From positions 368,463 to 432,462 of the forward strand of contig CP065002.1 in NCBI GenBank assembly GCA_016700095.1: a stretch of 64,000 nucleotides of DNA. The letters are read 5' to 3'. Positions 1 through 64,000 of this stretch are shown piece after piece. The notes below the pieces were generated by a model. That model made no database searches. It saw nothing but the letters and a program-made list of their open reading frames with translations, and was not told where the DNA came from. How positions within the stretch are numbered: position 1 is the first letter of the stretch; every line of letters begins with the position of its first letter. The translations under genes and the position numbers were made by a program. The stretch is from Candidatus Woesebacteria bacterium (GTDB lineage Bacteria > Patescibacteriota > Microgenomatia > UBA8517).

Positions 1-2678
1 TAAATCAATACCTGTTGTTATCCCTCCTGCTTCACTTACAAAGGAGAGACCAGTTGCTACTGCCGTATCCGTATCTGAATTATCAAGGACAAGTAGAGCT
101 TCGGTTGCCCCACTACTTGCTGCATTATCAATTACCAATCCGTTTTGAGTACCACTTGAGCTGGCATTGGTTAAAGTAAGGGTAGTGGAGTTGGCATTTG
201 CTGTTCCACTAAGAGCCTGGTTTACTGCGAGTAAACTATCCGAATCAAGAGTAATTGTCAGGTCGTCGGTTCCAGCCGGTGTAAACCCTACATTACCTGT
301 AAAGGTAAAATCATAGTCCTGGTTAACAGCAACATCATCTGCATTAACGGTAATGCCATTACCTGCTCCAACGGTAAAGGTGGTATCACCATCTGCACCG
401 ACAAGGACATTATCTGCTCCACCTGTAAGGCCACTTCCTGCAACTGCGTCACCTAGTAGCCTTACTGTAAAGTCAAGGTTTTCATCACCATCATCACCGT
501 TAGTTAGATTGGTTAGTATATTGCCATCACTACTGGTGAACCTTAAGATGTTGGCATCCACAACAGAGTAGGTATCAGTATCATCATCGGCTATCGTCCA
601 GGAAGAGAAAGCACTTACACTGGTTGTCCATCCGCAGTTGGTTTCAGAAACATCGCAGACCAAATCATCTCCCCAGTACAGATCTCCCGATGCACTTCCT
701 GCTGAAGCTGCATTGAAGCTAAAGACATTGTCAGTATCTGCATCATCATTAAGGCCTAAGGTGGTGCCATCAACAGACAAATTGCCTGTGATATTAACAT
801 CACCCACATTGGCATTATCTGTAATGGTCATTAGATCATTACCCGAGGTATCTTCAAAGGTTAGAGTACCTGTTGTACTTTCAAACATCCTTACTCCATC
901 AAAGAGTAAAAAGTTTGCATCAAGGTCAAGTGCTGTAACAATATCAGTATCACTTAAATCAATACCTGTTGTTATCCCTCCTGCTTCACTTACAAAGGAG
1001 AGACCAGTTGCTACTGCCGTATCCGTATCTGAATTATCAAGGACAAGTAGAGCTTCGGTTGCCCCACTACTTGCTGCATTATCAATTACCAATCCGTTTT
1101 GAGTACCACTTGAGCTGGCATTGGTTAAAGTAAGGGTAGTGGAGTTGGCATTTGCTGTTCCACTAAGAGCCTGGTTTACTGCGAGTAAACTATCCGAATC
1201 AAGAGTAATTGTCAGGTCGTCGGTTCCAGCCGGTGTAAACCCTACATTACCTGTAAAGGTAAAATCATAGTCCTGGTTAACAGCAACATCATCTGCATTA
1301 ACGGTAATGCCATTACCTGCTCCAACGGTAAAGGTGGTATCACCATCTGCACCGACAAGGACATTATCTGCTCCACCTGTAAGGCCACTTCCTGCAACTG
1401 CGTCACCTAGTAGCCTTACTGTAAAGTCAAGGTTTTCATCACCATCATCACCGTTAGTTAGATTGGTTAGTATATTGCCATCACTACTGGTGAACCTTAA
1501 GATGTTGGCATCCACAACAGAGTAGGTATCAGTATCATCATCGGCTATCGTCCAGGAAGAGAAAGCACTTACACTGGTTGTCCATCCGCAGTTGGTTTCA
1601 GAAACATCGCAGACCAAATCATCTCCCCAGTACAGATCTCCCGATGCACTTCCTGCTGAAGCTGCATTGAAGCTAAAGACATTGTCAGTATCTGCATCAT
1701 CATTAAGGCCTAAGGTGGTGCCATCAACAGACAAATTGCCTGTGATATTAACATCACCCACATTGGCATTATCTGTAATGGTCATTAGATCATTACCCGA
1801 GGTATCTTCAAAGGTTAGAGTACCTGTTGTACTTTCAAACATCCTTACTCCATCAAAGAGTAAAAAGTTTGCATCAAGGTCAAGTGCTGTAACAATATCA
1901 GTATCACTTAAATCAATACCTGTTGTTATCCCTCCTGCTTCACTTACAAAGGAGAGACCAGTTGCTACTGCCGTATCCGTATCTGAATTATCAAGGACAA
2001 GTAGAGCTTCGGTTGCCCCACTACTTGCTGCATTATCAATTACCAATCCGTTTTGAGTACCACTTGAGCTGGCATTGGTTAAAGTAAGGGTAGTGGAGTT
2101 GGCATTTGCTGTTCCACTAAGAGCCTGGTTTACTGCGAGTAAACTATCCGAATCAAGAGTAATTGTCAGGTCGTCGGTTCCAGCCGGTGTAAACCCTACA
2201 TTACCTGTAAAGGTAAAATCATAGTCCTGGTTAACAGCAACATCATCTGCATTAACGGTAATGCCATTACCTGCTCCAACGGTAAAGGTGGTATCACCAT
2301 CTGCACCGACAAGGACATTATCTGCTCCACCTGTAAGGCCACTTCCTGCAACTGCGTCACCTAGTAGCCTTACTGTAAAGTCAAGGTTTTCATCACCATC
2401 ATCACCGTTAGTTAGATTGGTTAGTATATTGCCATCACTACTGGTGAACCTTAAGATGTTGGCATCCACAACAGAGTAGGTATCAGTATCATCATCGGCT
2501 ATCGTCCAGGAAGAGAAAGCACTTACACTGGTTGTCCATCCGCAGTTGGTTTCAGAAACATCGCAGACCAAATCATCTCCCCAGTACAGATCTCCCGATG
2601 CACTTCCTGCTGAAGCTGCATTGAAGCTAAAGACATTGTCAGTATCTGCATCACTGTTTAGGCCGAGAGTGTTTCCGT
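1..2678. repeat. Tandem 954-bp (318-aa) coding repeat, about 2.8 near-identical copies (1-954, 955-1908, 1909 to about 2678); first copy may extend left of the window
   Basis: Identical shadow ORFs at 353/1307/2261 and 638/1592/2546 give a period of 954. Exact sequence identity was seen at 1.., 955.. and 1909..; divergence begins near 2650-2680. Confidence 0.9.
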
Positions 2679-5600
2679 CAATAGCAACATTACCCGAGAA
2701 GGTGGTGAGGGCAACATTTACATCAAGATCGTTATCGCCAAAGTCCAGTGAGGGATCGGTGGCACCTGAGGTATTAAATGTCCATGTAAAATCTGAGCCT
2801 GCTCCAAATGTAGAGCCGGCGATTTCTGTAGTATCCAAATTAAGAGTAATTGTGTCTGTTGTATCACTAACATCAGTATTGATACCGTTTGTACCACCTT
2901 GGATTATAAGGGTTTCTCCAGAACCAATCGACCTTGTATCACTATCGTCACCATCAATGTTCCAACCGGTATAACCGCCTGAGCCGGCAGACACATCGAT
3001 CCACGAAAGAACCCCGTTACTATTTGTAGAAAGAACTTGTTGATTTCCACCGTCCGCTGTGGGTAATGTATAAATTACATTACCAGCTAATACATCGGGT
3101 GCCTTGAAACCCGTGTAGTTATCTCCGTTTGCTTCCAATTCTTGAAACCTTACTTCACCGGTATTTCCCGCAGACGCTCCAAAGGGATTTAGATTGAGGG
3201 CTGAAGCCGAAACGTCTATAAACAAGGGCGCTTCGCCATCTGATCCGCCGATTGCCAAATCATAAGCAGTTTCTGTTAAGTAAGTTACGTCAGGAGTGGG
3301 GGTGGTGTTCACCGACCATTTTGATGAACCGGATGAAGCTGTCCATCCGCAGTTGGTTTCAGAAACATCGCAGACCAAATCATCTCCCCAGTACAGATCT
3401 CCCGATGCACTTCCTGCTGAAGCTGCATTGAAGCTAAAGACATTGTCAGTATCTGCATCATCATTAAGGCCTAAGGTGGTGCCATCAACAGACAAATTGC
3501 CTGTGATATTAACATCACCCACATTGGCATTATCTGTAATGGTCATTAGATCATTACCTGAGGTATCTTCAAAGGTTAGAGTACCTGTTGTACTTTCAAA
3601 CATCCTTACTCCATCAAAGAGTAAAAAGTTTGCATCAAGGTCAAGTGCTGTAACAATATCAGTATCACTTAAATCAATACCTGTTGTTATCCCTCCTGCT
3701 TCACTTACAAAGGAGAGACCAGTTGCTACTGCCGTATCCGTATCTGAATTATCAAGGACAAGTAGAGCTTCGGTTGCCCCACTACTTGCTGCATTATCAA
3801 TTACCAATCCGTTTTGAGTACCACTTGAGCTGGCATTGGTTAAAGTAAGGGTAGTGGAGTTGGCATTTGCTGTTCCACTAAGAGCCTGGTTTACTGCGAG
3901 TAAACTATCCGAATCAAGAGTAATTGTCAGGTCGTCGGTTCCAGCCGGTGTAAACCCTACATTACCTGTAAAGGTAAAATCATAGTCCTGGTTAACAGCA
4001 ACATCATCTGCATTAACGGTAATGCCATTACCTGCTCCAACGGTAAAGGTGGTATCACCATCTGCACCGACAAGGACATTATCTGCTCCACCTGTAAGGC
4101 CACTTCCTGCAACTGCGTCACCTAGTAGCCTTACTGTAAAGTCAAGGTTTTCATCACCATCATCACCGTTAGTTAGATTGGTTAGTATATTGCCATCACT
4201 ACTGGTGAACCTTAAGATGTTGGCATCCACAACAGAGTAGGTATCAGTATCATCATCGGCTATCGTCCAGGAAGAGAAAGCACTTACACTGGTTGTCCAT
4301 CCGCAGTTGGTTTCAGAAACATCGCAGACCAAATCATCTCCCCAGTACAGATCTCCCGATGCACTTCCTGCTGAAGCTGCGTTAAAGCCAAAGACATTGT
4401 CAGTATCTGCATCACTGTTTAGGCCGAGAGTGTTTCCGTATGCTTCGAAAGTTCCATCTACCTGCATATTGCCTGCGGAAGTAAGACTAAGTACTTCAGT
4501 TGTCCCGTTAGTGAATGTTAAATCATTATCTGTAGCAACTGATGTAAGTGTCCATGTATCAGCTATATCGTCGCCTTCATCGGCATCGAGAATAAATGTT
4601 GCATCTTCCGCCTCATTACCCTTTATATCAAACAACGCTTCCGGATTAGAATTATTAATTCCGACATTACCATCAGCATCAGCAAATATAGTGTAATCAG
4701 TAGTATCAGGATCTCTTCTAATTGCAAAAATACCTCCGAAGTCCTCACCGTTGTAATCTATGAGAAAACTACCTTTTCCATGGAATGTATCGTCTGTGGG
4801 TTCGCTGACAAATTGCGCCAATTTAGCACCCGTGGAATCATGAAACTCAATACCTAAATAATTTGCTCCTGTTGATGCAGTTGTACTTATTATGATATTA
4901 CTTGTATCACTGTCAACTACATGTAAGTCGCCACTTGGTGTTCTCGTTCCAATGCCTACATTTCCACCGGGATTAAAAGTAAGATCAACACTTCCATTTG
5001 TAGTTAAATCGATGGCTGTTGCTGAATCCTCGTCGAAATCAAAGGTCAACGTATTTGTACCATCTGCAAGTGACACTTCTGAATTAATTGAATTTGATAT
5101 TGTTTCATCGTTTTGCAAGGTAATATTTCCACCTTGGATATCAATCGCTCCCGTAAAATTAAAATTGTTTGTGGTAGCTAATATTGTATTGTCACCAAAT
5201 CCGAGTGATGTGTCGACACCGCCTGAAGCATTATATGTCCAGGTTATAGCTGATCCGCTTCCGAAAGTTGTGGTTCCAATCTCCGTTGTATCAAGGTTTA
5301 TCGTCACTGTGTCAACAGTACTATCAACAGTATCTATTCCATTCGTTCCTCCGATGATACTTAAAGTGTTGCTGTCTGCTATTTCCTGGCCACCACCAGA
5401 ATCACCGGCAACCGTAAACGAAGAGAAAGCACTTACACTGGTTGTCCATCCGCAGTTGGTTTCAGAAACATCGCAGACCAAATCATCTCCCCAGTACAGA
5501 TCTCCCGATGCACTTCCTGCTGAAGCTGCATTGAAGCCAAAGACATTGTCAGTATCTGCATCATCATTAAGGCCTAAGGTGGTGCCATCAACAGACAAAT

Positions 5601-8600
5601 TGCCTGTGATATTAACATCACCCACATTGGCATTATCTGTAATGGTCATTAGATCATTACCCGAGGTATCTTCAAAGGTTAGAGTACCTGTTGTACTTTC
5701 AAACATCCTTACTCCATCAAAGAGTAAAAAGTTTGCATCAAGGTCAAGTGCTGTAACAATATCAGTATCACTTAAATCAATACCTGTTGTTATCCCTCCT
5801 GCTTCACTTACAAAGGAGAGACCAGTTGCTACTGCCGTATCCGTATCTGAATTATCAAGGACAAGTAGAGCTTCGGTTGCCCCACTACTTGCTGCATTAT
5901 CAATTACCAATCCGTTTTGAGTACCACTTGAGCTGGCATTGGTTAAAGTAAGGGTAGTGGAGTTGGCATTTGCTGTTCCACTAAGAGCCTGGTTTACTGC
6001 GAGTAAACTATCCGAATCAAGAGTAATTGTCAGGTCATCGGTTCCAGCCGGTGTAAACCCTACATTACCTGTAAAGGTAAAATCATAGTCCTGGTTAACA
6101 GCAACATCATCTGCATTAACGGTAATGCCATTACCTGCTCCAACGGTAAAGGTGGTATCACCATCTGCACCGACAAGGACATTATCTGCTCCACCTGTAA
6201 GGCCACTTCCTGCAACTGCGTCACCTAGTAGCCTTACTGTAAAGTCAAGGTTTTCATCACCATCATCACCGTTAGTTAGATTGGTTAGTATATTGCCATC
6301 ACTACTGGTGAACCTTAAGATGTTGGCATCCACAACAGAGTAGGTATCAGTATCATCATCGGCTATCGTCCAGGAAGAGAAAGCACTTACACTGGTTGTC
6401 CATCCGCAGTTGGTTTCAGAAACATCGCAGACCAAATCATCTCCCCAGTACAGATCTCCCGATGCACTTCCTGCTGAAGCTGCATTGAAGCCAAAGACAT
6501 TGTCAGTATCTGCATCACTGTTTAGGCCGAGGGTGGTTCCGTATACAGAAAGGGTTGAAGTAAAGACTCCCGAACCGTTTACGGTGAATAGATTGTCAGC
6601 AAATGAGAGAAGATCTAAATCTGAACTTAATCCAATATTTGTACCATCAACCGTTAAAGAATCAATATTTAACTGAGTTCCTGTTATAACCCCTGCTGTT
6701 GTGATAGTCGCATTTGTTCCACCGACAGTAAAAGAAGCGTTTGTAACGTCGAGGCCGTTTTCGGCATCTACGTTACCTGAAAAACTAACTTGACCGGTTG
6801 AATTAAAATCAAGCGCGCCTGTACCAAGCGTTGATAGTGTCAAAGCACCAAGATCAATACTTGTAGCACTATCAAGAGAAAGAGTATCCGACAGTTCAGT
6901 GAAATTTAAGATATCATCGGCGATTGTTACGTTGGCTTCGTTGGCAGGGGAAGCTGTGACTGAGAAATCGGATGAAAAATCTATAGTATCCACGTTTACA
7001 CCTACAGTGCTGTCATTGTTTTCTATATTGACGATTGCAAATGCTGCACCGGAATCAGTTGAACACTCCCATGAGTCGTTTGCCTCATTCCATTTTAGAA
7101 CTTCACCATTTGCACATCCTTGCAGTAATCCAATTCCTCCGGCAAATACTTCCAGTCCAGATCCATTACTTACAGTTGAAGAAAGTCCATTTGTGGCTGT
7201 AATAGTTTGTATGGTCAACGCATTCGCACTAAGCGTCAAACCATCACCGGTGAAATCTGAAATAGTTTCCGAGTTAATAGTGATATCTCCTGCGATTTCT
7301 AGATTTCCACTATTATCTACGTCAAACAAATTATTACCCAGACTGTCCTCAAAAACGACCAGATCGCTTGATTGGGTACTATTGCCTTGTACAAGTAATT
7401 GAATTTCGTTAGAATCGCCGTCGATCGCTAATTTTGACGATAGGGAAGAATTGCCACCAATAATTACTTCGTCTGTTGTATTGTTTAAATAAATGAAACC
7501 GGTTTGTTGTGACCATTTTGAACTTCCGGCGCCAATCGCGGCATCCAAGTCATCAAGCACATCTTGGACATTTGTGCCTGAAGAATTAGCGAATTCAGCA
7601 AAAACTCCCACAAGTGAAGCGCCTGACATGTCTTCGTCTGATCCGGTATCGTTCAAACCGATTAAACCAATAGTTACATCTTGTCCTGAAGCAATTGTAA
7701 CTCCACCGACATCGGTGGTTATGCTGTCTGCAGTCAGGCTGTCTTGGATATCCACATTGCCTCCGGCGTTTATTGTTAACGTGGCTCCGTCGGCGGTAAT
7801 CATATCTCCATTTACCGCAAGATTACCGGTGATCGTCAAATCTCCGGCACTCTCATCAAAAAACAAAGCGGCGGTCGAATCGAGACCACCTATTGCAAAG
7901 TCATCTGTGAGACTTGTAAGGTAAGTAACTGTACCTGCGTCAGTAAAAAGGGAACTGGTTCCGGTTTTATCCTCTGCCCATGTAAATGTGCCTGTTGCGG
8001 AATTGTATGTTAGCACCTGATTGTCGGATGGGGTATTGGTTACCGACAGATGTCTGACAGTTATAGCTTCATCAGATATTTCGGATGATTCGACAGTATC
8101 ACCTATAACAGTTTCCAGAACATTATTAATTACTTGTAAGCCTGTACCTGTAAAATCGGCGATTGTATCTTGAGATAGCGTAAGTGAAGCTCCAATTTCT
8201 AACTCCCCAGAAACAAAAAAATCGCCGTTGGCGAGGTCTATTGTTGGAATTCCTGTACCTATAGTGACACCTCCACCTCCTGGATCGATAATTATGTCAC
8301 TAACCGATGTAATTGTATTGCCGGATAGATTCAATACTCCACCGATATCTAAGTTGCCATCAACACTGGCATCATTTTTTAAATTTGTTTTTACATAAAC
8401 ATTGAAAGACTGATCTGCGATAGATTGACTAGTCAAAGCTAGTACTTTGCTTTCTTTGTTTATGCTTTGTTTATCCATGCTTGCAATACGCACGGGGAAA
8501 ACCCTTGTCATTGTTTCGTTTATGTTTTTCTTTACCGCATTTGGAGTGATATGGCTTATTATTTTTATAGAGCTTAATGTAAGAAGTAATACTCCGGCTA

Positions 8601-8910
8601 AATATAACATTTTTTTAATCACTCTTTTTTGGTCAATTTGTAGGCTTGAATATATTTGAGGCGATGCAAGAGTTGACGTTCTTGAAGCCATTGGGATATA
8701 TGAATTAACAATTCGCAATTTTTTGTTCTTCTTTGGCTTAATTGATAAAAGCTGAGCTTTTGAATAGCGTCTATGTTTTCCTGAAGTACGGGTGGGAATA
8801 AGTATGTTTCGTTGTTCCCACCTCCTTAAAGTTTTTTGAGAAACTTTTAGAAACTTAGCGGCTTCTTGGATTGTTAAATCAGATGAAAATTTAGAATCGG
8901 GCAGTGTCAT
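1..8910 (-). CDS. Giant repetitive cell-surface protein (at least 2970 aa in window; C-terminal end lies beyond window start). N-terminal HTH_17/excisionase-MerR-like motif, one TM helix, then a G/T/S/D/N-rich beta-solenoid-like repeat region
   Basis: Hand reverse-translation from ATG at 8910..8908 gives MTLPDSKFSSDLTIQEAAKFLKVSQKTLRRWEQRNILIPTRTSGKHRRYSKAQLLSIKPKK..., then MLYLAGVLLLTLSSIKII (TM, Met at 8610..8608), then NKESKVLALTSQSIADQSFN... An in-frame stop lies upstream at 8940..8938. Spot checks at 1-60, 3001-3060, 4441-4500, 7021-7080 and 8161-8220 found no minus-frame stops. No minus ORF appears in the track, consistent with a run-off ORF. Confidence 0.75.
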   Translation of the reverse strand, partial: MTLPDSKFSSDLTIQEAAKFLKVSQKTLRRWEQRNILIPTRTSGKHRRYSKAQLLSIKPKKNKKLRIVNSYIPMASRTSTLASPQIYSSLQIDQKRVIKKMLYLAGVLLLTLSSIKIISHITPNAVKKNINETMTRVFPVRIASMDKQSINKESKVLALTSQSIADQSFNVYVKTNLKNDASVDGNLDIGGVLNLSGNTITSVSDIIIDPGGGGVTIGTGIPTIDLANGDFFVSGELEIGASLTLSQDTIADFTGTGLQVINNVLETVIGDTVESSEISDEAITVRHLSVTNTPSDNQVLTYNSATGTFTWAEDKTGTSSLFTDAGTVTYLTSLTDDFAIGGLDSTAALFFDESAGDLTITGNLAVNGDMITADGATLTINAGGNVDIQDSLTADSITTDVGGVTIASGQDVTIGLIGLNDTGSDEDMSGASLVGVFAEFANSSGTNVQDVLDDLDAAIGAGSSKWSQQTGFIYLNNTTDEVIIGGNSSLSSKLAIDGDSNEIQLLVQGNSTQSSDLVVFEDSLGNNLFDVDNSGNLEIAGDITINSETISDFTGDGLTLSANALTIQTITATNGLSSTVSNGSGLEVFAGGIGLLQGCANGEVLKWNEANDSWECSTDSGAAFAIVNIENNDSTVGVNVDTIDFSSDFSVTASPANEANVTIADDILNFTELSDTLSLDSATSIDLGALTLSTLGTGALDFNSTGQVSFSGNVDAENGLDVTNASFTVGGTNATITTAGVITGTQLNIDSLTVDGTNIGLSSDLDLLSFADNLFTVNGSGVFTSTLSVYGTTLGLNSDADTDNVFGFNAASAGSASGDLYWGDDLVCDVSETNCGWTTSVSAFSSWTIADDDTDTYSVVDANILRFTSSDGNILTNLTNGDDGDENLDFTVRLLGDAVAGSGLTGGADNVLVGADGDTTFTVGAGNGITVNADDVAVNQDYDFTFTGNVGFTPAGTDDLTITLDSDSLLAVNQALSGTANANSTTLTLTNASSSGTQNGLVIDNAASSGATEALLVLDNSDTDTAVATGLSFVSEAGGITTGIDLSDTDIVTALDLDANFLLFDGVRMFESTTGTLTFEDTSGNDLMTITDNANVGDVNITGNLSVDGTTLGLNDDADTDNVFGFNAASAGSASGDLYWGDDLVCDVSETNCGWTTSVSAFSSFTVAGDSGGGQEIADSNTLSIIGGTNGIDTVDSTVDTVTINLDTTEIGTTTFGSGSAITWTYNASGGVDTSLGFGDNTILATTNNFNFTGAIDIQGGNITLQNDETISNSINSEVSLADGTNTLTFDFDEDSATAIDLTTNGSVDLTFNPGGNVGIGTRTPSGDLHVVDSDTSNIIISTTASTGANYLGIEFHDSTGAKLAQFVSEPTDDTFHGKGSFLIDYNGEDFGGIFAIRRDPDTTDYTIFADADGNVGINNSNPEALFDIKGNEAEDATFILDADEGDDIADTWTLTSVATDNDLTFTNGTTEVLSLTSAGNMQVDGTFEAYGNTLGLNSDADTDNVFGFNAASAGSASGDLYWGDDLVCDVSETNCGWTTSVSAFSSWTIADDDTDTYSVVDANILRFTSSDGNILTNLTNGDDGDENLDFTVRLLGDAVAGSGLTGGADNVLVGADGDTTFTVGAGNGITVNADDVAVNQDYDFTFTGNVGFTPAGTDDLTITLDSDSLLAVNQALSGTANANSTTLTLTNASSSGTQNGLVIDNAASSGATEALLVLDNSDTDTAVATGLSFVSEAGGITTGIDLSDTDIVTALDLDANFLLFDGVRMFESTTGTLTFEDTSGNDLMTITDNANVGDVNITGNLSVDGTTLGLNDDADTDNVFSFNAASAGSASGDLYWGDDLVCDVSETNCGWTASSGSSKWSVNTTPTPDVTYLTETAYDLAIGGSDGEAPLFIDVSASALNLNPFGASAGNTGEVRFQELEANGDNYTGFKAPDVLAGNVIYTLPTADGGNQQVLSTNSNGVLSWIDVSAGSGGYTGWNIDGDDSDTRSIGSGETLIIQGGTNGINTDVSDTTDTITLNLDTTEIAGSTFGAGSDFTWTFNTSGATDPSLDFGDNDLDVNVALTTFSGNVAIDGNTLGLNSDADTDNVFSFNAASAGSASGDLYWGDDLVCDVSETNCGWTTSVSAFSSWTIADDDTDTYSVVDANILRFTSSDGNILTNLTNGDDGDENLDFTVRLLGDAVAGSGLTGGADNVLVGADGDTTFTVGAGNGITVNADDVAVNQDYDFTFTGNVGFTPAGTDDLTITLDSDSLLAVNQALSGTANANSTTLTLTNASSSGTQNGLVIDNAASSGATEALLVLDNSDTDTAVATGLSFVSEAGGITTGIDLSDTDIVTALDLDANFLLFDGVRMFESTTGTLTFEDTSGNDLMTITDNANVGDVNITGNLSVDGTTLGLNDDADTDNVFSFNAASAGSASGDLYWGDDLVCDVSETNCGWTTSVSAFSSWTIADDDTDTYSVVDANILRFTSSDGNILTNLTNGDDGDENLDFTVRLLGDAVAGSGLTGGADNVLVGADGDTTFTVGAGNGITVNADDVAVNQDYDFTFTGNVGFTPAGTDDLTITLDSDSLLAVNQALSGTANANSTTLTLTNASSSGTQNGLVIDNAASSGATEALLVLDNSDTDTAVATGLSFVSEAGGITTGIDLSDTDIVTALDLDANFLLFDGVRMFESTTGTLTFEDTSGNDLMTITDNANVGDVNITGNLSVDGTTLGLNDDADTDNVFSFNAASAGSASGDLYWGDDLVCDVSETNCGWTTSVSAFSSWTIADDDTDTYSVVDANILRFTSSDGNILTNLTNGDDGDENLDFTVRLLGDAVAGSGLTGGADNVLVGADGDTTFTVGAGNGITVNADDVAVNQDYDFTFTGNVGFTPAGTDDLTITLDSDSLLAVNQALSGTANANSTTLTLTNASSSGTQNGLVIDNAASSGATEALLVLDNSDTDTAVATGLSFVSEAGGITTGIDL
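3341..4440. repeat. Dispersed copy (about 1.15 units) of the 954-bp module inside the giant gene
   Basis: Offset 2715 from copy 1: 3296..3817 matches 638..1102 and 4022..4240 matches 353..571. Similarity starts at gtccatccgcagttgg (3341) and diverges after the ...SASLFRPRVFP-equivalent near 4440. Confidence 0.85.
5419..6545. repeat. Dispersed copy (about 1.15 units) of the 954-bp module inside the giant gene
   Basis: Offset 4818 from copy 1: the tail of 4892..5920 matches 638..1102 and 6125..6343 matches 353..571. It diverges near 6545. Confidence 0.85.
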
Positions 8911-9756
8911 GATAATTTTTATACTATGAGATAATATTTATTTTTGTTATTTATAATTAATAAAACTTAGACAAATATATGTATATATAGCTTTAAATGT
9001 CTATATTTATTAAGACAGATAAGTAAATTATTGTCAAGCCTAAAGTGTCTACTAAAAATAGGATAATATAAACCGCAAAATACATACAGAAAATACGTGA
9101 TGACATTTGATGTATTTAGTAAGTATTGGATGAGGTGTTTTTAAAGGTTTTTATCAAAAATACTACATCTAACCAATAATTTAGTGCTGACATATCTTAG
9201 AAATCAAATTAGAGAACACTAAGATAGTGCGTGAATTAAAAATGCATATATAATTATTATGTTAAAAATAGGCATAAAAGGAGAGGTTTATTAACAATTA
9301 ATTATATAAAACGCATAATATAAGCACAATAAACGCAGTTATTGCCAGACTTTATGTAATGCGGTAATTATATTGCAGGCACATTATTATTTATTTAGAT
9401 ATATATACCGCGGATATTGCAGTAATAATATATATCGTGAAATACTTCTCTGCCTCATACGGTAATTTGTATATACACGACATAATAAATAGAATATAGG
9501 ATATTATAAGGCTAATATTATAAATATTTTAGTATGCGGAAATATTATTTTATAGTATTGATTGAAAATACATCCCATCAAACATGTATTAGATATTTGA
9601 CCTATCGGTAAAACTATTTAACAATAGAGTAGGATTTAAGTTATGGGAAATTCAAAATATATAGGCCGATTTGTTTTTATTTCTTTTTGAGTTAGATATA
9701 TAAATACATTGCAAGGAAAAACAAAATGCAATAAACGACATTTTGTTTTAGTATGA

Positions 9757-10542
<786 letters not shown>

Positions 10543-10544
10543 CA

Positions 10545-12257
10545 ATGATACGATTACCTTTTATAAAAAAGATCAATTCAAATACCCTTAGACCAGTGGT
10601 ATTGCTTGTTCTTGACGGTTTCGGTATTGCGCCCGATTCAGTGGGGAACGCAATATCGCAAAGTAAAATGCCCAATATGGACTTTTATAAAACCGCTTAT
10701 CCGTATGGATCCCTAATAGCATCTGGAGAATCTGTCGGACTGCCGGCAAATGAAGCAGGTAACTCGGAAGTTGGCCATCTAACAATAGGTGCAGGTAGGA
10801 CGGTAGATCAGAGTTTGGTGCACATAAATAAATCGATTAAGGATGAAACGTTTTTTGAAAACAAGGCTTTTATTGAAGCGGTTAACCATGTACGTACTAA
10901 TAACTCAAAATTACATATCATGGGGCTTGTAGGTTCGGGAAGTGTGCATTCGGATATTGAACACTTTTATGCCTTGATTGAATTTTGTTTAAGGCAAAAT
11001 ATACATAGTGCACGTTTTCATTTGTTTACGGACGGACGAGATGCACCACCCAAAGACGGAATTAACGTAATCGCCGAAATAGAATCAAGGCTCAATCAGA
11101 TGCCGGTTGGGCAGATAAAAACACTTGCGGGTAGGTATTATGCGATGGATAGAGATGCCAGATGGGATAGAACAAAACTTGTTTATGACGCGCTGGTTAT
11201 GGGTCATGGTCCCAGGTCGAGTACAGCACTCGAGGCGATGAAAAACAATTATGCCAATAATATTACCGACGAATTTATACCACCTACGGTTATCGGGGAA
11301 GCGGGTGCGGCAGATTTAATTAATGATAATGACGCTGTGATTTTTTTCAATTTCCGGATTGATCGTCCTCGCCAGCTTACAATGTCGTTTGTGCTTTCGA
11401 ATTTTGAAACAATAAAAAAGATTGAATTCGGACATGTACCTCACAATATCAAACTAGATAAAACTACTAGTGAAGGACCAACTTTTACCCGAGAAAAAGT
11501 TCCAGCAAATTTGTTTTTTGCAACCATGACGGAATACCAAAAAAACCTTCCGGTTTCCGCGATTGCATACCCGCCACCGATTGTTATTAATAGCATGCCC
11601 GAGGTGCTTTCAAAAGCCGGTTTAAGACAAATGCATATTGCCGAAAGTGAAAAAGAAAGAATGGTCACTTTCTACATGGATGGTTTGAAAGAAACGCCTT
11701 ATGAGAATGAGGAAGTCGTAATTGTACCGTCACCAAAAGTTCCGACATATGACAAAATGCCCGAAATGAACGTGGCGGGAATAGTACGGGAATTCAAAAA
11801 AGCTATCACAAAAGATATTTATCATTTTATTTGTATGAATTTTGCCAACCCTGACATGGTTGCGCATAGTGGAAATATTGATGCTACGAAAAAAGCTTTA
11901 TCGTTTACGGATAACGCGGTTGGAGAAGTGGTTGCGGAAACGTTACGAAGAAATGGCTATGTATTAATTACAGCTGACCACGGTAACTGCGAAGAAATGC
12001 TCACCTTTGACAAAACTTCATTTTATTACACGACCCAACAAGGACAAGTAAATACGGAACATTCAAACAATCCTGTACCTGTATATATTATTGGAAATGA
12101 TTTGAAAACAAATGTTGAAAACGGAGTAATTGTTAGCGACATTAAATTTAACATTAATGGATCTTTGTCGGATGTTGCTCCTACAATACTTGCTTTACTG
12201 AATCTTCCAAAGCCAGAGGTTATGACAGGAAAGAACTTGTTGGCCTCACAGTCCTGA
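10545..12257 (+). CDS. gpmI: 2,3-bisphosphoglycerate-independent phosphoglycerate mutase (iPGM)
   Basis: Motifs LVLDGFGIA, GNSEVGHLTIGAGR and the C-terminal metalloenzyme region (ITADHGN); 570 aa. Confidence 0.85.
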   Translation: MIRLPFIKKINSNTLRPVVLLVLDGFGIAPDSVGNAISQSKMPNMDFYKTAYPYGSLIASGESVGLPANEAGNSEVGHLTIGAGRTVDQSLVHINKSIKDETFFENKAFIEAVNHVRTNNSKLHIMGLVGSGSVHSDIEHFYALIEFCLRQNIHSARFHLFTDGRDAPPKDGINVIAEIESRLNQMPVGQIKTLAGRYYAMDRDARWDRTKLVYDALVMGHGPRSSTALEAMKNNYANNITDEFIPPTVIGEAGAADLINDNDAVIFFNFRIDRPRQLTMSFVLSNFETIKKIEFGHVPHNIKLDKTTSEGPTFTREKVPANLFFATMTEYQKNLPVSAIAYPPPIVINSMPEVLSKAGLRQMHIAESEKERMVTFYMDGLKETPYENEEVVIVPSPKVPTYDKMPEMNVAGIVREFKKAITKDIYHFICMNFANPDMVAHSGNIDATKKALSFTDNAVGEVVAETLRRNGYVLITADHGNCEEMLTFDKTSFYYTTQQGQVNTEHSNNPVPVYIIGNDLKTNVENGVIVSDIKFNINGSLSDVAPTILALLNLPKPEVMTGKNLLASQS

Positions 12258-12309
12258 TTCCCGGTAGTAAACTCTTGCTACTGAAGCTTAAGTCAACTAA
12301 AGTAGATAT

Positions 12310-13020
12310 ATGGCTGATACTGCTCTAACTTACGTTTTGTCATTTACGGTCTGTGCTTTTGCGTTATTACTCATCGCATTAATTAGTTTTTATATTAAAT
12401 TGACAAAAAAATACGTTGATTTATCAAGTAAAACAGGTGAGGATTCTTCAAAAGCGGTAGACATGCGTAATAAGATAATAAACGAAGCCAATATTAAAGC
12501 AATAAAGATATTGGATTCAGCAAATTCGAAAGCAAGTCAGATGATCGGTGATGCAAATGTCTTTAATAAAGTGCAATCTGATGTTTTGGAAAAACAATTA
12601 CAAATTGCCCTTGCAAATTATCAAAAGTTATTTGGTCAAGCTCTTGAGCAAGTTAAAAACTCGGCTGAGATAAGTATACAAAATATATCAAAAGATGTTA
12701 CTTCAGGTACAGACTTATCGCTGTCTAAATTTGACCAGAATGTAAATTCTCAAATAGAATCACTGAAAATAAACCTTGAAAATAAATTGCTTGAATTTCA
12801 GAACGTCATGCAAACCTTGGCAGCTTCGGAAAGGGAACGGATTCAGAAGGACTTTGAGGAAATCAAAGAATTAAAAATTACTAAACTTGATGAAAAAATA
12901 TTGGATGCTGTTTACCTGGTTTCCCGAGAATTTCTAGAAAAGGGATTGTCGCCCAGAGATCACGAAGAACTAATTACAAAAGCGCTCAAACAAGCCAAGG
13001 ACGAAGGGGTGCTTAAATAA
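12310..13020 (+). CDS. atpF: F-type ATP synthase subunit b (N-terminal TM helix plus long coiled coil)
   Basis: Single N-terminal TM followed by a long charged helical region; sits immediately upstream of delta/alpha/gamma/beta/epsilon. Confidence 0.6.
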   Translation: MADTALTYVLSFTVCAFALLLIALISFYIKLTKKYVDLSSKTGEDSSKAVDMRNKIINEANIKAIKILDSANSKASQMIGDANVFNKVQSDVLEKQLQIALANYQKLFGQALEQVKNSAEISIQNISKDVTSGTDLSLSKFDQNVNSQIESLKINLENKLLEFQNVMQTLAASERERIQKDFEEIKELKITKLDEKILDAVYLVSREFLEKGLSPRDHEELITKALKQAKDEGVLK

Positions 13021-13035
13021 TCATATTTTTCTACA

Positions 13036-13497
13036 ATGGACGAGTTTATTCAAAATTTAAAAACACAAGATGAAGTATTAATGCTTGAGGGTGAAATAGA
13101 TGTATTAATTGCCAGCTTGTTCAAAGCTCCGGGGTTTGAAGAAGCGCTCAAAAACTCTGTTAGAGAAAGTACTGCAAGGTTTGTTGAAAAATTGGCCCAG
13201 AACAAGGATAAAGAAAAACTGCTTAAAGATATCAAATTGAGATTGACGAAAGTTGAATCAATAGAATTAGGTTTAGCGCTTGAACCCAATGAGAAAACGT
13301 TAACTAGGCTCAAAAACTGGATAAACATTAATATCGGAACTAACATTGTCATGGATATCAAAGTAAATAGTGATTTAGTGGCAGGCGCTACAGTCTCTTA
13401 TAATGGTAATTACGGTGACTTTACTTTGGCTCAAAGCTTCAAAACAAAATTTGAAAACAAAAAGACGGATCTTATTAAACTGTTAAATTACAAATGA
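13036..13497 (+). CDS. atpH: F-type ATP synthase subunit delta (OSCP)
   Basis: Size, position and C-terminal pattern (...VMDIKVNSDLVAGATVSYNGNYGDFTLAQSF) are typical of delta; overlaps the atpA start. Confidence 0.6.
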   Translation: MDEFIQNLKTQDEVLMLEGEIDVLIASLFKAPGFEEALKNSVRESTARFVEKLAQNKDKEKLLKDIKLRLTKVESIELGLALEPNEKTLTRLKNWININIGTNIVMDIKVNSDLVAGATVSYNGNYGDFTLAQSFKTKFENKKTDLIKLLNYK

Positions 13498-14995
13498 CTG
13501 ACTTCGATACGTTTCTAAATAAAACTGGCGAGGTGGGATATGTGGAAAAAGTTTTTCAAATATTAGTTTACGTCAACGGTTTACCTGGTGCCAGTCCGTC
13601 GGAATTGGTATGTTTTGAAACTGGTGAAACAGGACAGGTATTAACTTTGGATACTGATTTTGTCGAAATTTTATTATTATCAAATAGTAGCGTGGATGTA
13701 GGCACTAAAGTTGCACGGACAGGCAAGCAGCTAAATATTTTGGTCAGTCCACATTTACTTGGAAAATCGATTGATCCGCTTGGAAGCCCAATTCGTTCTG
13801 TTGAAAGTGAGAACAAAAAAACAAAACTCGATCCTAAATTACTGGAGGCAAGAACTCTAAATCCAACGCCATATGGTATTAGTGGCCGCAAAAACATTGA
13901 TCAGAATTTTGAAACAGGGGTGTCGATTGTCGATTTGGTTGTTAGTCTGGGATTGGGGCAAAGGGAGCTAATTGTAGGGGATAGGAAAACAGGAAAAACA
14001 CCATTTCTTCTATCTTCGGCTTTGTCGGCAGCACGCAAGGGGATGATAATTATTTACGCGGCAATTGCCAAAAAAAGATCCGACATTGCTGAGATTGATA
14101 TATTTTTTAGGAAAATGAATATCGAAGACTCTGCCGTACTTGTTGCTTCTAGTTCGGCCGATCCCGCAAGTCTGATTTATCTTACTCCCTACACGGCCAT
14201 GACAATCGCTGAATATTTCAGGGATAAAGGCAAGAATGTGTTAATTATTCTAGATGATATGACGGCGCATGCGAAATGTTACCGTGAGATTACATTACTT
14301 GCCAGAAGATTTCCCGGACGAAGCTCTTATCCTGGTGATATTTTTTATATACATTCAAGACTGCTCGAGCGTGCGGGAAATTTTCAACTAGTACGAAAAA
14401 ACACGCAGGGAAAGCTCGATACGATAAACTCATCAATTACTTGCTTGCCTGTTGCAGAACTTGTTATGGGAGATTTATCGGGTTATATCCAGACAAATCT
14501 CATGTCAATGACAGATGGACACATATACTTTGATATAGATTTATATAATGAAGGAAGACGCCCCGCAATTAATCCATTTCTAAGTGTTACCCGTGTCGGT
14601 AGACAAGCGCAGAGTCCGTTAGTACGTGATTTATCGAGAATGGTGACTAGTTTTCTAATTCGTTTGCGTGACTTGGAGAGATTTATGCATTTTGGTACCG
14701 AACTTACCGACAAATCAAGAAAAGAGTTGATGCTCGGAGCACGGTTAAAAGAATTTTTTAACCAATCCAGTGAAGCGATTATTCCTCTTCCGGTTAGTAT
14801 TTTAATTGTTGCCGGTATTTGGATTGAAACTTGGAAAAGTGTCGAAACAGCTGAGTTCAAACATGCAATCGAAATTATACGGACAAAATACGCTAGTGAT
14901 CAAAAATACCGCAACGATATTGATACATTGATTAATAATAGTAGTACATTTGATACGCTTATGGAAGCGTTAAGACTGAAAGGAGAGTTGTTGAA

Positions 14996-14999
<4 letters not shown>
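13494..14999 (+). CDS. atpA: F-type ATP synthase subunit alpha
   Basis: P-loop GDRKTGKT; alpha-type N-terminal beta-barrel; 501 aa. Confidence 0.9.
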
Positions 15000-17500
<2,501 letters not shown>

Positions 17501-18235
17501 TAAATGAATTTCTGCATATACTAATATATATTTTGATATACTTTATCGAAGCCATGTTTGCGGTAAATTATTCAATTTTCTTAGATGGTTTGCGAGAGAA
17601 ATAGGTGTTCCAATAATTTTGTGAAAATATTAAGTGTTGTTGTTTGGGAATTCTACACCTTATAATTGAAGAGTATTGGCAGTATATACGAATAAGTGCT
17701 AAAAGATATCGAAGAAGATTTAGTCCGAATCCAGGGATTAAGAAATCAAGAAATCGGTTTAGGATTGTATTGAGCAAATTAATTATAATAAGCCAGTTCC
17801 CAGCTATTCATAATCCATATAAATTATTTTTCAGTGAAAAATGAAATCTATACTTTGTATTATCAAAGTGATAGTGGTTATGGGAAACCGAGGCGGAAAA
17901 AAAAAGACGAAAATATTTTGATGCAGTAAATAAATTTCCTATGTTTTCACAGATATGTATATTTTCTGCATTACGGTTAATTCTGATTAAATAGGCATAT
18001 TATGCGTTAATTATCATGCAGAAATAAATTATACGAATATTCCGAAAGGCTAAATATACCTTAAGTACTATAAGGGTAAAGTATATTTCAGTTAATAAAT
18101 GTCCTAAGTTGTAAATGTACGAAAATGAGAAATTCGAAAGTAGAGGCAGGAGGTGAGTATAGATTTTCATCGGGTAAATTGATTAAACTAAAGCATCTAG
18201 TACGGGATTGAACCCAATACTATAAGAGTTTATAC

Positions 18236-20857
18236 TTGAGCCGAAAAACAATAAAAATGTCTAGCAATAAACGTTCAACCCGCAATAGCTTTGATCATAT
18301 TGCCTGTGAATCCAAGTGGTGGAAAACATGGCTGGAAAAAAACATTTATACCCCAGATATTCTTAATGCCAAGAAACCTTTTTACAACCTAATGATGTTC
18401 CCTTATCCATCTGCAGAAGGTTTACATGTTGGGAATATGTATGCATTTACAGGCGCGGATATTTATGGTCGCTATAAAAGAATGTCGGGTTTTGATGTCT
18501 TTGAGCCAATCGGACTTGACGGTTTTGGAATTCATAGTGAGAATTATGCGATTAAAGTTGGTAGGCATCCCAAGGAAAATGCTCAGATTACTGAGGACAA
18601 GTTTTATGGTCAGCTGTCAAAGGTAGGTAATTCGTACGCTTGGGATATGCGATTAGAAACTTATGATAAAGAGTATTACAAATGGACTCAGTGGCTATTT
18701 ATAAAGCTATTTAAAAAGGGATTAGCATATAAAGGAAATGCGAAAGTTAATTGGTGTCCAAATTGCAAAACTGTGCTTGCGGATGAGCAAGTGGAGGACG
18801 AAGCTTGTGAACGCTGTAAATCTATAGTCGAAAGGCGAGAAATGAGCTCCTGGTATTTTAGAATTACCGAGTATGCCGACAGATTATTGGCCAATATTGA
18901 TACTCCACTTAAAGATAATGGTGAAAAGGTGAGTTTGTCAAAAGAAGGAAAATCGGGAAATGGTCTTAATTGGCCGGAAAAAATTAAGATTGCCCAAAGA
19001 AAATGGATTGGCAAAAAAGAGGGTATTAATATAAATTACCCAATCGAGAATACCGACAAGACGGTGGTTTGTTGGACTTCAAGGCCGGATACAAATTTTG
19101 GTGCAACCTTTATTGTCGTCTCGCCTGAGTACGCACAAAAAAATCTATTATCCGCAGTTTCTGCAGAAAACCAAATTAAACTATCAGAATATATCAATAC
19201 ATCTCTTAACAAATCAGAACAACAAAGACTACTAGACGGGAGAGAAAAGACGGGAGTTTTTACCGGTTTGTATGCGATTAACGGATTGAATGGTTACAAG
19301 ATGCCGATTTGGGTGGCCGATTTCGTCCTGTCGGGCGTCGGAACAGGAGCCGTTGTCGGAGTTCCCGGTCACGACAAAAGAGATTTCGAATTTGCTCAAG
19401 CTTTCCAAATCCCGATAATCAGGGTTGTTTCTAATTCAGGAGATAATTCTGATATTAGAAAAATTGACCAAGTCCAGGAAAACGAAGGTGTCATGATTAA
19501 TTCAGATTTTTTGAATGGTTTAGAAATTCATGAAGCCAAGGAGAAAATGATGGATTATCTTGAAAAAAACAAGATGGGAGAAAGAGAATATAACTACCAC
19601 CTTCGCGATTGGTTGATAAGTAGACAGCGATACTGGGGGCCTCCGATTCCGATGATTTATTGTGCAAAGTGTGCCGCAAAGGGAGTGGGAGAAAGGCAAG
19701 ACTTACCGGGGTGGTATTGTGTCAACGAAACAGATTTACCTGTTGTATTACCGGACATTAAAGATTTCAAACCCAAAGGCGATGGAACGTCCCCTTTATT
19801 TAACGCTCCAAAGTCGTGGAAAGAGGTTCGTTGTCCGAAGTGTAACAATATTGCCGTGCGTGAATTAGATGTGTCTGATACATTTTTAGATAGTTCGTGG
19901 TATTTCCTGCGCTATCCATCGTTGAAATCTGAAGCAAACGATTTGCCTTGGGACAATAAAATCACCGAGAAGTGGTTACCTGTTGATGCATATATCGGAG
20001 GAGCAGAACACGCTGTTTTGCATTTACTGTATTCACGCTTTATTGCGATGGCACTAAAAGACATGAAGTACTTAAATTTTGAAGAACCATTTCCGTTTCT
20101 TTTTGGTCATGGTTTGATAATAAAAGACGGAGCCAAAATGAGTAAGTCAAAAGGAAATGTAATTAATCCGGATGACTATATTGCCAAGTTCGGTGCTGAT
20201 ACGTTGCGATGTTATTTGATGTTTTTGGGTCCATTTGATTCTGGAGGTGATTTTCGTGATACGGGCATGGAGGGGATGCAAAGATTTCTGATGCGGGTTT
20301 GGGATCTTTTTTCCAACCACAGGGATGTTATTTTAAATACGAGTGATGGTGAGAAAGTGTTGGTTATGATGAACAAAACTATAAAAAGAGTGACCGGTGA
20401 TATGGATAGTTTTAAATTCAATACAGCTTTGTCGGCGATAATGGAATTTGTAAATCTCTTACGAGACACGGCAGACAATGCAAACGAAACTAAAGCGTCT
20501 TTGTCGACAAACGAATGGAATAGTGCACTTTGCGTTTTGACTAAGCTTATAGCGCCCTACGCGCCGTATATGAGTGAAGAATTGTGGGTTAATGTACTCG
20601 GTCAGGATTTTTCGATTCATACGAGCAAATGGCCAATGTTTGATGAGAAATATCTAGTTGAGGATACGCTTGATATCGTATTGCAGGTAAACGGAAAGTT
20701 GAGAGCAATGATGACGGTAGATAAAAATGTAGCAAACGACAAAGAAAAGTTGATTAAACTTGCACAGGCAAACGACAAGATTTCCCCATATCTCACGGGT
20801 GTTAGTTGTAAAAAGATAATTTATGTGCCTAACAAATTGGTAAACTTCGTTGTGTAA
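18236..20857 (+). CDS. leuS: Leucyl-tRNA synthetase
   Basis: Class I HIGH-region variant PYPSAEGLHVGNMYAFTGADIYGRYKRMSG, the KMSKS motif (AKMSKSKGN), and zinc/editing insertions; 873 aa. Confidence 0.9.
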   Translation: MSRKTIKMSSNKRSTRNSFDHIACESKWWKTWLEKNIYTPDILNAKKPFYNLMMFPYPSAEGLHVGNMYAFTGADIYGRYKRMSGFDVFEPIGLDGFGIHSENYAIKVGRHPKENAQITEDKFYGQLSKVGNSYAWDMRLETYDKEYYKWTQWLFIKLFKKGLAYKGNAKVNWCPNCKTVLADEQVEDEACERCKSIVERREMSSWYFRITEYADRLLANIDTPLKDNGEKVSLSKEGKSGNGLNWPEKIKIAQRKWIGKKEGININYPIENTDKTVVCWTSRPDTNFGATFIVVSPEYAQKNLLSAVSAENQIKLSEYINTSLNKSEQQRLLDGREKTGVFTGLYAINGLNGYKMPIWVADFVLSGVGTGAVVGVPGHDKRDFEFAQAFQIPIIRVVSNSGDNSDIRKIDQVQENEGVMINSDFLNGLEIHEAKEKMMDYLEKNKMGEREYNYHLRDWLISRQRYWGPPIPMIYCAKCAAKGVGERQDLPGWYCVNETDLPVVLPDIKDFKPKGDGTSPLFNAPKSWKEVRCPKCNNIAVRELDVSDTFLDSSWYFLRYPSLKSEANDLPWDNKITEKWLPVDAYIGGAEHAVLHLLYSRFIAMALKDMKYLNFEEPFPFLFGHGLIIKDGAKMSKSKGNVINPDDYIAKFGADTLRCYLMFLGPFDSGGDFRDTGMEGMQRFLMRVWDLFSNHRDVILNTSDGEKVLVMMNKTIKRVTGDMDSFKFNTALSAIMEFVNLLRDTADNANETKASLSTNEWNSALCVLTKLIAPYAPYMSEELWVNVLGQDFSIHTSKWPMFDEKYLVEDTLDIVLQVNGKLRAMMTVDKNVANDKEKLIKLAQANDKISPYLTGVSCKKIIYVPNKLVNFVV

Positions 20858-21050
20858 TCTCTTATTTTAGTTTTAAGATAGACGAGGGTTTTTATTAACA
20901 CAAGATAAATGCAATTAACTTTAGCTTAAGTATGCGAAGTTTTTGACGTAGTAAATGGATTTTAATATCCAACTTTTAAATTAACTAATTTAGCTTCAAT
21001 ACCAAAAATAGCTATTTGCAAATTAATATTTCTTGGACGTATTATAAAAT

Positions 21051-21734
21051 ATGACCAAAGAGAGCTCCCTTTACGTGGGGAAATTGTCTGATGACTTTGA
21101 CATCGATGACAACAAGATTTCTTCAAATGTCTCCGAATTAGTATTGAAATATAGGATGGTAATTATTGTTTTTATTTGCGGAGTATTGATACTTCTTATT
21201 GGAGTATTTTGGTTATTTAAAGATACGTCTAAATCTGAAGAAATAATTGTATTGGGAGCAAAACAAGAAGTTGGAAAAACACTGGTGGTTGAAGTGTCCG
21301 GAGCGGTCAATACACCCGGTGTCTATAAAGTAGACAGTGGACTACGGATTGCCGATACGATTGAAATAGCGGGGGGACTAAAGGAATCCGCCGATAATGA
21401 GTGGATAGACAAGGTGTTAAATAGAGCTAGCTTTGTGGAAGATGGGCAAAAAATCTATATACCATATGCTGGTAAGCAAACATCAAATGGGAGTGCTAAC
21501 AAAAGTGAAGACTATCAAAGTATATCAAGCGTTAATAATGCGGTAAACGAACAACTGGTGAATATTAATACTTCAAGCGCTAAAGAACTGGAAGCACTGT
21601 GGGGAATAGGCCAAGTAACAGCCCAAAATATCATTGAACAACGGCCTTACTCAAATGTCGAAGATTTACTAACCAGAAAAATAATCAAGTCAAATGTGTA
21701 TGAACGCAACAAAGATTTACTGACAGTTTACTGA
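21051..21734 (+). CDS. comEA: ComEA-like DNA-uptake protein (TM anchor + SLBB domain + helix-hairpin-helix)
   Basis: N-terminal TM; an SLBB-like segment (VVEVSGAVNTPGVYKV...IYIP); C-terminal HhH NINTSSAKELEALWGIGQVTAQNIIEQR. The stop TGA overlaps the comEC ATG by 1 nt. Confidence 0.75.
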   Translation: MTKESSLYVGKLSDDFDIDDNKISSNVSELVLKYRMVIIVFICGVLILLIGVFWLFKDTSKSEEIIVLGAKQEVGKTLVVEVSGAVNTPGVYKVDSGLRIADTIEIAGGLKESADNEWIDKVLNRASFVEDGQKIYIPYAGKQTSNGSANKSEDYQSISSVNNAVNEQLVNINTSSAKELEALWGIGQVTAQNIIEQRPYSNVEDLLTRKIIKSNVYERNKDLLTVY

Positions 21735-22849
21735 TGTTAACACTTGGAAAAATTACAACTCACAGACTAAAATGGAGCATCCCATTATTAAGGTATTTAG
21801 TTATTTGGCTAGTGCTTGTTCCGATTGCAATTATCCGTGTAGTCTCCTACAAAACTCCGTTTTCCGATGGAGATCGAGTGTTGTTGTCGGGTAAAGTTAA
21901 ATCGGAACCCGTACGCTATTCGAGTTCGCAAGGACTTAATTTCCATGAAGTGTATATTTATCTTCCTGCCTTTCCAGAAATTAATTACGGTGACGAGATT
22001 GTGGTTGAGGGGATTTACAAAGAGGGTAAATTGCAGAATCCCAAATTACACAAATTGACAAAGTCCACCAATGTAATTTACACAGTCCGAAATACAATTA
22101 TAGGTATATTTATCAGGTCGCTTCCGAAAGACGTTGCGGCGTTAACTTCAGGAATGGTAATCGGAACAAAAACGCTAATCAGTGAAAGTTTTTGGGAGAA
22201 ATTAAAGGCAACCGGAACCGCACATGTTGTTGTCGCTTCGGGCATGAACGTAACTCTCGTTGCAGGCTTTTTGGTGAGGTTGATGGTGATATTTGTCAGT
22301 AGAAAAAAAGCTGTCCTGATAGCACTTGTAGGAATATGGATTTACGCTGTAATGGCGGGTTTTGACGCACCAATCGTGCGTGCCGGAATCATGGGGTCGA
22401 TTGGATTAGCCGCGGTTATAGCCGGTAGGTTAAATCTAGCCTGGCGAAGTTTAATTTTGAGTGCAGTTGTGATGTTAATTATTTGGCCGTATTGGATTGG
22501 GGATCTGGGATTTATATTGTCTTTTATGGCCACCTTGTCAATAATGTTTTTTGAACGTCCCCTTGCAAGTAAACTTAAATTTATCCCCGGAATTGTGCGT
22601 CAGGATCTATCGACATCATTGGCGGCTCAGATTGGAGTTGCCCCAATTTTATTCTTCGAATTTGGACAGTTAAACGTGTTGTCTCCTTTGATTAACGTAT
22701 TTATCTTGTGGACGGTTGTGCCTATTACGATCATTGGAATACTGGGAGCTTTGGTCGGGCTTGTATTTGAGCAAGGAGGACAAGCGATACTTTATTTAAA
22801 TTACCCGCTTGCGACATGGTTTCTTTTTGTTGTCGATATATTTTCTTAA
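21734..22849 (+). CDS. comEC: ComEC/Rec2 membrane channel part (DUF4131 + competence domain)
   Basis: Polytopic membrane protein with the competence-domain motif TGTAHVVVASGMNV (cf. GLxHLLAISGLHV). Confidence 0.75.
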   Translation: MLTLGKITTHRLKWSIPLLRYLVIWLVLVPIAIIRVVSYKTPFSDGDRVLLSGKVKSEPVRYSSSQGLNFHEVYIYLPAFPEINYGDEIVVEGIYKEGKLQNPKLHKLTKSTNVIYTVRNTIIGIFIRSLPKDVAALTSGMVIGTKTLISESFWEKLKATGTAHVVVASGMNVTLVAGFLVRLMVIFVSRKKAVLIALVGIWIYAVMAGFDAPIVRAGIMGSIGLAAVIAGRLNLAWRSLILSAVVMLIIWPYWIGDLGFILSFMATLSIMFFERPLASKLKFIPGIVRQDLSTSLAAQIGVAPILFFEFGQLNVLSPLINVFILWTVVPITIIGILGALVGLVFEQGGQAILYLNYPLATWFLFVVDIFS

Positions 22850-22852
22850 TAC

Positions 22853-23746
22853 ATGCATAGATTGCTAATATTTGTCGGCGTCTTAGTTACTACAACTCTT
22901 TGTAGTACTTTAATTTTATTGCCCGATTCGAATTTGCATATTATTTCGTGTGATGTAGGGCAGGGAGATGCGACACTTGTGGTATATAAAGATAAACAAA
23001 TTGTTGTGGATGCAGGACCGGTTGGTGGGGGAGCCGTTGAGTGTTTAAACAAACACATGCCGTTTTGGGATAGAGAAATTGAGCTTGTAATTTTGACGCA
23101 TCCACAGATTGATCACTTTGGAGGACTGATTGAAATAGCCAAGATGTATAAAGTGGACAATTTCGTTTCATCCGGGCTCGGAAATAGCACTCCAGAATAT
23201 CAAGCGCTAATAAATGTCCTAGGGGGGTCAGAGGTTCGACTGATAATAGCGCAAGATACCGCAAGTATCGGTATAGGTGTGATGTATTTAGACATACTAC
23301 ATCCAAACGAGAATTTTATTCGCCAAAATTGCAATTTATTAAAACCCGACGATGATGGATTAATACATACAATGAAGTGTGACAGTGATCCTAATGATTA
23401 TTCTGTTGTGGTTAGATTAAGGCTGGAAGAATTTACTGCCTTGTTTACCGGCGACATGGGTCCAAAGGTTACCGATGAGATTTTGACGCGTTTTGACATA
23501 GGACATGTAAACTACATCAAAATACCTCATCATGGTAGCAAGAATGGATTAAGCAAAACTTTGCTTGAAGAAACACTTCCTGAAGTTGCAGTAATTAGTG
23601 TTGGGAAAAATAATAGCTATGGTCATCCACATAAGGAAATTCTAGATTTGCTTCATGAATTTAATGTTCAGATTCTAAGAACCGATTTGGAAGGTAATAT
23701 CGAAGTAGTAACAGACGGAATCGGTTATTGGATTAAAAAGCAGTAA
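22853..23746 (+). CDS. comEC: ComEC C-terminal metallo-beta-lactamase domain as a separate ORF
   Basis: MBL motifs HIISCDVGQGDATLV, ILTHPQIDHFGGL and HHGSKNG; starts 3 nt after the stop of the membrane part. Confidence 0.7.
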   Translation: MHRLLIFVGVLVTTTLCSTLILLPDSNLHIISCDVGQGDATLVVYKDKQIVVDAGPVGGGAVECLNKHMPFWDREIELVILTHPQIDHFGGLIEIAKMYKVDNFVSSGLGNSTPEYQALINVLGGSEVRLIIAQDTASIGIGVMYLDILHPNENFIRQNCNLLKPDDDGLIHTMKCDSDPNDYSVVVRLRLEEFTALFTGDMGPKVTDEILTRFDIGHVNYIKIPHHGSKNGLSKTLLEETLPEVAVISVGKNNSYGHPHKEILDLLHEFNVQILRTDLEGNIEVVTDGIGYWIKKQ

Positions 23747-23832
23747 TCACTAGATTATTTGTATACACGATTTATGCGATAGAGGTAAGTAATAAATTAT
23801 TTGGAACTATGTAAGTGTTGTAAAACTTATGA

Positions 23833-24114
23833 TTAACCCTCGGTAATGGTCTCAGAGATTCTACCGTTTTTTATAAACACTTGCATTTGTCTCGCTGGTT
23901 TGTTATTTGTATGTATTGTTTGATATCCCTGGAGTGCAAAACCGCGTGTCGGTGCAATGTCACGTCTTCCTTTGCTAGAATGATGGTCACTCACAAAAGC
24001 ATCGAGTATTTGACCAATCTTTAATCTTGCGTGGGGGCATGTATTACATCGTGCATTCGTGGGTTGATCACATTTTTTACCGGTTACATCACACTGTATT
24101 ATTTCTTTTGCCAT
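23833..24114 (-). CDS. Hypothetical small zinc-ribbon-like protein
   Basis: Cys pairs CDVTGKKC ... CNTCPH; 93 aa; no family recognised. Confidence 0.4.
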   Translation of the reverse strand: MAKEIIQCDVTGKKCDQPTNARCNTCPHARLKIGQILDAFVSDHHSSKGRRDIAPTRGFALQGYQTIHTNNKPARQMQVFIKNGRISETITEG

Positions 24115-24426
24115 GTTATTTAATATAATTTCCTAACTAAAATAATTATCAAATTAAGAAACAAAGGATTCTAGCATTTACATGGAGGAATGTAAAATAA
24201 TCACATATTGTGAGAAACTGATTGGTTGGTGGAAAGTATTTACCAGTTGTGAAATGGTATTCTGACATTTATCAAATAACTAGCTTTGGAGATACGTTGT
24301 TATGGGTTGTGGGCAAGATATTTGTGTAGTGTTGCAGATGATTCTAGCAATTTAAGCTACTTGGATAACATATGATAATCTTTAGGATATCAAAACAAAG
24401 ACCTTGATTTCCACCACGGGAATATA

Positions 24427-24822
24427 TTATTCAACTTGTGATTTGGTCGTTGTGTGAGGAGAGGAAGTTGGTTGTGTGATTGGCGTACCATCATTAGGTA
24501 ATTTATCATCAGTTGTGTCCATGTTTACATTACTATCGTTGTTGATTTCAGGTGTTTTGGTGATGATAATTGTTGGGGTTGTAACAGTTGTCTTAGAATG
24601 AGTAGATATTTGGGTTTCGCTTGTGTTGGTGCTTACATTCCGGGACGAAATGAAATCAGCGGCATTTGTTTGCGCATACAGCCTGATTGGACTTTGATGA
24701 TCAATAATCAAGGCTGTGGCCAGAGTTATAAGTAGAATTGAAAATCTCAGTAGTGTTCCTCTGGAAGGTGATTTGAAGTTGATCATAATAATATATACAA
24801 ACCATGACTTATTAATTGGCAA
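24427..24822 (-). CDS. Hypothetical secreted Thr-rich low-complexity protein
   Basis: N-terminal hydrophobic signal/anchor followed by a T/S/N-rich sequence. Confidence 0.4.
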   Translation of the reverse strand: MPINKSWFVYIIMINFKSPSRGTLLRFSILLITLATALIIDHQSPIRLYAQTNAADFISSRNVSTNTSETQISTHSKTTVTTPTIIITKTPEINNDSNVNMDTTDDKLPNDGTPITQPTSSPHTTTKSQVE

Positions 24823-24946
24823 TATATCATAGTACTATTCTTTGTACAATATATGGAATTATAGAAATTTGACTTATAACCCGACTCTTGCCGTTACTTT
24901 ACATGAAACCCGTGGTGTTTATCTTCTAATATGACAAACAGGCTCG

Positions 24947-25201
24947 CTAACTAGTTGAATGGTGTGTATTGGTAAAATCCTTTAGACATTTTTTCCCTCG
25001 GCGTTTTGCGATAGCAAATTCGGGAGAGTTACAGCTAGCTTGATCAACTTGTGTTTGGAGAACCGAAGATTCACCCTTAGCTAGACCGGTAGTAAGATTA
25101 TGAATCTCTTGATCAATAATAAGTGCTTTTTGACATCCTCCATAACCTATACAGGTATCAGGGAATGGACATTTAGGTCCGGGTTCAAATTCTGTTGTCA
25201 T
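24947..25201 (-). CDS. Hypothetical small Cys-containing protein (start taken at the internal Met MTTEF...)
   Basis: ORF 24947..25300 in the track; the longer start would overlap the argS 5' end on the opposite strand, so the internal ATG near 25201 is preferred. No family recognised. Confidence 0.3.
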   Translation of the reverse strand: MTTEFEPGPKCPFPDTCIGYGGCQKALIIDQEIHNLTTGLAKGESSVLQTQVDQASCNSPEFAIAKRRGKKCLKDFTNTHHSTS

Positions 25202-25277
25202 ATCAGAAGTGATTATATAGTGATTGTAGTTATATATCGAATATGTTCTTGAAAGAAGGATATAGTACAATTGGAAT

Positions 25278-27020
25278 ATGGTTGAAAAAATAATATACAT
25301 TGCGCTCCAAAAAATTGTCGGCGAAGTTGAGTTTGATCTTGAAATTCCAGCTAGAAGCGAAAATGGTGATTACTCAACAAATGTTGCCATGAAATTGTTT
25401 GCCAATCTGAAAAACAAGCAACAGGATCTGGAAATAATGGGCGAGAAATTCGAAGTCGTAAGTCCCCGGAGTATTGCTGAATTAATAAGAGATAAGCTAT
25501 CAAAAGACGAGGAACTATCTACTTATATATCAAAAATTGAAGTTGCGGGAAGTGGATTTGTAAATTTTTATTTAAACAATGCATATTTGATTAATGTAAT
25601 TAAAGAAGTACTAGCCAAAGGTAGTAACTACGGTAAGAAAGCTTCAAATAATGGGAAAAGGGCGATTGTCGAATATTCATCTCCCAATATAGCCAAGCCG
25701 TTTACGATAGGACATTTGCGTTCAACTGTAATTGGAGATGCTTATGCTAATATGTTGGAAATGGTTGGGTGGGAAGTTCTTCGGGATAATCATTTGGGTG
25801 ATTGGGGTACACAGTTTGGTAAACAAATATATGCAATTAAAGCTTGGGGAAGCGAAACGGAAATCGAAAAATCCGAAAATCCGGTTAAAGATTTGGTTGC
25901 CTTGTATGTTAGATTTCACAAAGAGGCTGAAACAAATCCTGAGCTCGAAGACAAAGCGAGAGAGTGGTTTAAAAAATTGGAAAGTGGCGATGAGGAAGTG
26001 AGAAGACTATGGTTAAAATGCATCGATTGGTCGTTTAGGGAGTTTAGTAAAATATACAACGAGCTTGGAGTTAAATTTAGTGAGAAATTTAATGGCGGAA
26101 GAGGCCTGGGGGAGAGCTTTTTTGAGGACAAAATGCATGCCGTTATTGAAGAATTAGACAATAAAAGTTTTCTTAAAGTAGGTGAAGGGGGGGCCAAGCT
26201 TGTTTTCTTTGACAATGACAAATATCCACCTGCGATGATACTCAAAAAAGACGGATCAACATTGTATCATACGAGAGATTTGGCTACCGACAAGTATAGG
26301 AAAGATAATTTTGATCCGGATTTAATTGTGAATGAAGTTGGAGCTGAGCAACAACTTTATTTTAAACAACTTTTTGAAATGGAGAAGATGTTGGGATGGT
26401 TTGATCTTTCACAAAGAGTTCATTTGTTTCATGGAATGTTCAGATTTAAAGATAGAAAAATGTCGACAAGAAAAGGAAATGTTATTTGGCTCGAAGAAGT
26501 TTTAGAGCAAGCTATTTCTCGAGCAAGAGAGATGGGATCAAAGGTCAGCGAAACTGCAAAAATAATTGGTATTGGAGCTATTAAATGGAACGATCTTAAA
26601 CACGATCCAAAAGCTGATGTCGTATTTGATTGGGATGAAATACTAAACATGCAAGGAAATTCCGGTCCTTACATGCAGTACACATATGCAAGGTGCATGA
26701 GTGTTTTAGAAAAATCGGGGAGTAAAAGTGTCGGTTTAAGTAGCGATGGCACTTATCAACTTAACGCCGATGAACGAGAGATAACGACCAAATTATCCCA
26801 ATATTCTGGTACGATACTAATTGGGGTGAAAAATTACTCACCCAGTGTAATTTGCACCTATCTTTATAATTTGGCAAGTACTTTTAATAAATTTTACAAC
26901 TCCAACAAAATTGTCGGATCTGATAATGAGGAACTACGACTTGCATTAACAAAAGCTACTGCGACAGTAATAAAGTCGGGGCTTGATATTCTGGGTATAC
27001 AGGCTCCTGAGAGGATGTAG
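25278..27020 (+). CDS. argS: Arginyl-tRNA synthetase
   Basis: N-terminal Arg-tRNA-binding domain; class I HIGH-like SSPNIAKPFTIGHLRSTVIGD; C-terminal DALR anticodon-binding region; 580 aa. Confidence 0.85.
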   Translation: MVEKIIYIALQKIVGEVEFDLEIPARSENGDYSTNVAMKLFANLKNKQQDLEIMGEKFEVVSPRSIAELIRDKLSKDEELSTYISKIEVAGSGFVNFYLNNAYLINVIKEVLAKGSNYGKKASNNGKRAIVEYSSPNIAKPFTIGHLRSTVIGDAYANMLEMVGWEVLRDNHLGDWGTQFGKQIYAIKAWGSETEIEKSENPVKDLVALYVRFHKEAETNPELEDKAREWFKKLESGDEEVRRLWLKCIDWSFREFSKIYNELGVKFSEKFNGGRGLGESFFEDKMHAVIEELDNKSFLKVGEGGAKLVFFDNDKYPPAMILKKDGSTLYHTRDLATDKYRKDNFDPDLIVNEVGAEQQLYFKQLFEMEKMLGWFDLSQRVHLFHGMFRFKDRKMSTRKGNVIWLEEVLEQAISRAREMGSKVSETAKIIGIGAIKWNDLKHDPKADVVFDWDEILNMQGNSGPYMQYTYARCMSVLEKSGSKSVGLSSDGTYQLNADEREITTKLSQYSGTILIGVKNYSPSVICTYLYNLASTFNKFYNSNKIVGSDNEELRLALTKATATVIKSGLDILGIQAPERM

Positions 27021-27026
27021 AAGTAT

Positions 27027-27236
27027 TTAAATATCATCTAGTGGATCACAGGTAACTGTTTTAGCCCCTTGATTGTGCATATCCCGTATTAAGTTATCGG
27101 TGGGGTGTATGTCACCTGTTGGACAAAAACCAGGCCCCTTAACTTGAGCCGGTGTTTCTAAGCCCGGTTCATTGGGGTAATTTTTCCCTACAACTTCAAA
27201 TATTTTTTCAGGTTCAACTGCCATGATTGTTCTCAT
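27027..27236 (-). CDS. Hypothetical small protein
   Basis: ORF 27027..27314; internal Met MRTIMAVEP taken as the start to avoid overlapping the divergent ORF; no family recognised. Confidence 0.25.
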   Translation of the reverse strand: MRTIMAVEPEKIFEVVGKNYPNEPGLETPAQVKGPGFCPTGDIHPTDNLIRDMHNQGAKTVTCDPLDDI

Positions 27237-27340
27237 CGCTAGTATACCTGTTTTGTGAAAAATAATAAACTTGTTTACAAAAAGAAGTTTTAGCTTTAAA
27301 ATTGCACGTATCAAAGCTTTTTTCCGATTTAGTAACTAAT

Positions 27341-27589
27341 ATGAGTGGACCAGAATTACGTGACCAGTTAATTGAAGATTATGGTGAAGATAGGGTTAAT
27401 GCTGCAGAAAAAGCGGGGATAACAATCGCACCAAGAACCAAGCCTGAGGATTTTAATAACGAGAAACGCCCAAGGGGACACAAAGGTGTAAGAACACGTG
27501 GTAATCGCAGAAGCCGCAATGATGTTCTAGCTACGCAAAGGAGCGGGAAAAGAAGAGATGGTTATCCCAGAGGCGGCCATGTTCAGTAA
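27341..27589 (+). CDS. Hypothetical small basic protein (Arg/Lys-rich C-terminus)
   Basis: ORF 27302..27589; MSGPELRDQLIEDYG... then RPRGHKGVRTRGNRRSRN. Confidence 0.3.
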   Translation: MSGPELRDQLIEDYGEDRVNAAEKAGITIAPRTKPEDFNNEKRPRGHKGVRTRGNRRSRNDVLATQRSGKRRDGYPRGGHVQ

Positions 27590-27670
27590 GAGCAAGGCAT
27601 ACGACGTCAGTTCAAACCTCATTGAGAATGCTTTCAATGAACCCCAGGCAATGCTAAAATACCTCAGATT

Positions 27671-28948
27671 ATGATTTTTGAAAAAGCACATCTCGAGAAC
27701 GGACTTCGGGTAATTACCACGCCTTTGCCAAATATGGAAAGTGCGACAGTCACAATTTGGGTAAATACGGGTTCAAGATATGAATCGCCCAAAGTAGCCG
27801 GCATCAGCCATTTTCTGGAGCATATGGTTGCCAAGGGTACGACAAAACGTCCAACGGCAAAAATAATTGCGGAAACAATTGATGCGTTTGGTGGTGAGTT
27901 TAATGCTGGAACCACCAAAGATTGGACAAATTTCTATATTAAAACAAGAAAAGCCAAGTTGTCTCTGGCGTTTGATTTAATTTCCGACATGGTATTGGAT
28001 CCGCTTTTGAAAGACGAAGATATCGAGCGGGAAAAAGGTGTGATAGTTGAGGAAATTGGGATGTACGAGGATACACCCATGATGCACATTGATGATGTTT
28101 TCGAGCGCTTGATATTTAAGGGTCATAATTTGGGATGTGACATTATCGGAACAAGGAAAAGCGTTAAGGATATGACAAGGAATGATTTCTTGCGATATAG
28201 AAAAGCATATTATTGTAGCGATAATATTTTGGTGACGGTGTCGGGTGGAGTTGACGCCAAGACGGTTAATAAATTAGCTCAGAAGCATTTAAGTTCTTTG
28301 CCCAAACTACATCCGTCAGTATACAAAAAGTTTGTGCCAACGCAGAAAAAACCAAGAGTACTTTTAGAAGACAAAAAAGCAGAACAAGCGCATTTCATGT
28401 TGGGCTTTTTGGGTAGAAAACGTGGAGAGAAAGACAGATTTGCAGAAGCTGTTTTAACAACAATTCTTGGCGGAGGAATGAGTTCTCGTCTGTTTTCGGA
28501 GGTCCGAGAAAAAAGGGGATTGGCATATAGCATACGTACCAGTTCCGATCATTATGACGATACGGGCTATGTGGAAACTTATGCGGGTGTAGATCCAAAG
28601 AGAATCGACGAAGCACTGAAAGTAATTTTAGACCAAACTTACGGGCTAAGTAGTGGTGAGTACAAAATTACATCAACTGAGATTAACAAAGCAAAAGAGT
28701 ATTTGAAAGGGCATATTGCGTTATCTTTGGAGGATACAAAAGTTATTAATCATTTTTTTGGAATTCGAGAACTCAAACTTGGTAAATTAGAAACACCGCA
28801 AGATGTTTATGAAGGAATTGATAAGGTATCTTATGACGAGATTCTTGCAGTAGCACAAAGTATATTTAATCCCGAAAAACTGAATCTGGCAATAATTGGA
28901 CCATATAAGGACGATAGTAAATTTAAGAAGATAATTACAGGCAAGTGA
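27671..28948 (+). CDS. M16-family (pitrilysin/insulinase-like) zinc peptidase
   Basis: Inverted zinc-binding motif HFLEH followed by a downstream E; 425 aa with the two-domain M16 layout. Confidence 0.8.
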   Translation: MIFEKAHLENGLRVITTPLPNMESATVTIWVNTGSRYESPKVAGISHFLEHMVAKGTTKRPTAKIIAETIDAFGGEFNAGTTKDWTNFYIKTRKAKLSLAFDLISDMVLDPLLKDEDIEREKGVIVEEIGMYEDTPMMHIDDVFERLIFKGHNLGCDIIGTRKSVKDMTRNDFLRYRKAYYCSDNILVTVSGGVDAKTVNKLAQKHLSSLPKLHPSVYKKFVPTQKKPRVLLEDKKAEQAHFMLGFLGRKRGEKDRFAEAVLTTILGGGMSSRLFSEVREKRGLAYSIRTSSDHYDDTGYVETYAGVDPKRIDEALKVILDQTYGLSSGEYKITSTEINKAKEYLKGHIALSLEDTKVINHFFGIRELKLGKLETPQDVYEGIDKVSYDEILAVAQSIFNPEKLNLAIIGPYKDDSKFKKIITGK

Positions 28949-29042
28949 TAGGCATCCTTTAAAGGACAGACCTTTAAAGTGGTGACTTGCCGATGCCAAT
29001 TACTGCCTTGTATCTAGTTTCAAACGAATATATAATTTTGCT

Positions 29043-29669
29043 ATGTCGATAAAAACCAATCATCATGAGAAAAGTCTGGTACTTATTAAACCAGATGGTG
29101 TACAAAGAGGGCTTATCGGTGAGGTTATTACCAGGTTTGAACGAAAAGGCTTGAAAGTTGTTGCCATGAAAATGATTTGGCCTGACAAAAAAAAGGCAAT
29201 GGATCATTATTTTTGGTCTGACGAAGAAAAAGAAGCATCTGGTGGAAGAACTATCGAAGCATACAAAGCGCAAGGTTATAAAATCACCAAGTCGGCCAAA
29301 GAGTATGCGGAAGACGTACAAAGAAGACTCTACAGCTATCTTCAGACAGGACCGATTGTCGCTATGGTAATTGAAGGTGCGCATGCAATTGAGCATGTGA
29401 GGAAAGTTGTCGGCCACGGCAATCCTTTATCAGCAGACGTAGGATCAATCAGAGCTGATTTTACTATTGATTCGTATGTTGTGGCGGATGATGTGGATCG
29501 GGCGGCTAGAAATCTAATTCACGCATCGGGTAATCCCAGTGAGGCAGCACGAGAGATGTCAGTTTGGTTTAAAGACAATGAAATTGTCGATTACGACCTT
29601 GCGATTGAAAAGATACTTTATTCAAAAGAATGGGAAGATGAGCGTAAGGATTTAGTAAAAGGAGATTAA
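29043..29669 (+). CDS. ndk: Nucleoside diphosphate kinase, elongated
   Basis: LVLIKPDGVQRGLIGEVITRFERKGLKVVAMKM and NLIHASGNPSEAAREMSVWF (active-site His region); 208 aa with an insertion. Confidence 0.8.
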   Translation: MSIKTNHHEKSLVLIKPDGVQRGLIGEVITRFERKGLKVVAMKMIWPDKKKAMDHYFWSDEEKEASGGRTIEAYKAQGYKITKSAKEYAEDVQRRLYSYLQTGPIVAMVIEGAHAIEHVRKVVGHGNPLSADVGSIRADFTIDSYVVADDVDRAARNLIHASGNPSEAAREMSVWFKDNEIVDYDLAIEKILYSKEWEDERKDLVKGD

Positions 29670-29938
29670 TAATTAGTCATGGTACACATGGGTTTTTTCG
29701 ATTTTTAACTTCGTATTGGAAATTTAATATTCAATAATACACAGAAAATATCATACGGTTTTTTGCGGTTACCGATTTATATAATTCCCAGTAGGGTTAT
29801 TAACTCCAATTGCCGCATTGCTTGGTAAGACGGAATTAACAAAAGACTTGGAGCTTCTTGAGAAACTACTGTTAAAGGCAAGAATGTGTCGCAAAAAAGC
29901 AAACGGTCAATCCTTAAACAACGATTTATTAGGAAGAA

Positions 29939-30439
29939 TTATCCTTTAGTGAAGATGAATGTATAACCTCCAAACCCAACTGCAACTAGTCCAAATACCA
30001 ATAGCGCGATTGTGTAGCCTCCAAACCCCGCATCGGGAAGCGTTTGCGGTAAAGTTGCCGAGGGAGTTGCAGATTGTGTTGCAGATGAAGCGGGAACATC
30101 GTTTCCAATAGCTAATTTAAACGAAACAGTTTCAGATCCTGACATAACAGTTACCAAATGTTCACCAGCAGTCAGAGTTGTCGGTGTCAATGACCAAACA
30201 CCTGATGCGTTAGCAGTTGTATTTGTGGCTTTTGTGTCAATGTCAACAGTAACAGTTGAACCTGCTACGGCAGTTCCCGAGAGAGTTGGATTTTCCTTCG
30301 TATACCACCATGATGGATAAAATGTCCCCGATGTATCAAGTGATCCGATTGAGGTTACGGTAAGACTGGCTGCGTGAGCCAAGGAAACATAAGTAACCAA
30401 GAAAAACGATGCCAAAACTAAAGACAAGAACTTTCGCAT
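29939..30439 (-). CDS. Secreted cell-surface protein with a C-terminal LPxAG-type sortase sorting signal
   Basis: Signal peptide MRKFLSLVLASFFLVTYVSLAHA. C-terminus is LPDAG, then a hydrophobic stretch (FGGYTIALLVFGLVAVGFGGYTFIFT), then a KG tail. Confidence 0.6.
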   Translation of the reverse strand: MRKFLSLVLASFFLVTYVSLAHAASLTVTSIGSLDTSGTFYPSWWYTKENPTLSGTAVAGSTVTVDIDTKATNTTANASGVWSLTPTTLTAGEHLVTVMSGSETVSFKLAIGNDVPASSATQSATPSATLPQTLPDAGFGGYTIALLVFGLVAVGFGGYTFIFTKG

Positions 30440-30690
30440 AATTCATATTGTCAACAATTGGATGGTGTGTCAAGGGGAGAGAGAAAAATTATTTTGTGCT
30501 ATTGGTAGCTCCAGGTATATATCTTTACTTATATTTTTAAGAAATTGAAATGCAGTAAATATCGGAATGCGGGTATTTGTATCCGTATTGGCATATTAAC
30601 TTTGGTTCAGTATTAATTTTAATTATGTCTTTTAATGAGCAATCTATGACTAAACTTTGTAAATTCCGGTTAATTGATTTATAATTAGCC

Positions 30691-30978
30691 ATGAGTGAAA
30701 GGAAAGATCATGTAGGAACAACTGCCTGTGGAGAAAAAAGGGGGTTTAGCACTCGTGAAGAATTAGATGAATGGTGGACGGGTCATACAGAAACTTGTGA
30801 TCGTTGTTATGACTACACAATGGTAACTGTTCGCGGAACGGGTCCATCTCATCATCTCGAACCTCACAATCATGATGTCCAGGCAGCAGCAGACTATGCC
30901 AATAAACCACCTGGAGAAAGACAATATATACCCGCAAAAAAGAAGAGGGGGGGGAAAGGACCTCAGTTTATTTGGTAG
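30691..30978 (+). CDS. Hypothetical small protein (Cys/His-rich)
   Basis: 95 aa; CDRCYDY and HHLEPHNHD; no family recognised. Confidence 0.35.
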   Translation: MSERKDHVGTTACGEKRGFSTREELDEWWTGHTETCDRCYDYTMVTVRGTGPSHHLEPHNHDVQAAADYANKPPGERQYIPAKKKRGGKGPQFIW

Positions 30979-30980
30979 CG

Positions 30981-31265
30981 TTAATAAATCCACTCATCAT
31001 CATTAGTCTTGGGACTTTTCCTTTTTTTCGTAAGAGGTTCTTCTGCCCTGTTTTGCAAAGTGTGGCAAGTAAGGTTAGTCTCACGAAGATTTCCCCAATC
31101 TCCTTTACACAAGTCATTTAATTTATCATTGTATGCCCTGTCGAAATCTGTTGGTATGCCTGTTGATGTATTTACATCAGGCACAGGAACACGTATAACT
31201 CCCTCGTGTGTTTTTCCATCTCTTGTTGTTACTTTTAATAAGCCTATTTTAATTTCTCTTGGCAT
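30981..31265 (-). CDS. Hypothetical small protein
   Basis: 94 aa, convergent with the previous ORF; no family recognised. Confidence 0.35.
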   Translation of the reverse strand: MPREIKIGLLKVTTRDGKTHEGVIRVPVPDVNTSTGIPTDFDRAYNDKLNDLCKGDWGNLRETNLTCHTLQNRAEEPLTKKRKSPKTNDDEWIY

Positions 31266-31571
31266 TCGTGTGTTTAATAATTAATAATTGTTGGAATCAT
31301 GCAATTCTTGATATGGCATTAAAATTTAAAGACTTTACCTGCGCTCATAAGTTAGTGTAAGAAAAATCTAAGTTTATGTTAATTTTGATCCTCTGTCTGA
31401 GACTTCTAAATACTAAGCGGAATTATATACTTTCGTACGACGTATGTAAAACATCATGGCAAAATCTAGCATAGGAATAAGTGATTCATTCCGTAATTAG
31501 TAATTTCCGTAGCGAAATAGCTAAACCTGGATAATTATTTTTTTTACAAGTGCTGAAAAACCGTATCGTTA

Positions 31572-32675
31572 ATGAAAGCTGAAATATCACTTGGTCTATG
31601 TTGCAGATATAAACGCATATATTGGACTTTCAAGGTAAAAATTGAATATGTTTCTTCACACAAAAACAAATTAATGTATACTAAAAATATGTCTATCGTA
31701 GACACTGCTCAATTTAAGGAATTCGAGGGTTTTCTAATGGAAAATATTAACCTTCGGTCAAACGGTTTGATCAAAACGCTACCCGGTCTTGGGGTATCGT
31801 ACTTTATTAACAACTTCATCCAAGCTCATCGTGATTTAGATGCCAGACGTATTACGTCTATCGATGAAGATTTGGGGAACGTAAACATTCTTGATATGGA
31901 TTTTAATAAGAATCGCTATGCCCTCAAAGACGCAGACCATATTTTCAGGTTGAGCCGTGACGAGAAATTGGTTTTCTTGGTCGTAAATACACCGAATGAT
32001 TTACATAGTGAAGATTTTCGAACTAGTTACACCTCGGAACGGGTGTTTAATACGTATACTTTTAAAGTATTTGATAACGACAGTGCCCGTACATTTGCCT
32101 GGGAGATTTTACCAAACCTTCAGGAAGAGCAGTTTTTAAAAGCATATGCCTATTCAGGGGGGATAGCCAGATTAATAAAATACTTCATGGTGAGCACAGA
32201 CAGACTTGGTAATAGTGTGGATGAATTATTAGTTAATCAGACGCTGACGCATTTGATTGATCCGATTGCAGAAATTGTTACAGATACGCCCGAGAGTACT
32301 TTGCGTGAAATCGGTATAAAAACAGACGAAGGATACAAGGGTGAGATATTAAAAGCGTTTCTGAAACTTAGACCGCACGAAACGGGAAATGCGATTACGA
32401 TTGAAACCGATCTGACCTTTTTTGAGAATGGCCATAGGTCTGATGAAACGTTAATTAAACTTGAAAAAGATGTTTTGGAACATTTGATGAAGGAAGGCGT
32501 AATAACGCGCGAAAAAATAGCGGAAATTAAATGGGGGGAGAATAGTTATGATGATTTTTCCGATCAAGCGATAAACAAAAGCATTCAACGGCTTAACAAG
32601 AAACTAAAATATCACCAACTTACGGCAATTCCGAAAGTGGGGTACAAGCTGGAGGCTATAGATACTTCAATTTAA
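31572..32675 (+). CDS. Protein with a C-terminal OmpR/PhoB-type winged-helix DNA-binding domain and an unrecognised ~270-aa N-terminal domain (no receiver domain)
   Basis: C-terminus ...REKIAEIKWGENSYDDFSDQAINKSIQRLNKKLKYHQLTAIPKVGYKLE matches the trans_reg_C pattern (W-G...RLR.K......TV.G.GY.L). The true start may be the internal Met near 31674/31689. Confidence 0.55.
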   Translation: MKAEISLGLCCRYKRIYWTFKVKIEYVSSHKNKLMYTKNMSIVDTAQFKEFEGFLMENINLRSNGLIKTLPGLGVSYFINNFIQAHRDLDARRITSIDEDLGNVNILDMDFNKNRYALKDADHIFRLSRDEKLVFLVVNTPNDLHSEDFRTSYTSERVFNTYTFKVFDNDSARTFAWEILPNLQEEQFLKAYAYSGGIARLIKYFMVSTDRLGNSVDELLVNQTLTHLIDPIAEIVTDTPESTLREIGIKTDEGYKGEILKAFLKLRPHETGNAITIETDLTFFENGHRSDETLIKLEKDVLEHLMKEGVITREKIAEIKWGENSYDDFSDQAINKSIQRLNKKLKYHQLTAIPKVGYKLEAIDTSI

Positions 32676-32704
32676 AAGATTAGCGGCGGGGCGGGATGCA
32701 GGGG

Positions 32705-33474
32705 TGCAGGGTCCAACCCTGCAGACACGTTATTAATCGATTGACAACTCTTTCGACAAAGCAGGTGGTTCAAGATCGTTCATGAAGTTTTGATACGTAT
32801 TGTTTGATTTAATTTCAGTGAGTTTGGATTTCGAGAATATAGATAACACAATCTCTGGTTTAATCCAACTTCTTTTGCTCATTCCCAGATAATCAGAACA
32901 TGAAGAGTGCCAATTCGAAATGTCGGTAACAATTCCACGAGGATTTAAATGAATATATTTGGTTAGGTGGAGCAAGTATATGTCATTTTCGACAAGTGAA
33001 GCTCGATAATTACTTTGAAATAAAGTACCAACACGACTATATTTTTTATTAAAATACATTGAGTATCTTGTGGTTATAGAATGCATGAATTTTTCCATCG
33101 AATTTCTTAATTCTTGTCTAATTAATAAATGAAAGTGATTGGGCATCAAACAATATGAGATTAAATCAATCTCTTTTTCAAAGTTTTGAGGAAGTCGTTT
33201 GGGCACATCAAAACCATCAATATGTTGATGATATGGGGGAGTTAATGCTTCGACAAGGAGACAAGTGAACTTTTTGTAATCACTCGGGTCTAAAAATATA
33301 CTTCTTTTTTCTACACCACGGTTGTATACATGGTAATAGCTGTGGTCAGCATAAACTTTGACTACATTTCTTCGCGGCATCTCTTTGGTACTTTCATGTT
33401 AAATCAATATGTTAAGTAGTGCAACATATTACGATGGGGTGCAGGGTCCAACCCTGGCAGGGTTGGACCCTGCA
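32705..33474 (-). mobile_element. REPtron-like unit: Y1 HUH transposase gene flanked by REP hairpins (single REP 3' of the gene, inverted REP doublet 5' of it)
   Basis: tgcagggtccaaccctgca at 32705..32723 (hairpin: stem gcagggt/accctgc, loop cca). Doublet tgcagggtccaaccctg + gcagggttggaccctgca at 33440..33474. Transposase CDS 32733..33380 lies in between. Confidence 0.7.
32733..33380 (-). CDS. Y1 HUH transposase, IS200/IS605 TnpA / REP-associated tyrosine transposase (RAYT)-like
   Basis: MPRRNVVKVYADHSYYHVYNRGVEKRSIFLDPSDYKKF...LISYCLMPNHFHLLIRQ (HuH motif)...FMHSITTRYSMYFNKKYSRVGTLFQSNYRASLVENDIYLLHLTKYIHLNP matches the Y1 transposase family pattern; 215 aa. Confidence 0.8.
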   Translation of the reverse strand: MPRRNVVKVYADHSYYHVYNRGVEKRSIFLDPSDYKKFTCLLVEALTPPYHQHIDGFDVPKRLPQNFEKEIDLISYCLMPNHFHLLIRQELRNSMEKFMHSITTRYSMYFNKKYSRVGTLFQSNYRASLVENDIYLLHLTKYIHLNPRGIVTDISNWHSSCSDYLGMSKRSWIKPEIVLSIFSKSKLTEIKSNNTYQNFMNDLEPPALSKELSID

Positions 33475-33715
33475 GACTGCAGACAAAATACATACTGTGA
33501 GGCGGCAAGAGTACTTGAGCCGGGAGGACTTCTTATCCTGAACCGTATCGGAACAGAAACTACACACGAAGCACTTGCTGCAATGAATGGACTAAAACTA
33601 GTTTGACAAGATACCAGACCAGATACGATGTCTCGTGATGCAGTATTTATCAAACCCCTCGAAACTTTTCCGCATGAGGTATAAATACTGTTAGTACTAT
33701 AGACTTTTGTAAAAT

Positions 33716-33988
33716 ATGTTAAATGTGTTAGAATATGATTCCCTCCTTAGAATAAAGTGCTTAACTAAAAACAATATGCCTGAAAGATTGACGGAAGAGG
33801 AGTTAGTGTCCTTAAGAGATAAAGCCACCAAAGCTGCGTGTGATAGTTGGCAAACTGCTGTGGTTGGTGGCGAAATTGTAGTTGGGTATGCGGTCCCGAC
33901 TACTAGGCAGTATTCATTGGAGAAAGAACGACAATATGGATTAAGAAGGAAAGTCCCGGAACCCGAACCTCCAATTTACACAGAGTAA
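33716..33988 (+). CDS. Hypothetical small protein
   Basis: 90 aa (likely start at the internal MPERLTEEEL); no family recognised. Confidence 0.3.
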   Translation: MLNVLEYDSLLRIKCLTKNNMPERLTEEELVSLRDKATKAACDSWQTAVVGGEIVVGYAVPTTRQYSLEKERQYGLRRKVPEPEPPIYTE

Positions 33989-34634
33989 GTGATTGAAAGC
34001 GTTTAAAATATAAAATAATTTAATATCATATATAATTCCTAATGACACTTATTGAGCCAATTCCTTTAGCCAATAAAACACGGCTAGCAACAAGCAAACA
34101 AAACACAAGATCCCTCGACTGTCGCTTGAGATGACAATCTAGTAATGTTTGAGACGAAAAACCAAAAACACTCGAGATGATATAGGTTGTTATATTGACC
34201 GTTCCTTTTGTCATTTCGACCAGCTTCATTTTGTTATTCTGAGGTTTCCTTTTGTCATTTCGGCCACAAATGGAGAAACTTAATTACATAACTTCCATTA
34301 ATTGCAAAAACATTGCTTACCTTCGTTTTACCTGTGGGTTTACTTGTTCTTCCTTAGGTGGATGGGAATTGTGATTTACCTGTTTATATCTTTCTATTGG
34401 AATAATCCGACTTCCTTCGTGTCCGCCATCTTGTCGTTTAATAGGATTTTTGCCACGTTTATCACAATACAATGGTTGTCTTGCTAAATCTAAATCTGGT
34501 GTCATATAACCCATAATATCAATTTATGGGAAATAATCAATTCTTGATTGGCTTGTAAAGGTGTAATAAAATCAATTTTTGGTAGCTTATAATATATTTA
34601 ATATTAGTGAGTGAAACGGAGCATTGGTTTGCAT

Positions 34635-34668
34635 GCAGGGTCCAACCCTGCCAGGGTTGGACCCTGCA
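34635..34668. repeat. REP-A inverted doublet (tgcagggtccaaccctg c cagggttggaccctgca)
   Basis: Same 17-nt hairpin unit as at 32705 and 33440, in head-to-head orientation; lies between small ORFs in an intergenic region. Confidence 0.85.
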
Positions 34669-34767
34669 CCCGCACCCCCAGCTTGTATATTTTGTACACT
34701 ATGCGTAATTTGCCTAATTCGTCGTTTGTTTGTAAAATACTGTTTATAAGTGTGAGGAGGTGATTAT

Positions 34768-34935
34768 ATGGAAAAAGATAAAAAAGGAAGAGAATTGACT
34801 CCCGCTCAAAAAGATTTGGCGGCAGTAGATAGACTAGCAGAAAAGGGAACAAAAGTAGTGGTTACCATAGAGACTGATAGTGGTGGTACTATTCACGTAA
34901 ATAGAAATAAAGATAAGGATGGTAACCCTGTCTAA
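34768..34935 (+). CDS. Hypothetical 55-aa protein MEKDKKGRELTPAQKDLAAVDRLAEKGTKVVVTIETDSGGTIHVNRNKDKDGNPV (below the ORF-track cutoff)
   Basis: Strong Shine-Dalgarno GAGGAGGTG 7 nt upstream of the ATG at 34768; clean ORF to TAA at 34933..34935; it follows the REP doublet. Confidence 0.4.
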   Translation: MEKDKKGRELTPAQKDLAAVDRLAEKGTKVVVTIETDSGGTIHVNRNKDKDGNPV

Positions 34936-35115
34936 ATTACTGGTGAATTGAATTATTATACGCTTGTGAAGATAGAGAACTTGCAAAATAATAGATATCA
35001 CGGCGAATTAATAATTAGGTTAATTACTAATGTAGTGTAATTGAAAATGGTGAGTAAGAGTATTCTATGTGATTTATAAGCAATTAAATATTATCTTAAA
35101 CTGTGTGATCTAGTT

Positions 35116-35826
35116 TCAATACCCCCCAAACTTATACGGGATTTTGTTAGCGACCCGTTTCATTTTTAAACAATGAAGCAGAGTGAGGATCGTGTATTGA
35201 CTCATTACCTTAATTACTCCTTCTTTCACAAATCTTCTATCCGAACCCTTGACGTAAGTTTTAAGTATCTTAAATTTGCCTTTTCTACCCAACCGTCGTA
35301 TAAACTCCCAGTCTTCGTATGCATTGTATGTCTCATCAAATCCACCGTGTTTAATTACATGGCTTTTCGTCGTGATGATACACATTCCGGCGCCTGAGGG
35401 TGCAAATTTTTGCGTCACAACAAAAATTGAATTTATAAAAGCAAAGCACAGTTTGATATCGGGGTGTTTTGAGTCCGCCCTGTAATTAGGGCAAGCGATA
35501 TGCAAATCGTGTTTATAAAATTGATGTAATGAATTTTCAATGAATTTTTCATTAATTCTGACATCTGCATCCATAAGAATAATAATTTCACCTGTTGATT
35601 GTGCAATTCCAAAATTCCTTTGGTGTACGACGCCCTTTTTGTGAATGTGGAATATTGGTTTTAGTTTGTGGGTGGTTACGACTTTCTTGGTTTTGTCTAC
35701 CGACTTGGCATCGACGACAATAACTTCATGGGGCAATAGTGTCTGGTTAGATAAATCATCAAGCAAGTTGCCAATATATTTTTCTTCATTCAAAGTGGGT
35801 ATTATGACTGAAATTTTGTGTTTCAT
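35116..35826 (-). CDS. Family 2 glycosyltransferase (CrtQ/CruC-like position in a carotenoid cluster)
   Basis: GT2 N-terminus KISVIIPTLNEEKYIGNLLDDL, VIVVDAKSVDKT and MDADV (DxD-type); overlaps the upstream prenyltransferase by 4 nt. Confidence 0.7.
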   Translation of the reverse strand: MKHKISVIIPTLNEEKYIGNLLDDLSNQTLLPHEVIVVDAKSVDKTKKVVTTHKLKPIFHIHKKGVVHQRNFGIAQSTGEIIILMDADVRINEKFIENSLHQFYKHDLHIACPNYRADSKHPDIKLCFAFINSIFVVTQKFAPSGAGMCIITTKSHVIKHGGFDETYNAYEDWEFIRRLGRKGKFKILKTYVKGSDRRFVKEGVIKVMSQYTILTLLHCLKMKRVANKIPYKFGGY

Positions 35827-36668
35827 AACAAATGCAGAGCGCTTACACTAAACAATAAGAATCCGACAATTAAATTTATGGCGGGGAAGTACCAATATAG
35901 TTTTATATAGTCTTTTTCACTTATCTTAAATGCAAGGAAAGCAATAGAAGGATACGTTAGGCTAACTAAGCTAAGTGTGACTGGCATATTTATATAAAAC
36001 AAAATGAAACTAGTAAGTGACCAGAATAAAACACACAAAATGATCGCGTTTTTTCTACCTAGAAATACAGCCGTTGTTTTTAATTGTGCATTTTTGTCTG
36101 CCTTGATGTCAGGAATTGCCGAGAATATATGCATAGCAAATGCCCAGAAAGAGGCTGCCAAAATTATTAGAAGTGGTGGATATGTATTTGTATTTTGGAA
36201 GTATCCGACAAGCCCCGGAGTGATATATAAAAAATTTGCACCAAAATCCAGAAACGGTCTTGCCTTTAGTCTAAATGGGGAAGCGGAATAAAGATAAGAA
36301 AGAGCTAGAAAAAGCGACAATGACATCATCGAAAGGAATGATGTTTGGATAATTAGTGTAACAATTCCAATCAAAAAACAGTACAAGGTAGCTCGAGAAA
36401 GTAATTTGTCTTTTTGGCTGGCGACAAATTCTTTGCCTTTCTTTTTTACCGAATATTTATCGGTATCCGAGTCGTATAAATCATTTATGCCATAGAGGAA
36501 TAAATTTGCGGGTAACGTAAAAAAAATAAATGTTAAAAGAAAAGTCAAACTTAGAAAATCAGCTTTGTTTGCGACAGATGTAAACCCCACAAGGTAAGTT
36601 CCCAGAAGATATGGATAAAAACGCGGACGAGAAATGTAGACTAACTTGCCGAATTTAGATTTTGCCAT
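35823..36668 (-). CDS. UbiA-family integral-membrane prenyltransferase (lycopene elongase / carotenoid-modifying type by context)
   Basis: Polytopic membrane protein with the aspartate-rich motif NDLYDSDTD (NDxxDxxxD); co-oriented and overlapping with crtB and GT2. Confidence 0.6.
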   Translation of the reverse strand: MAKSKFGKLVYISRPRFYPYLLGTYLVGFTSVANKADFLSLTFLLTFIFFTLPANLFLYGINDLYDSDTDKYSVKKKGKEFVASQKDKLLSRATLYCFLIGIVTLIIQTSFLSMMSLSLFLALSYLYSASPFRLKARPFLDFGANFLYITPGLVGYFQNTNTYPPLLIILAASFWAFAMHIFSAIPDIKADKNAQLKTTAVFLGRKNAIILCVLFWSLTSFILFYINMPVTLSLVSLTYPSIAFLAFKISEKDYIKLYWYFPAINLIVGFLLFSVSALHLL

Positions 36669-37629
36669 GTTTGATGGATACGTGTTTAATTCCGGCGCAC
36701 CAATAGCCGATTGCGGGTAACTGGCAAATAGTGTTTCTAATTAAACATAATATTACTTTAGAGGGTGACGGTTTTACTACTTTCTCAAAAACGATTAAAG
36801 GATTTTTGTAAATTACTTGTGCGGTCCAATCATACATATCTGATGATGTCATGATGGGAATAAGAAGCCGTGGTGGAATATAACGGTAACCTTCCTTTGC
36901 TTTGACCATCCATGTCTTGTAGATATCAATCTGCGCACGGATTAGGGTGACGAATTTTTGCTCGTCGGTAGTATTTGTAGGCCTAGTTAAATTACTAAGA
37001 CCGTATTTTTTTATTTCAGAAAGGGGAATGTAAATTCGCTTGAGTGAGTTATCAGTCGATACATCACGGATAATATTTAAATATTGATAAGCTCGTCCAA
37101 GCATTTTGGCCGATTCATGGCTAGATTGGGGTAGTGACATTATTTGTGCCATCATTAGACCGATTACTTCGGCTGAGCCGTACATATACTTTTTGATTTG
37201 AGGAAAGTCACTACACACGTTTCCATTAAAATCCGCTCTCATCGAATCAAGAAAAGCATCAACCCACCTCTTGTTGAAGTTTCTTCGTCGCGTGAGTTTA
37301 ATGAAATTGTCTATCACTAAGTCATTACAGATCTTCTGTGATTTGTAAGCTTTTTCAAATTTCTTTCTAAAGGAAGTAAAACCGTCTCTGTTTTGATTTT
37401 TACTATCAACAAAATTGTCGGCAATTCTTACAAAAGCATATAAATTAAATACATCTTCACGAACCGATTTGGGAAAAAATAAACTTGACCAATAATAAGT
37501 TACGCTTCCTTTTTTGAAAATACCCTTAATCCTTTTGTGTATCATATTTTTTAATTCTGTCGCGAACCAAGTGAGATGATACAATCGCCGGTGGAACTCC
37601 GATTCCGGGGACAGTGTTGGCTCCGGCAA
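36655..37629 (-). CDS. crtB: Phytoene/squalene synthase family (CrtB-like)
   Basis: Motif LYAFVRIADNFVDS (cf. YAFCRxADDxVD), and a second Asp-rich/conserved region (...YQYLNIIRDV...IYIP). The longest ORF overlaps crtI by about 100 nt, so the true start is probably the internal Met near 37545. Confidence 0.7.
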   Translation of the reverse strand: MPEPTLSPESEFHRRLYHLTWFATELKNMIHKRIKGIFKKGSVTYYWSSLFFPKSVREDVFNLYAFVRIADNFVDSKNQNRDGFTSFRKKFEKAYKSQKICNDLVIDNFIKLTRRRNFNKRWVDAFLDSMRADFNGNVCSDFPQIKKYMYGSAEVIGLMMAQIMSLPQSSHESAKMLGRAYQYLNIIRDVSTDNSLKRIYIPLSEIKKYGLSNLTRPTNTTDEQKFVTLIRAQIDIYKTWMVKAKEGYRYIPPRLLIPIMTSSDMYDWTAQVIYKNPLIVFEKVVKPSPSKVILCLIRNTICQLPAIGYWCAGIKHVSIKHGKI

Positions 37630-39022
37630 AGAATAGATTATTTAGCTTCTTGCTTTTGTTTGTTGGTCGAAATATGGAAGACTGGAAAAGAGTGTGTGCC
37701 AATCCACCAAGGGCATTTCCGCCAGTGCTATTGTACCTTGAAGTAAAATCACTTACAGAAAAGATTTTTTTGTAAACAATGTTTTTCGCAATGTTTGTGC
37801 CTATTTTGTCGTCTATAAAATTAACAATGTAATTTGAGTAACTTTCTTTCCACATCTTATTTTCTTCTAACCCCGCGGCAATTGGAACTAAGACCATCAG
37901 ATTTTCGTGTCCTTTGGGAGCTACCTTGTCATCGGTCGCCGAAGTTTTATTTATATAAAAACTTGGGTTAGTTGGCCAGGTGGGAGTATCAAATATTTCT
38001 CTAAAATGTGCCTTCCAGTCTGATCCGAAATACAAAGTGTGATGAATTAGCTGTGGAAGTTTTCCCTTAACGCCAAGATAGAGTAAAAAAGCTGAGGGAG
38101 TAAGTATTTTTTTATCCCAATATTTGTCAGAGTAGGTGCGATAATTTTCATTGTCGATTAGACTTTCCGTAAACTTGTAATCGGCATTTGAGATGACAAT
38201 GTCATAAGCGACTTTTTTACCGTTTGTTTTAATGTGTGTAACTAACCCTTCATGAGTAATGATTTCTGTGACAGGGGAGTTGTAATGGTAAGTTACATTG
38301 TATTTTTTGCCTAATTTCACTAGACTTCTGACAATTTCGTAAATTCCACCTTTCGGATAAAAAACCCCAAGACCAAAGTCGGCATGTGCCATCATGGAAA
38401 AAAGCGCAGGTGCGTTGTCGGGGGAGCATCCTAAAAACACGATGTTGTAAGTTAGTATTTGCTGTATTTTTGGATTCTTAAAATATTTTGCGATATGGTT
38501 TTTGATAGGGAGAAAGTTTTGTACACCAAATGACTTGTTTATCAAATCTTTACTGAAAAGATCAAGCGGATTATCAGCGTTTTTATAAAGTATCGAATTT
38601 AATGCAATTTCATACTTAATTTTTGAATCGGCTAAATATTCGTCAAACTTTTTTGCTGCCCCTTTTTCTAAATTCTCAAATATCTGTTTGGTTTTTCCGA
38701 TATTCTCGGACATGTCGTAAAATTCTTTGTTTTCAAAGTAGACGCGGTACTGCGGATCAAGCGGAGTGAGTTTGAGTACATCGGACAGTTTCAAGCCAAA
38801 CTCAGCGTAATATTTCTCAAAGACATCGGGCATCATAAACCAAGACGGACCCATGTCAAAAGTAAAGCCCTTTTCTTTGTACAAACTTGCTCTGCCGCCT
38901 AATTGTTCATTTTTTTCGTAGACGTCAACTTTGTAGCCATCTTTAGCTAGCAGTGCAGCTGAGGCTAGACCTCCAATTCCTGAACCGATTATTGCAATTG
39001 TTTTGTGTGTATTTTTCGACAT
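37526..39022 (-). CDS. crtI: Phytoene desaturase-family FAD-dependent oxidoreductase (CrtI-like)
   Basis: N-terminal FAD fold KTIAIIGSGIGGLASAALLAKDGYKVDVYEKNEQLGGRA, and a C-terminal GANTVPGIGVPPAIVSSHL typical of CrtI; 498 aa. Confidence 0.8.
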   Translation of the reverse strand: MSKNTHKTIAIIGSGIGGLASAALLAKDGYKVDVYEKNEQLGGRASLYKEKGFTFDMGPSWFMMPDVFEKYYAEFGLKLSDVLKLTPLDPQYRVYFENKEFYDMSENIGKTKQIFENLEKGAAKKFDEYLADSKIKYEIALNSILYKNADNPLDLFSKDLINKSFGVQNFLPIKNHIAKYFKNPKIQQILTYNIVFLGCSPDNAPALFSMMAHADFGLGVFYPKGGIYEIVRSLVKLGKKYNVTYHYNSPVTEIITHEGLVTHIKTNGKKVAYDIVISNADYKFTESLIDNENYRTYSDKYWDKKILTPSAFLLYLGVKGKLPQLIHHTLYFGSDWKAHFREIFDTPTWPTNPSFYINKTSATDDKVAPKGHENLMVLVPIAAGLEENKMWKESYSNYIVNFIDDKIGTNIAKNIVYKKIFSVSDFTSRYNSTGGNALGGLAHTLFQSSIFRPTNKSKKLNNLFFAGANTVPGIGVPPAIVSSHLVRDRIKKYDTQKD

Positions 39023-39208
39023 AGTTGCTAATTAAATTATTAATATATGTTACACCGAATGACCCGGACAAATAAACAGAGTTTGTAAGGTAGAGATGAC
39101 GTTTTAATATTGACCTTATTTTACTTCTCGCAAATTAATAGCATTATGGCTTAATTTACGATGTAAGTCTTTAATTTAAAAAATCCACGACGATTAAGCA
39201 GTGCGTAT

Positions 39209-39258
39209 TTCCAACCCCGGGGGTTGGAACAGCCTCAAAACAACCCCGGGGGTTGGAA
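39209..39258. repeat. REP-B element: palindrome ttccaaccccgggggttggaa + 11-nt spacer + caaccccgggggttggaa
   Basis: Near-perfect palindromic 21-mer (stem ttccaacccc/ggggttggaa) repeated after cagcctcaaaa. An almost identical 50-nt element is at 63662..63711. Its end lies 8 nt from the 3' end of tRNA-Pro. Confidence 0.85.
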
Positions 39259-39266
39259 ATTTTGTG

Positions 39267-39338
39267 TCGGGGACCCGGGAATCGAACCCGGAGTCTCTCG
39301 ATCCCGAACCGAGCGCTCTACCATTAAGCCAGTCCCCG
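39267..39338 (-). tRNA. tRNA-Pro (anticodon CGG)
   Basis: Manual fold of the reverse complement: acceptor CGGGGAC/GTCCCCG (C1:G72, A73, typical of bacterial tRNA-Pro); D stem GCTT/GAGC; anticodon stem CTCGG/TCGAG with loop TTCGGGA; T arm CCGGG-TTCGATT-CCCGG; 72 nt; CCA not encoded. Confidence 0.85.
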
Positions 39339-39419
39339 TACAACAACTAATTATACAGTAATTAGAAATTGGATTACTTATAATCTTTACTATTTGATTT
39401 TATTTGTTACAATTCTCAT

Positions 39420-39617
39420 ATGAGCGTTGCTTGTGAAAATAAAGACACTTGTACTTATTACGGGTCTCAGCGTGAACGGGCGCGTATACAAGCGAAGTAT
39501 CTATTTGACCGATCCGGAAAACCAGACGAACCAGTAACTGTTAACTTTAGATGTGCTAACTCGGAATACTGTAGTCAATCTGGATCAGTTACATATCCCA
39601 AGCCCGAGGCGCAATAA
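39420..39617 (+). CDS. Hypothetical small Cys-containing protein
   Basis: 65 aa, directly upstream of rsmI; no family recognised. Confidence 0.3.
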   Translation: MSVACENKDTCTYYGSQRERARIQAKYLFDRSGKPDEPVTVNFRCANSEYCSQSGSVTYPKPEAQ

Positions 39618-39646
39618 AAACACCTTCGATAATATTTTGATTAGTA

Positions 39647-40369
39647 ATGTTTGATATAATCTTCGTTATGAAAGATATTCCCGTTAACTTTGGCAAACTT
39701 TACATAGTCGCTACGCCGATAGGGAATTTGGCAGATATTTCAAACCGGGCAATTGATGTACTCAAAAACGTTAATTACATTTTGGCTGAGGACACGAGAG
39801 TGACGGCAAAACTTCTTAACCGCTTTGATATTGACCAAAGATTAGTTAGTTTTCACCAACATACACCAGAACAGAAATATCTATCAGTACTCAAAGATTT
39901 AATTGACGGCAAAAACATTGCCTTTGTTACCGATGCTGGTACTCCCGGAGTTAGTGATCCGGGCAATGAATTGATATCTTATTTAATAGAGAAGGAGTCT
40001 TTGATACAGATAACTGCAATACCTGGAGCATCTTCTTTGACTGCGGCATTGTCGATTTGTGGGTTTGATACCACGCACGTTGTTTTCGTAGGTTTTATGC
40101 CCAAAAAGCATCAGAAACAAATTTACGACACGGTGAAATTAAGTGGTTATGCACTTTGTTTTTATGAGACGTCAGGGAGAATAATCAAAACACTTGACAG
40201 AATGATGGCAGAGTTTGGAGAAGAAAGAAACGTCTTTGTGGGCAGGGAACTGACCAAAATGTACGAAGAGACGTATCGGGGAAGTCTGATGGAAGTTAAA
40301 TTGCAGATTGAAAAATCTGTACAAAAGGGAGAAATTGTGGTTGTTTTGGATAAAGGGAGGAAAATGTAG
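39647..40369 (+). CDS. rsmI: 16S rRNA (cytidine1402-2'-O)-methyltransferase RsmI (tetrapyrrole-methylase fold)
   Basis: LYIVATPIGNLADISNRAIDVLKNVNYILAEDTRVTAKLL...VTDAGTPGVSDPG; likely start at the internal Met (39668). Confidence 0.8.
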   Translation: MFDIIFVMKDIPVNFGKLYIVATPIGNLADISNRAIDVLKNVNYILAEDTRVTAKLLNRFDIDQRLVSFHQHTPEQKYLSVLKDLIDGKNIAFVTDAGTPGVSDPGNELISYLIEKESLIQITAIPGASSLTAALSICGFDTTHVVFVGFMPKKHQKQIYDTVKLSGYALCFYETSGRIIKTLDRMMAEFGEERNVFVGRELTKMYEETYRGSLMEVKLQIEKSVQKGEIVVVLDKGRKM

Positions 40370-40601
40370 AGTTTAGCAATTAGAATTTAGAGTTTGGGAA
40401 TTAGAAATTGAGAGTAAAATAGTGCAATTAGAGTAATTAGATACTATTAATCACAAAGGTGGTACCCTTTAGATAAATAATTTGGAGTACTGAATTTATA
40501 GCGGATTCAAAGAAGTTCTGGGGTCAGACAAAGTACTTAATTTCTTCCTTCTTGCAATAATGTTTCTGAGAAATTAGAATACAATCTTGTGACAAAATTA
40601 A

Positions 40602-40805
40602 ATGGTAAATATAGAATTATTGGCCAAACAAGGGCAAAAAGCTGATGAATATGCGCAAAGAGTAACAACCCGCAAAGGACCTGGTGACCCTGTTCCTGGA
40701 AAAGATTTCCTTAGATTATCTGATCGAGACGCACGCAGGAAAACCGGTTTAACTACGATAGAGAAAGTAGAACCTAATGTTATAATTTTTAGAAGCCCCA
40801 AGTAA
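40602..40805 (+). CDS. Hypothetical small basic protein
   Basis: 67 aa; a 67-aa minus-strand ORF overlaps the same span, so orientation is uncertain. Confidence 0.25.
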   Translation: MVNIELLAKQGQKADEYAQRVTTRKGPGDPVPGKDFLRLSDRDARRKTGLTTIEKVEPNVIIFRSPK

Positions 40806-40859
40806 TTCTTGTTAATAATTTACGACAATAATTATTCATTAATTGAATTTGCAATCTTA

Positions 40860-40875
40860 CCAGGGCTGGACCCTG
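40860..40875. repeat. Degenerate single REP-A copy (ccagggctggaccctg, 1 mismatch)
   Basis: Matches cagggttggaccctg except t->c; marks the left edge of the higher-GC island. Confidence 0.6.
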
Positions 40876-41143
40876 TAATTCTGCTATACCTGTAATCTTG
40901 AAAAACGCTAGAGATTTAATATTTGTTTATTTAAACTTCCCGAAAACCGTGGATGATTAGACCACGGATGAAGGGAAGCAGGAAACAAACTTTTCGAAGA
41001 AAATCGAGGGTTCTCAATTTGTTTATTATCGACTAGAAGGTCTAGATTACTTAGGCCAAGTGATGTCGCTAGTGATAGATATTAAAGCAGTAATAAATCT
41101 TGTGTAGTTACTAGCCACAAACGGGACTTGATTTTCGAGTTTC

Positions 41144-41362
41144 GTGTTTTGTATAATTCGCTTTATGACTATTTCAGAAAATGGTAGACAAGCCATTTTG
41201 GTTTATAAAGATGGGCGATTACCAAAAGTCAAAGGTGTCCCGCAGTTGAGATGGACACCTGAAGTAATAAAAAATTTTACAATCTCAACTGAATTTAACA
41301 TGGAAGATAGAGGTCCTAATAGTGATTTTCAACCTAGAATAAGTGGTGAAGAGAGATATTGA
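41144..41362 (+). CDS. Hypothetical small protein
   Basis: 72 aa; probably starts at the internal MTISENG; no family recognised. Confidence 0.3.
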   Translation: MFCIIRFMTISENGRQAILVYKDGRLPKVKGVPQLRWTPEVIKNFTISTEFNMEDRGPNSDFQPRISGEERY

Positions 41363-41384
41363 TTATTTGTAGTACAATAGATAT

Positions 41385-41564
41385 ATGGCACAAGAAACTA
41401 TAGAACCAGATGTTTGGACACCTGTTGTGAAGACAGCGCAACAAATAGGTGAAGCCATTAAAGATACATTGGAAATTAAACCGCATATTGGAACCGGTAA
41501 AGCCGGGAAAAGGAGTGAAAAAGTACCAGCCCCCGAGGTGAAATTACCTGGACAAAAGCAATAG
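41385..41564 (+). CDS. Hypothetical 59-aa protein (MAQETIEPDVWTPVVKTAQQIGEAIKDTLEIKPHIGTGKAGKRSEKVPAPEVKLPGQKQ)
   Basis: Hand-translated; co-oriented with its neighbours. The competing minus ORF 41363..41569 is probably a shadow. Confidence 0.2.
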   Translation: MAQETIEPDVWTPVVKTAQQIGEAIKDTLEIKPHIGTGKAGKRSEKVPAPEVKLPGQKQ

Positions 41565-41763
41565 ATCAATCTCGATTATTTGCACTAGGCTTCAAATTGG
41601 AAATTGTAATAATCAAGGTAAAGGTAAAAAAACTCCAACCACATCACGCTTGGGTCCCAAACCGCCAGAGAACCGACAACGTTGAGGTTGATGGAATTTA
41701 AAGCCTATTAGCGCTAAATTGTACTTCCAATAATTCTGATATATAATATGCTCCTATAGTAAT

Positions 41764-42240
41764 ATGATTGAAAGACCGGTACAGGATTTGCCAAATTATA
41801 ATCAGACACCCCCTTTTGAACCTATTGTAGTCGAAGTAGGAGTAACAGGTGGTGACTTAGTCAGATATGAACGCTTATGTGAACCTACACCTGATATGCG
41901 TGGACCGATATCCTATCTATCAAATGCACAACCCCATGCCACTGTTTCCATGGAGATGCATGACTTTTCGAGTCTGTCCGTGAAGGCTCCAACAGCAGGT
42001 TTTGTAAATATGGACTCACACGCAAGTCCTGTTTTACAGGATCAAGAACCCATGACAATGTGGGAATTTGCACAAGTGGTGGGGAAACTTGGCGTAAATG
42101 GATTAGTCAGACTTGTACAAAAGGGTATGGGTAGTTACGAAAAACACAAAGATATTTGGTTGACTGTGGGTGCGATTAGTGCTGGTAGTGTTGCCTTTAA
42201 ATGGTTCTTGAGAAAAATGCACGGCATGGCTTGGGAATAA
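41764..42240 (+). CDS. Hypothetical protein with a C-terminal hydrophobic segment
   Basis: 158 aa; C-terminus ...IWLTVGAISAGSVAFKWFL; GC noticeably higher than the flanking genome. Confidence 0.45.
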   Translation: MIERPVQDLPNYNQTPPFEPIVVEVGVTGGDLVRYERLCEPTPDMRGPISYLSNAQPHATVSMEMHDFSSLSVKAPTAGFVNMDSHASPVLQDQEPMTMWEFAQVVGKLGVNGLVRLVQKGMGSYEKHKDIWLTVGAISAGSVAFKWFLRKMHGMAWE

Positions 42241-42243
42241 TAT

Positions 42244-42777
42244 ATGAAAGATAGATCGCCTTTGATTAATTTTTTCGGAAATGTAACTGCGTTGGCAACA
42301 TACGGTGTTGGTGTTTTTTTTGGTACTGATACCCAAGTTTCCCAACAACCACCCTATGGAAGTGAACCACAAGTAACACACCAAGTGGGACAAGTAGAAC
42401 AATTGCAAGATTGCACGTTAGGGAATTTAAATCCTGGGGCTCAGTCGGTATTTCTGTCGTGGATGGACGTTGTTGGCAGAGATGGTATGCAACGTATTAT
42501 TCAAAATGGAGGGCTTCCGACAATGGGAGGCGATTCTGCCGAAAAATGTCCACGAGAAGAAACGATTGATTTGACCGTGGATGATTTTCTTGCGGGTGTG
42601 GATGATCGTGAGATGGCTGCATTACATAATCAGTTAGAACAAAACAAACCCATTGTGACAACAGATGGAAAACGGGAACCGTTATTCCCCCCTTTCTTTG
42701 GGTTGGGTATGGCATTTGCTTGTGGAGGATTAATATATATAGGACTAAAGGTCCGACAAAGTGAAGGAGATTATTAA
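42244..42777 (+). CDS. Novel tail-anchored protein, paralog 1 (FGTDxQVSQQPPYGSEPQ family)
   Basis: MKDR...YGVGVFFGTDTQVSQQPPYGSEPQ...IIQNGGLPTMGGDSAEKC...GLGMAFACGGLIYIGLKV (C-terminal TM); 177 aa. Confidence 0.55.
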   Translation: MKDRSPLINFFGNVTALATYGVGVFFGTDTQVSQQPPYGSEPQVTHQVGQVEQLQDCTLGNLNPGAQSVFLSWMDVVGRDGMQRIIQNGGLPTMGGDSAEKCPREETIDLTVDDFLAGVDDREMAALHNQLEQNKPIVTTDGKREPLFPPFFGLGMAFACGGLIYIGLKVRQSEGDY

Positions 42778-42781
42778 TAAT

Positions 42782-43516
42782 ATGAAAGATAGATTGGGAG
42801 AGTTAATAATATTTGCAAAGAATGTACCGACCTTTATTGCATATGGGTCTTCTGTTTATTTTGGTACTGATGCCCAAGTTTCCCAACAACCACCCTATGG
42901 AAGTGAACCACAAAATCCACACCATACAGTGCAAGTGGATGCGGGAGATGAAGATGGACAAAATATATCTGCGCAGGTAGAGCCGACTCCTAATCCAGAT
43001 AGATGCAGGGCAAGTAATTTAGACTCTGAGGCATTAAGAACTTATCTTGCATGGAGAACAACTGTGGGTGGGGATAAGGAGAAGATTCAGGAAATAATCG
43101 ACAATGGAGGTTTATCCACAATGGGAGGAAATTCTAGTGAAGTTTGTAAACCGGAAGTAGTGCCAGAAGTAACAGTATTTGAAAATATGACTTTGGAGGA
43201 AATGCAAGCCAGGGTTGCAAGAGATTTGCAACATCAGATGGATGAACATAAAGCACCTAATCCTTATATACTACCGGCAATATGTGGAGGAGCTGTGTCT
43301 GCTGTGGCGTTAGTTGCTGGGTATATTGTGATTAAAAAGGCATATAAGAACGCACCCAATATGACTCCGGGGGATGAGTATAGAGAACCTAAACATGGTG
43401 GTAGGGTTGCTAGAACTGATGTGACTGAGGCTCAAAGGACAGATACAGATCCGCTTGAATTATGGAGTAGTTTTATAAATTCAATAGGCAGAAGACCTTC
43501 AGATGAGAATGACTAA
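42782..43516 (+). CDS. Novel tail-anchored protein, paralog 2 (tandem duplicate of 42244..42777)
   Basis: Same ATGAAAGATAGAT start as paralog 1; YGSSVYFGTDAQVSQQPPYGSEPQ...IIDNGGLSTMGGNSSEVC...AICGGAVSAVALVAGYIVIKKAY. The track ORF starts at 42761, but the internal ATG at 42782 is preferred. Confidence 0.55.
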   Translation: MKDRLGELIIFAKNVPTFIAYGSSVYFGTDAQVSQQPPYGSEPQNPHHTVQVDAGDEDGQNISAQVEPTPNPDRCRASNLDSEALRTYLAWRTTVGGDKEKIQEIIDNGGLSTMGGNSSEVCKPEVVPEVTVFENMTLEEMQARVARDLQHQMDEHKAPNPYILPAICGGAVSAVALVAGYIVIKKAYKNAPNMTPGDEYREPKHGGRVARTDVTEAQRTDTDPLELWSSFINSIGRRPSDEND

Positions 43517-43847
43517 TACTTCTTGTTTAACGGGTCTCCTTCATTGATTCTGTTCTATTTGCGTGTCTATCTTCCGGGCTACCTGAATATGCTGATTGTG
43601 GCGCCTGTATTGATGTAGTGGAAGCAATAATAACATCGCTCCTATTACCGATAGCTACAACCCCTCCAGTATTAGTTGGCTCTACACCCATAAGATTTTC
43701 AACATATTGTTGTTTAGTTTCATTCGTTCTTGGGGGAAGATCGTGTTGTCTATCAGCTGTCATAGTGGAATTATAACTATCCTGAGGGAGAAATGCAAAA
43801 CAATAGTTAAGATTGTAATCAGGTTATGTTTTATATATCCTTAAACT

Positions 43848-44330
43848 ATGGACAAAGGAACAAATCTTGTCGATCAGCCTCAAGTACCGGATAAATTACA
43901 AACGGAAATACACGCCGAGGAAGATTCGGAAAAAAACGAATCACATACAATTGTAAATACCCAGCGGACTTACAAGTTACCTTTTGTCATCGTGACTTTA
44001 CTATTCGTACTTTTTTGTGCGTCAAGTGTTTATCTATTTATCCAGAACAACAATCTGACAAATCAGAGAGAATCTTTGGATGCAAAATTAACTAGTTACG
44101 ATACGGATGTTGTTGCCGCACAAAATGAAGCGGAGAAATATCAACTAGAATACGATGAATTGGTAGGAGAGGTAAATGGCTATTTGCGGGAAATGGGAGT
44201 AATTTGCTCGGGAGATAAAATTGATTGTCTGGCAAATTACAGCAAGGAAAACGTCGCGACAGGTTCTTCTAATTTAGATATGAACGAAGCAAATACGTCA
44301 ACTTCTTCAGGGAAATTAGATGGTAATTAA
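43848..44330 (+). CDS. Hypothetical membrane-anchored coiled-coil protein
   Basis: TM LPFVIVTLLFVLFCASSVYLFI followed by a helical region with a QNEAEKYQLEYDELVGE heptad-like pattern; 160 aa. Confidence 0.45.
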   Translation: MDKGTNLVDQPQVPDKLQTEIHAEEDSEKNESHTIVNTQRTYKLPFVIVTLLFVLFCASSVYLFIQNNNLTNQRESLDAKLTSYDTDVVAAQNEAEKYQLEYDELVGEVNGYLREMGVICSGDKIDCLANYSKENVATGSSNLDMNEANTSTSSGKLDGN

Positions 44331-44396
44331 ATAGTAATGATGGTAGGGGATGGGATTTATAATTTGGCTGTTGGGGTTAAGTAATTGGAGTAGGAA

Positions 44397-44456
44397 TGAT
44401 TGCAGGGTTGGACCCTGCAGTTGTGGAATTATTGATTGCAGGGTTGGACCCTGCAG
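44397..44456. repeat. REP-A direct doublet: tgattgcagggttggaccctgcag x2 separated by 12 nt
   Basis: Copies at 44397..44420 and 44433..44456, both in ttgg-loop orientation; 16 nt from the 3' end of tRNA-Arg. Confidence 0.85.
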
Positions 44457-44471
44457 CTGTGCTGCTAATAG

Positions 44472-44543
44472 TGCCCTCGGCAGGAATCGAACCTGCAGCT
44501 AGCCCTTAGGAGGGGCTTGTTTTATCCATTAAACTACGAGGGC
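44472..44543 (-). tRNA. tRNA-Arg (anticodon CCU)
   Basis: Manual fold of the reverse complement GCCCTCGTAGTTTAATGGATAAAACAAGCCCCTCCTAAGGGCTAGCTGCAGGTTCGATTCCTGCCGAGGGCA. Acceptor 7 bp; D stem GTTT/AAAC; anticodon stem AGCCC/GGGCT with loop CTCCTAA; T arm GCAGG-TTCGATT-CCTGC; 72 nt. Confidence 0.85.
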
Positions 44544-44594
44544 ATGAAATGCCAAGTGGTGATAGTAAATTCTGTGGCTTAAACAATTAGATTA

Positions 44595-44622
44595 AGCCCG
44601 TTTATCCATTAAACACGAGAGC
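44595..44622 (-). other. Partial duplicate of the 5' half (acceptor + D arm) of tRNA-Arg, located upstream of the intact gene
   Basis: gcccgtttatccattaaacacgagagca versus ggggcttgttttatccattaaactacgagggca at 44511..44543 (a few mismatches/indels). Confidence 0.5.
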
Positions 44623-44727
44623 ATTATGCCTAACATGTATTATAACAAGAATACATTGAGAATGGTTGTTTAAGGTTGTAAGAGATTATGAAATTCAGTG
44701 TTTTTACGTATGGGATTAGGAATAAAC

Positions 44728-45981
44728 CTACCTCAAACTCACGGAGTAGAGATTGGGGTAAGTATCTGTAGCGCCAAAGTTAGTAAGCAATATTAACCTG
44801 TCGTCGCTTACCGTCGGAAATGCGTAGGGCAAAATATAATTACCGGAATATACGGTTTGTCGATTGGTTCCGTCATAATCCATAATGACAACTTTGTCGC
44901 GGTCTGCGAGAATTATGTTTCTCGAGGTAGGAAACCAGCTTGCTCTTTTGGTATTGTTTGTATCACTATATCCACCTTCAATTATTAATCCTTCCGAGGT
45001 GTCATCGATCAGGTAATTCCGATCCTCTTCGATATCGTATACATATGTATGATTCGTTTTGATATTACGATCTTGTTTTTGGGTAGATGATCCCGGAAAT
45101 GGTTTTACTAAGTTGTCTTTTATGGTTGCTGACCCGCTCGCCAAATACATAACCATGTCGTTGTCGGGAGAAAACAAAACCTGACTTGCTTTGTCATTTA
45201 AGATTTCTGCCAGCTCGTCCGGTAACTCCTCTTTTTGTGAATTAATTATTTTCGCCCAATCGGTTTCCCATTCTTTCAGAATTAATTCTTTTTGGATGGT
45301 AATATTTATCCGTTCGTTTTGGGGCGTGAAGGATTGGGAATTGATTAAATATGCACCTTTGGGTGTCGTAAGCAAAATTTCCCGTCCGTCCGGTGACCAA
45401 ATCCAGGTTGAATTAGTTAAGTCACCGTCCGTAATTTTTCTCGGTTCTCTCGAAAAACCAACCGGTAAGTTAATCGTTTCGAAAATCCATAAACCGTTTT
45501 TGTCGTTTGCGGGATTAACAATGCTTGTTTGAGGTGGTATTGCATAAGCGATTTTGGTGAAATCGCGGGAGGGTGTCGGATTCAAAGCGCCGGTTAAGGT
45601 TGCGGCAGTTAGAGAAGGAGCCAGTTTGAAAAGCTGCGCTTTTACCTCAGTTACAATTTCTGCCTCCAGTGTAAGCCTTTTTGACCACGTCATGAAACCA
45701 TCTTTTCGAACTTCAATATCGTAATTGCCGGGTACAAGGGGAATCGTATCGTCTGTGGCCGATTTTACTTCACCGTTAACGAAAACCTGGGCGCCGGTGG
45801 GTTGTGATTTTATTGCCAGGAGTCCGTGTGGTGATAAACCCGTATCTTTGCTAAAACGGTATCCGCTGGCAAACAAGCCAAGTACTGTAGCGACACTGAT
45901 AACAATTATCCCGGTAATAGAAAAAAGCCCGAGTCTAATCAGATTAATCTTGGAAAACCCTTTGCTCTTTTTTGTCGACAT
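44728..45981 (-). CDS. Membrane-anchored PEGA-domain protein with a C-terminal beta-propeller-like region
   Basis: N-terminal TM; PEGA motif PTGAQVFVNGEVKSATDDTIPLVPGNYDIEVRKDGF; C-terminal TolB/WD-like repeats (DGREILLTT, DNDMVMYLASG); 417 aa. Confidence 0.55.
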   Translation of the reverse strand: MSTKKSKGFSKINLIRLGLFSITGIIVISVATVLGLFASGYRFSKDTGLSPHGLLAIKSQPTGAQVFVNGEVKSATDDTIPLVPGNYDIEVRKDGFMTWSKRLTLEAEIVTEVKAQLFKLAPSLTAATLTGALNPTPSRDFTKIAYAIPPQTSIVNPANDKNGLWIFETINLPVGFSREPRKITDGDLTNSTWIWSPDGREILLTTPKGAYLINSQSFTPQNERINITIQKELILKEWETDWAKIINSQKEELPDELAEILNDKASQVLFSPDNDMVMYLASGSATIKDNLVKPFPGSSTQKQDRNIKTNHTYVYDIEEDRNYLIDDTSEGLIIEGGYSDTNNTKRASWFPTSRNIILADRDKVVIMDYDGTNRQTVYSGNYILPYAFPTVSDDRLILLTNFGATDTYPNLYSVSLR

Positions 45982-46170
45982 AACTTATTATACAGACTAT
46001 TTGGGGGAGTTTTTCAACTCTATTTGATGTTCATGTACATTTAAGGTAAATTGCCTATTAATAATACCTACTTAAATGTCGTAAAATGAGATAATTAATC
46101 AGAAATAAATATTTCATATTACTTCCTTAGTAATACTATGTATATCACAGAGATTAATATAAGTAATTAG

Positions 46171-47283
46171 ATGTTTAGAAAACAAATAGCAATTGATTTG
46201 GGTACAGCAAATACTTTGGTGTGGGTAGTTGGTGAAGGATTAATATCCAATGAACCAACCGTCGTCGCGATTTCCGCAGACGATAGTGCGGTTGTTGCAG
46301 TTGGTAGGGAGGCAAAAAAGATGTTGGGACGGACACCTGAGGCATTGATAGCTTCTAAGCCGATGAGAGAAGGCGTAATCGCCGACTATCAGGTTACCAA
46401 AGCAATGCTGAGGTATTTTATCCAAAAAGCTTACGAATCGTCTGAGGTGATTGACAATCAAGGACGTGTTAAGTCAAGAAAAGATAAAAACAAAGCTAAA
46501 ACTGCACGTACATCAAACTACTTAAAGTATTTACCTTTAGCACGCGTTCAATTTTTCAAGCCCGATGTCATGATATGTGTGCCTGCCGGGTGTACTCAAG
46601 TGGAGAGAAGAGCGGCCTTAGACGCTACACTGGCAGCAGGCGCTGCACATGCGTATTTGATTGATGAACCACTGGCTGCCGCTATCGGTGCGGGAATTCC
46701 GGTATCCGCGCCTTCAGGACATATGATTTTGGATGTCGGTGGAGGTTCGGCAGAGGCTGCGGTTATTTCGCTAGGTGGAGTTGTGGTTCACAAAAGCGTT
46801 CGCGTAGCCGGAAATAAACTAGATGAGGCAATTCAGGAGTATCTAAAGAAAAAACACAATCTAATAGTTGGGGACCAAACAGCCGAGCGAATCAAAATTA
46901 AAATCGGGTCGGCAGTAACGCTTGACAAGGAACAGTCGATTGAAATTTCAGGTCGGGATTTGATTTTTGGTTTACCGCGGAGTGTTGTCATTGGATCAAC
47001 AGAAGTCACCGAGGCGATGAAGCCGGTTTTAATGCAGATTATAGGTGCTGTTAAAGGTGTTTTAGAAGATACGCCTCCCGAGCTTGCAGCAGATATTATT
47101 GATAAGGGTATTGTTATGAGTGGAGGGACAAGTAAACTGAGAAATTTCGATAAATTAATAACCGACGAAACGGGAGTTCCGTCGCATGTTGCCGAAGACG
47201 CTTTGTACTCAGTAGTCCGGGGAACAGGGGTTGTTCTGGAAAACATCGAATTATGGAAACGAAGTGTATCGACAAAACGTTAA
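46171..47283 (+). CDS. mreB: Rod-shape-determining actin homolog MreB (with an internal insertion)
   Basis: IAIDLGTANTLVWV (phosphate-1), LDVGGGSAEAAVISLGG (phosphate-2), GIVMSGGTSKL; 370 aa. Confidence 0.8.
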   Translation: MFRKQIAIDLGTANTLVWVVGEGLISNEPTVVAISADDSAVVAVGREAKKMLGRTPEALIASKPMREGVIADYQVTKAMLRYFIQKAYESSEVIDNQGRVKSRKDKNKAKTARTSNYLKYLPLARVQFFKPDVMICVPAGCTQVERRAALDATLAAGAAHAYLIDEPLAAAIGAGIPVSAPSGHMILDVGGGSAEAAVISLGGVVVHKSVRVAGNKLDEAIQEYLKKKHNLIVGDQTAERIKIKIGSAVTLDKEQSIEISGRDLIFGLPRSVVIGSTEVTEAMKPVLMQIIGAVKGVLEDTPPELAADIIDKGIVMSGGTSKLRNFDKLITDETGVPSHVAEDALYSVVRGTGVVLENIELWKRSVSTKR

Positions 47284-47747
47284 TAATATAAATACTATAT
47301 TGGATTGAAATATTACCGGTATGTATTTACCATTGTACAAATACGTCGTTTTGCTAGTAAACGAAAGATGGTCAATTAAGGTGTATACATACCTTATAGT
47401 ATGTATAATAAATTCAAAAGTCATTGAGGATCAATTGGGGATAAGTGGTAACAATACAAAGCTAAAAATTGCGTAATATTTGTATACAATATGTGTACAT
47501 AATTTATTCTAATATAAATATTAGTAACCTATAAATTAATTAAGTGAATTTTACATCTGCCACTTAATTAAAAGATGGATAAAACGATGAAAAATATATA
47601 TAGGATGTAAAATATCACTTTATATATCTAGTATAATACAGCTTTTACGAACCGTTTTAGTATGTAGGTCAAGGCAGGTTGTAGTTAAATGATAAATTTA
47701 CATTGTTTGTTTGAAAAGTTTGTAAGATAGTAAAGAATCATATAGGC

Positions 47748-48647
47748 ATGAATAGTAAAAATACCTTGATGTCAAAGTCTAAAATAAACCAACATATTGG
47801 GATATTAACTAACATCGGATGTGTTAGCATTACAAGACAAAAAGTGCTAAAAACGGTGCTTGAGCGTCTTACAATAAATAGTCGGCTGATAATCGTAACT
47901 CCAAATGCCGAAATTGCTCTACAAGCGATGCGTGACAAGCGTTTTTCCAACATACTGGAGTCTGCACATATCGTTTTACCTGACGGCATAGGACTAATTG
48001 CAGCAGTCAAATTTATAAGAATGTATTGTCCAAAAAGTAAGATTGCGAGGTTTCCTCTGTTTATCGTTCAAGGCATTGTTATAGGTCTATCAATTCTAAT
48101 TAATAAAAAATGGTTGACTAAAGATATTAATTTAATCAAGGGTCGAGAAATGTTTGTCGATTTAGTCAAACTCGCTAATGAGCGAAAGTGGAAAGTATAT
48201 TTTCTCGGCGGTTGCGGCAATGAGGCCAAAGAAGCCGTAGATGAACTGAAGAAAAAATATGTGCATGTAAGATTTATGTATAAAGAAGGACCACTACTCA
48301 CATTAAACGCACAACCGGCTACACCTGCTGATATAAAACTTAACGAAGCGGTAATTGAGAGTATAAAAAAATATAAACCGCACATGCTTTTTGTCGCATT
48401 TGGAGCTCCCAAGCAGGAAAAGTGGATAGCGGACAACCTTAACAAATTACCGGTGGGGTTAGCCATGACTGTCGGTGGGTCATTCAAGTTTATTTCCGGA
48501 AAATCCAAACTTCCACCCAGGTTGGTAGAAAATCTCGGATTGGAAGCTATGTGGAGGCTGGTTACGGAACCATGGAGGTTTAAGCGAGTATTTAACGCAT
48601 GTGTCGTATTTCCGTATGACATATTCAAAGCCAAATTAGCTCAATAA
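47748..48647 (+). CDS. WecG/TagA/CpsF-family (GT26) glycosyltransferase
   Basis: RLIIVTPNAEIALQAMRD...HIVLPDGIGL...KVYFLGGCGNEAKEAV...MLFVAFGAPKQEKWIADN. Confidence 0.75.
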   Translation: MNSKNTLMSKSKINQHIGILTNIGCVSITRQKVLKTVLERLTINSRLIIVTPNAEIALQAMRDKRFSNILESAHIVLPDGIGLIAAVKFIRMYCPKSKIARFPLFIVQGIVIGLSILINKKWLTKDINLIKGREMFVDLVKLANERKWKVYFLGGCGNEAKEAVDELKKKYVHVRFMYKEGPLLTLNAQPATPADIKLNEAVIESIKKYKPHMLFVAFGAPKQEKWIADNLNKLPVGLAMTVGGSFKFISGKSKLPPRLVENLGLEAMWRLVTEPWRFKRVFNACVVFPYDIFKAKLAQ

Positions 48648-48725
48648 TACTTTGTAGTATGCAAAAATATAAACACGTTAATTAACTAACTTTCTTAAGC
48701 TGATTACAGTAATACTTAGCGATGT

Positions 48726-49565
48726 TTGACTTTTTTTAATATGACAGTTGAAACTGTATCGTATTCTCAAGTGTTTCGTAATCTCCAGGCTGCAGTAAGA
48801 GGAGGTATAAATCATAAAACAAATCACATTGCTGCACATCCGCCCAAAAATGAAGTCTGGGTTCCCGGTGGAAATTTGGACATAATAGCACGGCAAATGT
48901 TAAACGACTTGGGATATAGGGCGCGTTTAGCGAAGTTCGATTTAACTAAACCACATTATTGGCAAAATGTACCCTGGAGTCATGGTAATATTCATCCTAG
49001 AAATTTGTTGGCGTCCTTTGCAGCTTTCTCAGATGACCCTGGGACATATGTTGATGAAAAGTATTTTCCTAGTGACATTGCACAATGCCTCGTGCAAAAT
49101 ATTTGCGACAATGCAGATCGCATGGGTAGACCACTTACCTTGAATGAGCAATTCGTGCTTGCACTGGAAAAGATCGGACCGTATCCAACGGCGTGTGCGA
49201 TTGCACTGCACGCAGGAATTAGAGGGATTGGAAGAAATATGGACAGTAGAATGGGTATTAAGTCAGGTCCGGATAAAATGCAAAAGTTAGCGCTTTCGCT
49301 TGCAGATGTGACTGACACAGGTGATCAGATAGGAGATACATATCACGTCTGGGGAGTAGTAGCAAGCGTATTGACGGGTAATAGTTACATGAATGGAAGA
49401 AGGCTAAACTTAGATGCGTATTTGCTTTTACACAGTGGTCGTTTTGCTGAGCCAATTGCTGTTGTAAGAAAGAAAGTATTTGGAACCGAAACAGCACATG
49501 ACCACAGGTTGGCAAATGCTTTGGGGCAATCGATAGCAAGTAAAATATGGAATGAATTTCATTAA
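48726..49565 (+). CDS. Hypothetical protein
   Basis: 279 aa; no family recognised. Confidence 0.4.
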   Translation: MTFFNMTVETVSYSQVFRNLQAAVRGGINHKTNHIAAHPPKNEVWVPGGNLDIIARQMLNDLGYRARLAKFDLTKPHYWQNVPWSHGNIHPRNLLASFAAFSDDPGTYVDEKYFPSDIAQCLVQNICDNADRMGRPLTLNEQFVLALEKIGPYPTACAIALHAGIRGIGRNMDSRMGIKSGPDKMQKLALSLADVTDTGDQIGDTYHVWGVVASVLTGNSYMNGRRLNLDAYLLLHSGRFAEPIAVVRKKVFGTETAHDHRLANALGQSIASKIWNEFH

Positions 49566-49928
49566 TTAGATAATGTCATTCAAGATACGCGAAAATCCTT
49601 TAGATATTAGCCTGCTGATGAGCAAAGCACTGAACAAGCTTGTTTAGTAATGTGAAGAAACCACAGACTAAACAGTGGTTGTTTGTCAAATGGTTGACTA
49701 GAGTAATAAACGTGCGGAACGACTAAATCAGATGGGAAAAATAATATAGAATGTTCTTTATAAACCCAATACGAAATGCATAATTGTTTTCACTTTTCGG
49801 CAATTCCGTATGATTTACTGCATGCATGTAAAATAGTCACAACAAAGATTTCAAAGGTTATCACACAATCTAGTCCGCGGAGTATTGTTTAATACAATAC
49901 TATTGTCAGGAGTTGGCTGGGGATAATC

Positions 49929-50153
49929 TTATTCGGTTGCGCTTTGCATACCAAGTAGCCACAAAACTGCTTCTTTTTTGTATCTTCTGTCTCCTCGGGA
50001 GTTGATTCTAATCGCGGGTAATTTACCACGTTTGCCCCATCGTTTGATGGTAAGTGGTGATACACGAAGAAGCTCTGCAACCTCGCGTACGGTAAGAAGA
50101 TCGGGAAGTTCACCTAGTTTCAAATTCTTCTTATTTAGTTTATCTGTCATCAT
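49929..50153 (-). CDS. Small HTH_17/excisionase-MerR-type DNA-binding protein
   Basis: LTVREVAELLRVSPLTIKRWGKRGKLPAIRINSRGDRRYKKE; same domain type as the N-terminus of the giant gene at 8910. Confidence 0.65.
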   Translation of the reverse strand: MMTDKLNKKNLKLGELPDLLTVREVAELLRVSPLTIKRWGKRGKLPAIRINSRGDRRYKKEAVLWLLGMQSATE

Positions 50154-50371
50154 TTTTATCCTTTGTATGCTATTTGTTCTAGTTGCGAGGCTAGGTACTT
50201 ACTTAAGTTATTCACAATGTATCAAAGAGGAGGTAAACGTGTCAAGATGGAATTGCAAAGTAAAACCACAAGATGCAATAATTTATACTTATCCGACAGG
50301 CTTTCTGGGGAAACAATCTATCGGATATCTACACAATAATTTACTTGTGCTAATATGAAATAACGAAAGTA

Positions 50372-51181
50372 ATGCCCATGTTTGACGATCAAGTACATGC
50401 CCAAAATAATGAGAATAATTATCCGCAACCTATTCAGCCCGAAGAGGTTAGTTCCAGCCAACATGTTTATCACGCGACTTCGAGTAAAAGACTTGCCCAA
50501 AGCCCGGTTCTATACCTTGCTTTAATTGTCACCTTTGGATCAATTGTGACTACGGGATTACTCGCAAGATCATTATTTACGAAAACACCTCAACAAGCGG
50601 CCAGTGCGAGCGACAGATTTCTCAACTTATCCTATTTATATAAAAGCGATATTCGAAAAGGTGAGGGTGCAAAGATTTTGTACAAACCGGCTTCTCTTTT
50701 GAACATGGAAGTTTTGTATGTTTTGACCTTCGACAATGATAAATATACCCTGAATGAGGAGATAAACGGCATCGTGCAGATATCGGGATCGAAAATTACC
50801 ACAACAAGTGATAATGGAAAATATACCAAGGATTACAAACTTGCGCCTGAAGCGATATTTTTCCTCGATGCGGGCAAGGGTTCACTTGCGACACTGGGAA
50901 GAGACTATGCGTCTGATTTTTTTAATACAGACCGCAAAGTCTATTACGATGTCCTGATTGATAAGGTAAGTGGCGAAGAAACGGTAGTTGTTGTTTATTT
51001 GACTGCCGGACCCGATTATAAACTGAATGTCGGATTTCTCACGGGGGCAGTGACGGAAAAAATTCCCGGAGATAGCGAGTTTACGCTCATGAATTCATCG
51101 GAGCGGGGAAGTGATTATTCACAGGTGTTAAATTTAAATATGGAGACAAAGATCATAAACCTCGAAGAACTTGTCAAGTGA
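50372..51181 (+). CDS. Hypothetical membrane-anchored protein
   Basis: N-terminal cytoplasmic segment then TM VLYLALIVTFGSIVTTGLLA; 269 aa. Confidence 0.45.
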   Translation: MPMFDDQVHAQNNENNYPQPIQPEEVSSSQHVYHATSSKRLAQSPVLYLALIVTFGSIVTTGLLARSLFTKTPQQAASASDRFLNLSYLYKSDIRKGEGAKILYKPASLLNMEVLYVLTFDNDKYTLNEEINGIVQISGSKITTTSDNGKYTKDYKLAPEAIFFLDAGKGSLATLGRDYASDFFNTDRKVYYDVLIDKVSGEETVVVVYLTAGPDYKLNVGFLTGAVTEKIPGDSEFTLMNSSERGSDYSQVLNLNMETKIINLEELVK

Positions 51182-51616
51182 TCTGGGGAATTTGTCTGAA
51201 GAAATGAAGTTTGTAAGTAATGCAGGCTGAATATGGAATATAGTATGTCGGATAGCGAATATTGAATACACTTGGCGAGGCGGGTGGGTTCCACTTCATC
51301 AGTTGTGTCTAAAGCGTAATGGACAGGTTCTACTTTATTAACTATATGTTTTGCATTGCAGGTAGATCCGTCCATAGAAGCTATACCGTAAGTATTGCAG
51401 GTAGGTAGGTTTCCCGTCTCCAGCAGAAAGGGTAAGATTTCTTGTTCCAATTTCTTTGATTAATTATGATGTTAATATTAGTCTAGTGATAATGTGCGAA
51501 ATGCAAATATTCCAATTGTGCTAGATAGAGGTATAGTTTATTATTATTGAAGAGTAACTATATTATCAGATGAGACCAAAATATAAACTCATCCGGCATG
51601 ATTTGTATAATCGTAT

Positions 51617-51639
51617 AACCCCCTACATGGGGGTTTTTT
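51617..51639 (+). terminator. Rho-independent terminator-like hairpin (aaccccc-tacat-gggggtt followed by tttttt)
   Basis: GC stem ccccc/ggggg with a 5-nt loop and a 6-T tract on the plus strand; no annotated plus-strand gene ends within 430 nt upstream. Confidence 0.4.
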
Positions 51640-51683
51640 GTGCTACACAAGATGTATGTAGACATATCCTATAACATGGAATT

Positions 51684-51694
51684 TGTGGTATAAT
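51684..51694 (+). promoter_or_regulatory. Candidate extended -10 promoter element (tgTGgTATAAT) upstream of the 51756 operon
   Basis: TGn + TATAAT consensus 62 nt upstream of the ATG at 51756; no clear -35. Confidence 0.3.
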
Positions 51695-51755
51695 ATTTCC
51701 AAATTTGTGATAGGTGTAATGGAGATAAGTTTTAGCTAAAAGTAATTGTTTTAAT

Positions 51756-54068
51756 ATGAAAGATAACGACAGACATTCAAGTATCGATGTAGCAATGCCA
51801 GATGGTGCAATGCGGCAAACTGCGTTTCCTGAATCGGTGATGGATCAGCCGACAATGTTTCGCTACCACATACCCGACCAGAGATCTAAAGCTATTGATG
51901 TACGCGGTAGAACTCCGACATTACCTCAACAACCGTTACCTTTTATGCAACCAAGATCTGATGTCGCCTTGGTGAATAAACATATGACTCCTGCGCCATT
52001 TGTGGCGGGTAACCGTGAAACAACTTCCTCACATACTATTCCCCCTGTCGATTCCGGACAAGCTGGTGCGATAAGGACAGATATGGCACCCAAAGTAGCA
52101 TTGTTTGGTGGTGCACTTTATTTAGCAACTCAAGTGATGGGATGTACGGTCAGTCCCCCAAATATTAATCAGCCGACAGATAATCCACGTCCGACCGGTA
52201 CGGGTGAGGTAGATAATACTATTCCTGCACCGGCGACGATTACATCGGTACCTACGTCACAGGTAGAAAATATGGATCAGCCCGAGGTGCCATCTTTACC
52301 CGCTGGTGAAGCGCAGTTTAGAGAAAAGTTTAATATTCCATCCGGTCCGCTTGGTACATTGAACAGTCAAGATCTAGGGGTTTATGTTGCCGGAAAAAAT
52401 GCGATTGGATATGACGCTAATGGAGGACTGGGAGACATAAATCAAAAATATGATGAAGGCACGGGGTATGGTGGAGCAGAGGCGTGGGTCGACAATGTTA
52501 AACCTTGGCGACCAGGATTGGATCAAAGTGTAAATCCGGGTCCTTTCAATTCAGAAAATGTGGGTGGCGTTATGGTGACTGACGGTGGTAGTGATCCCCG
52601 TAACCCAACAATTCGTGAAATACATATTTATAGAGGATCTCTTGATAGTATTGTCCAAGATGGTATTCCGCCAATCAAAAACAGTGTGGACGATCAAGCG
52701 GGTTTAAACGATTTTGTTGTTCATTATCGTGCTGGTGAAGGCCAGCATTTGATTGATAACTACTTGGTTCCCGCAACCGACCTGGACGGTAATGTTATAT
52801 CGGGTCAATCTGAACTTACGATCGCACGAGTGGATAGTGAAGGAAAAATTACTGGCTATGTCGATCCTTACGATCCTACGAAATGGATTACTTTGGTGCA
52901 ATTGCCCGTGACATATGGACCAGGTGTTGTGACACCGGTGCCCACACCAACTGTACCCGTGACGATGAGAACTGGGGTAGAAGACCCTGGAGAAAGAACC
53001 TTCCAGGCAGGTAATGGTACACCACTAAATGAAAGTGATCTAGGTGTACCGGCAGGGTTTATTTACTCAGGGGTCAATGGAGGTAATATTACATATACAA
53101 ATTCGGAAGGACAACAGTTTGTGGTTACTCTGTTGCCGGATGGTACATTTACTGGAGGATTGGTGGCACCAGTTGAAGCCAGGTTGGATGTAGATTTTGA
53201 GTCACAGATAGGATTACCGCATGAATATATGAATAATTTTAATCTGATAAACGTAAATATAGAAAGCTTCTTTGAACATCCAGATCAATGGAATGTTGAT
53301 TTGGGCAATGAGCAAGTTGGTCATTTTGAAGATAGGGATAGAGGAGGTATGCGATTTGGTATAGGAGATACATGGTTTAGTGGTGTTAATGAAGAAAGAT
53401 TGGGAGACTTAACCTATCAACAACAGTCGTTGACTGCAACACCTGTATATCTGGGGGGGTTTTTCGCACCGGCAGGCGAAACTGTTAACACACATGGTAA
53501 TGTTATTTATTCAGATGAGGAAGCATTTTATCTTGTACTTGGAGCAAAAGATAAGAATGGGGATCCATTTGTGTATCTTGTTACTACAGGATTTACCGAT
53601 ACAGATAAGCATCCGTTCTGGGGGAAAACAGATGTATTTGTTGCTGATAATACCAATATTCACCCACCGATTACCAACACAACTCGAGGAGGATTAGTTA
53701 CTTTACCGGCTGACAAATTTTATAATTTGCTAACTGAATCAAGTCAGAATAATCCAATTAGAGTATTGGTAATGTCAACGCAACTTCATGATATAAATCC
53801 TCTGGGTTCAGAAGCATACATTAGCGCGCTTAATAAGGCGGGTGTTGCCGCTATCGCTGAGTTATCTGATATTGCATTCCGCCTCGATCGGGAGGATAGA
53901 ATTCTTGTTAATCCGCTACTTGAACTAATGGATGAAGACAATATGGTCGACGGAACGTCTGGTGATCCGTCTTACGTGTTTCGAGGCGGAATCCCAACGG
54001 ATATTTATAGAAATCCACCCAAAGTGCCTATTGTTATAAACTTTGGTGTTTATGAGGGATCCCAGTGA
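51756..54068 (+). CDS. Hypothetical large membrane-anchored extracellular protein
   Basis: About 110-aa N-terminal cytoplasmic segment, TM VALFGGALYLATQVMGC, then about 640 aa of G/P/T/D-rich extracellular sequence; no family recognised. Confidence 0.5.
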   Translation: MKDNDRHSSIDVAMPDGAMRQTAFPESVMDQPTMFRYHIPDQRSKAIDVRGRTPTLPQQPLPFMQPRSDVALVNKHMTPAPFVAGNRETTSSHTIPPVDSGQAGAIRTDMAPKVALFGGALYLATQVMGCTVSPPNINQPTDNPRPTGTGEVDNTIPAPATITSVPTSQVENMDQPEVPSLPAGEAQFREKFNIPSGPLGTLNSQDLGVYVAGKNAIGYDANGGLGDINQKYDEGTGYGGAEAWVDNVKPWRPGLDQSVNPGPFNSENVGGVMVTDGGSDPRNPTIREIHIYRGSLDSIVQDGIPPIKNSVDDQAGLNDFVVHYRAGEGQHLIDNYLVPATDLDGNVISGQSELTIARVDSEGKITGYVDPYDPTKWITLVQLPVTYGPGVVTPVPTPTVPVTMRTGVEDPGERTFQAGNGTPLNESDLGVPAGFIYSGVNGGNITYTNSEGQQFVVTLLPDGTFTGGLVAPVEARLDVDFESQIGLPHEYMNNFNLINVNIESFFEHPDQWNVDLGNEQVGHFEDRDRGGMRFGIGDTWFSGVNEERLGDLTYQQQSLTATPVYLGGFFAPAGETVNTHGNVIYSDEEAFYLVLGAKDKNGDPFVYLVTTGFTDTDKHPFWGKTDVFVADNTNIHPPITNTTRGGLVTLPADKFYNLLTESSQNNPIRVLVMSTQLHDINPLGSEAYISALNKAGVAAIAELSDIAFRLDREDRILVNPLLELMDEDNMVDGTSGDPSYVFRGGIPTDIYRNPPKVPIVINFGVYEGSQ

Positions 54069-54126
54069 AAATAATAAGTGTTGTGAATGATTGTCAAGGA
54101 AGTCTTCTTTCTGATAATATGTATTC

Positions 54127-54813
54127 ATGAAGAGATTTGCCATCTTTATTATCCTGCTAACTGTTTTTTTGGCGGCTACTATTTTGATATATAGTTACAT
54201 TGTTTTTTCTTCAAATAAAAAAAATTGTCAGTTTTCATTTTCTTTGACAGATTTACCGAACAAACAAGTGATTTGTGGACTTCAAACAATCGGACATGAT
54301 GACTCTCTAACATATATCGTAAAAATAGTTGATGTTTTTGAACAAGATGAGAGAGTTTATGTTAAAGCTAATTTCGGTGATGATTTAAGGCTGTTTAGCT
54401 TGGGCAAGATTGACAGGGATGAAAGTTATATATGGTATGGGTCATATGGAAAGCTATACGAAGCTAAAGTTGATAGCAATCCTGTAGTTTCAGTACTCAA
54501 TTCAAGTTTAGTGGAAAAATTAAAATCAGATAAAAACAAATATGCTGAGATCGTTTTCTGGGGAGCAAATGACACAAATAAAGTAATTTCTGAAATTAAC
54601 GAGTCTTTGTTGGATAATGGAATTTCAGAGAAAAACAGAGAAAGTTTGTCTGAAAGGAAGAGTTATTTTGAAAATTGTAATAATTTCTATAATAATTATT
54701 TAACAGAAGCGTCAAATCGAAGTTTCTTTTATTACCTTAAACAAAAGGTTGGAGAATCCAGCAAAAAGTATACTTGTACACCTTTAATAACAGGAATGCT
54801 TATCTATGAATAA
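54127..54813 (+). CDS. Hypothetical secreted protein
   Basis: Signal/anchor MKRFAIFIILLTVFLAATILIY; 228 aa; its end overlaps the next gene's start. Confidence 0.45.
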   Translation: MKRFAIFIILLTVFLAATILIYSYIVFSSNKKNCQFSFSLTDLPNKQVICGLQTIGHDDSLTYIVKIVDVFEQDERVYVKANFGDDLRLFSLGKIDRDESYIWYGSYGKLYEAKVDSNPVVSVLNSSLVEKLKSDKNKYAEIVFWGANDTNKVISEINESLLDNGISEKNRESLSERKSYFENCNNFYNNYLTEASNRSFFYYLKQKVGESSKKYTCTPLITGMLIYE

Positions 54814-57202
54814 AATGCAACGATCTACAAAATTAATTATTGCGATATTTTTGGCATTTTTAATATGGAATATTTCACCATCCAGAGTAAATGCACAAGC
54901 TTGTTCAGGAAGTGGTTCGACTTCTTATACAAAATATAAATGTACCAGGAATATGGCGAATGCGTGGACATGTGTTGATGATGGTACTGTAACCAATTCA
55001 GGAGGATGTTCATGGATTCAAACAGGTGTTTGTGGATGGAATGAAGCAAACGAACCAAGATGTGTAGACGGTACAACAACAAATTATTGTACAATGAGTA
55101 ACCAGTGTGCAGGTTTCAATCAATGTATAACTACTGCTGGTTGTAGTGTTGGACCTGTCCCCACACTTCCTCCCGGAGTTACACCTGTTCCCACCGTTCC
55201 GTCAGGCGGAAGTGGTTGTGGTACGTCTTGCTCAAGTGATCAACAATGTCCGGCACAGCCATCAAAGTTATGCGTTGGGGCACCAAATGGCACATGTTTT
55301 TGTGATGACGGTGGAACACCGATTACGGGGTGTGGTGGAATTACGTTTGCTCCAGGATATAGCGAGGAAGATTTTTACGGTAGTGATCCTGTAAGGATGA
55401 TAGTGCGAGATGCCGGAAACAATAATATGTGGGATGCAGGAGTATCGATTGTGAGTTATTCAACAAATCAACCAAGTCCCTTTAGTACTTCATGTGAACC
55501 CTGGCCGGGCGGACCGGGAACTGAACCGGGAGCGAGATATGACCGTTACTGCAATATTAATCCTGCACAACTACAACCCTTAAATCCGGGAGATTATATT
55601 CACATGAGTGCTACGATCGAATTCAGTCCAGCTGATGACACCGATGAATGTCCTAACGATTTTCAGATGCCATACAATGGAACGATTATAGGGAGAGTGT
55701 ATAACGATGATAATGGGAACAGTGTATTGGATGATACGCTTGGAGAAGGCTACATAGTCAACAGAGCATTTTCAACTTGTACCGGTGCGAAGAAGTATCT
55801 TGACGGATTGTTTGTCCAAGCGGTAAACACGATTACGGGGCAAATCTACACAGTGAAAGTTAATGAAGATGGTGCAGGCGGGGAACTTTGTAATCCGGAG
55901 CCTTTATATCAATTTAGTGGACTACCCGATGGAATTTATAATGTTTCAATCAAGACTGATAGTCTGCCAGTGGGTTGGGGTGCACCGGTTGCATTACCAC
56001 CGGGTCCTGGTTGCGTAAATTCCGGGTTAGGAACGGTTAATTGTACTGTTGCCAGTGGTTCAATTAGCCACGCTTGGTTTACCGTAAAACAAGTTAGTTG
56101 TCAATTAACTTTATCGAGCCCTCTTAATATATCTATTGGAGGAATGGCAAATATAACAACATCTAGTTTGATTCAGACCAACGGTGATATAGATAGAATT
56201 CAATATATGGTAGATGATGCCTCGATTGCAGATTTCAACTCGGATTCGGGTACATATGTTGATCAATTTACCGATAGCAATAAAGCGGATGGGTTTAGTG
56301 CAACTTTGTATGGTAATGCGATTGGAGTAAGTAATATTTCTGCTTTTGGAGCAATGCTCGACGAGGGTAATATAATGTGTACACCAAATCCAGCATCGGC
56401 TACGGTGAACGTTACTAATCCTTCTGCTTGGTGGCAGTCGATTGGTGGAAGCATAATGGCGAAAGGGAATATATTGTCCATAATTTCACCCACAACATGT
56501 ACGCTTCCAGCTTGTAATCCGGTTTTAATTACAGATGGTGCTTCAATACCGGGAATTGCCGTTTCAACTAATACCATCAACCCCAATCCGCCTAATGTAA
56601 GTTCACACAACAGGCAGGTTGAGAATACGTTTCTTGCAAGTGATGAATATAATTATGCATTTTTCGAGAACAGACTATCCGGCGAGATAAAAAGCGGTCG
56701 AACCATTGTCACGAACACAGTTGCTGCAAATGGTTTAAATTCTGGAGCTTTAATTAATGGTTACAGATGGCTATATAGTGATGGACCGCTCTCAATTGAT
56801 GGAGTCCAAAATCTTGGAGACAACAAAGTCGTGCTGTTTGTTAACGGAAATCTAACACTTAGAGAGAAAATCAATTTTAATGATGGAAGTGGCTTTTTCA
56901 TGGCAGTTGTTAACGGAAACATTGTGATCGATACAGCGTTTGCAGGAGCAGCTTCGGAACCCGAATTGGAAGGTATTTTCTACGCAGAGGGTAATTTCAA
57001 TACGGATGCGACGTTGGGGACGCTTGACGAGCAGTTGTTGGTTCGCGGAACGGTTGTCGCAAACACATTTTCTCTAAACCGCGAGTTGTCGATTAATACT
57101 TTTACCCCGGCTGAAGTATTTGAATTTGCTCCCGATGTCATTATTAATTACCCTAGGAATTTAAGAGTAAAACAAGTTACTTGGCGCGAAGTGGCGCCGT
57201 GA
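54806..57202 (+). CDS. Hypothetical large secreted Cys-rich protein
   Basis: Signal peptide, then about 20 Cys in the first 200 aa (CSGSGS..CTRNMANAWTC..C..C), then a long G/N/T/S-rich region; 798 aa. Confidence 0.5.
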   Translation: MNKMQRSTKLIIAIFLAFLIWNISPSRVNAQACSGSGSTSYTKYKCTRNMANAWTCVDDGTVTNSGGCSWIQTGVCGWNEANEPRCVDGTTTNYCTMSNQCAGFNQCITTAGCSVGPVPTLPPGVTPVPTVPSGGSGCGTSCSSDQQCPAQPSKLCVGAPNGTCFCDDGGTPITGCGGITFAPGYSEEDFYGSDPVRMIVRDAGNNNMWDAGVSIVSYSTNQPSPFSTSCEPWPGGPGTEPGARYDRYCNINPAQLQPLNPGDYIHMSATIEFSPADDTDECPNDFQMPYNGTIIGRVYNDDNGNSVLDDTLGEGYIVNRAFSTCTGAKKYLDGLFVQAVNTITGQIYTVKVNEDGAGGELCNPEPLYQFSGLPDGIYNVSIKTDSLPVGWGAPVALPPGPGCVNSGLGTVNCTVASGSISHAWFTVKQVSCQLTLSSPLNISIGGMANITTSSLIQTNGDIDRIQYMVDDASIADFNSDSGTYVDQFTDSNKADGFSATLYGNAIGVSNISAFGAMLDEGNIMCTPNPASATVNVTNPSAWWQSIGGSIMAKGNILSIISPTTCTLPACNPVLITDGASIPGIAVSTNTINPNPPNVSSHNRQVENTFLASDEYNYAFFENRLSGEIKSGRTIVTNTVAANGLNSGALINGYRWLYSDGPLSIDGVQNLGDNKVVLFVNGNLTLREKINFNDGSGFFMAVVNGNIVIDTAFAGAASEPELEGIFYAEGNFNTDATLGTLDEQLLVRGTVVANTFSLNRELSINTFTPAEVFEFAPDVIINYPRNLRVKQVTWREVAP

Positions 57203-57303
57203 TGACAGCATGTAACAATACGTTTGTGCTACCATAAGAGAGTTTCTTTGATTATTTGCTAAAAAGTTAGTATGATAAGGGCGCTTTTAATAAATTTATT
57301 AAT

Positions 57304-57675
57304 ATGAATGATGATCCAAAAGAAATAGGCGAGCCAAGCGATCCTGTTGCCGCAATTCGTGAGAATTTGGGTGAGGTGAAAGAAAAACTTGATGATGCAA
57401 ACGAGGACGAGGAATCTGTTCTTGAAAAAATCGAGAATAGTTTGTCGGGCAATACTAGTTCTAATGTAAATACACAAGTTGATGATACCCAGAGTGTTGC
57501 AGACAGTACTTCGTTTGGGGGAGGGCAAGCAAATCAAAGCAATCCGTCGGGCATTGGCGGTGGACAAGTGGTAGACCCAAGCGATCCTATGGATACACAT
57601 GTTAGACAAGCGATAAACCCAAATAACTCGTTTGATAATCCAACTCCCGACGAAACAAATTCTTCGAGAGATTAG
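57304..57675 (+). CDS. Hypothetical acidic low-complexity protein
   Basis: 123 aa, D/E/S/N-rich; no family recognised. Confidence 0.35.
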   Translation: MNDDPKEIGEPSDPVAAIRENLGEVKEKLDDANEDEESVLEKIENSLSGNTSSNVNTQVDDTQSVADSTSFGGGQANQSNPSGIGGGQVVDPSDPMDTHVRQAINPNNSFDNPTPDETNSSRD

Positions 57676-57866
57676 ATTATAATTTTAAAATCTTCAAGTA
57701 ACAACTCGTGAGAAATTGTAAGATGCAAACTTATTGTGGTATATCAAATATTATCTTGTATTTAAGCGGTGGTTTTTTAGAAAGCTTACATGTTACCGTA
57801 TAATCCAACGAAAACACGAGTTACCTTTTTGACTTGGCTTACAAAAACGTTTTTGCGTTGACTGTG

Positions 57867-58334
57867 TTATTGCGGGATAGCCGATCCCGGAGATACTTGT
57901 GTAGGAGCTTTAGTGGCTGACGGAGGTGGAGCCCCGTGCGCATCAAGAGAAATTTGTGCCAATTCTGCACGGAGTTTTTCAAGTTGTTCTTGGGCTACAT
58001 TACTATGGCTTGTTAACTCTTCCTTTGTTATTTCTGTAGGTTCGACCATCATGGGGTTATTTGTCTCAATTTCTTTTGTGATTTCTTCCTTGGCTTTATT
58101 GGTAACGTCTTCAGACGGGGGATATTCACCTGCTTCGGCTTCGGCGTCGGCGATAATTTTTAGCGCTCTATCAATTGCAGCTTTTGCTGAGGCGATATCG
58201 ATTTTTACAGAAAGACTATGATGAAGTTGTTCCTTCTGGTCGTCTGTCAGCTTTGGAAGAATCAGTTTCCAATGTTCTTTGTCATCGGGAGAAAGTGGTG
58301 ATTTGTCGATCAAAGTAAGTAAAGAATTATCCAT
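57867..58334 (-). CDS. Hypothetical helical protein
   Basis: 155 aa, charged helical composition; the overlapping plus ORF 57913..58221 is probably a shadow. Confidence 0.4.
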   Translation of the reverse strand: MDNSLLTLIDKSPLSPDDKEHWKLILPKLTDDQKEQLHHSLSVKIDIASAKAAIDRALKIIADAEAEAGEYPPSEDVTNKAKEEITKEIETNNPMMVEPTEITKEELTSHSNVAQEQLEKLRAELAQISLDAHGAPPPSATKAPTQVSPGSAIPQ

Positions 58335-58806
58335 GAGATTATTTTAGCATGAAGACAGTTATTTCAGAAATTAAAAATGAAGATTGTGTTAACGCTTGAA
58401 GACCCCTGCTAAGACAATTTGAATTATATAAGTATTTGATTGTTTGGTACTACCTAGGCCTTTTAGTTCTTTTGAAAGCGTCGTCAGTTGCATTTTCAGA
58501 AAATTTATCGTCGTCAGAATTCCTACCCCAAGTACGATTATATTGCGCTTCTACTGATCGAGTATCGGCTTTTGAATCTGTATTTTTTCCTGCTCCTCCG
58601 GATTTATCTTTTTTACTAAATGGATTCCAGCTTCTAGTCCTTTCATTACCACCAACAGGACCAGTTGGTCGTGCTGGTTCTTCTAATGGGCTTATTTTGG
58701 ATTTACCTTCATCTTCCATATGCATAATTGTTTCATTAATACACCAACTTGTCAACCGATTAAGGTATTTCCTACAACAAAATCTTCATTCATAGTATAA
58801 TTAATC

Positions 58807-59760
58807 ATGTTTAGGAAAGTCGTATTATATACAGCCGCCCCGATATTTGTTGTTTTGTTTTTTTTCTTGTGTATACCTGTTAAAGCTCAGGATGTGACCA
58901 TTCCTCAGGCTAAATCTTTAAAAATTAGCCAGGCACCTGACCAAATCGAAACAAATGAGTTCGAGGCAACGAGTTCGGCGACACTAACGGTAACATCGGT
59001 ACCTATTCCTACTCCCAAACCCGACATAACGCAAAGAACCGAGGAAACAGCAAGCCCGTTTCATATAATTTTAGCTAATCAAAAACTGGGCAATATGTTT
59101 CCTTTTAATCCGGTTAAATATGCCATCCGTTCAGCGGTATCTGTTGGTGTACCGCCGAATACAATTGTTCTACTTTTATTGCTTCCTGCGGTTGCGGCTA
59201 TAATTGCCGGCGCGAGGCATTTGATCGGGATACGCGGATTTGGAATATTTTTGCCGGCAGCGCTTTCCGTTGTGTTTTTGGCAATCGGACCTGTTGCCGG
59301 AATCGGCTTGTTTTTAATTATTGTTGCGATATCGATGGGGGCGAGAATATTTTTGCATAAGTCGAAAATACAATTGCAATACTTACCGCGAATGGCGCTT
59401 ATTCTTTGGTTTGTCGTAATTGGCGTTTTGCTTGTTTTGTTTGCCGCTCCAATTCTAAGGCAACCCGATATAACAAGCGTTTCTATATTTCCGGTTTTGA
59501 TTCTCGTTCTTTTGGCTGAAGAATTTTCGAAAGTGCAATTGGGAAAAAGCGCCAGAACGGCTATAAACTTAACAACGGAAACTTTGATCCTTGCTTTGGT
59601 TTCTTTTATTTTTCTAACCTTAGAGGGTGTGAGAGCTTTTGCTTTGCTTAATCCCGAGATATTTTTGATATCGGTTGCCCTGATAGATATTCTCCTCGGG
59701 CGATTTGTGGGACTTAGATTTATTGAACTTTGGAGATTTAGGAAACTCATATCAGGATAG
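58807..59760 (+). CDS. Hypothetical polytopic membrane protein with a signal peptide
   Basis: MFRKVVLYTAAPIFVVLFFFLCIPVKAQD, then at least 6 hydrophobic helices; the minus ORF 59079..59750 is a low-complexity shadow. Confidence 0.5.
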   Translation: MFRKVVLYTAAPIFVVLFFFLCIPVKAQDVTIPQAKSLKISQAPDQIETNEFEATSSATLTVTSVPIPTPKPDITQRTEETASPFHIILANQKLGNMFPFNPVKYAIRSAVSVGVPPNTIVLLLLLPAVAAIIAGARHLIGIRGFGIFLPAALSVVFLAIGPVAGIGLFLIIVAISMGARIFLHKSKIQLQYLPRMALILWFVVIGVLLVLFAAPILRQPDITSVSIFPVLILVLLAEEFSKVQLGKSARTAINLTTETLILALVSFIFLTLEGVRAFALLNPEIFLISVALIDILLGRFVGLRFIELWRFRKLISG

Positions 59761-59950
59761 AATACAGATTAAAAATATAATATTAAAAATCAAATATCAA
59801 ATATTTATAATTTCTAAATTCTAATTTCTAATTAATCTAGTGAATGAACCAAATGCCAAATATCAAAAATATAATATTAAATATTAAAAAATTGACAGCA
59901 GAATTATTAATTGAAATCATAAATATTTTTGATGAAAATTTGTATTTAGC

Positions 59951-60328
59951 ATGGTGATTACGTCAAATGCAGGTAAGTTAAAGAAAAATTTTCAGGATCG
60001 TCTGTATAATTTTGTGTTGAAGCTAACCAATTTTATTGGTTCATTAAATGAGCGTGATATGATTACAAAAGTCATATCAAATCAATTAGCACGCAGCGGA
60101 ACAAGTATTCTGAGTAATTACGTTGAGGGAAAATCAGCAAGTAGCAGGAAAGATTATATAAATTACTTTAACCACTCTCTTAAAAGCGCAAATGAAAGCA
60201 AGATATGGATAAGCTTACTTAGAGATACAAATAAATGCGAGTCGAAAGAAGCTTTAATGTTAATGACAGAACTTGAAGAAATTTCAAAGATTTTTGCTTC
60301 AAGTATAATAACATTGAAAAGAAAATAA
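59951..60328 (+). CDS. Four-helix-bundle protein (23S rRNA-intervening-sequence protein family)
   Basis: ...NQLARSGTSILSNYVEGKSASSRKDYINYFNHSLKSANESKIWISLLRD matches the family pattern (DQL.RSA.SI.ANIAEG....S.KDF..FL.IA.GS..E...WL.L). Confidence 0.7.
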   Translation: MVITSNAGKLKKNFQDRLYNFVLKLTNFIGSLNERDMITKVISNQLARSGTSILSNYVEGKSASSRKDYINYFNHSLKSANESKIWISLLRDTNKCESKEALMLMTELEEISKIFASSIITLKRK

Positions 60329-60398
60329 GTGTATTTGATATATGATATATAGTTTTGAATTATTATTTGATCTTTGATATTTCATTTTTAATATTACC

Positions 60399-61724
60399 AT
60401 GATAAAAAGGTCTTCTATTTTAGGTTTAAACGCTAGAACAACATTATTTTCATATCCGTATAATTCGTTACGCGGAAAATCGATTGCTACATCAAAATTA
60501 AAAACAAAGCGTATTTTGGGAAAAGCGGGGATTCCCGTACCGGAAAGATATGCGATTTTCTCACAACCGCATAAGATTATTAACTATGATTGGTCAAAAC
60601 TTCCACATTCATTTGCATTAAAGCCCAACAAAGGTTTAGGGGGAGAAGGAATAATAATAGCTAAAAAGCGAACGAGCGACAAAACGGGATGGATTACAAC
60701 GGATAAAAAGAGGGTTACCCAGGAAGATTTGAAATTACATGTTCTTGATATTCTAGAGGGGGCATATAGTATACAAAACGTACCGGATTGGGCGTATATA
60801 GAGGAATTCGTAGGACGGCATAAAGCCTTTCGAAAGTATGCCTTTCGGGGAACTCCCGACATTCGTGTTATTGTTTTTAATAAAGTTCCGGTAATGGCAA
60901 TGCTTAGACTTCCAACGAAAGAATCCGGTGGAAGAGCAAACTTACATCAGGGAGCAATTGCGGTCGGAGTTGATATTGCAACAGGTATAACAACCAAAGC
61001 TTACTGGAAAGGTCATTTTATTAAATATAAACCGGGAACAAAGCGCAAACTGCATGGAATCAAAATTCCGAAATGGGATCAGATTCTTAAAATTGCGGTT
61101 ATGTGTCAGGATGTTGCGGGTCTTGGCTATATGGGAGCCGATTTGGTTCTGCATCCCAAAAAGGGGCCGATGGTTTTGGAGCTTAACTATCAACCGGGAT
61201 TACAAATACAGCTTGCCAATACGGCAGGTTTGAAAAAACGCCTCGAGAAAGTGGAAGATTTGGAAGTAAGAGACGCCGAGCATGGCGTAAAAATAGCCAA
61301 AGCGCTATTTGCTTCAGTTTTTGCCGATCGGGTAAAAGCAAGCGAGGGCATCAAAACAGTGAAAGCTATCGAAGAAATTAAAATCAAAGGGAGGCGTTTC
61401 AAAAAGCAGAGGAAAAAAGTATTAGCGAAACTTGATACCGGTGCTTGGAGAACGTCGATAAGTTTGTCACTTGCCAAAGAACTTGGTCTAATGACTGAAA
61501 CAAATATACTGTGGGACAAAAAAGTAAAAAGCTCACTTGGTGCTGAGCAGAGGCCTGTAATCGAACTAACATTCTTTCTTGCAGGCAAAAAAATTACAAC
61601 GCCAGCAAGTGTAGCAAAACGCATGGCTTTAAAGTATCCTGTTATAATTGGTAGAAAGAACTTGAAAGGAATGCTTGTTGATCCTGATATAATTGAACGC
61701 TTGAAGGAAATTAAAGAAGGATAA
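60399..61724 (+). CDS. ATP-grasp ligase (alpha-L-glutamate-ligase-related / RimK-like) fused to a C-terminal retropepsin-like (putative zinc-protease, DTGA) domain
   Basis: N-terminal ATP-grasp (...LGKAGIPVPERYAIF...ALKPNKGLGGEGIII...); C-terminal LAKLDTGAWRTSISLSLAKELGL...YPVIIGRKNLKGMLVDP, an aspartic-protease-like D-T-G-A motif. Confidence 0.65.
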   Translation: MIKRSSILGLNARTTLFSYPYNSLRGKSIATSKLKTKRILGKAGIPVPERYAIFSQPHKIINYDWSKLPHSFALKPNKGLGGEGIIIAKKRTSDKTGWITTDKKRVTQEDLKLHVLDILEGAYSIQNVPDWAYIEEFVGRHKAFRKYAFRGTPDIRVIVFNKVPVMAMLRLPTKESGGRANLHQGAIAVGVDIATGITTKAYWKGHFIKYKPGTKRKLHGIKIPKWDQILKIAVMCQDVAGLGYMGADLVLHPKKGPMVLELNYQPGLQIQLANTAGLKKRLEKVEDLEVRDAEHGVKIAKALFASVFADRVKASEGIKTVKAIEEIKIKGRRFKKQRKKVLAKLDTGAWRTSISLSLAKELGLMTETNILWDKKVKSSLGAEQRPVIELTFFLAGKKITTPASVAKRMALKYPVIIGRKNLKGMLVDPDIIERLKEIKEG

Positions 61725-61742
61725 ACAAACTTATTAATAATT

Positions 61743-62615
61743 ATGAAAGTTAAACTGATTACAACTTTGCAATCAATCGAGATGCAGAGACTAAAAGACG
61801 AAACGTGTGCGATGGGGCACGAATGTGACCTTGTTGATTTGAGCAAATTTACTTTTTCGATTCGAGACACTAAGTTGTCGATTGACAATCTGGGTAATCC
61901 TAATCCCGATGTGGTTGTCGTTAAAGGAGTGACAGTCAACAAAGCTCCGATTGTTGCTTTAATTCACGACTACAGAAAACGAGGAATAAAAGTATTCGAC
62001 AACAACTATTGTGAGCATCAATACACAATAAATAAGGTAACCGATCTAATTAAATTATCTTTGAATAATGTTCCTATACCCGATACTTTCCATTGTCACG
62101 ACTTTGATGAGTTTTACCGAGCATGCGAAATAGTGGGTTATCCGGCGATTGTTAAATTAGTTGGAGCCGGAAAGGGCGCCGGTGTTTTTAAGGCCGATAA
62201 TAAGGAAAGGTTGGCGGAAATCATTTCAAACGCACAAAACGACATGCTTAAATCAGCCTCAAGATTTATCGTCCAGCAATATATTCCTTACGAACACGAT
62301 TTGCGAGTCCTTATTATTGGCGAAAAATTATTTGTGATGAAGCGAATTCCGGGCGAAGGTGAATTTCGTGCTAATTTTTCACTCGGTGGATCGGTTGAAA
62401 CTTTCGAACTTGACGACGAGGGAAAGGAACTGGCGAAGCGAGGTTTGGCTGCGGTTGATATGTCTGTCGCCGGAGTAGATTTACTTATAACCAAAGACAA
62501 CAAGCGTTACGTCTTGGAGGTTAACCATACCCCCGGATTTGTCGGAATGGAAAAGGCAACGGGTGAAAACATTGCACGAATTTACATGGAGCATGCGATT
62601 GGTAATGCATATTAA
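61743..62615 (+). CDS. RimK-like ATP-grasp ligase, paralog 1
   Basis: GYPAIVKLVGAGKGAGVFKA...DLRVLIIGEKLFVMKRIPGEGEFRANFSLGGSVE...VDLLITKDNKRYVLEVNHTPGF. Confidence 0.75.
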   Translation: MKVKLITTLQSIEMQRLKDETCAMGHECDLVDLSKFTFSIRDTKLSIDNLGNPNPDVVVVKGVTVNKAPIVALIHDYRKRGIKVFDNNYCEHQYTINKVTDLIKLSLNNVPIPDTFHCHDFDEFYRACEIVGYPAIVKLVGAGKGAGVFKADNKERLAEIISNAQNDMLKSASRFIVQQYIPYEHDLRVLIIGEKLFVMKRIPGEGEFRANFSLGGSVETFELDDEGKELAKRGLAAVDMSVAGVDLLITKDNKRYVLEVNHTPGFVGMEKATGENIARIYMEHAIGNAY

Positions 62616-62620
62616 GTATT

Positions 62621-62726
62621 TGGTAGTTGGTAGATGGTAGATAGTAGATGGTAGTAGATAGTAGATGGTAGATGGTAGATGGTAGATGGTAGATGGTAGA
62701 TAGTAGATGGTAGATGGTAGGTAGGT
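62621..62726. repeat. Imperfect heptanucleotide microsatellite (TGGTAGA/TAGTAGA)n, about 15 units
   Basis: tggtagttggtagatggtagatagtagatggtagtagatagtagatggtagatggtagatggtagatggtagatagtagatggtagatggtaggtagg. It begins 6 nt after the stop of 61743..62615 and ends 40 nt before the ATG of 62767. Confidence 0.9.
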
Positions 62727-62766
62727 TCAAGTATTAAGTAATTAGTCCTTAGTCATTTGCAAATTT

Positions 62767-63657
62767 ATGAAAATTTTAATCGCAGGATTAGTTAATAATT
62801 CACAACTAACACGTCTTCAGGAAGAAGGGGAAAAACGCGGTCATCAAGTTGATGGATGTTATTCTACTGACTTAATACTTAATGCGCAAAACGACGAATT
62901 CAAAGTTCATTTAATCGGTAAAAATATTACTTCGTATGACCTTATCTATTTGTGGGCGGTAAGCAAGCGTCGCTGGGAATGGTACACGGCTTGTTATTAT
63001 TTATCTCAACAGGGAAAAAAAGTAATAAACGCCAAAGTGGTTGATCCTTCCTATATATACTATCTTTCACCAGCGATGGATTATCTGAGGCAAACAGAGA
63101 ATGCTATTCCCTTTCCCAAATCAGCAATTTTATTGACGGAATCTGCGGTTGATGAGATTGCGGGACAGTTCGAATTTCCCGTTATAGTAAAAACCGCTTC
63201 AGGCAGGCAGGGGAAAGGTGTGTTTAAAGCAGACTCTCCTGAAAAAGTAAAAGAAATTATCGGCAATCTAAAAAACGTGTCGATGTCGTTTGTTGTTCGG
63301 GAATTCATTCCAAACGATGGAGATATACGTGTTTTTACAATTGGATACAAAGCACTTGGAGCAATGAAGCGAACACCACAGAAGGCGGGGGAATTTCGAA
63401 GTAATATAAGCCAGGGAGGAATTGGAACTAAGTTTAACCTGGATAATTACCCGGAAATAAGATTATTGGCCGAGAAGTTAAGTAAAGTAACCAAGACAGA
63501 AATTGCAGGTGTCGACATCATGTTGCATCAAAACAGTCAAAAACCGTATGTACTTGAAATTAATCCTGGTCCGCAGTTTAGTGGATTTGAAAAGTATACA
63601 AACATAAATGCAGCAGAAGAAATTATTAAGTATTTTGAAGAGATTGTAGCAAAGTAA
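62767..63657 (+). CDS. RimK-like ATP-grasp ligase, paralog 2
   Basis: FEFPVIVKTASGRQGKGVFKA...DIRVFTIGYKALGAMKRTPQKAGEFRSNISQGG...VDIMLHQNSQKPYVLEINPGPQF. Confidence 0.75.
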   Translation: MKILIAGLVNNSQLTRLQEEGEKRGHQVDGCYSTDLILNAQNDEFKVHLIGKNITSYDLIYLWAVSKRRWEWYTACYYLSQQGKKVINAKVVDPSYIYYLSPAMDYLRQTENAIPFPKSAILLTESAVDEIAGQFEFPVIVKTASGRQGKGVFKADSPEKVKEIIGNLKNVSMSFVVREFIPNDGDIRVFTIGYKALGAMKRTPQKAGEFRSNISQGGIGTKFNLDNYPEIRLLAEKLSKVTKTEIAGVDIMLHQNSQKPYVLEINPGPQFSGFEKYTNINAAEEIIKYFEEIVAK

Positions 63658-63661
63658 GTAA

Positions 63662-63711
63662 TTCCAACCCCGGGGGTTGGAATAGCCTCAAAACAACCCC
63701 GGGGGTTGGAA
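63662..63711. repeat. REP-B element (ttccaaccccgggggttggaa + tagcctcaaaa + caaccccgggggttggaa)
   Basis: 49/50 identical to the element at 39209..39258. Starts 5 nt after the stop of 62767..63657 and lies 54 nt upstream of a Y1 transposase start. Confidence 0.85.
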
Positions 63712-63764
63712 GTGAGAAAATTCTTCATATTGGTGATTTGTTTTGCGTGATATATTATTTATTT

Positions 63765-64000
63765 ATGCCAAAGAGACAACAGCCGTTGGTAAGCGGTTAT
63801 TATTATCATGTCTTTAATCGTGAACCCAACAGAAAGGTTACGTTCACTTCGCCAGATGAGTATGAGCGTGCAAAAATAACACTCTGGTATTATCAATTTC
63901 AACATCTACCTGTTTGTCTTTCTACGCTTTTGAATAAAATGCCTGATTGTGACAGAAAACGAATTACAAACGAGCTAAATATTAAAGACGAAAGAAAAGT
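63765..64000 (+). CDS. Second Y1 HUH (IS200/RAYT-like) transposase, 5' part only (runs off the window end)
   Basis: Hand translation MPKRQQPLVSGYYYHVFNREPNRKVTFTSPDEYERAKITL... parallels MPRRNVVKVYADHSYYHVYNRGVEKRSIFLDPSDYKKF of 32733..33380. Confidence 0.6.
   Translation, partial: MPKRQQPLVSGYYYHVFNREPNRKVTFTSPDEYERAKITLWYYQFQHLPVCLSTLLNKMPDCDRKRITNELNIKDERK

Follow-up and report, generated by a model that had tools for sequence, protein, structure and literature searches.

How members of the CPR/Patescibacteria sense and hold their hosts is an open question, on which the giant protein described here may bear. The general view of these bacteria is of ultra-small episymbionts, mostly uncultured, in which few regulators can be recognised. 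At one edge of the 64,000-nucleotide stretch of Candidatus Woesebacteria DNA that was analysed (hereafter the window), a gene occupying about 1 % or more of the roughly 1.3-Mb genome appears to join a helix-turn-helix (HTH) domain to an enormous surface protein. Are the two really parts of one polypeptide, and if so, what does a DNA-binding domain do at the root of an extracellular body? The best explanation, to which slightly more belief than doubt attaches, is a membrane-tethered BldC/Xis-like DNA binder carried on a giant extracellular fibre, whose DNA binding and regulatory role are inferred and have not been demonstrated.

The first-pass annotation had described a minus-strand reading frame that runs from position 8910 to the window edge without a stop, and translation of that strand from 8910 to 1 does give 2,970 sense codons with zero stops. 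Since a TAA lies 10 codons upstream, the ATG at 8910 is the first ATG of the frame. Residues 1-2,970 of QQS39313.1 (P0080), a 3,881-aa Candidatus Woesebacteria protein from a 1,274,238-bp contig, match the translated product with 100 % identity; the GenBank entry bears the automatic name "MerR family DNA-binding transcriptional regulator". This entry terminates in a frameshift-like tail from about residue 3,865, and the length of the full protein is a lower bound, at least 3,881 aa. An alternative genetic code in the window is ruled out, as TGA terminates bona fide genes such as those of iPGM and atpA. It is also true, as had been remarked, that neither of the two conceivable start codons is preceded by a Shine-Dalgarno sequence; such sequences are nearly absent from genes throughout the window, and their absence here is uninformative for that reason. 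The features of the locus are collected in Table 1.

Table 1. Position of the giant gene, its predicted protein regions and the elements upstream of it (window coordinates).
Feature	Coordinates	Strand	Residues or remark	Basis
Giant gene, 5' 8.9 kb	1..8910	minus	1-2970; ORF leaves window at edge	
MerR-type / HTH_17 winged helix-turn-helix, BldC/Xis-like	8740..8877	minus	12-57	Pfam, AF2, Foldseek, phmmer
Basic cytoplasmic linker, predicted largely disordered	8611..8739	minus	58-100	charge, pLDDT
Single TM helix, signal anchor (N-in, C-out)	8548..8610	minus	101-121	KD, AF2, charge
Juxtamembrane spacer, then non-repeated proximal ectodomain	6460..8547	minus	122-817	conserved alignment blocks (A1-A3)
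Acidic G/T/S/D/N-rich repeat region	1..6459	minus	818-2970	self-comparison
318-aa repeat units (n = 5)	6459-5506, 4356-3403, 2595-1642, 1641-688, 687-1 (partial)	minus		
Variant repeat units (n = 2)	5505-4357, 3402-2596	minus		
Predicted promoter and candidate operator	8967..9037	minus	function inferred	sequence read directly
-35 box TTGACA	9037-9032	minus	predicted	
-10-like TTAATAAA	~9013-9006	minus	predicted	
TAGACATT	9003-8996	minus	overlaps predicted transcription start	
TTGTCTAA, inverted copy of TAGACATT	8974-8967	minus		

Whether the HTH is translated together with the surface body could be decided by comparison. An exhaustive profile search yielded 216 representatives of the family at E<=1e-30, and 160 representatives were scanned for HTH and TM segments. 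The search for homologs with the same HTH-TM-repeat fusion that had been suggested was thus productive: 102 of the 160 have an N-terminal HTH and 95 have both HTH and TM. Family members can be very large, with 22 representatives of at least 3,000 aa and a maximum of 7,954 aa. A cytoplasmic HTH, one TM segment and an enormous extracellular repeat body, the architecture first proposed from this stretch alone, is the layout common to 13 genome loci and 3 metagenome contigs, and at these 16 loci HTH, linker and TM lie in one frame. The frame is continuous in the 13 genome loci, and the ORF of L005 is intact at the place where the metagenome contig L002 has a frameshift.

The rival reading, already raised in the first-pass annotation, is that the surface protein starts at Met-101 (ATG 8610), the HTH segment being an untranslated or separately used leader, or else that the fusion is an artefact of assembly or annotation. 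The ATG at 8610 immediately precedes the TM segment, and a weak promoter-like match is found at 8636-8609. The near-identical repeats in the 3' part and the frameshift-like tail of the database entry mean that the assembly is not flawless. However, the invariant HTH residues are written with 2-6 synonymous codons across loci (dN/dS about 0.17, with dS saturated), which points to purifying selection on the HTH as protein; the HTH-TM frame is open in every homolog, in about 100 independent clusters, despite linkers of 21-199 aa; no Met ahead of the TM is conserved across homologs; and the same fusion has been assembled independently in many MAGs and projects. The internal start is rejected on these grounds, and the rival as a whole is scarcely credible. 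Although it had been held that the sequence could not distinguish the two starts, the comparative data settle the question, and sequence and comparison show HTH, TM and body to be translated as one polypeptide.

Two observations concern the databases. Proteins of this kind, of 3,000-8,000 aa, are systematically misnamed ('MerR family transcriptional regulator', 'virion structural protein', 'filamentous hemagglutinin', 'excisionase'), and the genes of the family are fragmented in most assemblies. In the homolog contig L001, an in-frame TGA is aligned to Gly.

The N-terminal domain had been expected to be an excisionase/MerR-type HTH matching PF12728, and this expectation was met. Residues 12-57 score above the Pfam gathering thresholds for MerR (PF00376; 45.4 vs 28.2 bits), HTH_17 (PF12728; 39.5 vs 27) and MerR_1 (PF13411; 38.6 vs 21.6), and the same three domains are detected in the homologs L009 and L015. 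The AF2 model of the domain (pLDDT 75-87) has the order strand-helix-helix-wing-helix, its top Foldseek matches are BldC (38 % identity, rmsd 1.6 A), RacA and Pukovnik Xis, and phmmer aligns it with BldC at E 3e-5. In that alignment to 6AMK/6AMA, the BldC DNA-contact residues K26, T27, R30, W31, H46, R47 and R48 are identical at the same HTH positions, as are the interface residues E16, V23, T42 and G44 (residue list from PMC5859096). Across the family (alignment A2) each of these positions is either invariant or conserved to at least 90 %, and 15 HTH columns in all are invariant there, by contrast with the hypervariable linker; the BldC interface positions L11 and L43 are not conserved in the HTH family. 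The HTH is the most strongly conserved part of the giant protein. Membership of narrower families is less clear: the BldC-family model NF033787 gives 33.9 bits, far under its cutoff of 77, so that this test is not met, and the excisionase-family DNA-binding domain TIGR01764 is passed only marginally (29.0 vs 28.8 bits). As no recombinase partner is adjacent, a role in recombination directionality is not implied.

A classical MerR-family regulator, as the NCBI name of QQS39313.1 would have it, was rejected because neither a coiled-coil dimerisation helix nor an effector-binding domain is present. The MerR_1 match spans only positions 2-46 of the 69 in the profile, the MerR and CueR equivalogs score 16-17 bits against cutoffs of about 150, full-length MerR structures align over only about 50 residues at low rmsd, and Pfam and AF2 reveal no dimerisation or effector-binding module in the HTH region, the model being disordered from the end of helix 51-57 up to the TM. 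Likewise, an IS607-family transposase is excluded by its equivalog score (21.7 vs a cutoff of 110 bits) and by the absence of PF00239 from the 2,970 residues. By sequence and comparison, residues ~1-60 form a cytoplasmic winged-helix DNA-binding domain that is monomeric and BldC/Xis-like. The free 74-aa HTH protein reported at 49929..50153 does exist, on the minus strand (HTH_17, E 7e-11); it shares 39 % identity with the HTH that begins the giant protein.

DNA binding by the membrane-tethered HTH is inferred from the retained BldC contact residues, without binding data. The HTH could instead have been repurposed for protein contacts or biogenesis, binding a cytoskeletal, secretion or assembly partner, so that it would be only an anchor or positioning handle for the fibre. 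RodZ is a precedent, having a cytoplasmic HTH and a single TM and binding a protein (MreB) rather than DNA, and an N-terminal HTH before a signal-anchor TM would fit a targeting role equally well. However, the invariant residues here are those that in BldC make phosphate, base and minor-groove contacts, the HTH segment is very basic, and the domain is of the MerR/HTH_17 type vs the XRE type in RodZ. A role of this kind is accordingly left only a slim chance.

Between the HTH and the membrane lies a stretch whose length (21-199 aa, median 62) and sequence are both hypervariable across homologs. Residues 1-100, which contain for example the peptide FSSDLTIQEAAK, have 23 K/R vs 5 D/E, and pLDDT falls below 50 for residues 62-85. 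The TM segment MLYLAGVLLLTLSSIKIIS begins at residue 101 with a KD score of 1.87 and is the sole 19-mer above 1.3 in the 2,970 residues, the runner-up scoring 1.28. AF2 places a helix at 92-121 (pLDDT 71-81), and each of the 13 genome homologs has a TM equivalent to it. The net charge is +18 before the TM and about -390 after it. The protein is best explained as a type-II (N-in/C-out) membrane protein. It had been suggested that a single TM follows the HTH after about 35 residues and that the topology is ToxR-like; the one TM segment holds good with a spacing of about 44 residues, and the N-in/C-out arrangement is supported by HTH, TM and charge, the HTH itself being BldC/Xis-like and not OmpR-like.

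Beyond the membrane, residues 122-817 open with the family-conserved 'KVLA..S..F.V.V' (K155-A158) and include the module 'LNLSGNT.TS..D..IDPGGGGVTIG'; the KVLAA motif is conserved in the family 30-60 aa past the TM. A proximal module of about 60 aa (profile positions about 213-275) occurs in up to 28 copies in HTH-less proteins, and the two of these that were tested (P0075 and P0113) match phrog_6002 and phrog_4527, families of phage virion or short-tail-fibre proteins. The distal part consists of seven repeat units, each opening with the motif GDLYWGDDLVCDVSETNCGWT, at residues 818, 1136, 1519, 1837, 2106, 2424 and 2742. The dominant self-comparison offset is 318 aa, and the 954-nt DNA units are 99.7-100 % identical; they were characterised by script, their period being beyond the 500-nt limit of Tandem Repeats Finder. 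The G/T/S/D/N-rich composition first noticed by eye was borne out (T 13.7, D 12.5, G 11.5, S 9.9 and N 8.3 %), together with the 318-aa repeats. The body is very acidic (38 K/R vs 430 D/E), and the ectodomain contains 16 Cys.

What this ectodomain is remains harder to say. It has no significant Pfam match, with only PLipase_C_C and Big_2 below threshold, no match in a PDB sequence search and, segment by segment, no PHROG match at E<=1e-3; the visible part of the protein shows neither a signal peptide nor LPXTG or RTX features. One 318-aa unit matches only 7 database proteins, too few for a useful alignment. Mean pLDDT is 51.7 for residues 1-640 (17 sequences) and 49.3 for the 318-aa repeat (9 sequences), and only the predicted HTH and TM are trustworthy in the AF2 models. 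With an ectodomain that cannot be modelled (pLDDT ~50), 'fibre' and oligomeric state are assumptions. In the homolog L009, a weak Peptidase_G2/IMC-like match is found at the C-terminus (E 1e-3), and L015 too is credited with an IMC-like domain at that end.

The conserved KVLAA motif could be a processing site, which bears on the possibility that the regulator is released by cleavage. In such a Notch/RsgI/TcpP-like scheme, ligand or tension on the ectodomain would lead to site-1 and site-2 proteolysis and free a soluble BldC-like HTH of about 100 residues. Free BldC-type proteins of about 70 aa act as soluble regulators (PMC5859096), a free paralogous HTH of similar size is encoded in the window and, among the TTRs, TcpP and CadC are known cases of regulated proteolysis. 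Against it, no protease partner is conserved adjoining the giant gene, and a cleavage motif was not identified in or beside the TM. Release by proteolysis is considered improbable and carries little weight.

The genomic setting speaks for a cellular gene. At 12 of the 13 genome loci the giant gene lies divergently to the same neighbours, a 258-aa gene, iPGM and the ATP-synthase operon, so that its chromosomal position is conserved. No recombinase adjoins it, and it is best explained as the conserved, single-copy, vertically inherited cellular gene for a giant envelope protein of Woesebacteria-type CPR bacteria. A viral origin of the fusion was rejected, as no HTH-TM fusion was found on viral contigs in IMG/VR. 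Similarly, a phage tail fibre or virion structural protein, the name given to one Woesebacteria homolog, is not supported, given the lack of a PHROG match and of an IMG/VR fusion and the conserved chromosomal context.

A possible target of the HTH is found at the promoter of its own gene. The pair of TAGACATT and TTGTCTAA reads 5'-TAGACA-N23-TGTCTA-3', 57-93 nt upstream of the ATG. A predicted promoter followed by one to three copies of T(T/A)(G/A)GACA(T/A) recurs in 14 of 16 loci, and T[TA][GA]GACA[TA] has 22 matches in 16 x 130 nt upstream of the start codon vs 0.6 expected (~37-fold), an enrichment that includes L016, whose upstream neighbour differs. In the 64-kb window the motif is not enriched overall, and the site at the giant gene is the only paired one. 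The TTGGACAT motif was recognised post hoc, in the very sequences that served to score it, and the TTGGACAT-like element is a candidate operator whose function is inferred. It may instead serve another factor, for example the free 74-aa HTH, or could be part of the promoter or of the initial transcribed sequence, or a -35-like box; TAGACA-18-TATATT is listed as a promoter-like match. As the copies are direct or inverted, binding of monomers to half-sites fits better than an RNA hairpin, which is rejected as a general explanation since several loci hold direct repeats. A known riboswitch or leader 5' of the gene was likewise rejected, Rfam giving only chance-level matches in the region 8700-9900 and no terminator being found there.

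The same evidence bears on a rival in which the protein is an architectural tether and not a regulator. Like RacA or Noc, the membrane-bound HTH would pin the nucleoid or a locus beneath the fibre and organise chromosome or polarity without any signal. The top structural matches include RacA, a MerR-like wHTH that anchors the chromosome, the HTH lacks effector-binding and dimerisation modules, the disordered and hypervariable linker argues against allosteric signalling, and the gene behaves as a syntenic 'core' gene and not as an accessory sensor. On the other side, a specific motif pair at the gene's own promoter suggests gene-specific control, though the binder of the motif is unknown. A pure tether is considered unlikely, while deserving to be kept seriously in mind. 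The tether and regulator readings are not mutually exclusive.

In the favoured reading of a tethered DNA binder, the basic, largely disordered linker joins the cytoplasmic HTH to the one TM helix, and the remaining 3,000-8,000 residues would form an acidic, repeat-built extracellular fibre, some of whose modules are common to phage fibre proteins. The HTH would emerge first from the ribosome, near its own promoter, and one of its targets is probably the TTGGACAT-type pair at the promoter and transcription start, although this is only a weak inference; equally weak is the further step that binding there would let this very costly gene regulate itself. DNA binding by BldC-type domains is cooperative, with multimers templated by the DNA and, in the BldC family, assembled head to tail on AT-rich direct repeats; the one observation here that touches on this is the conserved promoter element, whose copies are direct or inverted. 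The ectodomain might then alter DNA binding through the local concentration of HTHs, by lateral clustering or oligomerisation of fibres, for example at the host surface; this too is weakly inferred, and control by local concentration is the most plausible because BldC-type binding is cooperative and so disordered a linker seems ill suited to allostery. The protein may be viewed as a transmembrane one-component regulator in the broad sense, by inference and without regulation data, the sole and indirect pointer to control from the membrane being the conserved candidate operator at its own promoter. A bolder version is outside-in signalling of the Notch or integrin kind, in which host contact by the fibre leads through clustering, tension or cleavage to activation of the BldC-like head, and of its own gene among the targets, without kinase or second messenger; this is decidedly doubtful.

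Were outside-in signalling true, attachment would directly reprogram transcription, including that of the fibre gene, and this would be in keeping with the regulatory repertoires of CPR bacteria, which are regarded as minimal. In any case, a fibre of several thousand residues, which presumably extends well beyond the cell surface, is joined physically to a DNA-binding domain, so that a link from surface to chromosome may exist, untested as it is. If the HTH binds DNA, it would be the most direct coupling of bacterial surface and chromosome known to us. Two parts lend themselves to testing: the soluble domain of 95 residues and the TTGGACAT pairs, which make up a defined candidate operator.

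Among known systems, the closest likeness of the HTH is to BldC of Streptomyces, which founds the family of 'MerR-like wHTH without coiled coil' (PDB 6AMK/6AMA; PMC5859096). By structure and by sequence alike it matches residues 12-57 best, with the same residue numbering, and all its listed DNA-contact residues and most head-to-tail interface residues are kept; the dimerisation helix and effector domain are absent from both. However, BldC is a free cytoplasmic protein of 68 residues, whereas here the domain forms the N-terminal end of a membrane protein with 3,000-8,000 aa.

RacA of Bacillus subtilis and the excisionases of phages and ICEs (Xis, RdfS) have the same MerR-like winged-helix fold and act architecturally, tethering or bending the DNA they bind. 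No integral membrane protein is among them. RacA is brought to the pole by DivIVA via a coiled coil, and excisionases partner with recombinases. The nearest sequence relatives outside the family in database searches are the HTHs of IS607-family serine recombinases (E about 1e-13 to 1e-16), proteins that differ in being about 203 aa long, with a resolvase catalytic domain (PF00239) and no TM. With phage fibre proteins (phrog_6002, phrog_4527) the likeness is limited to the one ~60-aa module seen by profile search, and with giant adhesins to size and acidic repeat composition; the body has no known adhesin domain in common with them, and an adhesin role is untested. We know of no giant adhesin that carries a cytoplasmic DNA-binding domain.

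The overall plan is that of the TTRs such as ToxR, TcpP, CadC, ChiS and TfoS, in which a cytoplasmic DNA-binding domain at the N-terminus is followed by a single TM and a C-terminal part outside the cytoplasm. ToxR and CadC differ in having an OmpR-type wHTH (Trans_reg_C), a family that is not among the 16 from Pfam that reach E<=1 in residues 1-200 of the giant protein. Their periplasmic sensor domains are not known to exceed a few hundred residues, in contrast to the 3,000-8,000 aa of fibre-like repeats here. A TTR is defined by a predicted DNA-binding domain and at least one predicted TM region in one protein (Demey et al. 2023, PMC10269533), a definition that the giant protein meets with its HTH and single TM; the main text of that census does not mention MerR, HTH_17 or CPR (PMC10269533). 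No description of an HTH-TM-giant-ectodomain architecture was found in the searchable literature, and the giant protein is a variant of transmembrane transcription regulators that is new there. If its HTH binds DNA, the TTR class extends to BldC-type domains and to giant ectodomains.

The giant gene is read from the minus strand and leaves the window after 2,970 sense codons without a stop; as a TAA lies ten codons upstream in the same frame, its start codon (Table) is the first ATG of that frame. The translated product is identical (100 % across all 2,970 residues) to a database protein of 3,881 aa, P0080 (GenBank QQS39313.1), which is encoded on a 1,274,238-bp contig and was automatically named ‘MerR family DNA-binding transcriptional regulator [Candidatus Woesebacteria bacterium]’. 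The C-terminal tail of this record looks like a frameshift within a near-identical 954-nt repeat, as residues ~3865-3881 read ‘...ANANSTTLYFNQCQLKWYSKRIGN’ where the repeat consensus is ‘...ANANSTTLTLTNASSSGTQNGLVIDN’. Hence, the actual length probably exceeds 3,881 aa, with a C-terminal domain that is not visible in the record.

Three Pfam models exceed their gathering thresholds over the HTH at residues 12-57, namely MerR (45.4 bits against 28.2), HTH_17 (39.5 against 27) and MerR_1 (38.6 against 21.6). AlphaFold2 modelled this part as a strand, two helices, a wing and a helix (pLDDT 75-87), followed by disorder from helix 51-57 up to the TM and by a helix at 92-121 (pLDDT 71-81). Over the 2,970 residues a single segment is hydrophobic enough for a TM; it begins at residue 101 (KD 1.87; runner-up 1.28), and this leaves a gap of ~44 residues after the HTH and not ~35 as the first-pass annotation had it. 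Residues 1-100 hold 23 K/R and 5 D/E, and the region after the TM holds 38 K/R, 430 D/E and 16 Cys; this charge split predicts an unambiguous N-in/C-out signal anchor, in agreement with the ToxR-like topology proposed earlier. T, D, G, S and N abound in the body, which contains 318-aa repeats, each flagged by GDLYWGDDLVCDVSETNCGWT, whose 954-nt DNA units are 99.7-100 % identical. The earlier description of an N-terminal MerR/HTH_17-type HTH, a single TM and at least 2,850 residues of repeats without a stop is thereby upheld.

Table. Features of the window around the giant gene and the free HTH gene
Feature	Position	Strand	Remark
Giant gene	8910-1	-	open at window edge
Promoter and candidate operator	8967-9037	-	conserved upstream of giant gene
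Motif copy TAGACATT	9003-8996	-	
Inverted motif copy TTGTCTAA	8974-8967	-	
258-aa ORF, GTG start	9766-10542	+	N-terminal signal-like segment, C-terminal TM helices
Free 74-aa HTH_17/MerR_1 protein	49929-50153	-	39 % identical to giant-protein HTH
269-aa single-TM protein	50372-51181	+	no family match

A different reading, that translation starts at an internal Met (8610) and the HTH is merely an in-frame leader, had been left open. The lack of a Shine-Dalgarno sequence, also pointed out then, is real but carries no weight, as nearly all window genes are without one. Such sequences are nearly absent upstream of the ~47 window ORFs of at least 150 aa. The decision comes from homologs. Three divergent metagenomic homologs (31-36 % identity) were recovered with the first 260 residues as query, and each has the HTH, linker, TM and same ectodomain start. 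Their gene calls look short because of one in-frame TGA opposite a Gly in contig L001 and a frameshift in contig L002, and the homologous body goes on beyond both; locus L005 of a Woesebacteria genome matches the L002 N-terminus exactly and has an unbroken ORF. In L001 (ENA contig k141_437763) the TGA lies at 1370-1372 and homology runs >460 codons further; possible causes are a sequencing error, readthrough or recoding of UGA as Gly (code 25-like). TGA is an ordinary stop codon within the window. Scanning a single genome of each species added 13 loci of the same layout, with the HTH at about residues 12-55, the TM within residues 108-178 and a giant ORF thereafter, so the fusion of HTH, TM and giant ORF, sought after the first-pass annotation, recurs at 13 genome loci and three metagenome contigs. 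At five genome loci the ORF exceeds 3,400-3,800 aa and is still open where the retrieved DNA ends, and complete homologs have 3,014 aa (L009) and 1,815 aa (L015).

In a 15-sequence alignment no other part comes close to the HTH in conservation, with 15 invariant columns (I14, A17, L21, V23, K26, T27, L28, R29, R30, W31, T42, G44, R47, R48, Y49), and the linker is hypervariable in length and sequence. Across 16 loci the invariant residues use 2-6 synonymous codons each (for example, AGG, AGA, CGA, CGC and CGT for R29), the HTH dN/dS is ~0.17, with dS mostly saturated, and no conserved Met precedes the TM in the homolog alignment. Judged on these comparative data, the HTH is translated, selected at the protein level and held in frame with the TM, and the internal start is rejected, as is the reading of the fusion as an artefact.

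A word-indexed profile search had returned ~25 members, none of them complete, from Woesebacteria, Levybacteria and the ‘Patescibacteria group’, under names as inconsistent as ‘MerR family... partial’, ‘Virion structural protein, partial’, ‘Filamentous hemagglutinin family outer membrane protein’ and ‘excisionase family DNA binding protein’. When 1.84 billion cluster representatives were searched exhaustively with HMMER, 216 proteins reached E<=1e-30. When 160 representatives were re-scanned with an HTH-only HMM, 102 had the HTH inside the first 130 residues, followed by a TM in 95; of these 95, 48 reach at least 1,000 aa, 22 at least 3,000 aa and six at least 5,000 aa, the longest family member having 7,954 aa. 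Between HTH and TM, linkers span 21 to 199 aa (median 62). Outside the family, the HTH is most closely matched by IS607 serine recombinases (~203 aa). Eight MAG records (L004, L007-L011, L015, L016) bear the title ‘uncultured Pseudomonadales’ or ‘Gammaproteobacteria bacterium’; all carry the CPR-type giant gene, seven also a CPR-typical neighbourhood, and these labels are probably wrong.

The window body has no significant match in Pfam, PHROG or PDB. A conserved ~60-aa module of the ectodomain (LNLSGN.LTS..DL.IDPGGGGV.IG) is present in up to 28 copies in HTH-less proteins, and both of the two such proteins tested match the PHROGs ‘virion structural protein’ and ‘short tail fibre’; one of the database names is accounted for by this match. 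The 318-aa repeat is rare (seven database matches). Near its C-terminus L009 shows a weak Peptidase_G2/IMC-like match (E 1e-3, below cutoff); its C-terminal domain recurs only in L015 and the database proteins P0099 and P0163. That the ectodomain may be a ‘fibre’ is inferred from composition, repeats and the phage-fibre module, and remains merely an inference since two AlphaFold2 runs gave no usable ectodomain model. L024 (9603-11633) encodes a smaller protein of another architecture, in which the HTH precedes a TM at residue 72 and an ectodomain of 677 aa whose fibre-like repeats read ‘GKVGIGTE.P..KL.V’; several kinds of ectodomain may be anchored by the same reusable HTH-TM head.

The nearby window genes (iPGM, F-type ATP synthase subunits, LeuRS, ComEA, ComEC) are ordinary cellular genes. 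At 12 of the 13 genome loci the giant gene is divergent from one same series, comprising a ~258-aa secreted/membrane protein, iPGM, ATP-synthase b and delta-like genes and atpA, across an AT-rich intergenic region of 111-1,062 bp. Hence, the giant gene is vertically inherited in a conserved position and is not a mobile or phage gene. Matches in IMG/VR viral contigs are confined to the ~45-aa HTH (median ORF 200 aa), with no giant ORF and none spanning the TM or ectodomain. The 258-aa neighbour, without a Pfam or NCBIfam match, could be a conserved envelope partner or merely the first gene of the operon. In the 1.6-Mb genome of L016 a second giant ORF (2,855 aa; 770-9337, plus strand) lies on the same strand directly 5' of the HTH-TM giant gene (9986) and replaces the usual iPGM/ATP-synthase neighbourhood. 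GC skew in the window is positive on the plus strand from ~8 kb on and negative over the giant gene, which fits gene orientation.

Once aligned, the 110 nt that immediately precede the start codons show a sigma-70-like promoter (TTGACA, N17-18, TTAATAAA-like) and, immediately 3' of it, the motif T(T/A)(G/A)GACA(T/A) (consensus TTGGACAT), usually with a second copy, direct or inverted, a further 20-30 nt downstream. Promoter and motif occur in L001 and L004-L016 with 1-3 copies per locus, including L016 despite its different upstream neighbour. In the 130 nt 5' of each of the 16 start codons the degenerate motif was found 22 times in all, against 0.6 expected (~37-fold), the expectation being taken from the remainder of the same loci and the enrichment being post hoc. 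It is not enriched elsewhere in the window, and paired sites in the 64 kb are limited to the giant-gene promoter. Rfam returned nothing for the promoter region, and a common RNA hairpin is opposed by the mixed orientations, which fit half-sites for a monomeric wHTH. The element is thus a candidate operator; its recognition by the giant protein's own HTH is an inference without binding data.

By NCBIfam thresholds the HTH marginally meets the ‘excise’ domain (29.0 against 28.8) and fails the BldC family (33.9 against 77), IS607 (21.7 against 110) and MerR/CueR (16-17 against ~150). Membership of the BldC family by threshold is therefore rejected, as is that of the classical MerR regulators, the giant protein having neither a coiled coil nor an effector domain. 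The free 74-aa protein reported earlier with the same HTH type is present, and could compete for the DNA sites of the giant HTH; its gene is divergent from that of the 269-aa single-TM protein.

Demonstrably, the cytoplasmic BldC-like wHTH, its basic disordered linker, the single TM and the giant acidic repeat body outside the cell form one polypeptide; the HTH is under strong selection, and synteny and promoter element are conserved. Both the architecture and the degree to which it is conserved are well established and surprising, and function is inferred from sequence only. With moderate confidence, the HTH would bind DNA at the membrane, which would place the protein in the broad class of transmembrane transcription regulators (TTRs; PMC10269533). 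Autoregulation via the TTGGACAT sites is a tentative proposal, as is the idea that the N-terminal HTH would emerge while RNA polymerase is still close to the promoter; equally speculative, ectodomain clustering might tune cooperative, BldC-like DNA binding. The rival explanations are a pure chromosome tether (RacA/Noc-like), release of the HTH by proteolysis and a role without DNA (RodZ-like). The sequence is already public under a wrong name and the TTR class is already known. No description was found in the literature of a giant surface protein to which a MerR/BldC-type HTH is joined via a TM, or of this CPR giant-protein family; the main text of the TTR census (PMC10269533) does not mention MerR, HTH_17 or CPR, nor a giant-gene survey MerR, HTH or Woesebacteria.

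Among known structures, Foldseek against PDB ranked BldC-DNA complexes first (38 % identity, rmsd 1.6 A, TM 0.74-0.76 on target), followed by RacA-DNA, Pukovnik Xis, GlnR, CarH and SoxR, and phmmer against PDB likewise gave BldC (E 3e-5). BldC contacts phosphates and, through its wing, DNA with T27, T29, K33, W31, R47 and R48, the minor groove with H46 and bases with R30 and K26, and its head-to-tail interface involves F21, V23, W31, E16-R22, L11, I40, T42, L43 and G44 (PMC5859096). In the same numbering, the window protein and family retain K26, T27, R30, W31, H46, R47 and R48, and of the interface E16, V23, T42 and G44; I40 is kept by most members, whereas L11 and L43 are lost. From sequence and structure comparison, the HTH would act like a BldC/Xis-type monomeric wHTH and probably still bind DNA, an inference without binding data.

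Follow-up and report, generated by a model that had tools for sequence, protein, structure and literature searches.

Does a REPtron, a RAYT-type Y1 HUH gene accompanied by hairpin repeats of its own, reside in the genome of an ultra-small bacterium? Most REP/RAYT systems described so far come from Proteobacteria and cyanobacteria, and an affirmative answer would extend a known kind of system to a new kind of host. The question is raised by a locus in the 1.27-Mb genome of Candidatus Woesebacteria, an uncultured member of the CPR, where a gene for a 215-aa protein lies among short palindromes. Here we consider the 64,000 nucleotides around this locus (the window), together with the loci of homologous genes in other genomes. 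A full-text literature search returned no paper connecting RAYTs or REPs to CPR bacteria.

The repeat, GCAGGGT-CCA/TGG-ACCCTGC, is present in the window as seven copies and one degenerate copy, making eight units at five loci (Table 1). A scan with GCAGGGTNNNACCCTGC, allowing up to two mismatches, gave matches starting at 32706, 33441, 33457, 34635, 34651, 44402 and 44438; the chance expectation is 0.04 copies, and seven were reached in none of 100 shuffled controls. The initial annotation of this DNA had described a 17-nt unit with a 7-bp stem. That the unit is a perfect hairpin was borne out, while in the majority of cases it is really a 19-nt palindrome, TGCAGGGT-NNN-ACCCTGCA, with a stem of 8 bp. 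The arrangement reported there, a hairpin 3′ of the stop codon of the Y1 gene and an inverted doublet upstream of its start, was confirmed, as were the further copies at a second doublet, a degenerate unit and a direct doublet.

Table 1. Hairpin repeats, Y1 genes and tRNA genes in the 64,000-nt window.
Feature	Position	Strand	Context
Single unit TGCAGGGT-CCA-ACCCTGCA	32705..32723	.	10 nt past Y1 stop; convergent genes around; GGGGT before unit
215-aa Y1 HUH single-strand DNA nuclease/transposase-like gene (RAYT/TIRYT type)	32733..33380	-	ORF; Pfam Y1_Tnp; NCBI QQS39338.1
REPIN-like head-to-head doublet, 35-nt perfect palindrome	33440..33474	.	60 nt upstream of Y1 start
Second head-to-head doublet	34634..34668	.	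reverse complement of 33437-33474, exact over 38 nt
Distal doublet, second palindrome family	39209..39258	.	7 nt 3′ of tRNA-Pro(CGG)
tRNA-Pro(CGG)	39266-39338	-	adjoins doublet 39209..39258
Degenerate solo unit CCAGGGCTGGACCCTGT	40860..40876	.	within long intergenic region
Direct doublet, units 44401-44419 and 44437-44455	44401..44455	.	15 nt 3′ of tRNA-Arg(CCT)
tRNA-Arg(CCT)	44471-44543	-	adjoins direct doublet 44401..44455
Doublet of different palindrome, ATTCCAACCCCGGGGGTTGGAAT then CAACCCCGGGGGTTGGAA	63661..63711	.	54 nt upstream of second Y1 gene
Second, divergent Y1_Tnp-family gene, N-terminal 78 codons, cut by window end	63765..64000	+	relatives match Pfam Y1_Tnp

Both head-to-head doublets are perfect 35-nt palindromes, and each is predicted to fold as DNA into one 16-bp hairpin of -20.4 kcal/mol (z about -6), the folding energy of a single unit being -8.5 kcal/mol. 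Complementarity between the segments 33437-33474 and 34634-34671 is 100% over 38 nt. The first unit of the doublet upstream of the Y1 gene, together with its GGGGT flank, exactly repeats 32701-32721, creating a 21-nt direct repeat, GGGGTGCAGGGTCCAACCCTG, at 32701 and 33436 that brackets the gene on both sides. All copies in the window lie outside ORFs of at least 100 aa, the exception being a single antisense open frame of 105 aa that owes its existence to the palindrome itself. An Rfam scan of the window matched two tRNAs and nothing else. As a separate observation, the two head-to-head doublets enclose a 1.16-kb stretch with small ORFs.

The protein encoded beside the hairpins has a conserved fold and conserved catalytic residues. 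Its sole Pfam match is Y1_Tnp, the "IS200-like" model (E 4.7e-13), and no HTH or DnaA_C-like domain is detected by Pfam in its C-terminal tail. The best NCBIfam model is NF047646 REP_Tyr_transpos at 43.1 bits, and the IS200 model, NF033573, gives 14.7 bits against a cut-off of 55; the RAYT score itself falls short of its cut-off of 80. At the sequence level, neither the protein alone nor a profile built from 24 sequences found more in the PDB than a weak match of the HUH region to ISDra2 TnpA, and structure prediction and Foldseek were therefore used. For the AF2 model (pLDDT 81) the top match in the PDB is 4ER8_A, which is E. coli TnpA-REP/RAYT bound to REP (E 2.2e-7, TM 0.71 on target), and the TnpA structures of IS608, ISDra2 and IS200 rank behind it (E 2e-4 to 1e-3).

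In E. coli RayT the residues of interest are H59/H61, the catalytic Y115 and the metal ligand N119 (PMC3479197), and a profile alignment pairs these with H81/H83, Y141 and N145 of the window protein. The HUH motif, N-H81-F-H83, is therefore where the initial annotation had placed it, in NHFHLL, but its candidate tyrosine in QSNYRAS (Y124) gives way to Y141 in KYIHLNP as the predicted catalytic residue. The motif Y141-I-H-L-N145-P146 is of the class-2 form, Y-x-x-x-N-P, and not of the class-1 form, Y-x-x-x-Q (classes as in PMC6006769 Table 1). Across an alignment of 54 family sequences, the window protein among them, N-H81-F-H83, F120-Q121, Y141-I-H-L-N145-P146 and S158-S159 are invariant, and every residue that is invariant across the alignment is present in the window protein. 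More than 7,800 database proteins match at E <= 0.001, and those with a named source come from Microgenomates-group bacteria. A check for phage carriage turned up no family relatives in a collection of viral contigs.

Across the whole of this family the hairpin is coupled to the gene and covaries with it. We examined 80 metagenomic homologue loci for a hairpin with the apex RGGN-NNN-NCCY within 80 nt of the gene. On the upstream side, 35 of 76 loci have one; on the downstream side, 36 of 74 do. Among the 70 loci with both flanks available, 45 have a hairpin on at least one side and 22 on both, leaving about one third of the family members with none detectable. The background rate is 0.0046 per window of equal size, corresponding to an enrichment of about 100-fold beside the gene. 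The sequence of the hairpin changes from genome to genome, yet it agrees across the two sides of one gene, and the orientation of the loop relative to the gene varies between genomes. The hairpin of the window also flanks homologues of only about 42% identity elsewhere, in no fewer than four genomes or contigs; at one of these, from Beckwithbacteria (L015, 42% identical), hairpins lie on both sides of the gene, and at another homologue (L105) they are found at both flanks and within the gene. Two further loci carry four copies (L188) and two copies whose lower stem shows compensatory changes (L198). A pair of paralogues in one MAG, 62% identical to each other, has a separate apex variant for each paralogue.

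Taking together the repeat family, its placement around the gene, the fold nearest to TnpA-REP and the family-wide enrichment, we uphold the REPtron reading and consider it probable that the locus is a REPtron-like unit, in which a class-2 Y1 HUH enzyme related to RAYTs sits amid hairpins that it most likely recognises. Counting on the other side, the units are without a GT[AG]G foot, the RAYT score is below the cut-off, the sequence match in the PDB is weak, the loci in the window are only five in number, loop orientation varies between genomes, and about a third of the family members show no hairpin.

The same gene and flanking hairpins could be read as an autonomous IS200-type insertion sequence of 774 bp (32701-33474), composed of tnpA with left- and right-end hairpins, the solo hairpins being its remnants or PATE-like miniatures. 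The exact 21-nt direct repeat, with the hairpin in the same orientation at each end, the near-IS200 size and the name of the lone Pfam match would all fit such an element, and the superfamily, the chemistry and the presence of hairpins towards either end of a roughly 0.7-kb unit are indeed shared with IS200/IS605 TnpA. We nevertheless regard it as unlikely. The tyrosine motif is that of class 2, the IS200 model falls far below its cut-off, and the fold is nearer to RAYT than to any of the three IS transposases. TnpB, which the initial annotation had associated with this alternative, is absent from the domains of neighbouring ORFs. No further copy of the gene exists in the 64 kb, the other Y1 gene being highly divergent and accompanied by a different palindrome; the closest relatives among some 5.8 billion non-redundant database proteins (clustered at 90% identity) are at most 55% identical, with no swarm of near-identical copies; and dispersed solo hairpins outnumber genes. 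An independent 1.8-kb short-read contig (Logan) joins the gene, the downstream hairpin and the unique neighbour in a locus identical to that of the NCBI genome. This agreement between two assemblies also rules out an adapter or assembly artefact, an idea further contradicted by other genomes, in which the hairpin continues the reading frame of real genes.

It is also conceivable that the hairpins are structural signals of the host (transcript 3′-end or stability elements, tRNA 3′ processing signals, or terminators) and that their proximity to the gene is coincidental. REPs elsewhere in bacteria play such secondary roles (PMC3733652), and in the window some copies separate convergent genes while others immediately follow the 3′ ends of the two tRNA genes. 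A T-run follows none of the units, however, and a terminator scan flags none. Across all loci a hairpin adjoins merely 3 of 19 tRNAs, two of the three being those of the window, and on this count REP doublets 3′ of tRNAs were rejected as a general rule. The perfect Watson-Crick pairing of the palindromes would favour a constraint on DNA over one on RNA, and neither the enrichment at family genes nor the covariation of hairpin and gene is explained by host signals, which we accordingly judge quite improbable. That the palindromes are instead uptake-type or other recognition sequences (restriction or methylation sites), over-represented apart from transposition, is scarcely credible: each unit does contain CTGCAG twice and GGWCC once, and uptake sequences of other bacteria also form inverted pairs and occur in genes at permissive sites, but the repeats are sparse (about one locus per 13 kb in the window and, in related loci, about one per 19 kb at a distance from the gene), and neither the close placement flanking and inside the Y1 gene nor the paralogue-specific apex variants would be predicted.

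The REPtron-like unit is most readily compared with the REPtron of E. coli (RayT, or TnpA-REP, of TnpAY1 subclass 2.2, with REP/BIME repeats; structure 4ER8), the best structural match to its Y1 HUH fold. The two proteins have in common the HUH motif, a tyrosine on helix alpha-D and the Y-x-x-x-N-P signature, and in both systems cognate hairpins flank the gene, with head-to-head doublets that are REPIN-like and a repeat type proper to each paralogue. The two also differ. Identity in the structural alignment is only 13%, the Woesebacteria protein exceeds RayT by 50 aa and has an additional C-terminal tail, its RAYT score lies under the NCBIfam cut-off, and its host is a CPR bacterium with a genome of little more than a megabase. 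The hairpins are short and perfect, with stems of 7-12 bp and a 3-nt loop, and have neither the bulges nor the 5′ GTAG of E. coli REPs. Binding and cleavage by E. coli TnpA-REP need a 5′ GT[AG]G tetranucleotide (PMC3479197, PMC6006769); in an oriented alignment of the eight window units a GTAG/GTGG foot is absent, the flanks reading ggggt, cagtct, ttgcat, caact and so on, and it is likewise absent from the Beckwithbacteria copies.

In its motifs, the family resembles TnpAY1 subclass 2.1, the group 1 RAYTs of Bertels, or TIRYTs: NH[YF]H, FQ and Y[IV]HLNP, followed by a conserved SS, are identical to one of the two subclass 2.1 sets in PMC6006769 Table 1, and on these motifs the family would belong there. 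The proteins are 215-230 aa long, compared with a median of 238 aa for the subclass. Repeats flanking some TIRYTs are self-complementary and form dimers and moderately abundant families (Di Nocera et al. 2013, PMC3733652), and for subclass 2.1 no REP-like sequences near the gene were reported (Quentin et al. 2018, PMC6006769). In the present family, by contrast, the association is strong and family-wide, and hairpins are plainly present in the flanks and repeated at other sites; if the assignment holds, hairpin repeats are now tied to a protein subclass published as REP-less. Of the eight positions of GGGGWSAS, a motif of many TIRYT repeats, the window flank GGGGTGCA matches only six.

By analogy with E. 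coli TnpA-REP and with the IS608 and ISDra2 TnpA proteins, we propose that the 215-aa protein binds, cleaves and mobilises its hairpins. It would act on single-stranded DNA, probably reading the apex GGGT-NNN-ACCC, with H81 and H83, together with N145, coordinating a divalent metal ion. Y141 would cleave beside the hairpin to form a 5′-phosphotyrosine link, and rejoining to a different 3′-OH could move, copy or exchange hairpin units. Over the long term this may have dispersed single units, head-to-head (REPIN-like) doublets and direct doublets through the genome and, by homogenising the resident hairpins, kept them alike. Tiny perfect hairpins with a conserved apex should provide a simple substrate for studying how such an enzyme chooses and processes DNA.

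The initial annotation raised the question whether the hairpins are strictly extragenic; this is true of the window and fails in the family. Relatives have in-frame copies of the hairpin within housekeeping genes (truB and a SAM methyltransferase gene) and within the Y1 gene itself, at a site before the HUH motif (site A) or after the tyrosine motif (site B); the window gene has no internal hairpin. TnpAY1 subclass 2.4, of cyanobacteria and Bacteroidetes, similarly has REPs in frame in tnpA-REP and in other genes, but its intragenic repeats lie between HuH and Y, and its motifs are WQ and YIxNNP where those of the present family are FQ and YIHLNP. Rickettsia palindromic elements are also tolerated in frame in protein-coding genes; they are 100-150 bp long and are not known to have a dedicated transposase, whereas the units described here, of 17-25 nt, are associated with a Y1 gene.

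At the truB site the hairpin covaries between orthologues. Beckwithbacteria TruB has LQGPTLQ in frame and the Microgenomates orthologues carry LQGxxL[KQ]; all orthologues are of equal length at this point, and the idea of a recent insertion, with an empty site in orthologues, was therefore dropped. A tentative interpretation, which we regard as possible though doubtful, is that a large, CPR-wide clade of subclass-2.1-like Y1 genes maintains minimal perfect hairpins at fixed ancient sites, among them the two within the coding sequence of the enzyme and those in truB and the methyltransferase gene, where they would be rewritten in place to the current sequence of the genome, mainly by exchange or conversion (concerted evolution) rather than by new insertion. 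If true, in-place conversion would represent a hitherto undescribed way for REPs to propagate. Covarying in-frame hairpins at orthologous coding sites make it possible to examine by comparison how REPs persist and are kept uniform. An ORF tail that follows the upstream doublet in the window, EPGGLLIL, may at most be a methyltransferase remnant: Pfam gives nothing beyond Anamorsin_N (E 0.083), and a BLASTP comparison with the methyltransferase of locus L004, which bears a hairpin, gives E 1.1. On a practical level, hairpin repeats of this kind account for spuriously called ORFs and for breaks between contigs in CPR assemblies.

Large genomes are, according to one report, enriched in non-IS Y1 genes (PMC6006769). 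In this small CPR genome, two Y1 genes, each with a palindrome of its own, fall within 64 kb: the relatives of the second gene found by phmmer are proteins of 219-230 aa that match Pfam Y1_Tnp, and its palindrome recurs as a distal doublet beside a tRNA gene, as does that of the first.

Seven matches to the 17-mer GCAGGGT-NNN-ACCCTGC, at up to two mismatches, were found in the window where 0.04 are expected by chance, and none of 100 dinucleotide-preserving shuffles reached that number; the hairpin family and its positions are as the initial annotation described them. Its placement of a single unit past the stop of the Y1 HUH gene and of an inverted doublet 60 nt upstream of the start was likewise confirmed, with 10 nt separating stop and unit. 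Most window units extend to a 19-nt palindrome, TGCAGGGT-NNN-ACCCTGCA, and a 21-nt exact direct repeat, GGGGTGCAGGGTCCAACCCTG, has one copy on either side of the gene. Under DNA folding, a single unit folds at -8.5 kcal/mol and each doublet forms one 16-bp hairpin of about -20 kcal/mol (z about -6). The two head-to-head doublets are exact reverse complements of one another over 38 nt, with 1.16 kb between them. The intervening segment, which could be a stretch bounded by REPs that is rearranged or decaying, contains a 36-nt direct repeat pair and only small ORFs (90, 65 and 67 aa) lacking a Pfam match; an ORF tail there, EPGGLLIL, has a methyltransferase-like look that is not significant (E 0.083 and 1.1).

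Coordinates of hairpins, genes and repeats in the window and in loci fetched from other genomes or metagenomes (L-numbers)
Feature	Location	Remarks
Y1 HUH gene	window 32733-33380	minus strand, 215 aa
17-mer matches	window 32706, 33441, 33457, 34635, 34651, 44402, 44438
Head-to-head doublets	window 33440-33474 and 34634-34668	each a 35-nt perfect palindrome
Degenerate unit	window 40860-40876
Segment between complementary doublets	window 33437-34671
36-nt direct repeat pair	window 34187 and 34231
tRNA-adjacent doublet regions	window 39209-39338 and 44401-44543
Second REPtron-like unit (divergent Y1_Tnp-family gene and upstream doublet)	window 63661-64000	gene starts 63765, cut off at window end
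7-nt tandem repeats	window 62602-62734	GGTAGAT and variants
Hairpins around 215-aa homologue	L015 4390-4412 and 5078-5100
Two Y1 family genes	L164 3934-4700 and 5998-6699	one metagenomic contig
In-frame hairpins in real genes, including Y1	L042, L058, L043, L004, L001, L105, L146, L159, L166, L152, L178
truB genes compared	L069 2117-2914; L203 10001-10627; L205 3468-4145; L206 7097-7756; L204 10001-10654
Ribosomal protein L1 gene	L069 2725-3495	minus strand, Beckwithbacteria

The window's two tRNA genes, for tRNA-Pro(CGG) and tRNA-Arg(CCT), both on the minus strand, have a direct doublet 7-15 nt past the 3′ end, each drawn from one of two palindrome families. Because only 3 of 19 tRNAs across all fetched loci have such a 3′ hairpin, this location is not a general rule. 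Away from the gene neighborhood there is about one locus per 20-30 kb in the window, compared with one per 19 kb in related loci, and extrapolation from these values gives tens of loci per genome, which is only an estimate.

Hairpins of this type accompany the gene in other genomes. Among the matches listed from an exact 17-mer scan of one genome per species, most were singletons in high-GC genomes, as expected by chance, and two genomes had repeated matches: PCSQ01, a Candidatus Beckwithbacteria MAG (at least 10 matches on 9 contigs), and CAXBYZ01, an unclassified MAG (at least 3 contigs). Homologues 42-44% identical to the window protein are encoded in both. A 215-aa homologue lies between two hairpins in L015, and in L105 hairpins occur before the start, past the stop and within the gene. 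Among 80 further loci from a metagenome scan with the family alignment, L188 and L198 carry the same GGGTTGGACCC core on either side of the gene, with compensatory changes in the lower stem of L198, while most others have different hairpins that follow a common plan of variable lower stem, RGGN-NNN-NCCY apex and 3-nt loop. Hairpins with this apex and a stem no shorter than 6 bp were counted within 80 nt of the gene. The upstream count was 35 of 76 loci and the downstream count 36 of 74; 45 of 70 loci had a hairpin on either side and 22 of 70 on both. Elsewhere in these loci the background for a stretch of equal size is 0.0046, and a stricter hairpin definition left the picture unchanged. The hairpins flanking any one gene agree with one another, and they vary from genome to genome. 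Two paralogues from one MAG (L004 and L105, 62% identical) have the lower stem CCTGCAGG in common and differ in apex (GGGA-GAG-TCCC versus GGGT-TGG-ACCC). Such cognate pairing of gene and hairpin is a hallmark of REPtrons. The L164 contig carries two Y1 family genes spaced about 2 kb; ahead of the upstream one is a 31-nt palindrome, and its halves match the hairpin past the downstream gene.

Two rival readings detach the hairpins from the protein. As host signals unrelated to it, they would leave the covariation of hairpin and gene unexplained, and the window units have no adjacent T-tract and were not flagged in a terminator scan. As uptake or restriction-type sites, they would not be predicted to lie around and inside the gene. 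The REPtron interpretation of the window unit is supported, with corrections to the initial annotation, by sequence and predicted fold: hairpins flank homologues, pairing is cognate, and TnpA-REP is the best structural match.

The window protein (NCBI QQS39338.1, annotated 'transposase [Candidatus Woesebacteria bacterium]', on a 1,274,238-bp contig) matches Pfam Y1_Tnp over residues 68-144 (E 4.7e-13). The suggested comparison with RAYT and IS200 groups came out in favor of the former, REP_Tyr_transpos being the top NCBIfam model, but at 43 bits, below its cut-off of 80; IS200 scored 14.7 bits against a cut-off of 55. An AlphaFold model (pLDDT 81, pTM 0.81) best matched E. coli TnpA-REP bound to REP (4ER8_A; E 2.2e-7, TM 0.71), ahead of the IS608, ISDra2 and IS200 transposases (E 2e-4 to 1e-3). 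At least 7,897 relatives were found at E ≤ 0.001 (7,897 of 8,000 candidates scored); among the matches listed, the closest share only 50-55% identity and have a length of about 227 aa, and those named come from Woesebacteria, Gottesmanbacteria, Beckwithbacteria and other Microgenomates. N80-H81-F-H83, F120-Q121-x-x-Y124, Y141-I-H143-x-N145-P146 and S158-S159 are invariant in alignments of 24 and 54 members. Profile alignment pairs H81/H83, Y141 and N145 with H59/H61, Y115 and N119 of E. coli RayT, which are its HUH histidines, catalytic tyrosine and metal ligand (Messing et al., PMC3479197). The HUH histidines first proposed stand; the tyrosine of QSNYRAS, Y124, was rejected as the nucleophile since RayT has a phenylalanine at the aligned position, and Y141 takes its place as the predicted catalytic residue. 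An autonomous IS200-type element is disfavored by the class-2 tyrosine motif, the failed IS200 model and the structural ranking, by the absence of TnpB among neighboring ORFs, of a second gene copy in the 64 kb and of near-identical database copies among the matches listed, and by an independent short-read contig that spans the gene, the downstream hairpin and a unique neighbor and breaks only at the doublet; the alternative named at the outset, an IS200/IS605 TnpA with its TnpB, is unlikely to describe this unit.

Strict extragenic placement, a check proposed in the initial annotation, holds for all copies in the window, but not for related genomes. The hairpin of PCSQ01 and CAXBYZ01, CCTGCAGGGT-NNN-ACCCTGCAGG, is longer and lies mostly in frame within real genes, namely those for MiaA, SecA, glutamate dehydrogenase, a SAM methyltransferase (just ahead of motif I in both MAGs), TruB and the Y1 protein itself. 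All frames of the long element are free of stop codons, and real genes use only the frames encoding LQGPTLQ, PAGSNPAG, LQGWTLQ and PAGLDPAG. Within the Y1 gene, cognate hairpins occupy site A, at about aa 50-62 ahead of the HUH motif, in 11 loci, and site B, directly past YIHxNP, in 12; the window gene has a hairpin at neither. The family consensus at site A, LQGxSFxG, looks like a decayed hairpin. In L069, ribosomal protein L1 has an N-terminal extension with QGPTLK and a C-terminus ending LDLQGLTL, peptides that also look decayed and hairpin-derived.

The truB hairpin, at the beta-turn ahead of CGSGTY, was considered as a recent insertion and rejected, as the site has equal length in orthologues down to 47% identity. 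The peptide there is Y-x-W-P-x-L in distant CPR and LQGxxL[KQ] in Microgenomates orthologues. The perfect hairpin of L069, AACCTGCAGGGTCCAACCCTGCAGGTT, has 12 bp; L203, whose orthologue is 81% identical, carries another one, CCTTCAAGGAGACTCCTTGAAGG, also perfect but of 10 bp, and has a related copy 800 nt from it. In L205 and L206 a single mismatch separates the site from a perfect palindrome, and L204 is decayed. Perfect or near-perfect hairpins thus differ between genomes at constant length, which is covariation within coding sequence. The hairpin at this orthologous site changes whole, to fit the repeat type of its own genome, which suggests that resident hairpins may be replaced or homogenized in place.

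By motifs only, the window protein (NHFH, FQ, YIHLNP, SS tail and length) matches one of the two motif sets that Quentin et al. list for their subclass 2.1, which equals Bertels group 1 and largely comprises the TIRYTs of Di Nocera et al. (PMC6006769). Genes of this subclass were reported to lack REP-like sequences in their vicinity. Group 1 has only a slight excess of flanking 16-mers (Bertels et al., PMC5581495). Some TIRYT flanking repeats are self-complementary and belong to moderately abundant families (Di Nocera et al., PMC3733652), and are therefore a partial precedent for the hairpin association. Unlike canonical REPs, the window repeats have no GT[AG]G foot, and they fit just 6 of 8 positions of the TIRYT motif GGGGWSAS; for these reasons we class it as REPtron-like, belonging to a divergent class-2 Y1 clade, rather than as canonical RAYT/REP. 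Full-text searches of one limited literature collection returned no paper in which RAYTs or REPs are connected with CPR bacteria.

A second REPtron-like unit lies at the window end, where the divergent Y1 gene, whose relatives are 219-230-aa Y1_Tnp proteins, has a different palindrome, TTCCAACCCCGGGGGTTGGAA, as a doublet 54 nt upstream; the only other window copy is the doublet at 39209-39258. The 7-nt tandem repeats lie about 0.9 kb upstream of this second palindrome doublet. At the opposite end, within positions 1-8000, a long 954-nt unit is repeated in tandem 5-7 times, with many copies 100% identical over 300 nt; the array probably represents a minus-strand gene for a giant repetitive protein. 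GC content there is higher (0.42-0.45) and GC skew negative, unlike the remaining window. From 8000 to 64000, for more than 50 kb, GC skew on the plus strand stays strongly positive (0.1-0.2), the sign switching near 8 kb.

Follow-up and report, generated by a model that had tools for sequence, protein, structure and literature searches.

A four-gene operon in a Candidatus Woesebacteria genome predicted to direct synthesis of a glycosylated, acyclic carotenoid of the bacterioruberin series

The described system closest to the locus considered here is the haloarchaeal crtD(c0507)-lyeJ(c0506)-cruF(c0505) cluster of Haloarcula japonica and Halobacterium salinarum, in which a desaturase of family NF058655 and an elongase/hydratase of family PRK12875 are encoded by adjacent, co-directional genes. 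The desaturase gene of that cluster encodes C0507 of Haloarcula japonica, whose bifunctionality was demonstrated experimentally (PMC11946383). Genes of the same pathway, lyeJ, crtD, and cruF, have been described since 2023 from Patescibacteria of Lake Baikal, for which a membrane role was also proposed (PMC9948471). In the Baikal genomes cruF is sometimes unlinked, and a glycosyltransferase was not described (PMC9948471).

Carotenoid glycosylation has been associated with other systems. Actinobacterial C50 clusters that include a glycosyltransferase follow a common logic, in which a C40 backbone is extended by a UbiA-type elongase and the terminal hydroxyls are glycosylated; the comparators used here were decaprenoxanthin of Corynebacterium glutamicum, sarcinaxanthin of Micrococcus luteus, which involves crtX, and the bacterioruberin glycosides of Arthrobacter agilis. 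These clusters employ CrtEb-type elongases together with cyclases. CruC, CruG, and CrtQ are carotenoid glycosyltransferases of the GT2 family that act on hydroxyl or carboxyl groups, and CruC glycosylates the 1′-hydroxy psi-end group, a tertiary alcohol of the kind proposed as acceptor below. Glycosylated bacterioruberins are known natural products (PMC10991996, PMC9122864). The literature searched yielded neither a gene named for bacterioruberin glycosylation nor a description of an operon in which a GT2 gene takes the place of cruF.

The sequence analyzed here, referred to as the window, is a 64 kb stretch of a 1.27 Mb Candidatus Woesebacteria genome. A first-pass annotation had placed a carotenoid-type cluster of four genes at 35116-39022, and minus-strand ORFs are present at exactly these coordinates (Table 1). 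In our assessment, with a probability of roughly 60%, the four genes are an operon for a glycosylated, acyclic carotenoid of the bacterioruberin series, and this operon has long been part of the genome rather than being a recent island. The desaturase and elongase/hydratase families are those of the haloarchaeal cluster, and as far as bisanhydrobacterioruberin the two are predicted to share their chemistry. In contrast to that cluster, crtB lies within the operon, there is a single desaturase, and the last gene encodes a GT2 protein in place of CruF, the hydratase. The proteins share only ~40% identity, and the operon belongs to a CPR bacterium and not to a halophile. The Baikal Patescibacteria share the phylum of the host as well as lyeJ and crtD-type genes, whereas the genes here form a compact operon with GT2 and without CruF in the window.

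Table 1. Features of the carotenoid locus and its surroundings, in window coordinates.
Feature	Position	Strand	Remarks
crtI/crtD-type FAD desaturase	37526..39022	-	498 aa; operon gene 1
crtB, head-to-head prenyl diphosphate synthase (phytoene synthase type)	36655..37545	-	296 aa
LyeJ-like UbiA prenyltransferase (predicted)	35823..36668	-	281 aa
Small GT2 (GT-A) glycosyltransferase	35116..35826	-	236 aa; last gene of the operon
Upstream intergenic region, presumed operon promoter region	39023..39199	-	
REP-B pair	39200..39258	.	2 x CCAACCCCGGGGGTTGG; directly 3′ of tRNA-Pro; operon neighbor, not member
tRNA-Pro	39266-39338		
REP-A palindrome	34634..34671	.	445 nt past the GT2 stop codon; operon neighbor, not member
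RAYT gene	32733-33380		PF01797, 49.8 bits

The four genes constitute a single, translationally coupled operon. Their overlaps had been put at 4-100 nt; the lower value stands for UbiA/GT2, crtB and UbiA overlap by 14 nt, and the crtI/crtB overlap is 20 nt from ATG 37545 or 104 nt from a TTG further upstream. The crtB reading frame is open as far as this TTG at 37629 (36655-37629, 324 aa), and the ATG, where homolog alignments begin, is the probable start. No terminator-like site was found on the minus strand between 39022 and 35116. The upstream intergenic region contains a weak sigma-70-like match (39071-39042, 9/12), and shuffled sequences score as well.

The desaturase matches PF01593 (109 bits) and TIGR02734 (446 bits, cutoff 238.1), and its score of 632.4 bits on the CrtID model NF058655 lies 8 bits under the cutoff of 640; a relative at locus L001 reaches 645.6 bits and a haloarchaeal desaturase encoded beside lyeJ (L088) 727.7 bits. 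Its sequence is that of QQS39346.1 from Candidatus Woesebacteria (100% identity), and its nearest relative, 60% identical, is found at a locus (L004) with the same four-gene order. The enzyme is predicted to be of the haloarchaeal C0507 type, combining phytoene desaturase with carotenoid 3,4-desaturase activity. One CrtI homolog is present in the window; since the cluster has no second CrtI-type desaturase, this enzyme would have to provide both functions.

The product of crtB belongs to the SQS_PSY family (PF00494, 164 bits, cutoff 26), carries both DxxxD motifs (ADNFVD and RDVSTD), and has solved structures of the PSY/CrtM class as its nearest structural relatives. It passed none of the CrtB equivalog models tried (NF042419, NF045921, and NF045686), with 93 bits on the best CrtB model against a cutoff of 500, so that a C40 rather than C30 chain length rests on context; on the HpnD model it scored 107 bits (cutoff 278.6). 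The crtB products encoded between crtI and UbiA at 55 of 80 related loci share 40-49% identity with it. Family and synteny together suggest that it is a phytoene synthase.

The third protein is a UbiA-family member (PF01040, 76 bits) in which the NDLYDSDTD motif was located as first noted and the Asp-rich positions N62, D63, D66, and D70 as well as D187 and D191 are invariant in the homolog alignment; its hydropathy profile contains several membrane-spanning segments. The suggestion that it is a prenyltransferase of the lycopene-elongase (C50) type gained support from its score of 262.2 bits on NF009516/PRK12875 (cutoff 205). Haloarchaeal UbiA proteins encoded in the crtD-lyeJ-cruF arrangement, to which it is 39-42% identical, score 368-375 bits on this model, and a Methanobacterium protein 340 bits. 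On two other UbiA models it obtains only 108 and 97 bits, far lower than on the LyeJ-type model, which sets it apart from the actinobacterial clusters. It is predicted to be a lycopene elongase/1,2-hydratase (LyeJ-like). The desaturase gene lies in the same operon, and GT2 occupies the usual position of CruF.

A pathway can be proposed from these assignments. CrtB would condense two GGPP molecules to phytoene, as its family and synteny suggest. The single CrtI/CrtD-type desaturase would then convert phytoene to lycopene and later introduce the 3,4 (3′,4′) double bonds, a role based on orthology-level similarity to Haloarcula japonica C0507. Judging by its family membership, the LyeJ-like protein would add a C5 unit from DMAPP at C2 (and C2′) and hydrate C1, giving C45 or C50 products up to bisanhydrobacterioruberin with two tertiary hydroxyls. 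In most relatives, the hydratase CruF would add two further hydroxyls. Here, conserved gene order suggests that GT2 would instead glycosylate the C1/C1′ hydroxyl, with a nucleotide sugar as donor, and so form a polar-ended mono- or diglycoside. The most likely product would be a C50 (or C45) carotenoid of the bisanhydrobacterioruberin type that bears sugars on its C1 hydroxyls.

To survey the genomic distribution of the genes, a synteny census was taken across 80 species-level genomes with the UbiA protein as seed. A conserved core, crtI-crtB-(crtE)-UbiA, was apparent, with a crtI-like gene in 69/80, crtB in 55/80, and crtE within the locus in 17/80. The core is followed by CruF in 45 genomes and by GT2 in 10; no genome has both, and GT2 never occurs with CruF within 7 kb (hypergeometric P = 1.1e-4 for the zero overlap, uncorrected for relatedness). 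The carotenoid-type operon is genuine. Its CrtB and CrtI homologs did not resolve as squalene synthase and amine oxidase paralogs in a non-carotenoid context, since the same core adjoins CruF, including at haloarchaeal loci arranged crtD-lyeJ-cruF as in the characterized Haloarcula japonica cluster. The census also found the core in several CPR lineages; with the Baikal report of lyeJ, crtD, and cruF (PMC9948471), this makes the earlier description of pigment biosynthesis as unexpected in this lineage an overstatement, and the operon is a modest variant of a pathway already reported in the group. The same core operon is present in DPANN, Asgard, and strictly anaerobic methanogen genomes.

The terminal gene product is a GT2 protein (PF00535, 90.4 bits, cutoff 23.3) with a DxD motif, D86 A87 D88, that is invariant in the homolog alignment. 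It shares the GT2 family with CruC, CruG, and CrtQ, from which it differs in its much shorter length (Table 1) and in the absence of a family-level match: the CruG model (NF045692), the only carotenoid glycosyltransferase model among its matches, covers just its N-terminal 58 residues (E 6.6e-10, 38.5 bits, cutoff 600). Assignment as a TIGR04283 arsenosugar-type glycosyltransferase was considered and is not supported: the protein scores 122 bits, below the cutoff of 182, and its cluster-linked relatives obtain 112-139 bits. GT2 directly follows a LyeJ-like gene at at least 13 independent loci in several phyla (homologs at L004, L007/8, L020, L025, L040, L044, L046, L053, L061, L063, L075, and L091). 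In a neighbor-joining tree built with the same length and score filters for both sets, 12/12 cluster-linked GT2s fell in one clade and the 46 others, drawn from a GT2-seeded metagenome scan, fell outside, although neighbor-joining trees are poorly resolved here. The clade also holds a high-GC, Rubrobacter-like subclade (L005, L089, L090, L092, and L093) situated away from carotenoid genes, and therefore the GT2 family is not strictly cluster-bound. The protein is predicted to be a carotenoid 1-O-glycosyltransferase, and the recurrence of its clade at the same operon position makes the originally suggested elongated and glycosylated carotenoid the best reading.

A different role for GT2 is possible, though doubtful. 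The first three genes would still produce a carotenoid of the bacterioruberin series, while GT2 would only be co-transcribed and act on another acceptor, such as a cell-envelope glycan or polyprenyl phosphate, leaving plain bisanhydrobacterioruberin as the end product, or bacterioruberin if CruF is encoded elsewhere. Rubrobacter and high-GC soil contigs encode similarly close homologs (38-40% identity, 143-186 bits) that are unlinked to carotenoid genes, which fits such a role; Rubrobacter is, however, a bacterioruberin producer, and an unlinked carotenoid glycosyltransferase would be plausible there. The closest curated family, TIGR04283, is non-carotenoid and no membrane helix is predicted in the protein, yet its repeated placement behind LyeJ-like genes, the monophyly of the cluster-linked copies, and the 4 nt overlap of its start with the UbiA stop all argue for a function in the pathway. 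The lack of CruF co-occurrence within 7 kb points the same way, tempered by the observation that cruF may sit far from lyeJ in CPR genomes (PMC9948471). Extending the preferred reading, in which GT2 glycosylates the carotenoid, it may tentatively be proposed that the GT2 clade as a whole comprises the glycosyltransferases of bacterioruberin-series carotenoids, that GT2- and CruF-type operons provide alternative polar caps for a membrane-spanning C50 rod, and that in CPR bacteria, largely lipid scavengers, glycosylated C50 bolaamphiphiles of this kind are made by the cell itself and form part of the membrane structure.

It is improbable that the operon is a non-functional remnant in a reduced genome unable to supply GGPP or DMAPP. 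No GGPP/polyprenyl synthase, MEP/MVA gene, or CruF gene was found in the window, and crtE lies inside the locus in 17 of the 80 relatives; the window nevertheless represents only ~5% of the genome. None of the four ORFs is disrupted or shortened in comparison with its homologs, and their catalytic motifs are conserved. Peptidoglycan synthesis in bacteria depends on undecaprenyl phosphate and therefore on IPP, which further weighs against a failure of precursor supply. CruF may likewise be encoded elsewhere in this genome, by analogy with a Baikal Saccharibacteria genome (PMC9948471).

The surroundings of the operon bear on its history. The REP-A palindrome, the REP-B pair, and the tRNA-Pro gene noted at the outset are real, whereas their interpretation as specific boundaries of the cluster did not hold, since further copies occur elsewhere in the window. 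REP-A or its half-sites recur at 32706, 33441/33458, 40861, 44403, and 44439, with 8 matches in the window versus 0 expected, and a second REP-B copy (63653-63711, 93% identical) lies behind another gene. The copies at 32706 and 33441/33458 flank the RAYT gene, whose product scores only 43 bits on the RAYT equivalog NF047646 (cutoff 80). REP-A is a dispersed intergenic family linked to this RAYT gene, consistent with a REP/RAYT system. REP-B was flagged as a hairpin with a T-run and looks like a terminator behind tRNA-Pro. GC content of the cluster genes (0.35-0.375 vs. 0.395 ± 0.032 for other window genes) and GC3 (0.32-0.38 vs. 0.339 ± 0.036) deviate by less than 1 SD from those of window genes. 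A search allowing up to 3 mismatches found the tRNA-Pro 3′ end nowhere else, there is no att-like repeat at tRNA-Pro, and no integrase is present among the annotated neighbors in the window.

Together these observations leave little of the earlier view that the cluster is bounded by REP elements in a manner compatible with transfer. A horizontally acquired island delimited by the REPs and tRNA-Pro is very unlikely: the cluster does lie beside the tRNA-Pro 3′ end and between REP copies, shares its flanking synteny with no related locus, and is among the more divergent four-gene blocks of the window in pooled codon usage (JS 0.030), but REPs are spread over intergenic regions and do not mobilize cargo, GC and GC3 are close to those of neighboring genes, integration signatures are missing, and the sole nearby transposase is the RAYT, 1.7 kb away with its own REPs. 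The poorly resolved neighbor-joining tree of CrtI, also cited for an island, does not follow taxonomy across bacteria and archaea and indicates that the cluster moved laterally at some time.

Speculatively, the carotenoid could span and stiffen the membrane and act as an antioxidant in a bacterium whose own lipid biosynthesis is limited. If the proposed pathway is correct, a lineage of minimal biosynthetic capacity would invest in a self-contained route to a polar-capped C50 membrane lipid and pigment, which would bear on how ultra-small episymbionts stabilize membranes made from scavenged lipids. The GT2 gene would then be a testable candidate for glycosylating bacterioruberin-type carotenoids, compounds of biotechnological interest. 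The occurrence of the core in DPANN, Asgard, and methanogen genomes suggests that carotenoids regarded as haloarchaeal are far more widespread than the literature searched indicates.

The carotenoid genes of the window constitute a compact, translationally coupled operon on the minus strand. Translation recovered exactly the four open reading frames described in the first-pass annotation, with strong domain matches, and the NDLYDSDTD motif was found in the UbiA protein. The genes also overlap, as had been described, although the actual junctions measure 20, 14 and 4 nt and not 4–100 nt, because alignments with CrtB homologs start at the ATG at 37545 and not at an upstream TTG. A scan of the cluster found no terminator-like site on the minus strand, and a promoter scan of the operon gave a result no better than shuffles. 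The desaturase shares 100% identity with QQS39346.1, which is annotated as “phytoene desaturase [Candidatus Woesebacteria bacterium]” on a contig of 1,274,238 bp. The surroundings, which include gpmI, F-type ATPase subunits, leuS, argS, comEA, comEC, ndk, rsmI, and mreB, together with numerous ORFs lacking any family match in Pfam and NCBIfam annotation, are typical of CPR/Microgenomates bacteria.

Coordinates of the carotenoid operon, repeat elements and other features in the window
Feature	Position	Strand	Remark
Giant ORF	1–8937	minus	≥2979 aa; continues beyond the window start
Transposase unit with flanking REP-A	32698–33474
Y1/IS200-like transposase	32733–33380
REP-A	34634–34671
GT2 glycosyltransferase	35116–35826	minus
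UbiA prenyltransferase (LyeJ-like)	35823–36668	minus
crtB	36655–37545	minus
Desaturase (CrtI/CrtD-type)	37526–39022	minus
REP-B pair	39200–39258		3' of tRNA-Pro
tRNA-Pro	39266–39338
ATP-grasp block	58807–63657
RimK-like ATP-grasp gene	61743–62615
Degenerate tandem repeat	62600–62735		short; GTAGATG-like units
RimK-like ATP-grasp gene	62767–63657
REP-B, second copy	63.65 kb		behind another gene

Almost all genes of the window lie on the plus strand, the carotenoid operon being one of the few minus-strand units. Positive GC skew is strong across most of the window (+0.15 to +0.25), and its sign flips near 8 kb, coinciding with the giant minus-strand gene. This gene contains a unit of 954 nt (318 aa) in 5–7 tandem copies, many of which are 100% identical, has a GC content of ~43% vs. 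38% elsewhere, and encodes an HTH-like stretch, KTLRRWEQRNILIPTRTSGKHRRYS, in its N-terminus; plus-strand ORFs of 154 aa in the same region are probably its shadows. Toward the other end of the window, a 7TM_transglut membrane protein is grouped with a fusion of a sugar-transfer-associated ATP-grasp to a Zn-protease-like domain and with a pair of RimK-like ATP-grasp genes that have the degenerate repeat between them; the block suggests a peptide- or poly-amino-acid-ligating system.

The family assignments of the enzymes point to a C50-type pathway. The UbiA prenyltransferase scored 262 bits on the NCBIfam model PRK12875, passing the curated cutoff of 205, and far lower on two other UbiA “prenyltransferase” models. 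The meaning of PRK12875 was calibrated with the UbiA genes of two haloarchaeal loci arranged, like the characterised cluster, in the order crtD-lyeJ-cruF; since these match at 368–375 bits, the model represents the LyeJ (lycopene elongase/1,2-hydratase) family, and the proposed lycopene-elongation type of the window's protein is upheld. The best match of the desaturase was NF058655, “bifunctional phytoene desaturase/3,4-desaturase,” at 632 bits, 8 below the cutoff, while the haloarchaeal desaturase adjoining lyeJ reached 728 bits. C0507, the desaturase of the Haloarcula japonica c0507-c0506-c0505 cluster, has both CrtI and CrtD activity, as established by gene disruption and complementation (Yatsunami et al., 2024, PMC11946383), so that a single enzyme of this kind suffices for every desaturation. 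CrtB, clearly a member of SQS_PSY, passed no equivalog model and is assigned as a phytoene synthase from its conserved place in the operon; the operon itself stands as a genuine carotenoid-type one. CruF and crtE sequences of a relative, used as tblastn queries against the 64-kb window, gave no match, and no isoprenoid, rhodopsin, or retinal genes were found among the ~40 window ORFs annotated with Pfam and NCBIfam.

The operon was placed in a wider context by a scan in which each GTDB species was represented by a single genome and the query was an alignment built from four UbiA proteins. This yielded 80 loci; neighbours lying no more than 7 kb from the UbiA gene were sought by tblastn, the queries being the window proteins and a relative's CruF and crtE. 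A CrtI-like gene was present at 69 of the 80 loci and crtB at 55 (both at ≥36% identity), CruF, the PF04240 hydratase, at 45, and a polyprenyl synthase (crtE) at 17. GT2 lay directly downstream of the UbiA gene at 10 loci, none of the 80 combined it with CruF, and 25 had neither (hypergeometric P = 1.1e-4 for the zero overlap, with relatedness of the loci uncorrected). Loci reached via CrtI and GT2 homologs showed the same two architectures, as exemplified by TetR-crtI-crtB-UbiA-CruF (locus L001), crtI-crtB-UbiA-GT2 (L004), and crtI-crtB-crtE-UbiA-GT2 (L007). Genomes deposited under the names Saccharibacteria, Levyibacteriota, Daviesbacteria, and Armatimonadota carry the GT2 type, as do several MAGs whose labels are doubtful; every archaeal locus belongs to the CruF type.

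Among loci L012–L088, the crtI/D-crtB-LyeJ(-CruF) operon was observed in genomes whose deposited names are those of strictly anaerobic methanogens (Methanobacterium, Methanospirillum, Methanocalculus, Methanosalsum, Methanofastidiosa), Asgard archaea (Thor-, Prometh-, and Heimdallarchaeota), and DPANN archaea (Woesearchaeota, Micrarchaeota), a distribution on which no paper was found in open-access PMC and bioRxiv. Other loci (L009, L010, L023, L053, L070, L080, and others) come from MAGs titled “uncultured Gammaproteobacteria/Pseudomonadales bacterium,” with GC contents of 34–47% and clusters most similar to those of CPR; these labels may be wrong, and the titles, given as deposited, are treated as unreliable.

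The first-pass annotation also saw the cluster as bounded by REP elements and compatible with acquisition by transfer. REP-A (TGCAGGGTCCAACCCTGsCAGGGTTGGACCCTGCA), whole or as half-sites, is present at six positions from 32.7 to 44.5 kb. REP-B, which lies directly 3' of tRNA-Pro and comprises two GC hairpins and then a T-run, is terminator-like, since it recurs behind another gene; neither element marks a cluster border. The Y1/IS200-like transposase (PF01797, 49.8 bits; RAYT model NF047646, 43 bits, under cutoff) has REP-A palindromes on both sides, a REP-plus-RAYT arrangement in a CPR genome. As for a recent island, GC and GC3 of the cluster are within one standard deviation of other window genes, while its pooled codon usage diverges somewhat (JS 0.030), which probably reflects the membrane protein it encodes and its position on the opposite strand under strong GC skew. 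No integrase was found among the annotated window ORFs, no att repeat or second copy of the tRNA-Pro 3' end, no direct repeats across 31–41 kb, and no flanking synteny with any of the 88 loci compared. In simple neighbor-joining (NJ) trees, the method used throughout, the UbiA proteins gave a star-like, uninformative topology; the CrtI tree, whose overall topology conflicts with taxonomy, placed the window with the GT2-type locus L004, sister to three CruF-type loci. The cluster family has thus moved laterally over evolutionary time, but the window's copy bears no mark of a recent island.

The GT2 was examined with a GT2-seeded metagenome scan that served as a source of outgroups and not as a test of association; among the matches listed, these were mainly generic GT2s of 27–39% identity, with 1 of 80 in a carotenoid locus. 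An NJ tree of 64 GT2s united all 12 cluster-linked proteins in a single clade, outside which fell the 46 other scan GT2s, among the matches listed, that passed the tree filters. The clade conserves PSGAG and SDRRF motifs and has an invariant DAD. The tie to the carotenoid is supported because scan GT2s are mostly unlinked and linked ones share one clade and common motifs. It is weakened by a high-GC subclade within the clade (Rubrobacter taiwanensis and soil contigs, GC 0.59–0.67) whose GT2 genes have no adjoining carotenoid genes, by the lack of a predicted transmembrane helix, and by the lack of a match to a known carotenoid glycosyltransferase in family-model searches. A plasmid tblastn with GT2 returned three distant matches, none in a carotenoid locus. 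The link is sound guilt by association and not proof.

Patescibacteria from Lake Baikal were reported to carry lyeJ, crtD, and cruF, and a membrane role was proposed (Haro-Moreno et al., 2023, PMC9948471); two further reports describe glycosylated bacterioruberins from Arthrobacter agilis (PMC10991996, PMC9122864). Neither a GT2-containing LyeJ operon nor a gene named for bacterioruberin glycosylation was found in the open-access PMC and bioRxiv literature. The suggestion of an elongated and glycosylated carotenoid agrees with the PRK12875 match and, through synteny, with the recurrence of the GT2 clade downstream of UbiA. From family membership and the published haloarchaeal pathway, CrtB would condense GGPP to phytoene, and the CrtI/D enzyme would desaturate this to lycopene. 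At one end of the chain or at both, the LyeJ-like enzyme would then prenylate C2 and hydrate C1, and the CrtI/D enzyme would also carry out the 3,4-desaturation, which together would yield bisanhydrobacterioruberin-type C50 (or C45) diols. Synteny suggests that GT2 would place a sugar on the C1/C1' hydroxyls, in which case CruF and GT2 would be alternative routes to more polar chain ends.

Follow-up and report, generated by a model that had tools for sequence, protein, structure and literature searches.

The interval between rsmI and tRNA-Arg(CCT) on a Candidatus Woesebacteria (CPR) chromosome is an accessory region of a fairly ordinary kind, and nothing shows it to be a foreign cassette. Comparison with relatives supports its description as a variable slot whose content differs by lineage, and we regard it as probably an old, fast-evolving, lineage-specific accessory slot that encodes envelope or surface proteins. 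All positions refer to the window, a 64-kb stretch of the 1.27-Mb genome (Table 1). The slot measures 4.1 kb from the rsmI stop (40369), the conserved gene bordering it on the left, to the 3' end of tRNA-Arg(CCT) (44471), which points toward it. An initial annotation had described the segment 40860-44456 as a GC-rich, REP-bracketed cassette of small co-oriented genes. Its positions for tRNA-Pro, tRNA-Arg, and rsmI were correct, its REP copies exist, and its plus-strand ORF starts (41144, 41385, 41764, 42244, 42782, and 43848) are borne out by the ORF list; the claims on GC, co-orientation, and the REP bracket did not hold. The supposedly co-oriented stretch contains an annotated minus-strand gene of 78 codons with host-like codon usage, and at the left edge, where a decayed REP does lie at 40860, a further gene (40602-40805) sits just outside the boundary that had been drawn.

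Table 1 Features of the slot, its flanks, and the REP-associated transposase gene (window coordinates; strand "." where none applies).
Feature	Coordinates	Strand	Details
RAYT-like IS200-family Y1 transposase	32733..33380	-	Pfam Y1_Tnp 4.7e-13, above gathering score
tRNA-Pro(CGG)	39266..39338	-	ARAGORN; Rfam 64 bits; left anchor of syntenic block
rsmI (16S rRNA C1402 2'-O-methyltransferase)	39647..40369	+	TIGR00096, E 4.5e-62, 210 bits vs cutoff 168
67-aa basic orphan gene IPM62_01920	40602..40805	+	GenBank annotation; singleton cluster; codon LLR 0.256
Decayed REP copy CCAGGGCTGGACCCTGTAATT	40860..40880	.	76% identity to REP reference; 55 nt past stop of 40602 gene
72-aa orphan ORF, start codon uncertain	41144..41362	+	ORF list; codon LLR 0.239
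59-aa orphan gene IPM62_01930	41385..41564	+	Annotation; codon LLR 0.433
158-aa orphan gene IPM62_01935	41764..42240	+	Operon gene 1; self-match only among 5.8 billion proteins
177-aa paralogue A, IPM62_01940	42244..42777	+	39% identity to paralogue B, E 1e-29
244-aa paralogue B, IPM62_01945	42782..43516	+	Paralogue A architecture; transmembrane helix 160-185
78-aa orphan gene IPM62_01950	43527..43763	-	Annotated singleton; codon LLR 0.231
160-aa bitopic membrane protein IPM62_01955	43848..44330	+	Transmembrane helix 43-65 (hydropathy scan)
REP doublet	44397..44458	.	Two exact copies of TGCAGGGTTGGACCCTGCA at 44401 and 44437, 36 nt apart
tRNA-Arg(CCT)	44471..44543	-	ARAGORN and Rfam; right anchor, conserved

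The PEGA protein served to find relatives, which are distant, with identities of 50-55% in PEGA, 72-76% in MreB, and 48-53% in the rsmI orthologues. They share the order MreB-PEGA-tRNA-Arg-[x]-rsmI-tRNA-Pro, in which every close relative has tRNA-Arg after the PEGA gene and tRNA-Pro is placed alike relative to rsmI in L003, L004, L005, L006, L008, and L012. The question raised by the initial annotation, whether rsmI abuts tRNA-Arg elsewhere, can be answered positively: the slot is empty in L003 (gap of ~35 nt) and L008 (~10 nt), and other relatives hold unrelated cargo. L004 and L012 carry a 3.08-kb insert encoding a 150-aa ORF, a 79-aa ORF, and a 611-aa DUF5010 protein, and L005 and L006 a 3.24-kb insert encoding an HTH_17-M20 peptidase, TrmB, and PNPOx. 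The more distant L010 and L011 have a compact junction with the two tRNAs adjacent. L009, the relative most similar in PEGA protein and tRNA-Arg, encodes a homologue of the 43848 protein in the same place beside tRNA-Arg (34% identity, E 1e-15), and its sequence stops 73 nt beyond this gene; as the identity is only 34%, at least that part of the slot is old. For the remaining slot ORFs, related loci gave no match even with the threshold relaxed to E<=10. A genome-contig search with rsmI turned up Firmicutes alone, at 42-43% identity, and exact-product look-ups of five window proteins matched no contigs.

The same comparison bears on a reading in which the slot is ancestral and native, was lost from L003 and L008 by streamlining, and was replaced in the others, with no insertion here. 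CPR genomes are reductive, the region's composition is fully host-like (see below), and the L009 homologue dates part of it far back, all of which would suit this reading. We nevertheless consider it unlikely: three lineages have mutually unrelated slot content and two have none, L010 and L011 are compact too, and independent fillings of a compact junction take fewer events than repeated loss and replacement, although the direction of change (gain here or loss elsewhere) is judged by parsimony over few lineages.

The composition of the slot is that of the host, and the compositional case for foreign origin fails. The initial annotation had put sampled stretches at 43-50% GC against about 33% in nearby housekeeping genes. 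Sliding-window analysis instead gave 0.399 for 40860-44456 and 0.388 for the window as a whole, and 22.8% of windows of 3.6 kb equal or exceed the segment in GC; the core (41764-43516) has 0.420, the highest 500-nt window 0.430, and the neighboring genes span 0.375-0.447 (rsmI 0.387, PEGA 0.423, MreB 0.447). The slight excess of the segment arises at codon positions 1 and 2, and GC3 of the slot genes (0.22-0.35) lies at or below the host mean (0.342 +/- 0.039 in 33 reference ORFs). The 4-mer signature is likewise host-like (distance at the 76th percentile). Codon-usage LLR per codon is 0.22-0.43 for slot genes; reference genes score 0.22 +/- 0.06 and shadow ORFs -0.03, and at most 1.2% of the latter reach the scores of the slot ORFs.

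The REP copies at 40860 and 44397 are real, but they are not island borders, because they are dispersed copies of a REP family accompanied by the RAYT-like transposase. Further copies lie at 32705, 33440/33456, and 34634/34650, and in total the REP core is found in 8 copies at 5 intergenic sites of the 64-kb window, where shuffled sequences predict 0. The decayed copy retains this core (CAGGG-N5-CCCTG), which is confined to REP sites within the window, and folds no better than shuffles (z -0.97). The doublet, placed between the convergent 43848 gene and tRNA-Arg, folds as a single long hairpin (-40.3 kcal/mol, z -7.65 vs shuffles). The transposase protein has HUH (MPNHFHLL) and YIHLNP motifs, reaches 43 bits against NCBIfam REP_Tyr_transpos (3.6e-11; under the 80-bit cutoff), and its gene has REPs on both sides (32705-32723 and 33440-33474). 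It is the likely source of the REP copies. We also considered the REP as a tRNA-derived att site, given an 81% match to the tRNA-Arg T-arm, and rejected this since copies of this REP surround the RAYT gene 7-12 kb away; the decayed copy is identical to the T-arm stretch at 12 of 21 positions.

These hairpins would be copies of the genome's own REP/RAYT family that settled in intergenic DNA, and the doublet, lying between convergent transcription units, may serve as a transcription or RNA-stability barrier. Shared with described REP/RAYT (REPIN) systems (PMC3116915, PMC3337134, PMC5581495) are a ~19-nt palindrome that is intergenic, dispersed, and present as singles and doublets, and an IS200-like Y1 transposase with HUH and Tyr motifs and the same palindrome on its flanks. 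The likeness concerns the flanking repeats and not the slot genes, with copies counted in 64 kb only, and there are differences: the RAYT here falls below the NCBIfam cutoff, the 44401/44437 doublet is direct rather than inverted, and the host is a CPR bacterium. Among the papers listed by a full-text literature search, none links RAYT/REPIN with Patescibacteria.

What survives of the proposed horizontal acquisition is the variable insert itself, as seen by synteny; no donor came to light. Like tRNA-linked genomic islands (e.g., the E. coli pheV island, PMC11537424), the slot adjoins a tRNA 3' end, carries accessory cargo without known function, and varies among relatives in presence and content at a fixed chromosomal junction with conserved flanks. 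Unlike them, it lacks an integrase, att direct repeats, and any deviation in composition or codon usage, measures only 4 kb, and has no known donor or second copy. Because two defining features were tested and not found, we would not classify it as an integrative island. The statement that no integrase is visible proved accurate and extends to fragments: slot ORFs gave no integrase or recombinase match in Pfam, PHROG, or NCBIfam, and 30 six-frame fragments of the gene-poor stretches contained no recombinase remnants. The search for repeats showed no direct copy of the tRNA 3' end, the only flanking repeat being the dispersed REP. By tblastn, neither 50,697 phage records nor 72,556 plasmids gave a match to the slot, and its genes had none in IMG/VR scans.

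These results speak against the idea that a tRNA-targeting integrative element (prophage or island) once entered at the tRNA-Arg 3' end, lost its integrase and att sites, and left the slot as its remnant, the small proteins being, for example, leftover lysis or superinfection-exclusion genes. Such an origin would account for the orientation of the tRNA toward the insert, the differing cargo across lineages, and the small, mostly co-oriented orphan genes; the L005 insert moreover begins with an HTH_17 (excisionase-type) domain, and the 43848 protein shows very weak PHROGs similarity to Rz-like spanins and others (E 0.005-0.09; spanin E 0.094). However, the absent recombinase fragments and tRNA repeat, the host-like GC3, codon usage, and 4-mer signature, and the lack of phage, plasmid, or IMG/VR matches all speak against it, and a search for a phage lysis cassette found no significant holin, endolysin, or spanin similarity in any slot ORF. 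An element remnant is, in our judgment, improbable.

Within the slot, 41764, 42244, and 42782 form a tight operon (3 nt between the first two genes), and the last two are tandem paralogues under purifying selection (dN/dS 0.39). Paralogue A has an N-terminal hydrophobic segment, a conserved FGTDxQVSQQPPYGSEPQ motif, a Cys pair, and a C-terminal transmembrane helix (146-170), and paralogue B additionally bears a ~55-aa charged tail; the 41764 protein has a weakly hydrophobic C-terminal helix. Between A and B the N-terminal targeting region is homogenised (dS 0.65) and the ectodomain highly diverged (dS 2.6). Both are predicted to be single-pass envelope proteins with conserved Cys pairs outside the cytoplasm, a topology taken from a simple hydropathy scan in which their N-terminal segment falls below the transmembrane threshold. 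Searches for distant homologues covered the operon genes and 43848, which match only themselves among 5.8 billion proteins, bar the L009 homologue. An A+B profile run against 1.84 billion representatives returned the pair itself and P0004, an 879-aa repeat protein (E 1e-6) that was rejected (hhalign 13% probability over 45 columns). Designed armadillo repeats came up in PDB sequence searches (E ~1e-3, 27 residues), which we took as chance, and 41764 was rejected as a third paralogue (hhalign probability 0.5%). AF2 models were unusable, with pLDDT 37 for paralogue B (two-sequence alignment) and 36 for the 41764 protein.

The 43848 protein comprises a ~42-aa N-terminal part, the transmembrane helix, a helical coiled-coil-like stretch, a C-x6-C motif, and an S/T/N-rich tail; the transmembrane segment, a VNxYLR motif, and C-x6-C recur in the L009 homologue. 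These features suggest a single-pass envelope protein with its cysteine pair outside the cytoplasm. Its sole Pfam similarity is to DUF6377 (E 0.002, 18 bits vs cutoff 36.7), with no DivIC or FtsL match at E<=0.1. Like FtsB/DivIC/FtsL-type proteins and phage Rz spanins, it has a short N-terminus, a single transmembrane helix, and an ectodomain of helical, heptad-like character, and its gene lies near mreB; the likeness is architectural only.

All eight slot genes, annotated in GenBank within IPM62_01920-01955, look like real coding genes by their codon usage. The exact product of the 41144 ORF is absent from the protein collection, possibly because another start is annotated. A plus-strand ORF at 43618 that overlaps the minus-strand gene scores -0.045 in codon LLR. 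No slot ORF has a Pfam, PHROGs, PADLOC, or NCBIfam match above cutoff, so the six plus-strand ORFs of the initial annotation are indeed unrecognisable by these family libraries. Its "undescribed membrane-associated system" is right as to three genes with clear transmembrane segments and to searched genes without recognisable homologue, but nothing points to a coordinated system beyond the one three-gene operon. Rfam detected nothing in the gene-poor parts of the slot at either threshold, folding of intergenic 40370-40601 and 41565-41763 was no better than in shuffles, and promoter-like sites were not enriched (28 vs 21.6 +/- 4.1 in shuffles).

Most of the small ORFs could instead be non-functional, having recently arisen de novo or being annotation noise in a long, REP-colonised intergenic region, leaving only the paralogue pair and 43848 as real genes. 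In the protein collection every small ORF clusters only with itself, neither a transmembrane segment nor a motif occurs in the 78-aa minus-strand ORF or the three smallest ORFs (59-72 aa), and the AF2 models of the larger proteins are disordered. Yet all score like host genes in codon usage, at a level few shadow ORFs attain, the paralogue pair is under purifying selection, and 43848 is conserved in L009; we find it very unlikely that most are noise.

The reading we favor remains an old and fast-evolving accessory slot. A long-ago insertion would have filled it with content that can no longer be told from the host by composition. At least 43848 would predate the split from the L009 lineage. 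The paralogues and 43848 may be fast-evolving surface or envelope components, perhaps involved in host-cell contact or forming a phage-exposed surface, rather than parts of an enzymatic or mobile "system". A far bolder proposal, to which we give little credence, is that the operon and 43848 represent an unseen, rapidly diversifying CPR-specific surface family for host-cell attachment or recognition by presumably episymbiotic Woesebacteria, with the tRNA-Arg|rsmI junction as a dedicated exchange hot spot for surface cassettes. An exposed domain undergoing diversification could give rise to the homogenised N-terminus and diverged ectodomain of the paralogues.

In streamlined genomes, hypervariable or flexible regions at conserved sites often encode cell-surface functions, and CPR bacteria have many orphan genes and a poorly understood cell-surface biology. 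The slot shares with hypervariable regions its conserved flanks, lineage-specific content, and envelope or membrane bias, with surface location here predicted from hydropathy and Cys pairs only. It differs in its few-kilobase scale and in that the comparison is among distant relatives, not strains. No new mechanism or system is revealed by the slot, and its chief worth is as a correction: the case for foreign origin from GC and REPs falls, and comparative synteny alone stands. What it offers is a handful of candidate envelope proteins and, as a variable slot with conserved flanks, a concrete place to follow gene turnover in tiny genomes.

We scanned metagenomes with the PEGA-domain protein encoded beyond tRNA-Arg as query and recovered 18 loci. 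The closer ones (PEGA 50-55%, MreB 72-76% and rsmI 48-53% identical to the window) share the order MreB - PEGA - tRNA-Arg(cct) - x - rsmI - tRNA-Pro(cgg), where x is whatever separates tRNA-Arg from rsmI. The initial annotation, which saw in the segment 40860-44456 a horizontally acquired, REP-bracketed, higher-GC cassette carrying an undescribed membrane-associated system, had proposed comparing this junction, and rsmI does abut tRNA-Arg elsewhere: nothing lies between them in L003 (gap ~35 nt) and L008 (gap ~10 nt). One organism (L004/L012, 99.9% identical) holds 3.08 kb in the same slot, with a 150-aa ORF, a 79-aa ORF and a 611-aa DUF5010 protein (12629-14464 in L012). Another (L005/L006) holds 3.24 kb encoding an HTH_17-M20 peptidase fusion with an excisionase-type HTH_17 domain (12136-13512 in L005, minus strand), a small membrane protein, a TrmB regulator and a PNPOx-like protein, and in the more distant L010/L011 the tRNAs are adjacent without rsmI between them. 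The tRNA-Arg/rsmI slot is variable.

A locus of only 1.6 kb (L009), with the most similar PEGA (55%) and a 95% identical tRNA-Arg, runs from PEGA and tRNA-Arg into a 144-aa homologue of the product of gene 43848 (island genes are named by window start) in the same relative position and orientation. The homologue (34% identity, E 1e-15) retains the transmembrane helix, the VNxYLR motif and the C-x6-C; because this strongly diverged gene is shared, the slot content is at least partly old. The island ORFs other than 43848 have no counterpart in any related locus, even at E<=10. An ancestral region, lost in the other lineages, is an unlikely reading. Similarly improbable for a variable segment adjoining a tRNA gene is a decayed tRNA-targeting element: no integrase or transposase was found among the slot ORFs or in 30 six-frame fragments of gene-poor stretches, and no att-like duplicate of the tRNA was found.

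Eight small ORFs fill the 4.1 kb separating the rsmI stop from tRNA-Arg, and none gave a match of meaningful score in Pfam, PHROGs, PADLOC or NCBIfam. The products of 41764, 42782 and 43848 are annotated 'hypothetical protein' (IPM62_01935, IPM62_01945 and IPM62_01955, Candidatus Woesebacteria bacterium); other products of the locus are QQS39348-QQS39356.

Features of the slot and its surroundings, in window positions
Feature	Position	Strand	Remarks
Y1 transposase (RAYT-like) gene	32733-33380	minus	Pfam Y1_Tnp, 4.7e-13
Carotenoid-type cluster	35116-39022	minus	
CAACCCCGGGGGTTGGAAAT doublet	39207-39260		immediately 3' of tRNA-Pro
tRNA-Pro(cgg)	39266-39338	minus	
65-aa Cys-rich ORF	39420-39617		between tRNA-Pro and rsmI
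rsmI	39647-40369		TIGR00096 E 4.5e-62, above cutoff
67-aa ORF	40602	plus	ORF list
ORF-poor spacer, 338 nt	40806-41143		
72-aa ORF	41144	plus	ORF list
59-aa ORF	41385	plus	ORF list
158-aa ORF	41764	plus	ORF list
177-aa ORF (paralogue A)	42244	plus	ORF list
244-aa ORF (paralogue B)	42782	plus	ORF list
78-aa ORF	43527-43763	minus	only minus-strand one of the eight
160-aa ORF	43848	plus	ORF list
tRNA-Arg(cct)	44471-44543	minus	
PEGA-domain protein gene	44728-45981		

The Cys-rich ORF, called in a Logan assembly and absent from the GenBank annotation, is probably no gene, since its codon usage is unlike the host's (LLR 0.04). Within the slot, the ORF-poor spacer, which has no Rfam match, folds better than 100/100 shuffles (z -2.15); near 40936-40978 it contains a strong hairpin (CTTCCC..CCGTGG..CCACGG..GGGAAG), and its stem at 41121-41145 resembles a terminator. 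On the far side of tRNA-Pro, the carotenoid-type cluster encodes a phytoene desaturase-like amine oxidase, a squalene/phytoene synthase, a UbiA prenyltransferase and a GT2 glycosyltransferase, an unusual metabolic content in a reduced CPR genome.

Genes 41764, 42244 and 42782 form an operon, as the gaps between them are only 3 and 4 nt. The latter two lie in tandem and are paralogous (39% identity, E 1e-29), each with a moderately hydrophobic N-terminal segment, an invariant stretch QVSQQPPYGSEPQ, two conserved cysteines on either side of an NGGLxTMGG motif and one clear predicted transmembrane helix close to the C-terminus; paralogue B has an extra charged tail of ~55 aa, and the 41764 product just a weak C-terminal hydrophobic helix. 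The overall dN/dS between the paralogues, 0.39, indicates purifying selection. Their dS is 0.65 over the first 56 columns versus 2.6 over the remainder, and their 5' ends (42244-42400 vs 42782-42940) share 15 identical nucleotides around the start codon and 76% identity over 119 nt; the low 5' dS suggests either gene conversion or constraint at the nucleotide level in the part encoding the N-terminal targeting region. In the 43848 product, a single predicted transmembrane helix (residues 43-65) precedes a helical region and the C-x6-C.

The reported GC contrast of 43-50% against 33% was not reproduced: the segment has 39.9% versus 38.8% for the window, a value that 22.8% of 3.6-kb windows equal or exceed, and adjacent genes span 37.5-44.7%. 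Even the core (41764-43516) reaches just 42.0% and the richest 500-nt window 43.0%, and the modest excess falls on codon positions 1 and 2, i.e. on amino-acid composition. GC3 of the island ORFs is 0.22-0.35 vs 0.342 +/- 0.039 in 33 reference ORFs, and the segment's tetranucleotide distance to the mean of the window is unremarkable, being equalled or exceeded in 24% of windows. Under a codon-usage log-likelihood trained on the window's other long genes, every island ORF scores 0.22-0.43 per codon, compared with 0.22 +/- 0.06 for reference genes and -0.03 +/- 0.14 for shadow ORFs, at most 2.4% of which attain the island values. With all these measures host-like, foreign origin is without compositional sign, and the data argue that the island ORFs are real genes. 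The window's most deviant tetranucleotide signature lies at 1-7000, where long tandem repeats (period ~954 nt, some copies 100% identical across stretches of 300 nt or more) coincide with a GC of 0.43-0.445 and negative GC skew; they are probably part of a giant repetitive minus-strand gene running off the window start.

That the small ORFs are largely non-functional is a quite remote reading beside this coding signal. Searches of 5.8 billion proteins with the 41764, 42782 and 43848 products returned self-matches only, phage and plasmid collections (tblastn) and IMG/VR scans gave no match to the island, and the AF2 models were unusable (pLDDT 36-37). When a profile built from the two paralogues was run against 1.84 billion representatives, it recovered the pair itself and one weak repeat-protein match, which we rejected because its hhalign probability was 13%.

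As for the supposed REP borders, the palindrome TGCAGGGTTGGACCCTGCA has exact copies at 44401 and 44437 and further ones at 32705, 33440/33456 and 34634/34650, with an expected count of zero. There are eight occurrences of its core, CAGGG-N5-CCCTG, spread over five sites, every one a REP site; the copy at 40861 is decayed. The doublet at 44397-44458 forms a single long hairpin (-40.3 kcal/mol, z -7.65), and the copy at 40860 folds no better than shuffles. The Y1 transposase gene is IS200-like; its product carries HUH (MPNHFHLL) and YIHLNP motifs, and its top NCBIfam match is 'REP-associated tyrosine transposase' (3.6e-11, under that model's cutoff). REPs lie on both sides of it: one copy past the stop and, 60 nt ahead of the start, a doublet in inverted arrangement. 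Because the repeats are shared with this gene, they belong to the genome's REP/RAYT-type system (PMC3116915, PMC3337134) and do not mark the segment's borders specifically; REP is absent from all related loci. With the stretch 32705-33474, a CPR (Woesebacteria) genome carries a REP/RAYT system; none of the papers listed by our literature search connected RAYT/REPIN with Patescibacteria. A further inverted, REPIN-like doublet sits at 34634-34668, within a gene-poor stretch (33480-35100) of only small ORFs, and the CAACCCCGGGGGTTGGAAAT doublet, of a second palindrome type, may represent either another REP family or a terminator.

What stands of the horizontally acquired cassette is therefore its variability among relatives; neither transfer nor foreign composition nor REP borders could be demonstrated. 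The data support a lineage-specific accessory slot at the conserved tRNA-Arg/rsmI junction, holding real, host-adapted orphan genes, at least three of which encode predicted single-pass membrane proteins, and the feature is an ordinary case of the known variable accessory region adjoining a tRNA gene. The conserved cysteine pairs of the membrane proteins suggest extracytoplasmic domains. On the accessory slot, the membrane proteins and the cysteine pairs taken together, we favour, with moderate confidence, fast-evolving envelope or surface proteins in an old insertion.
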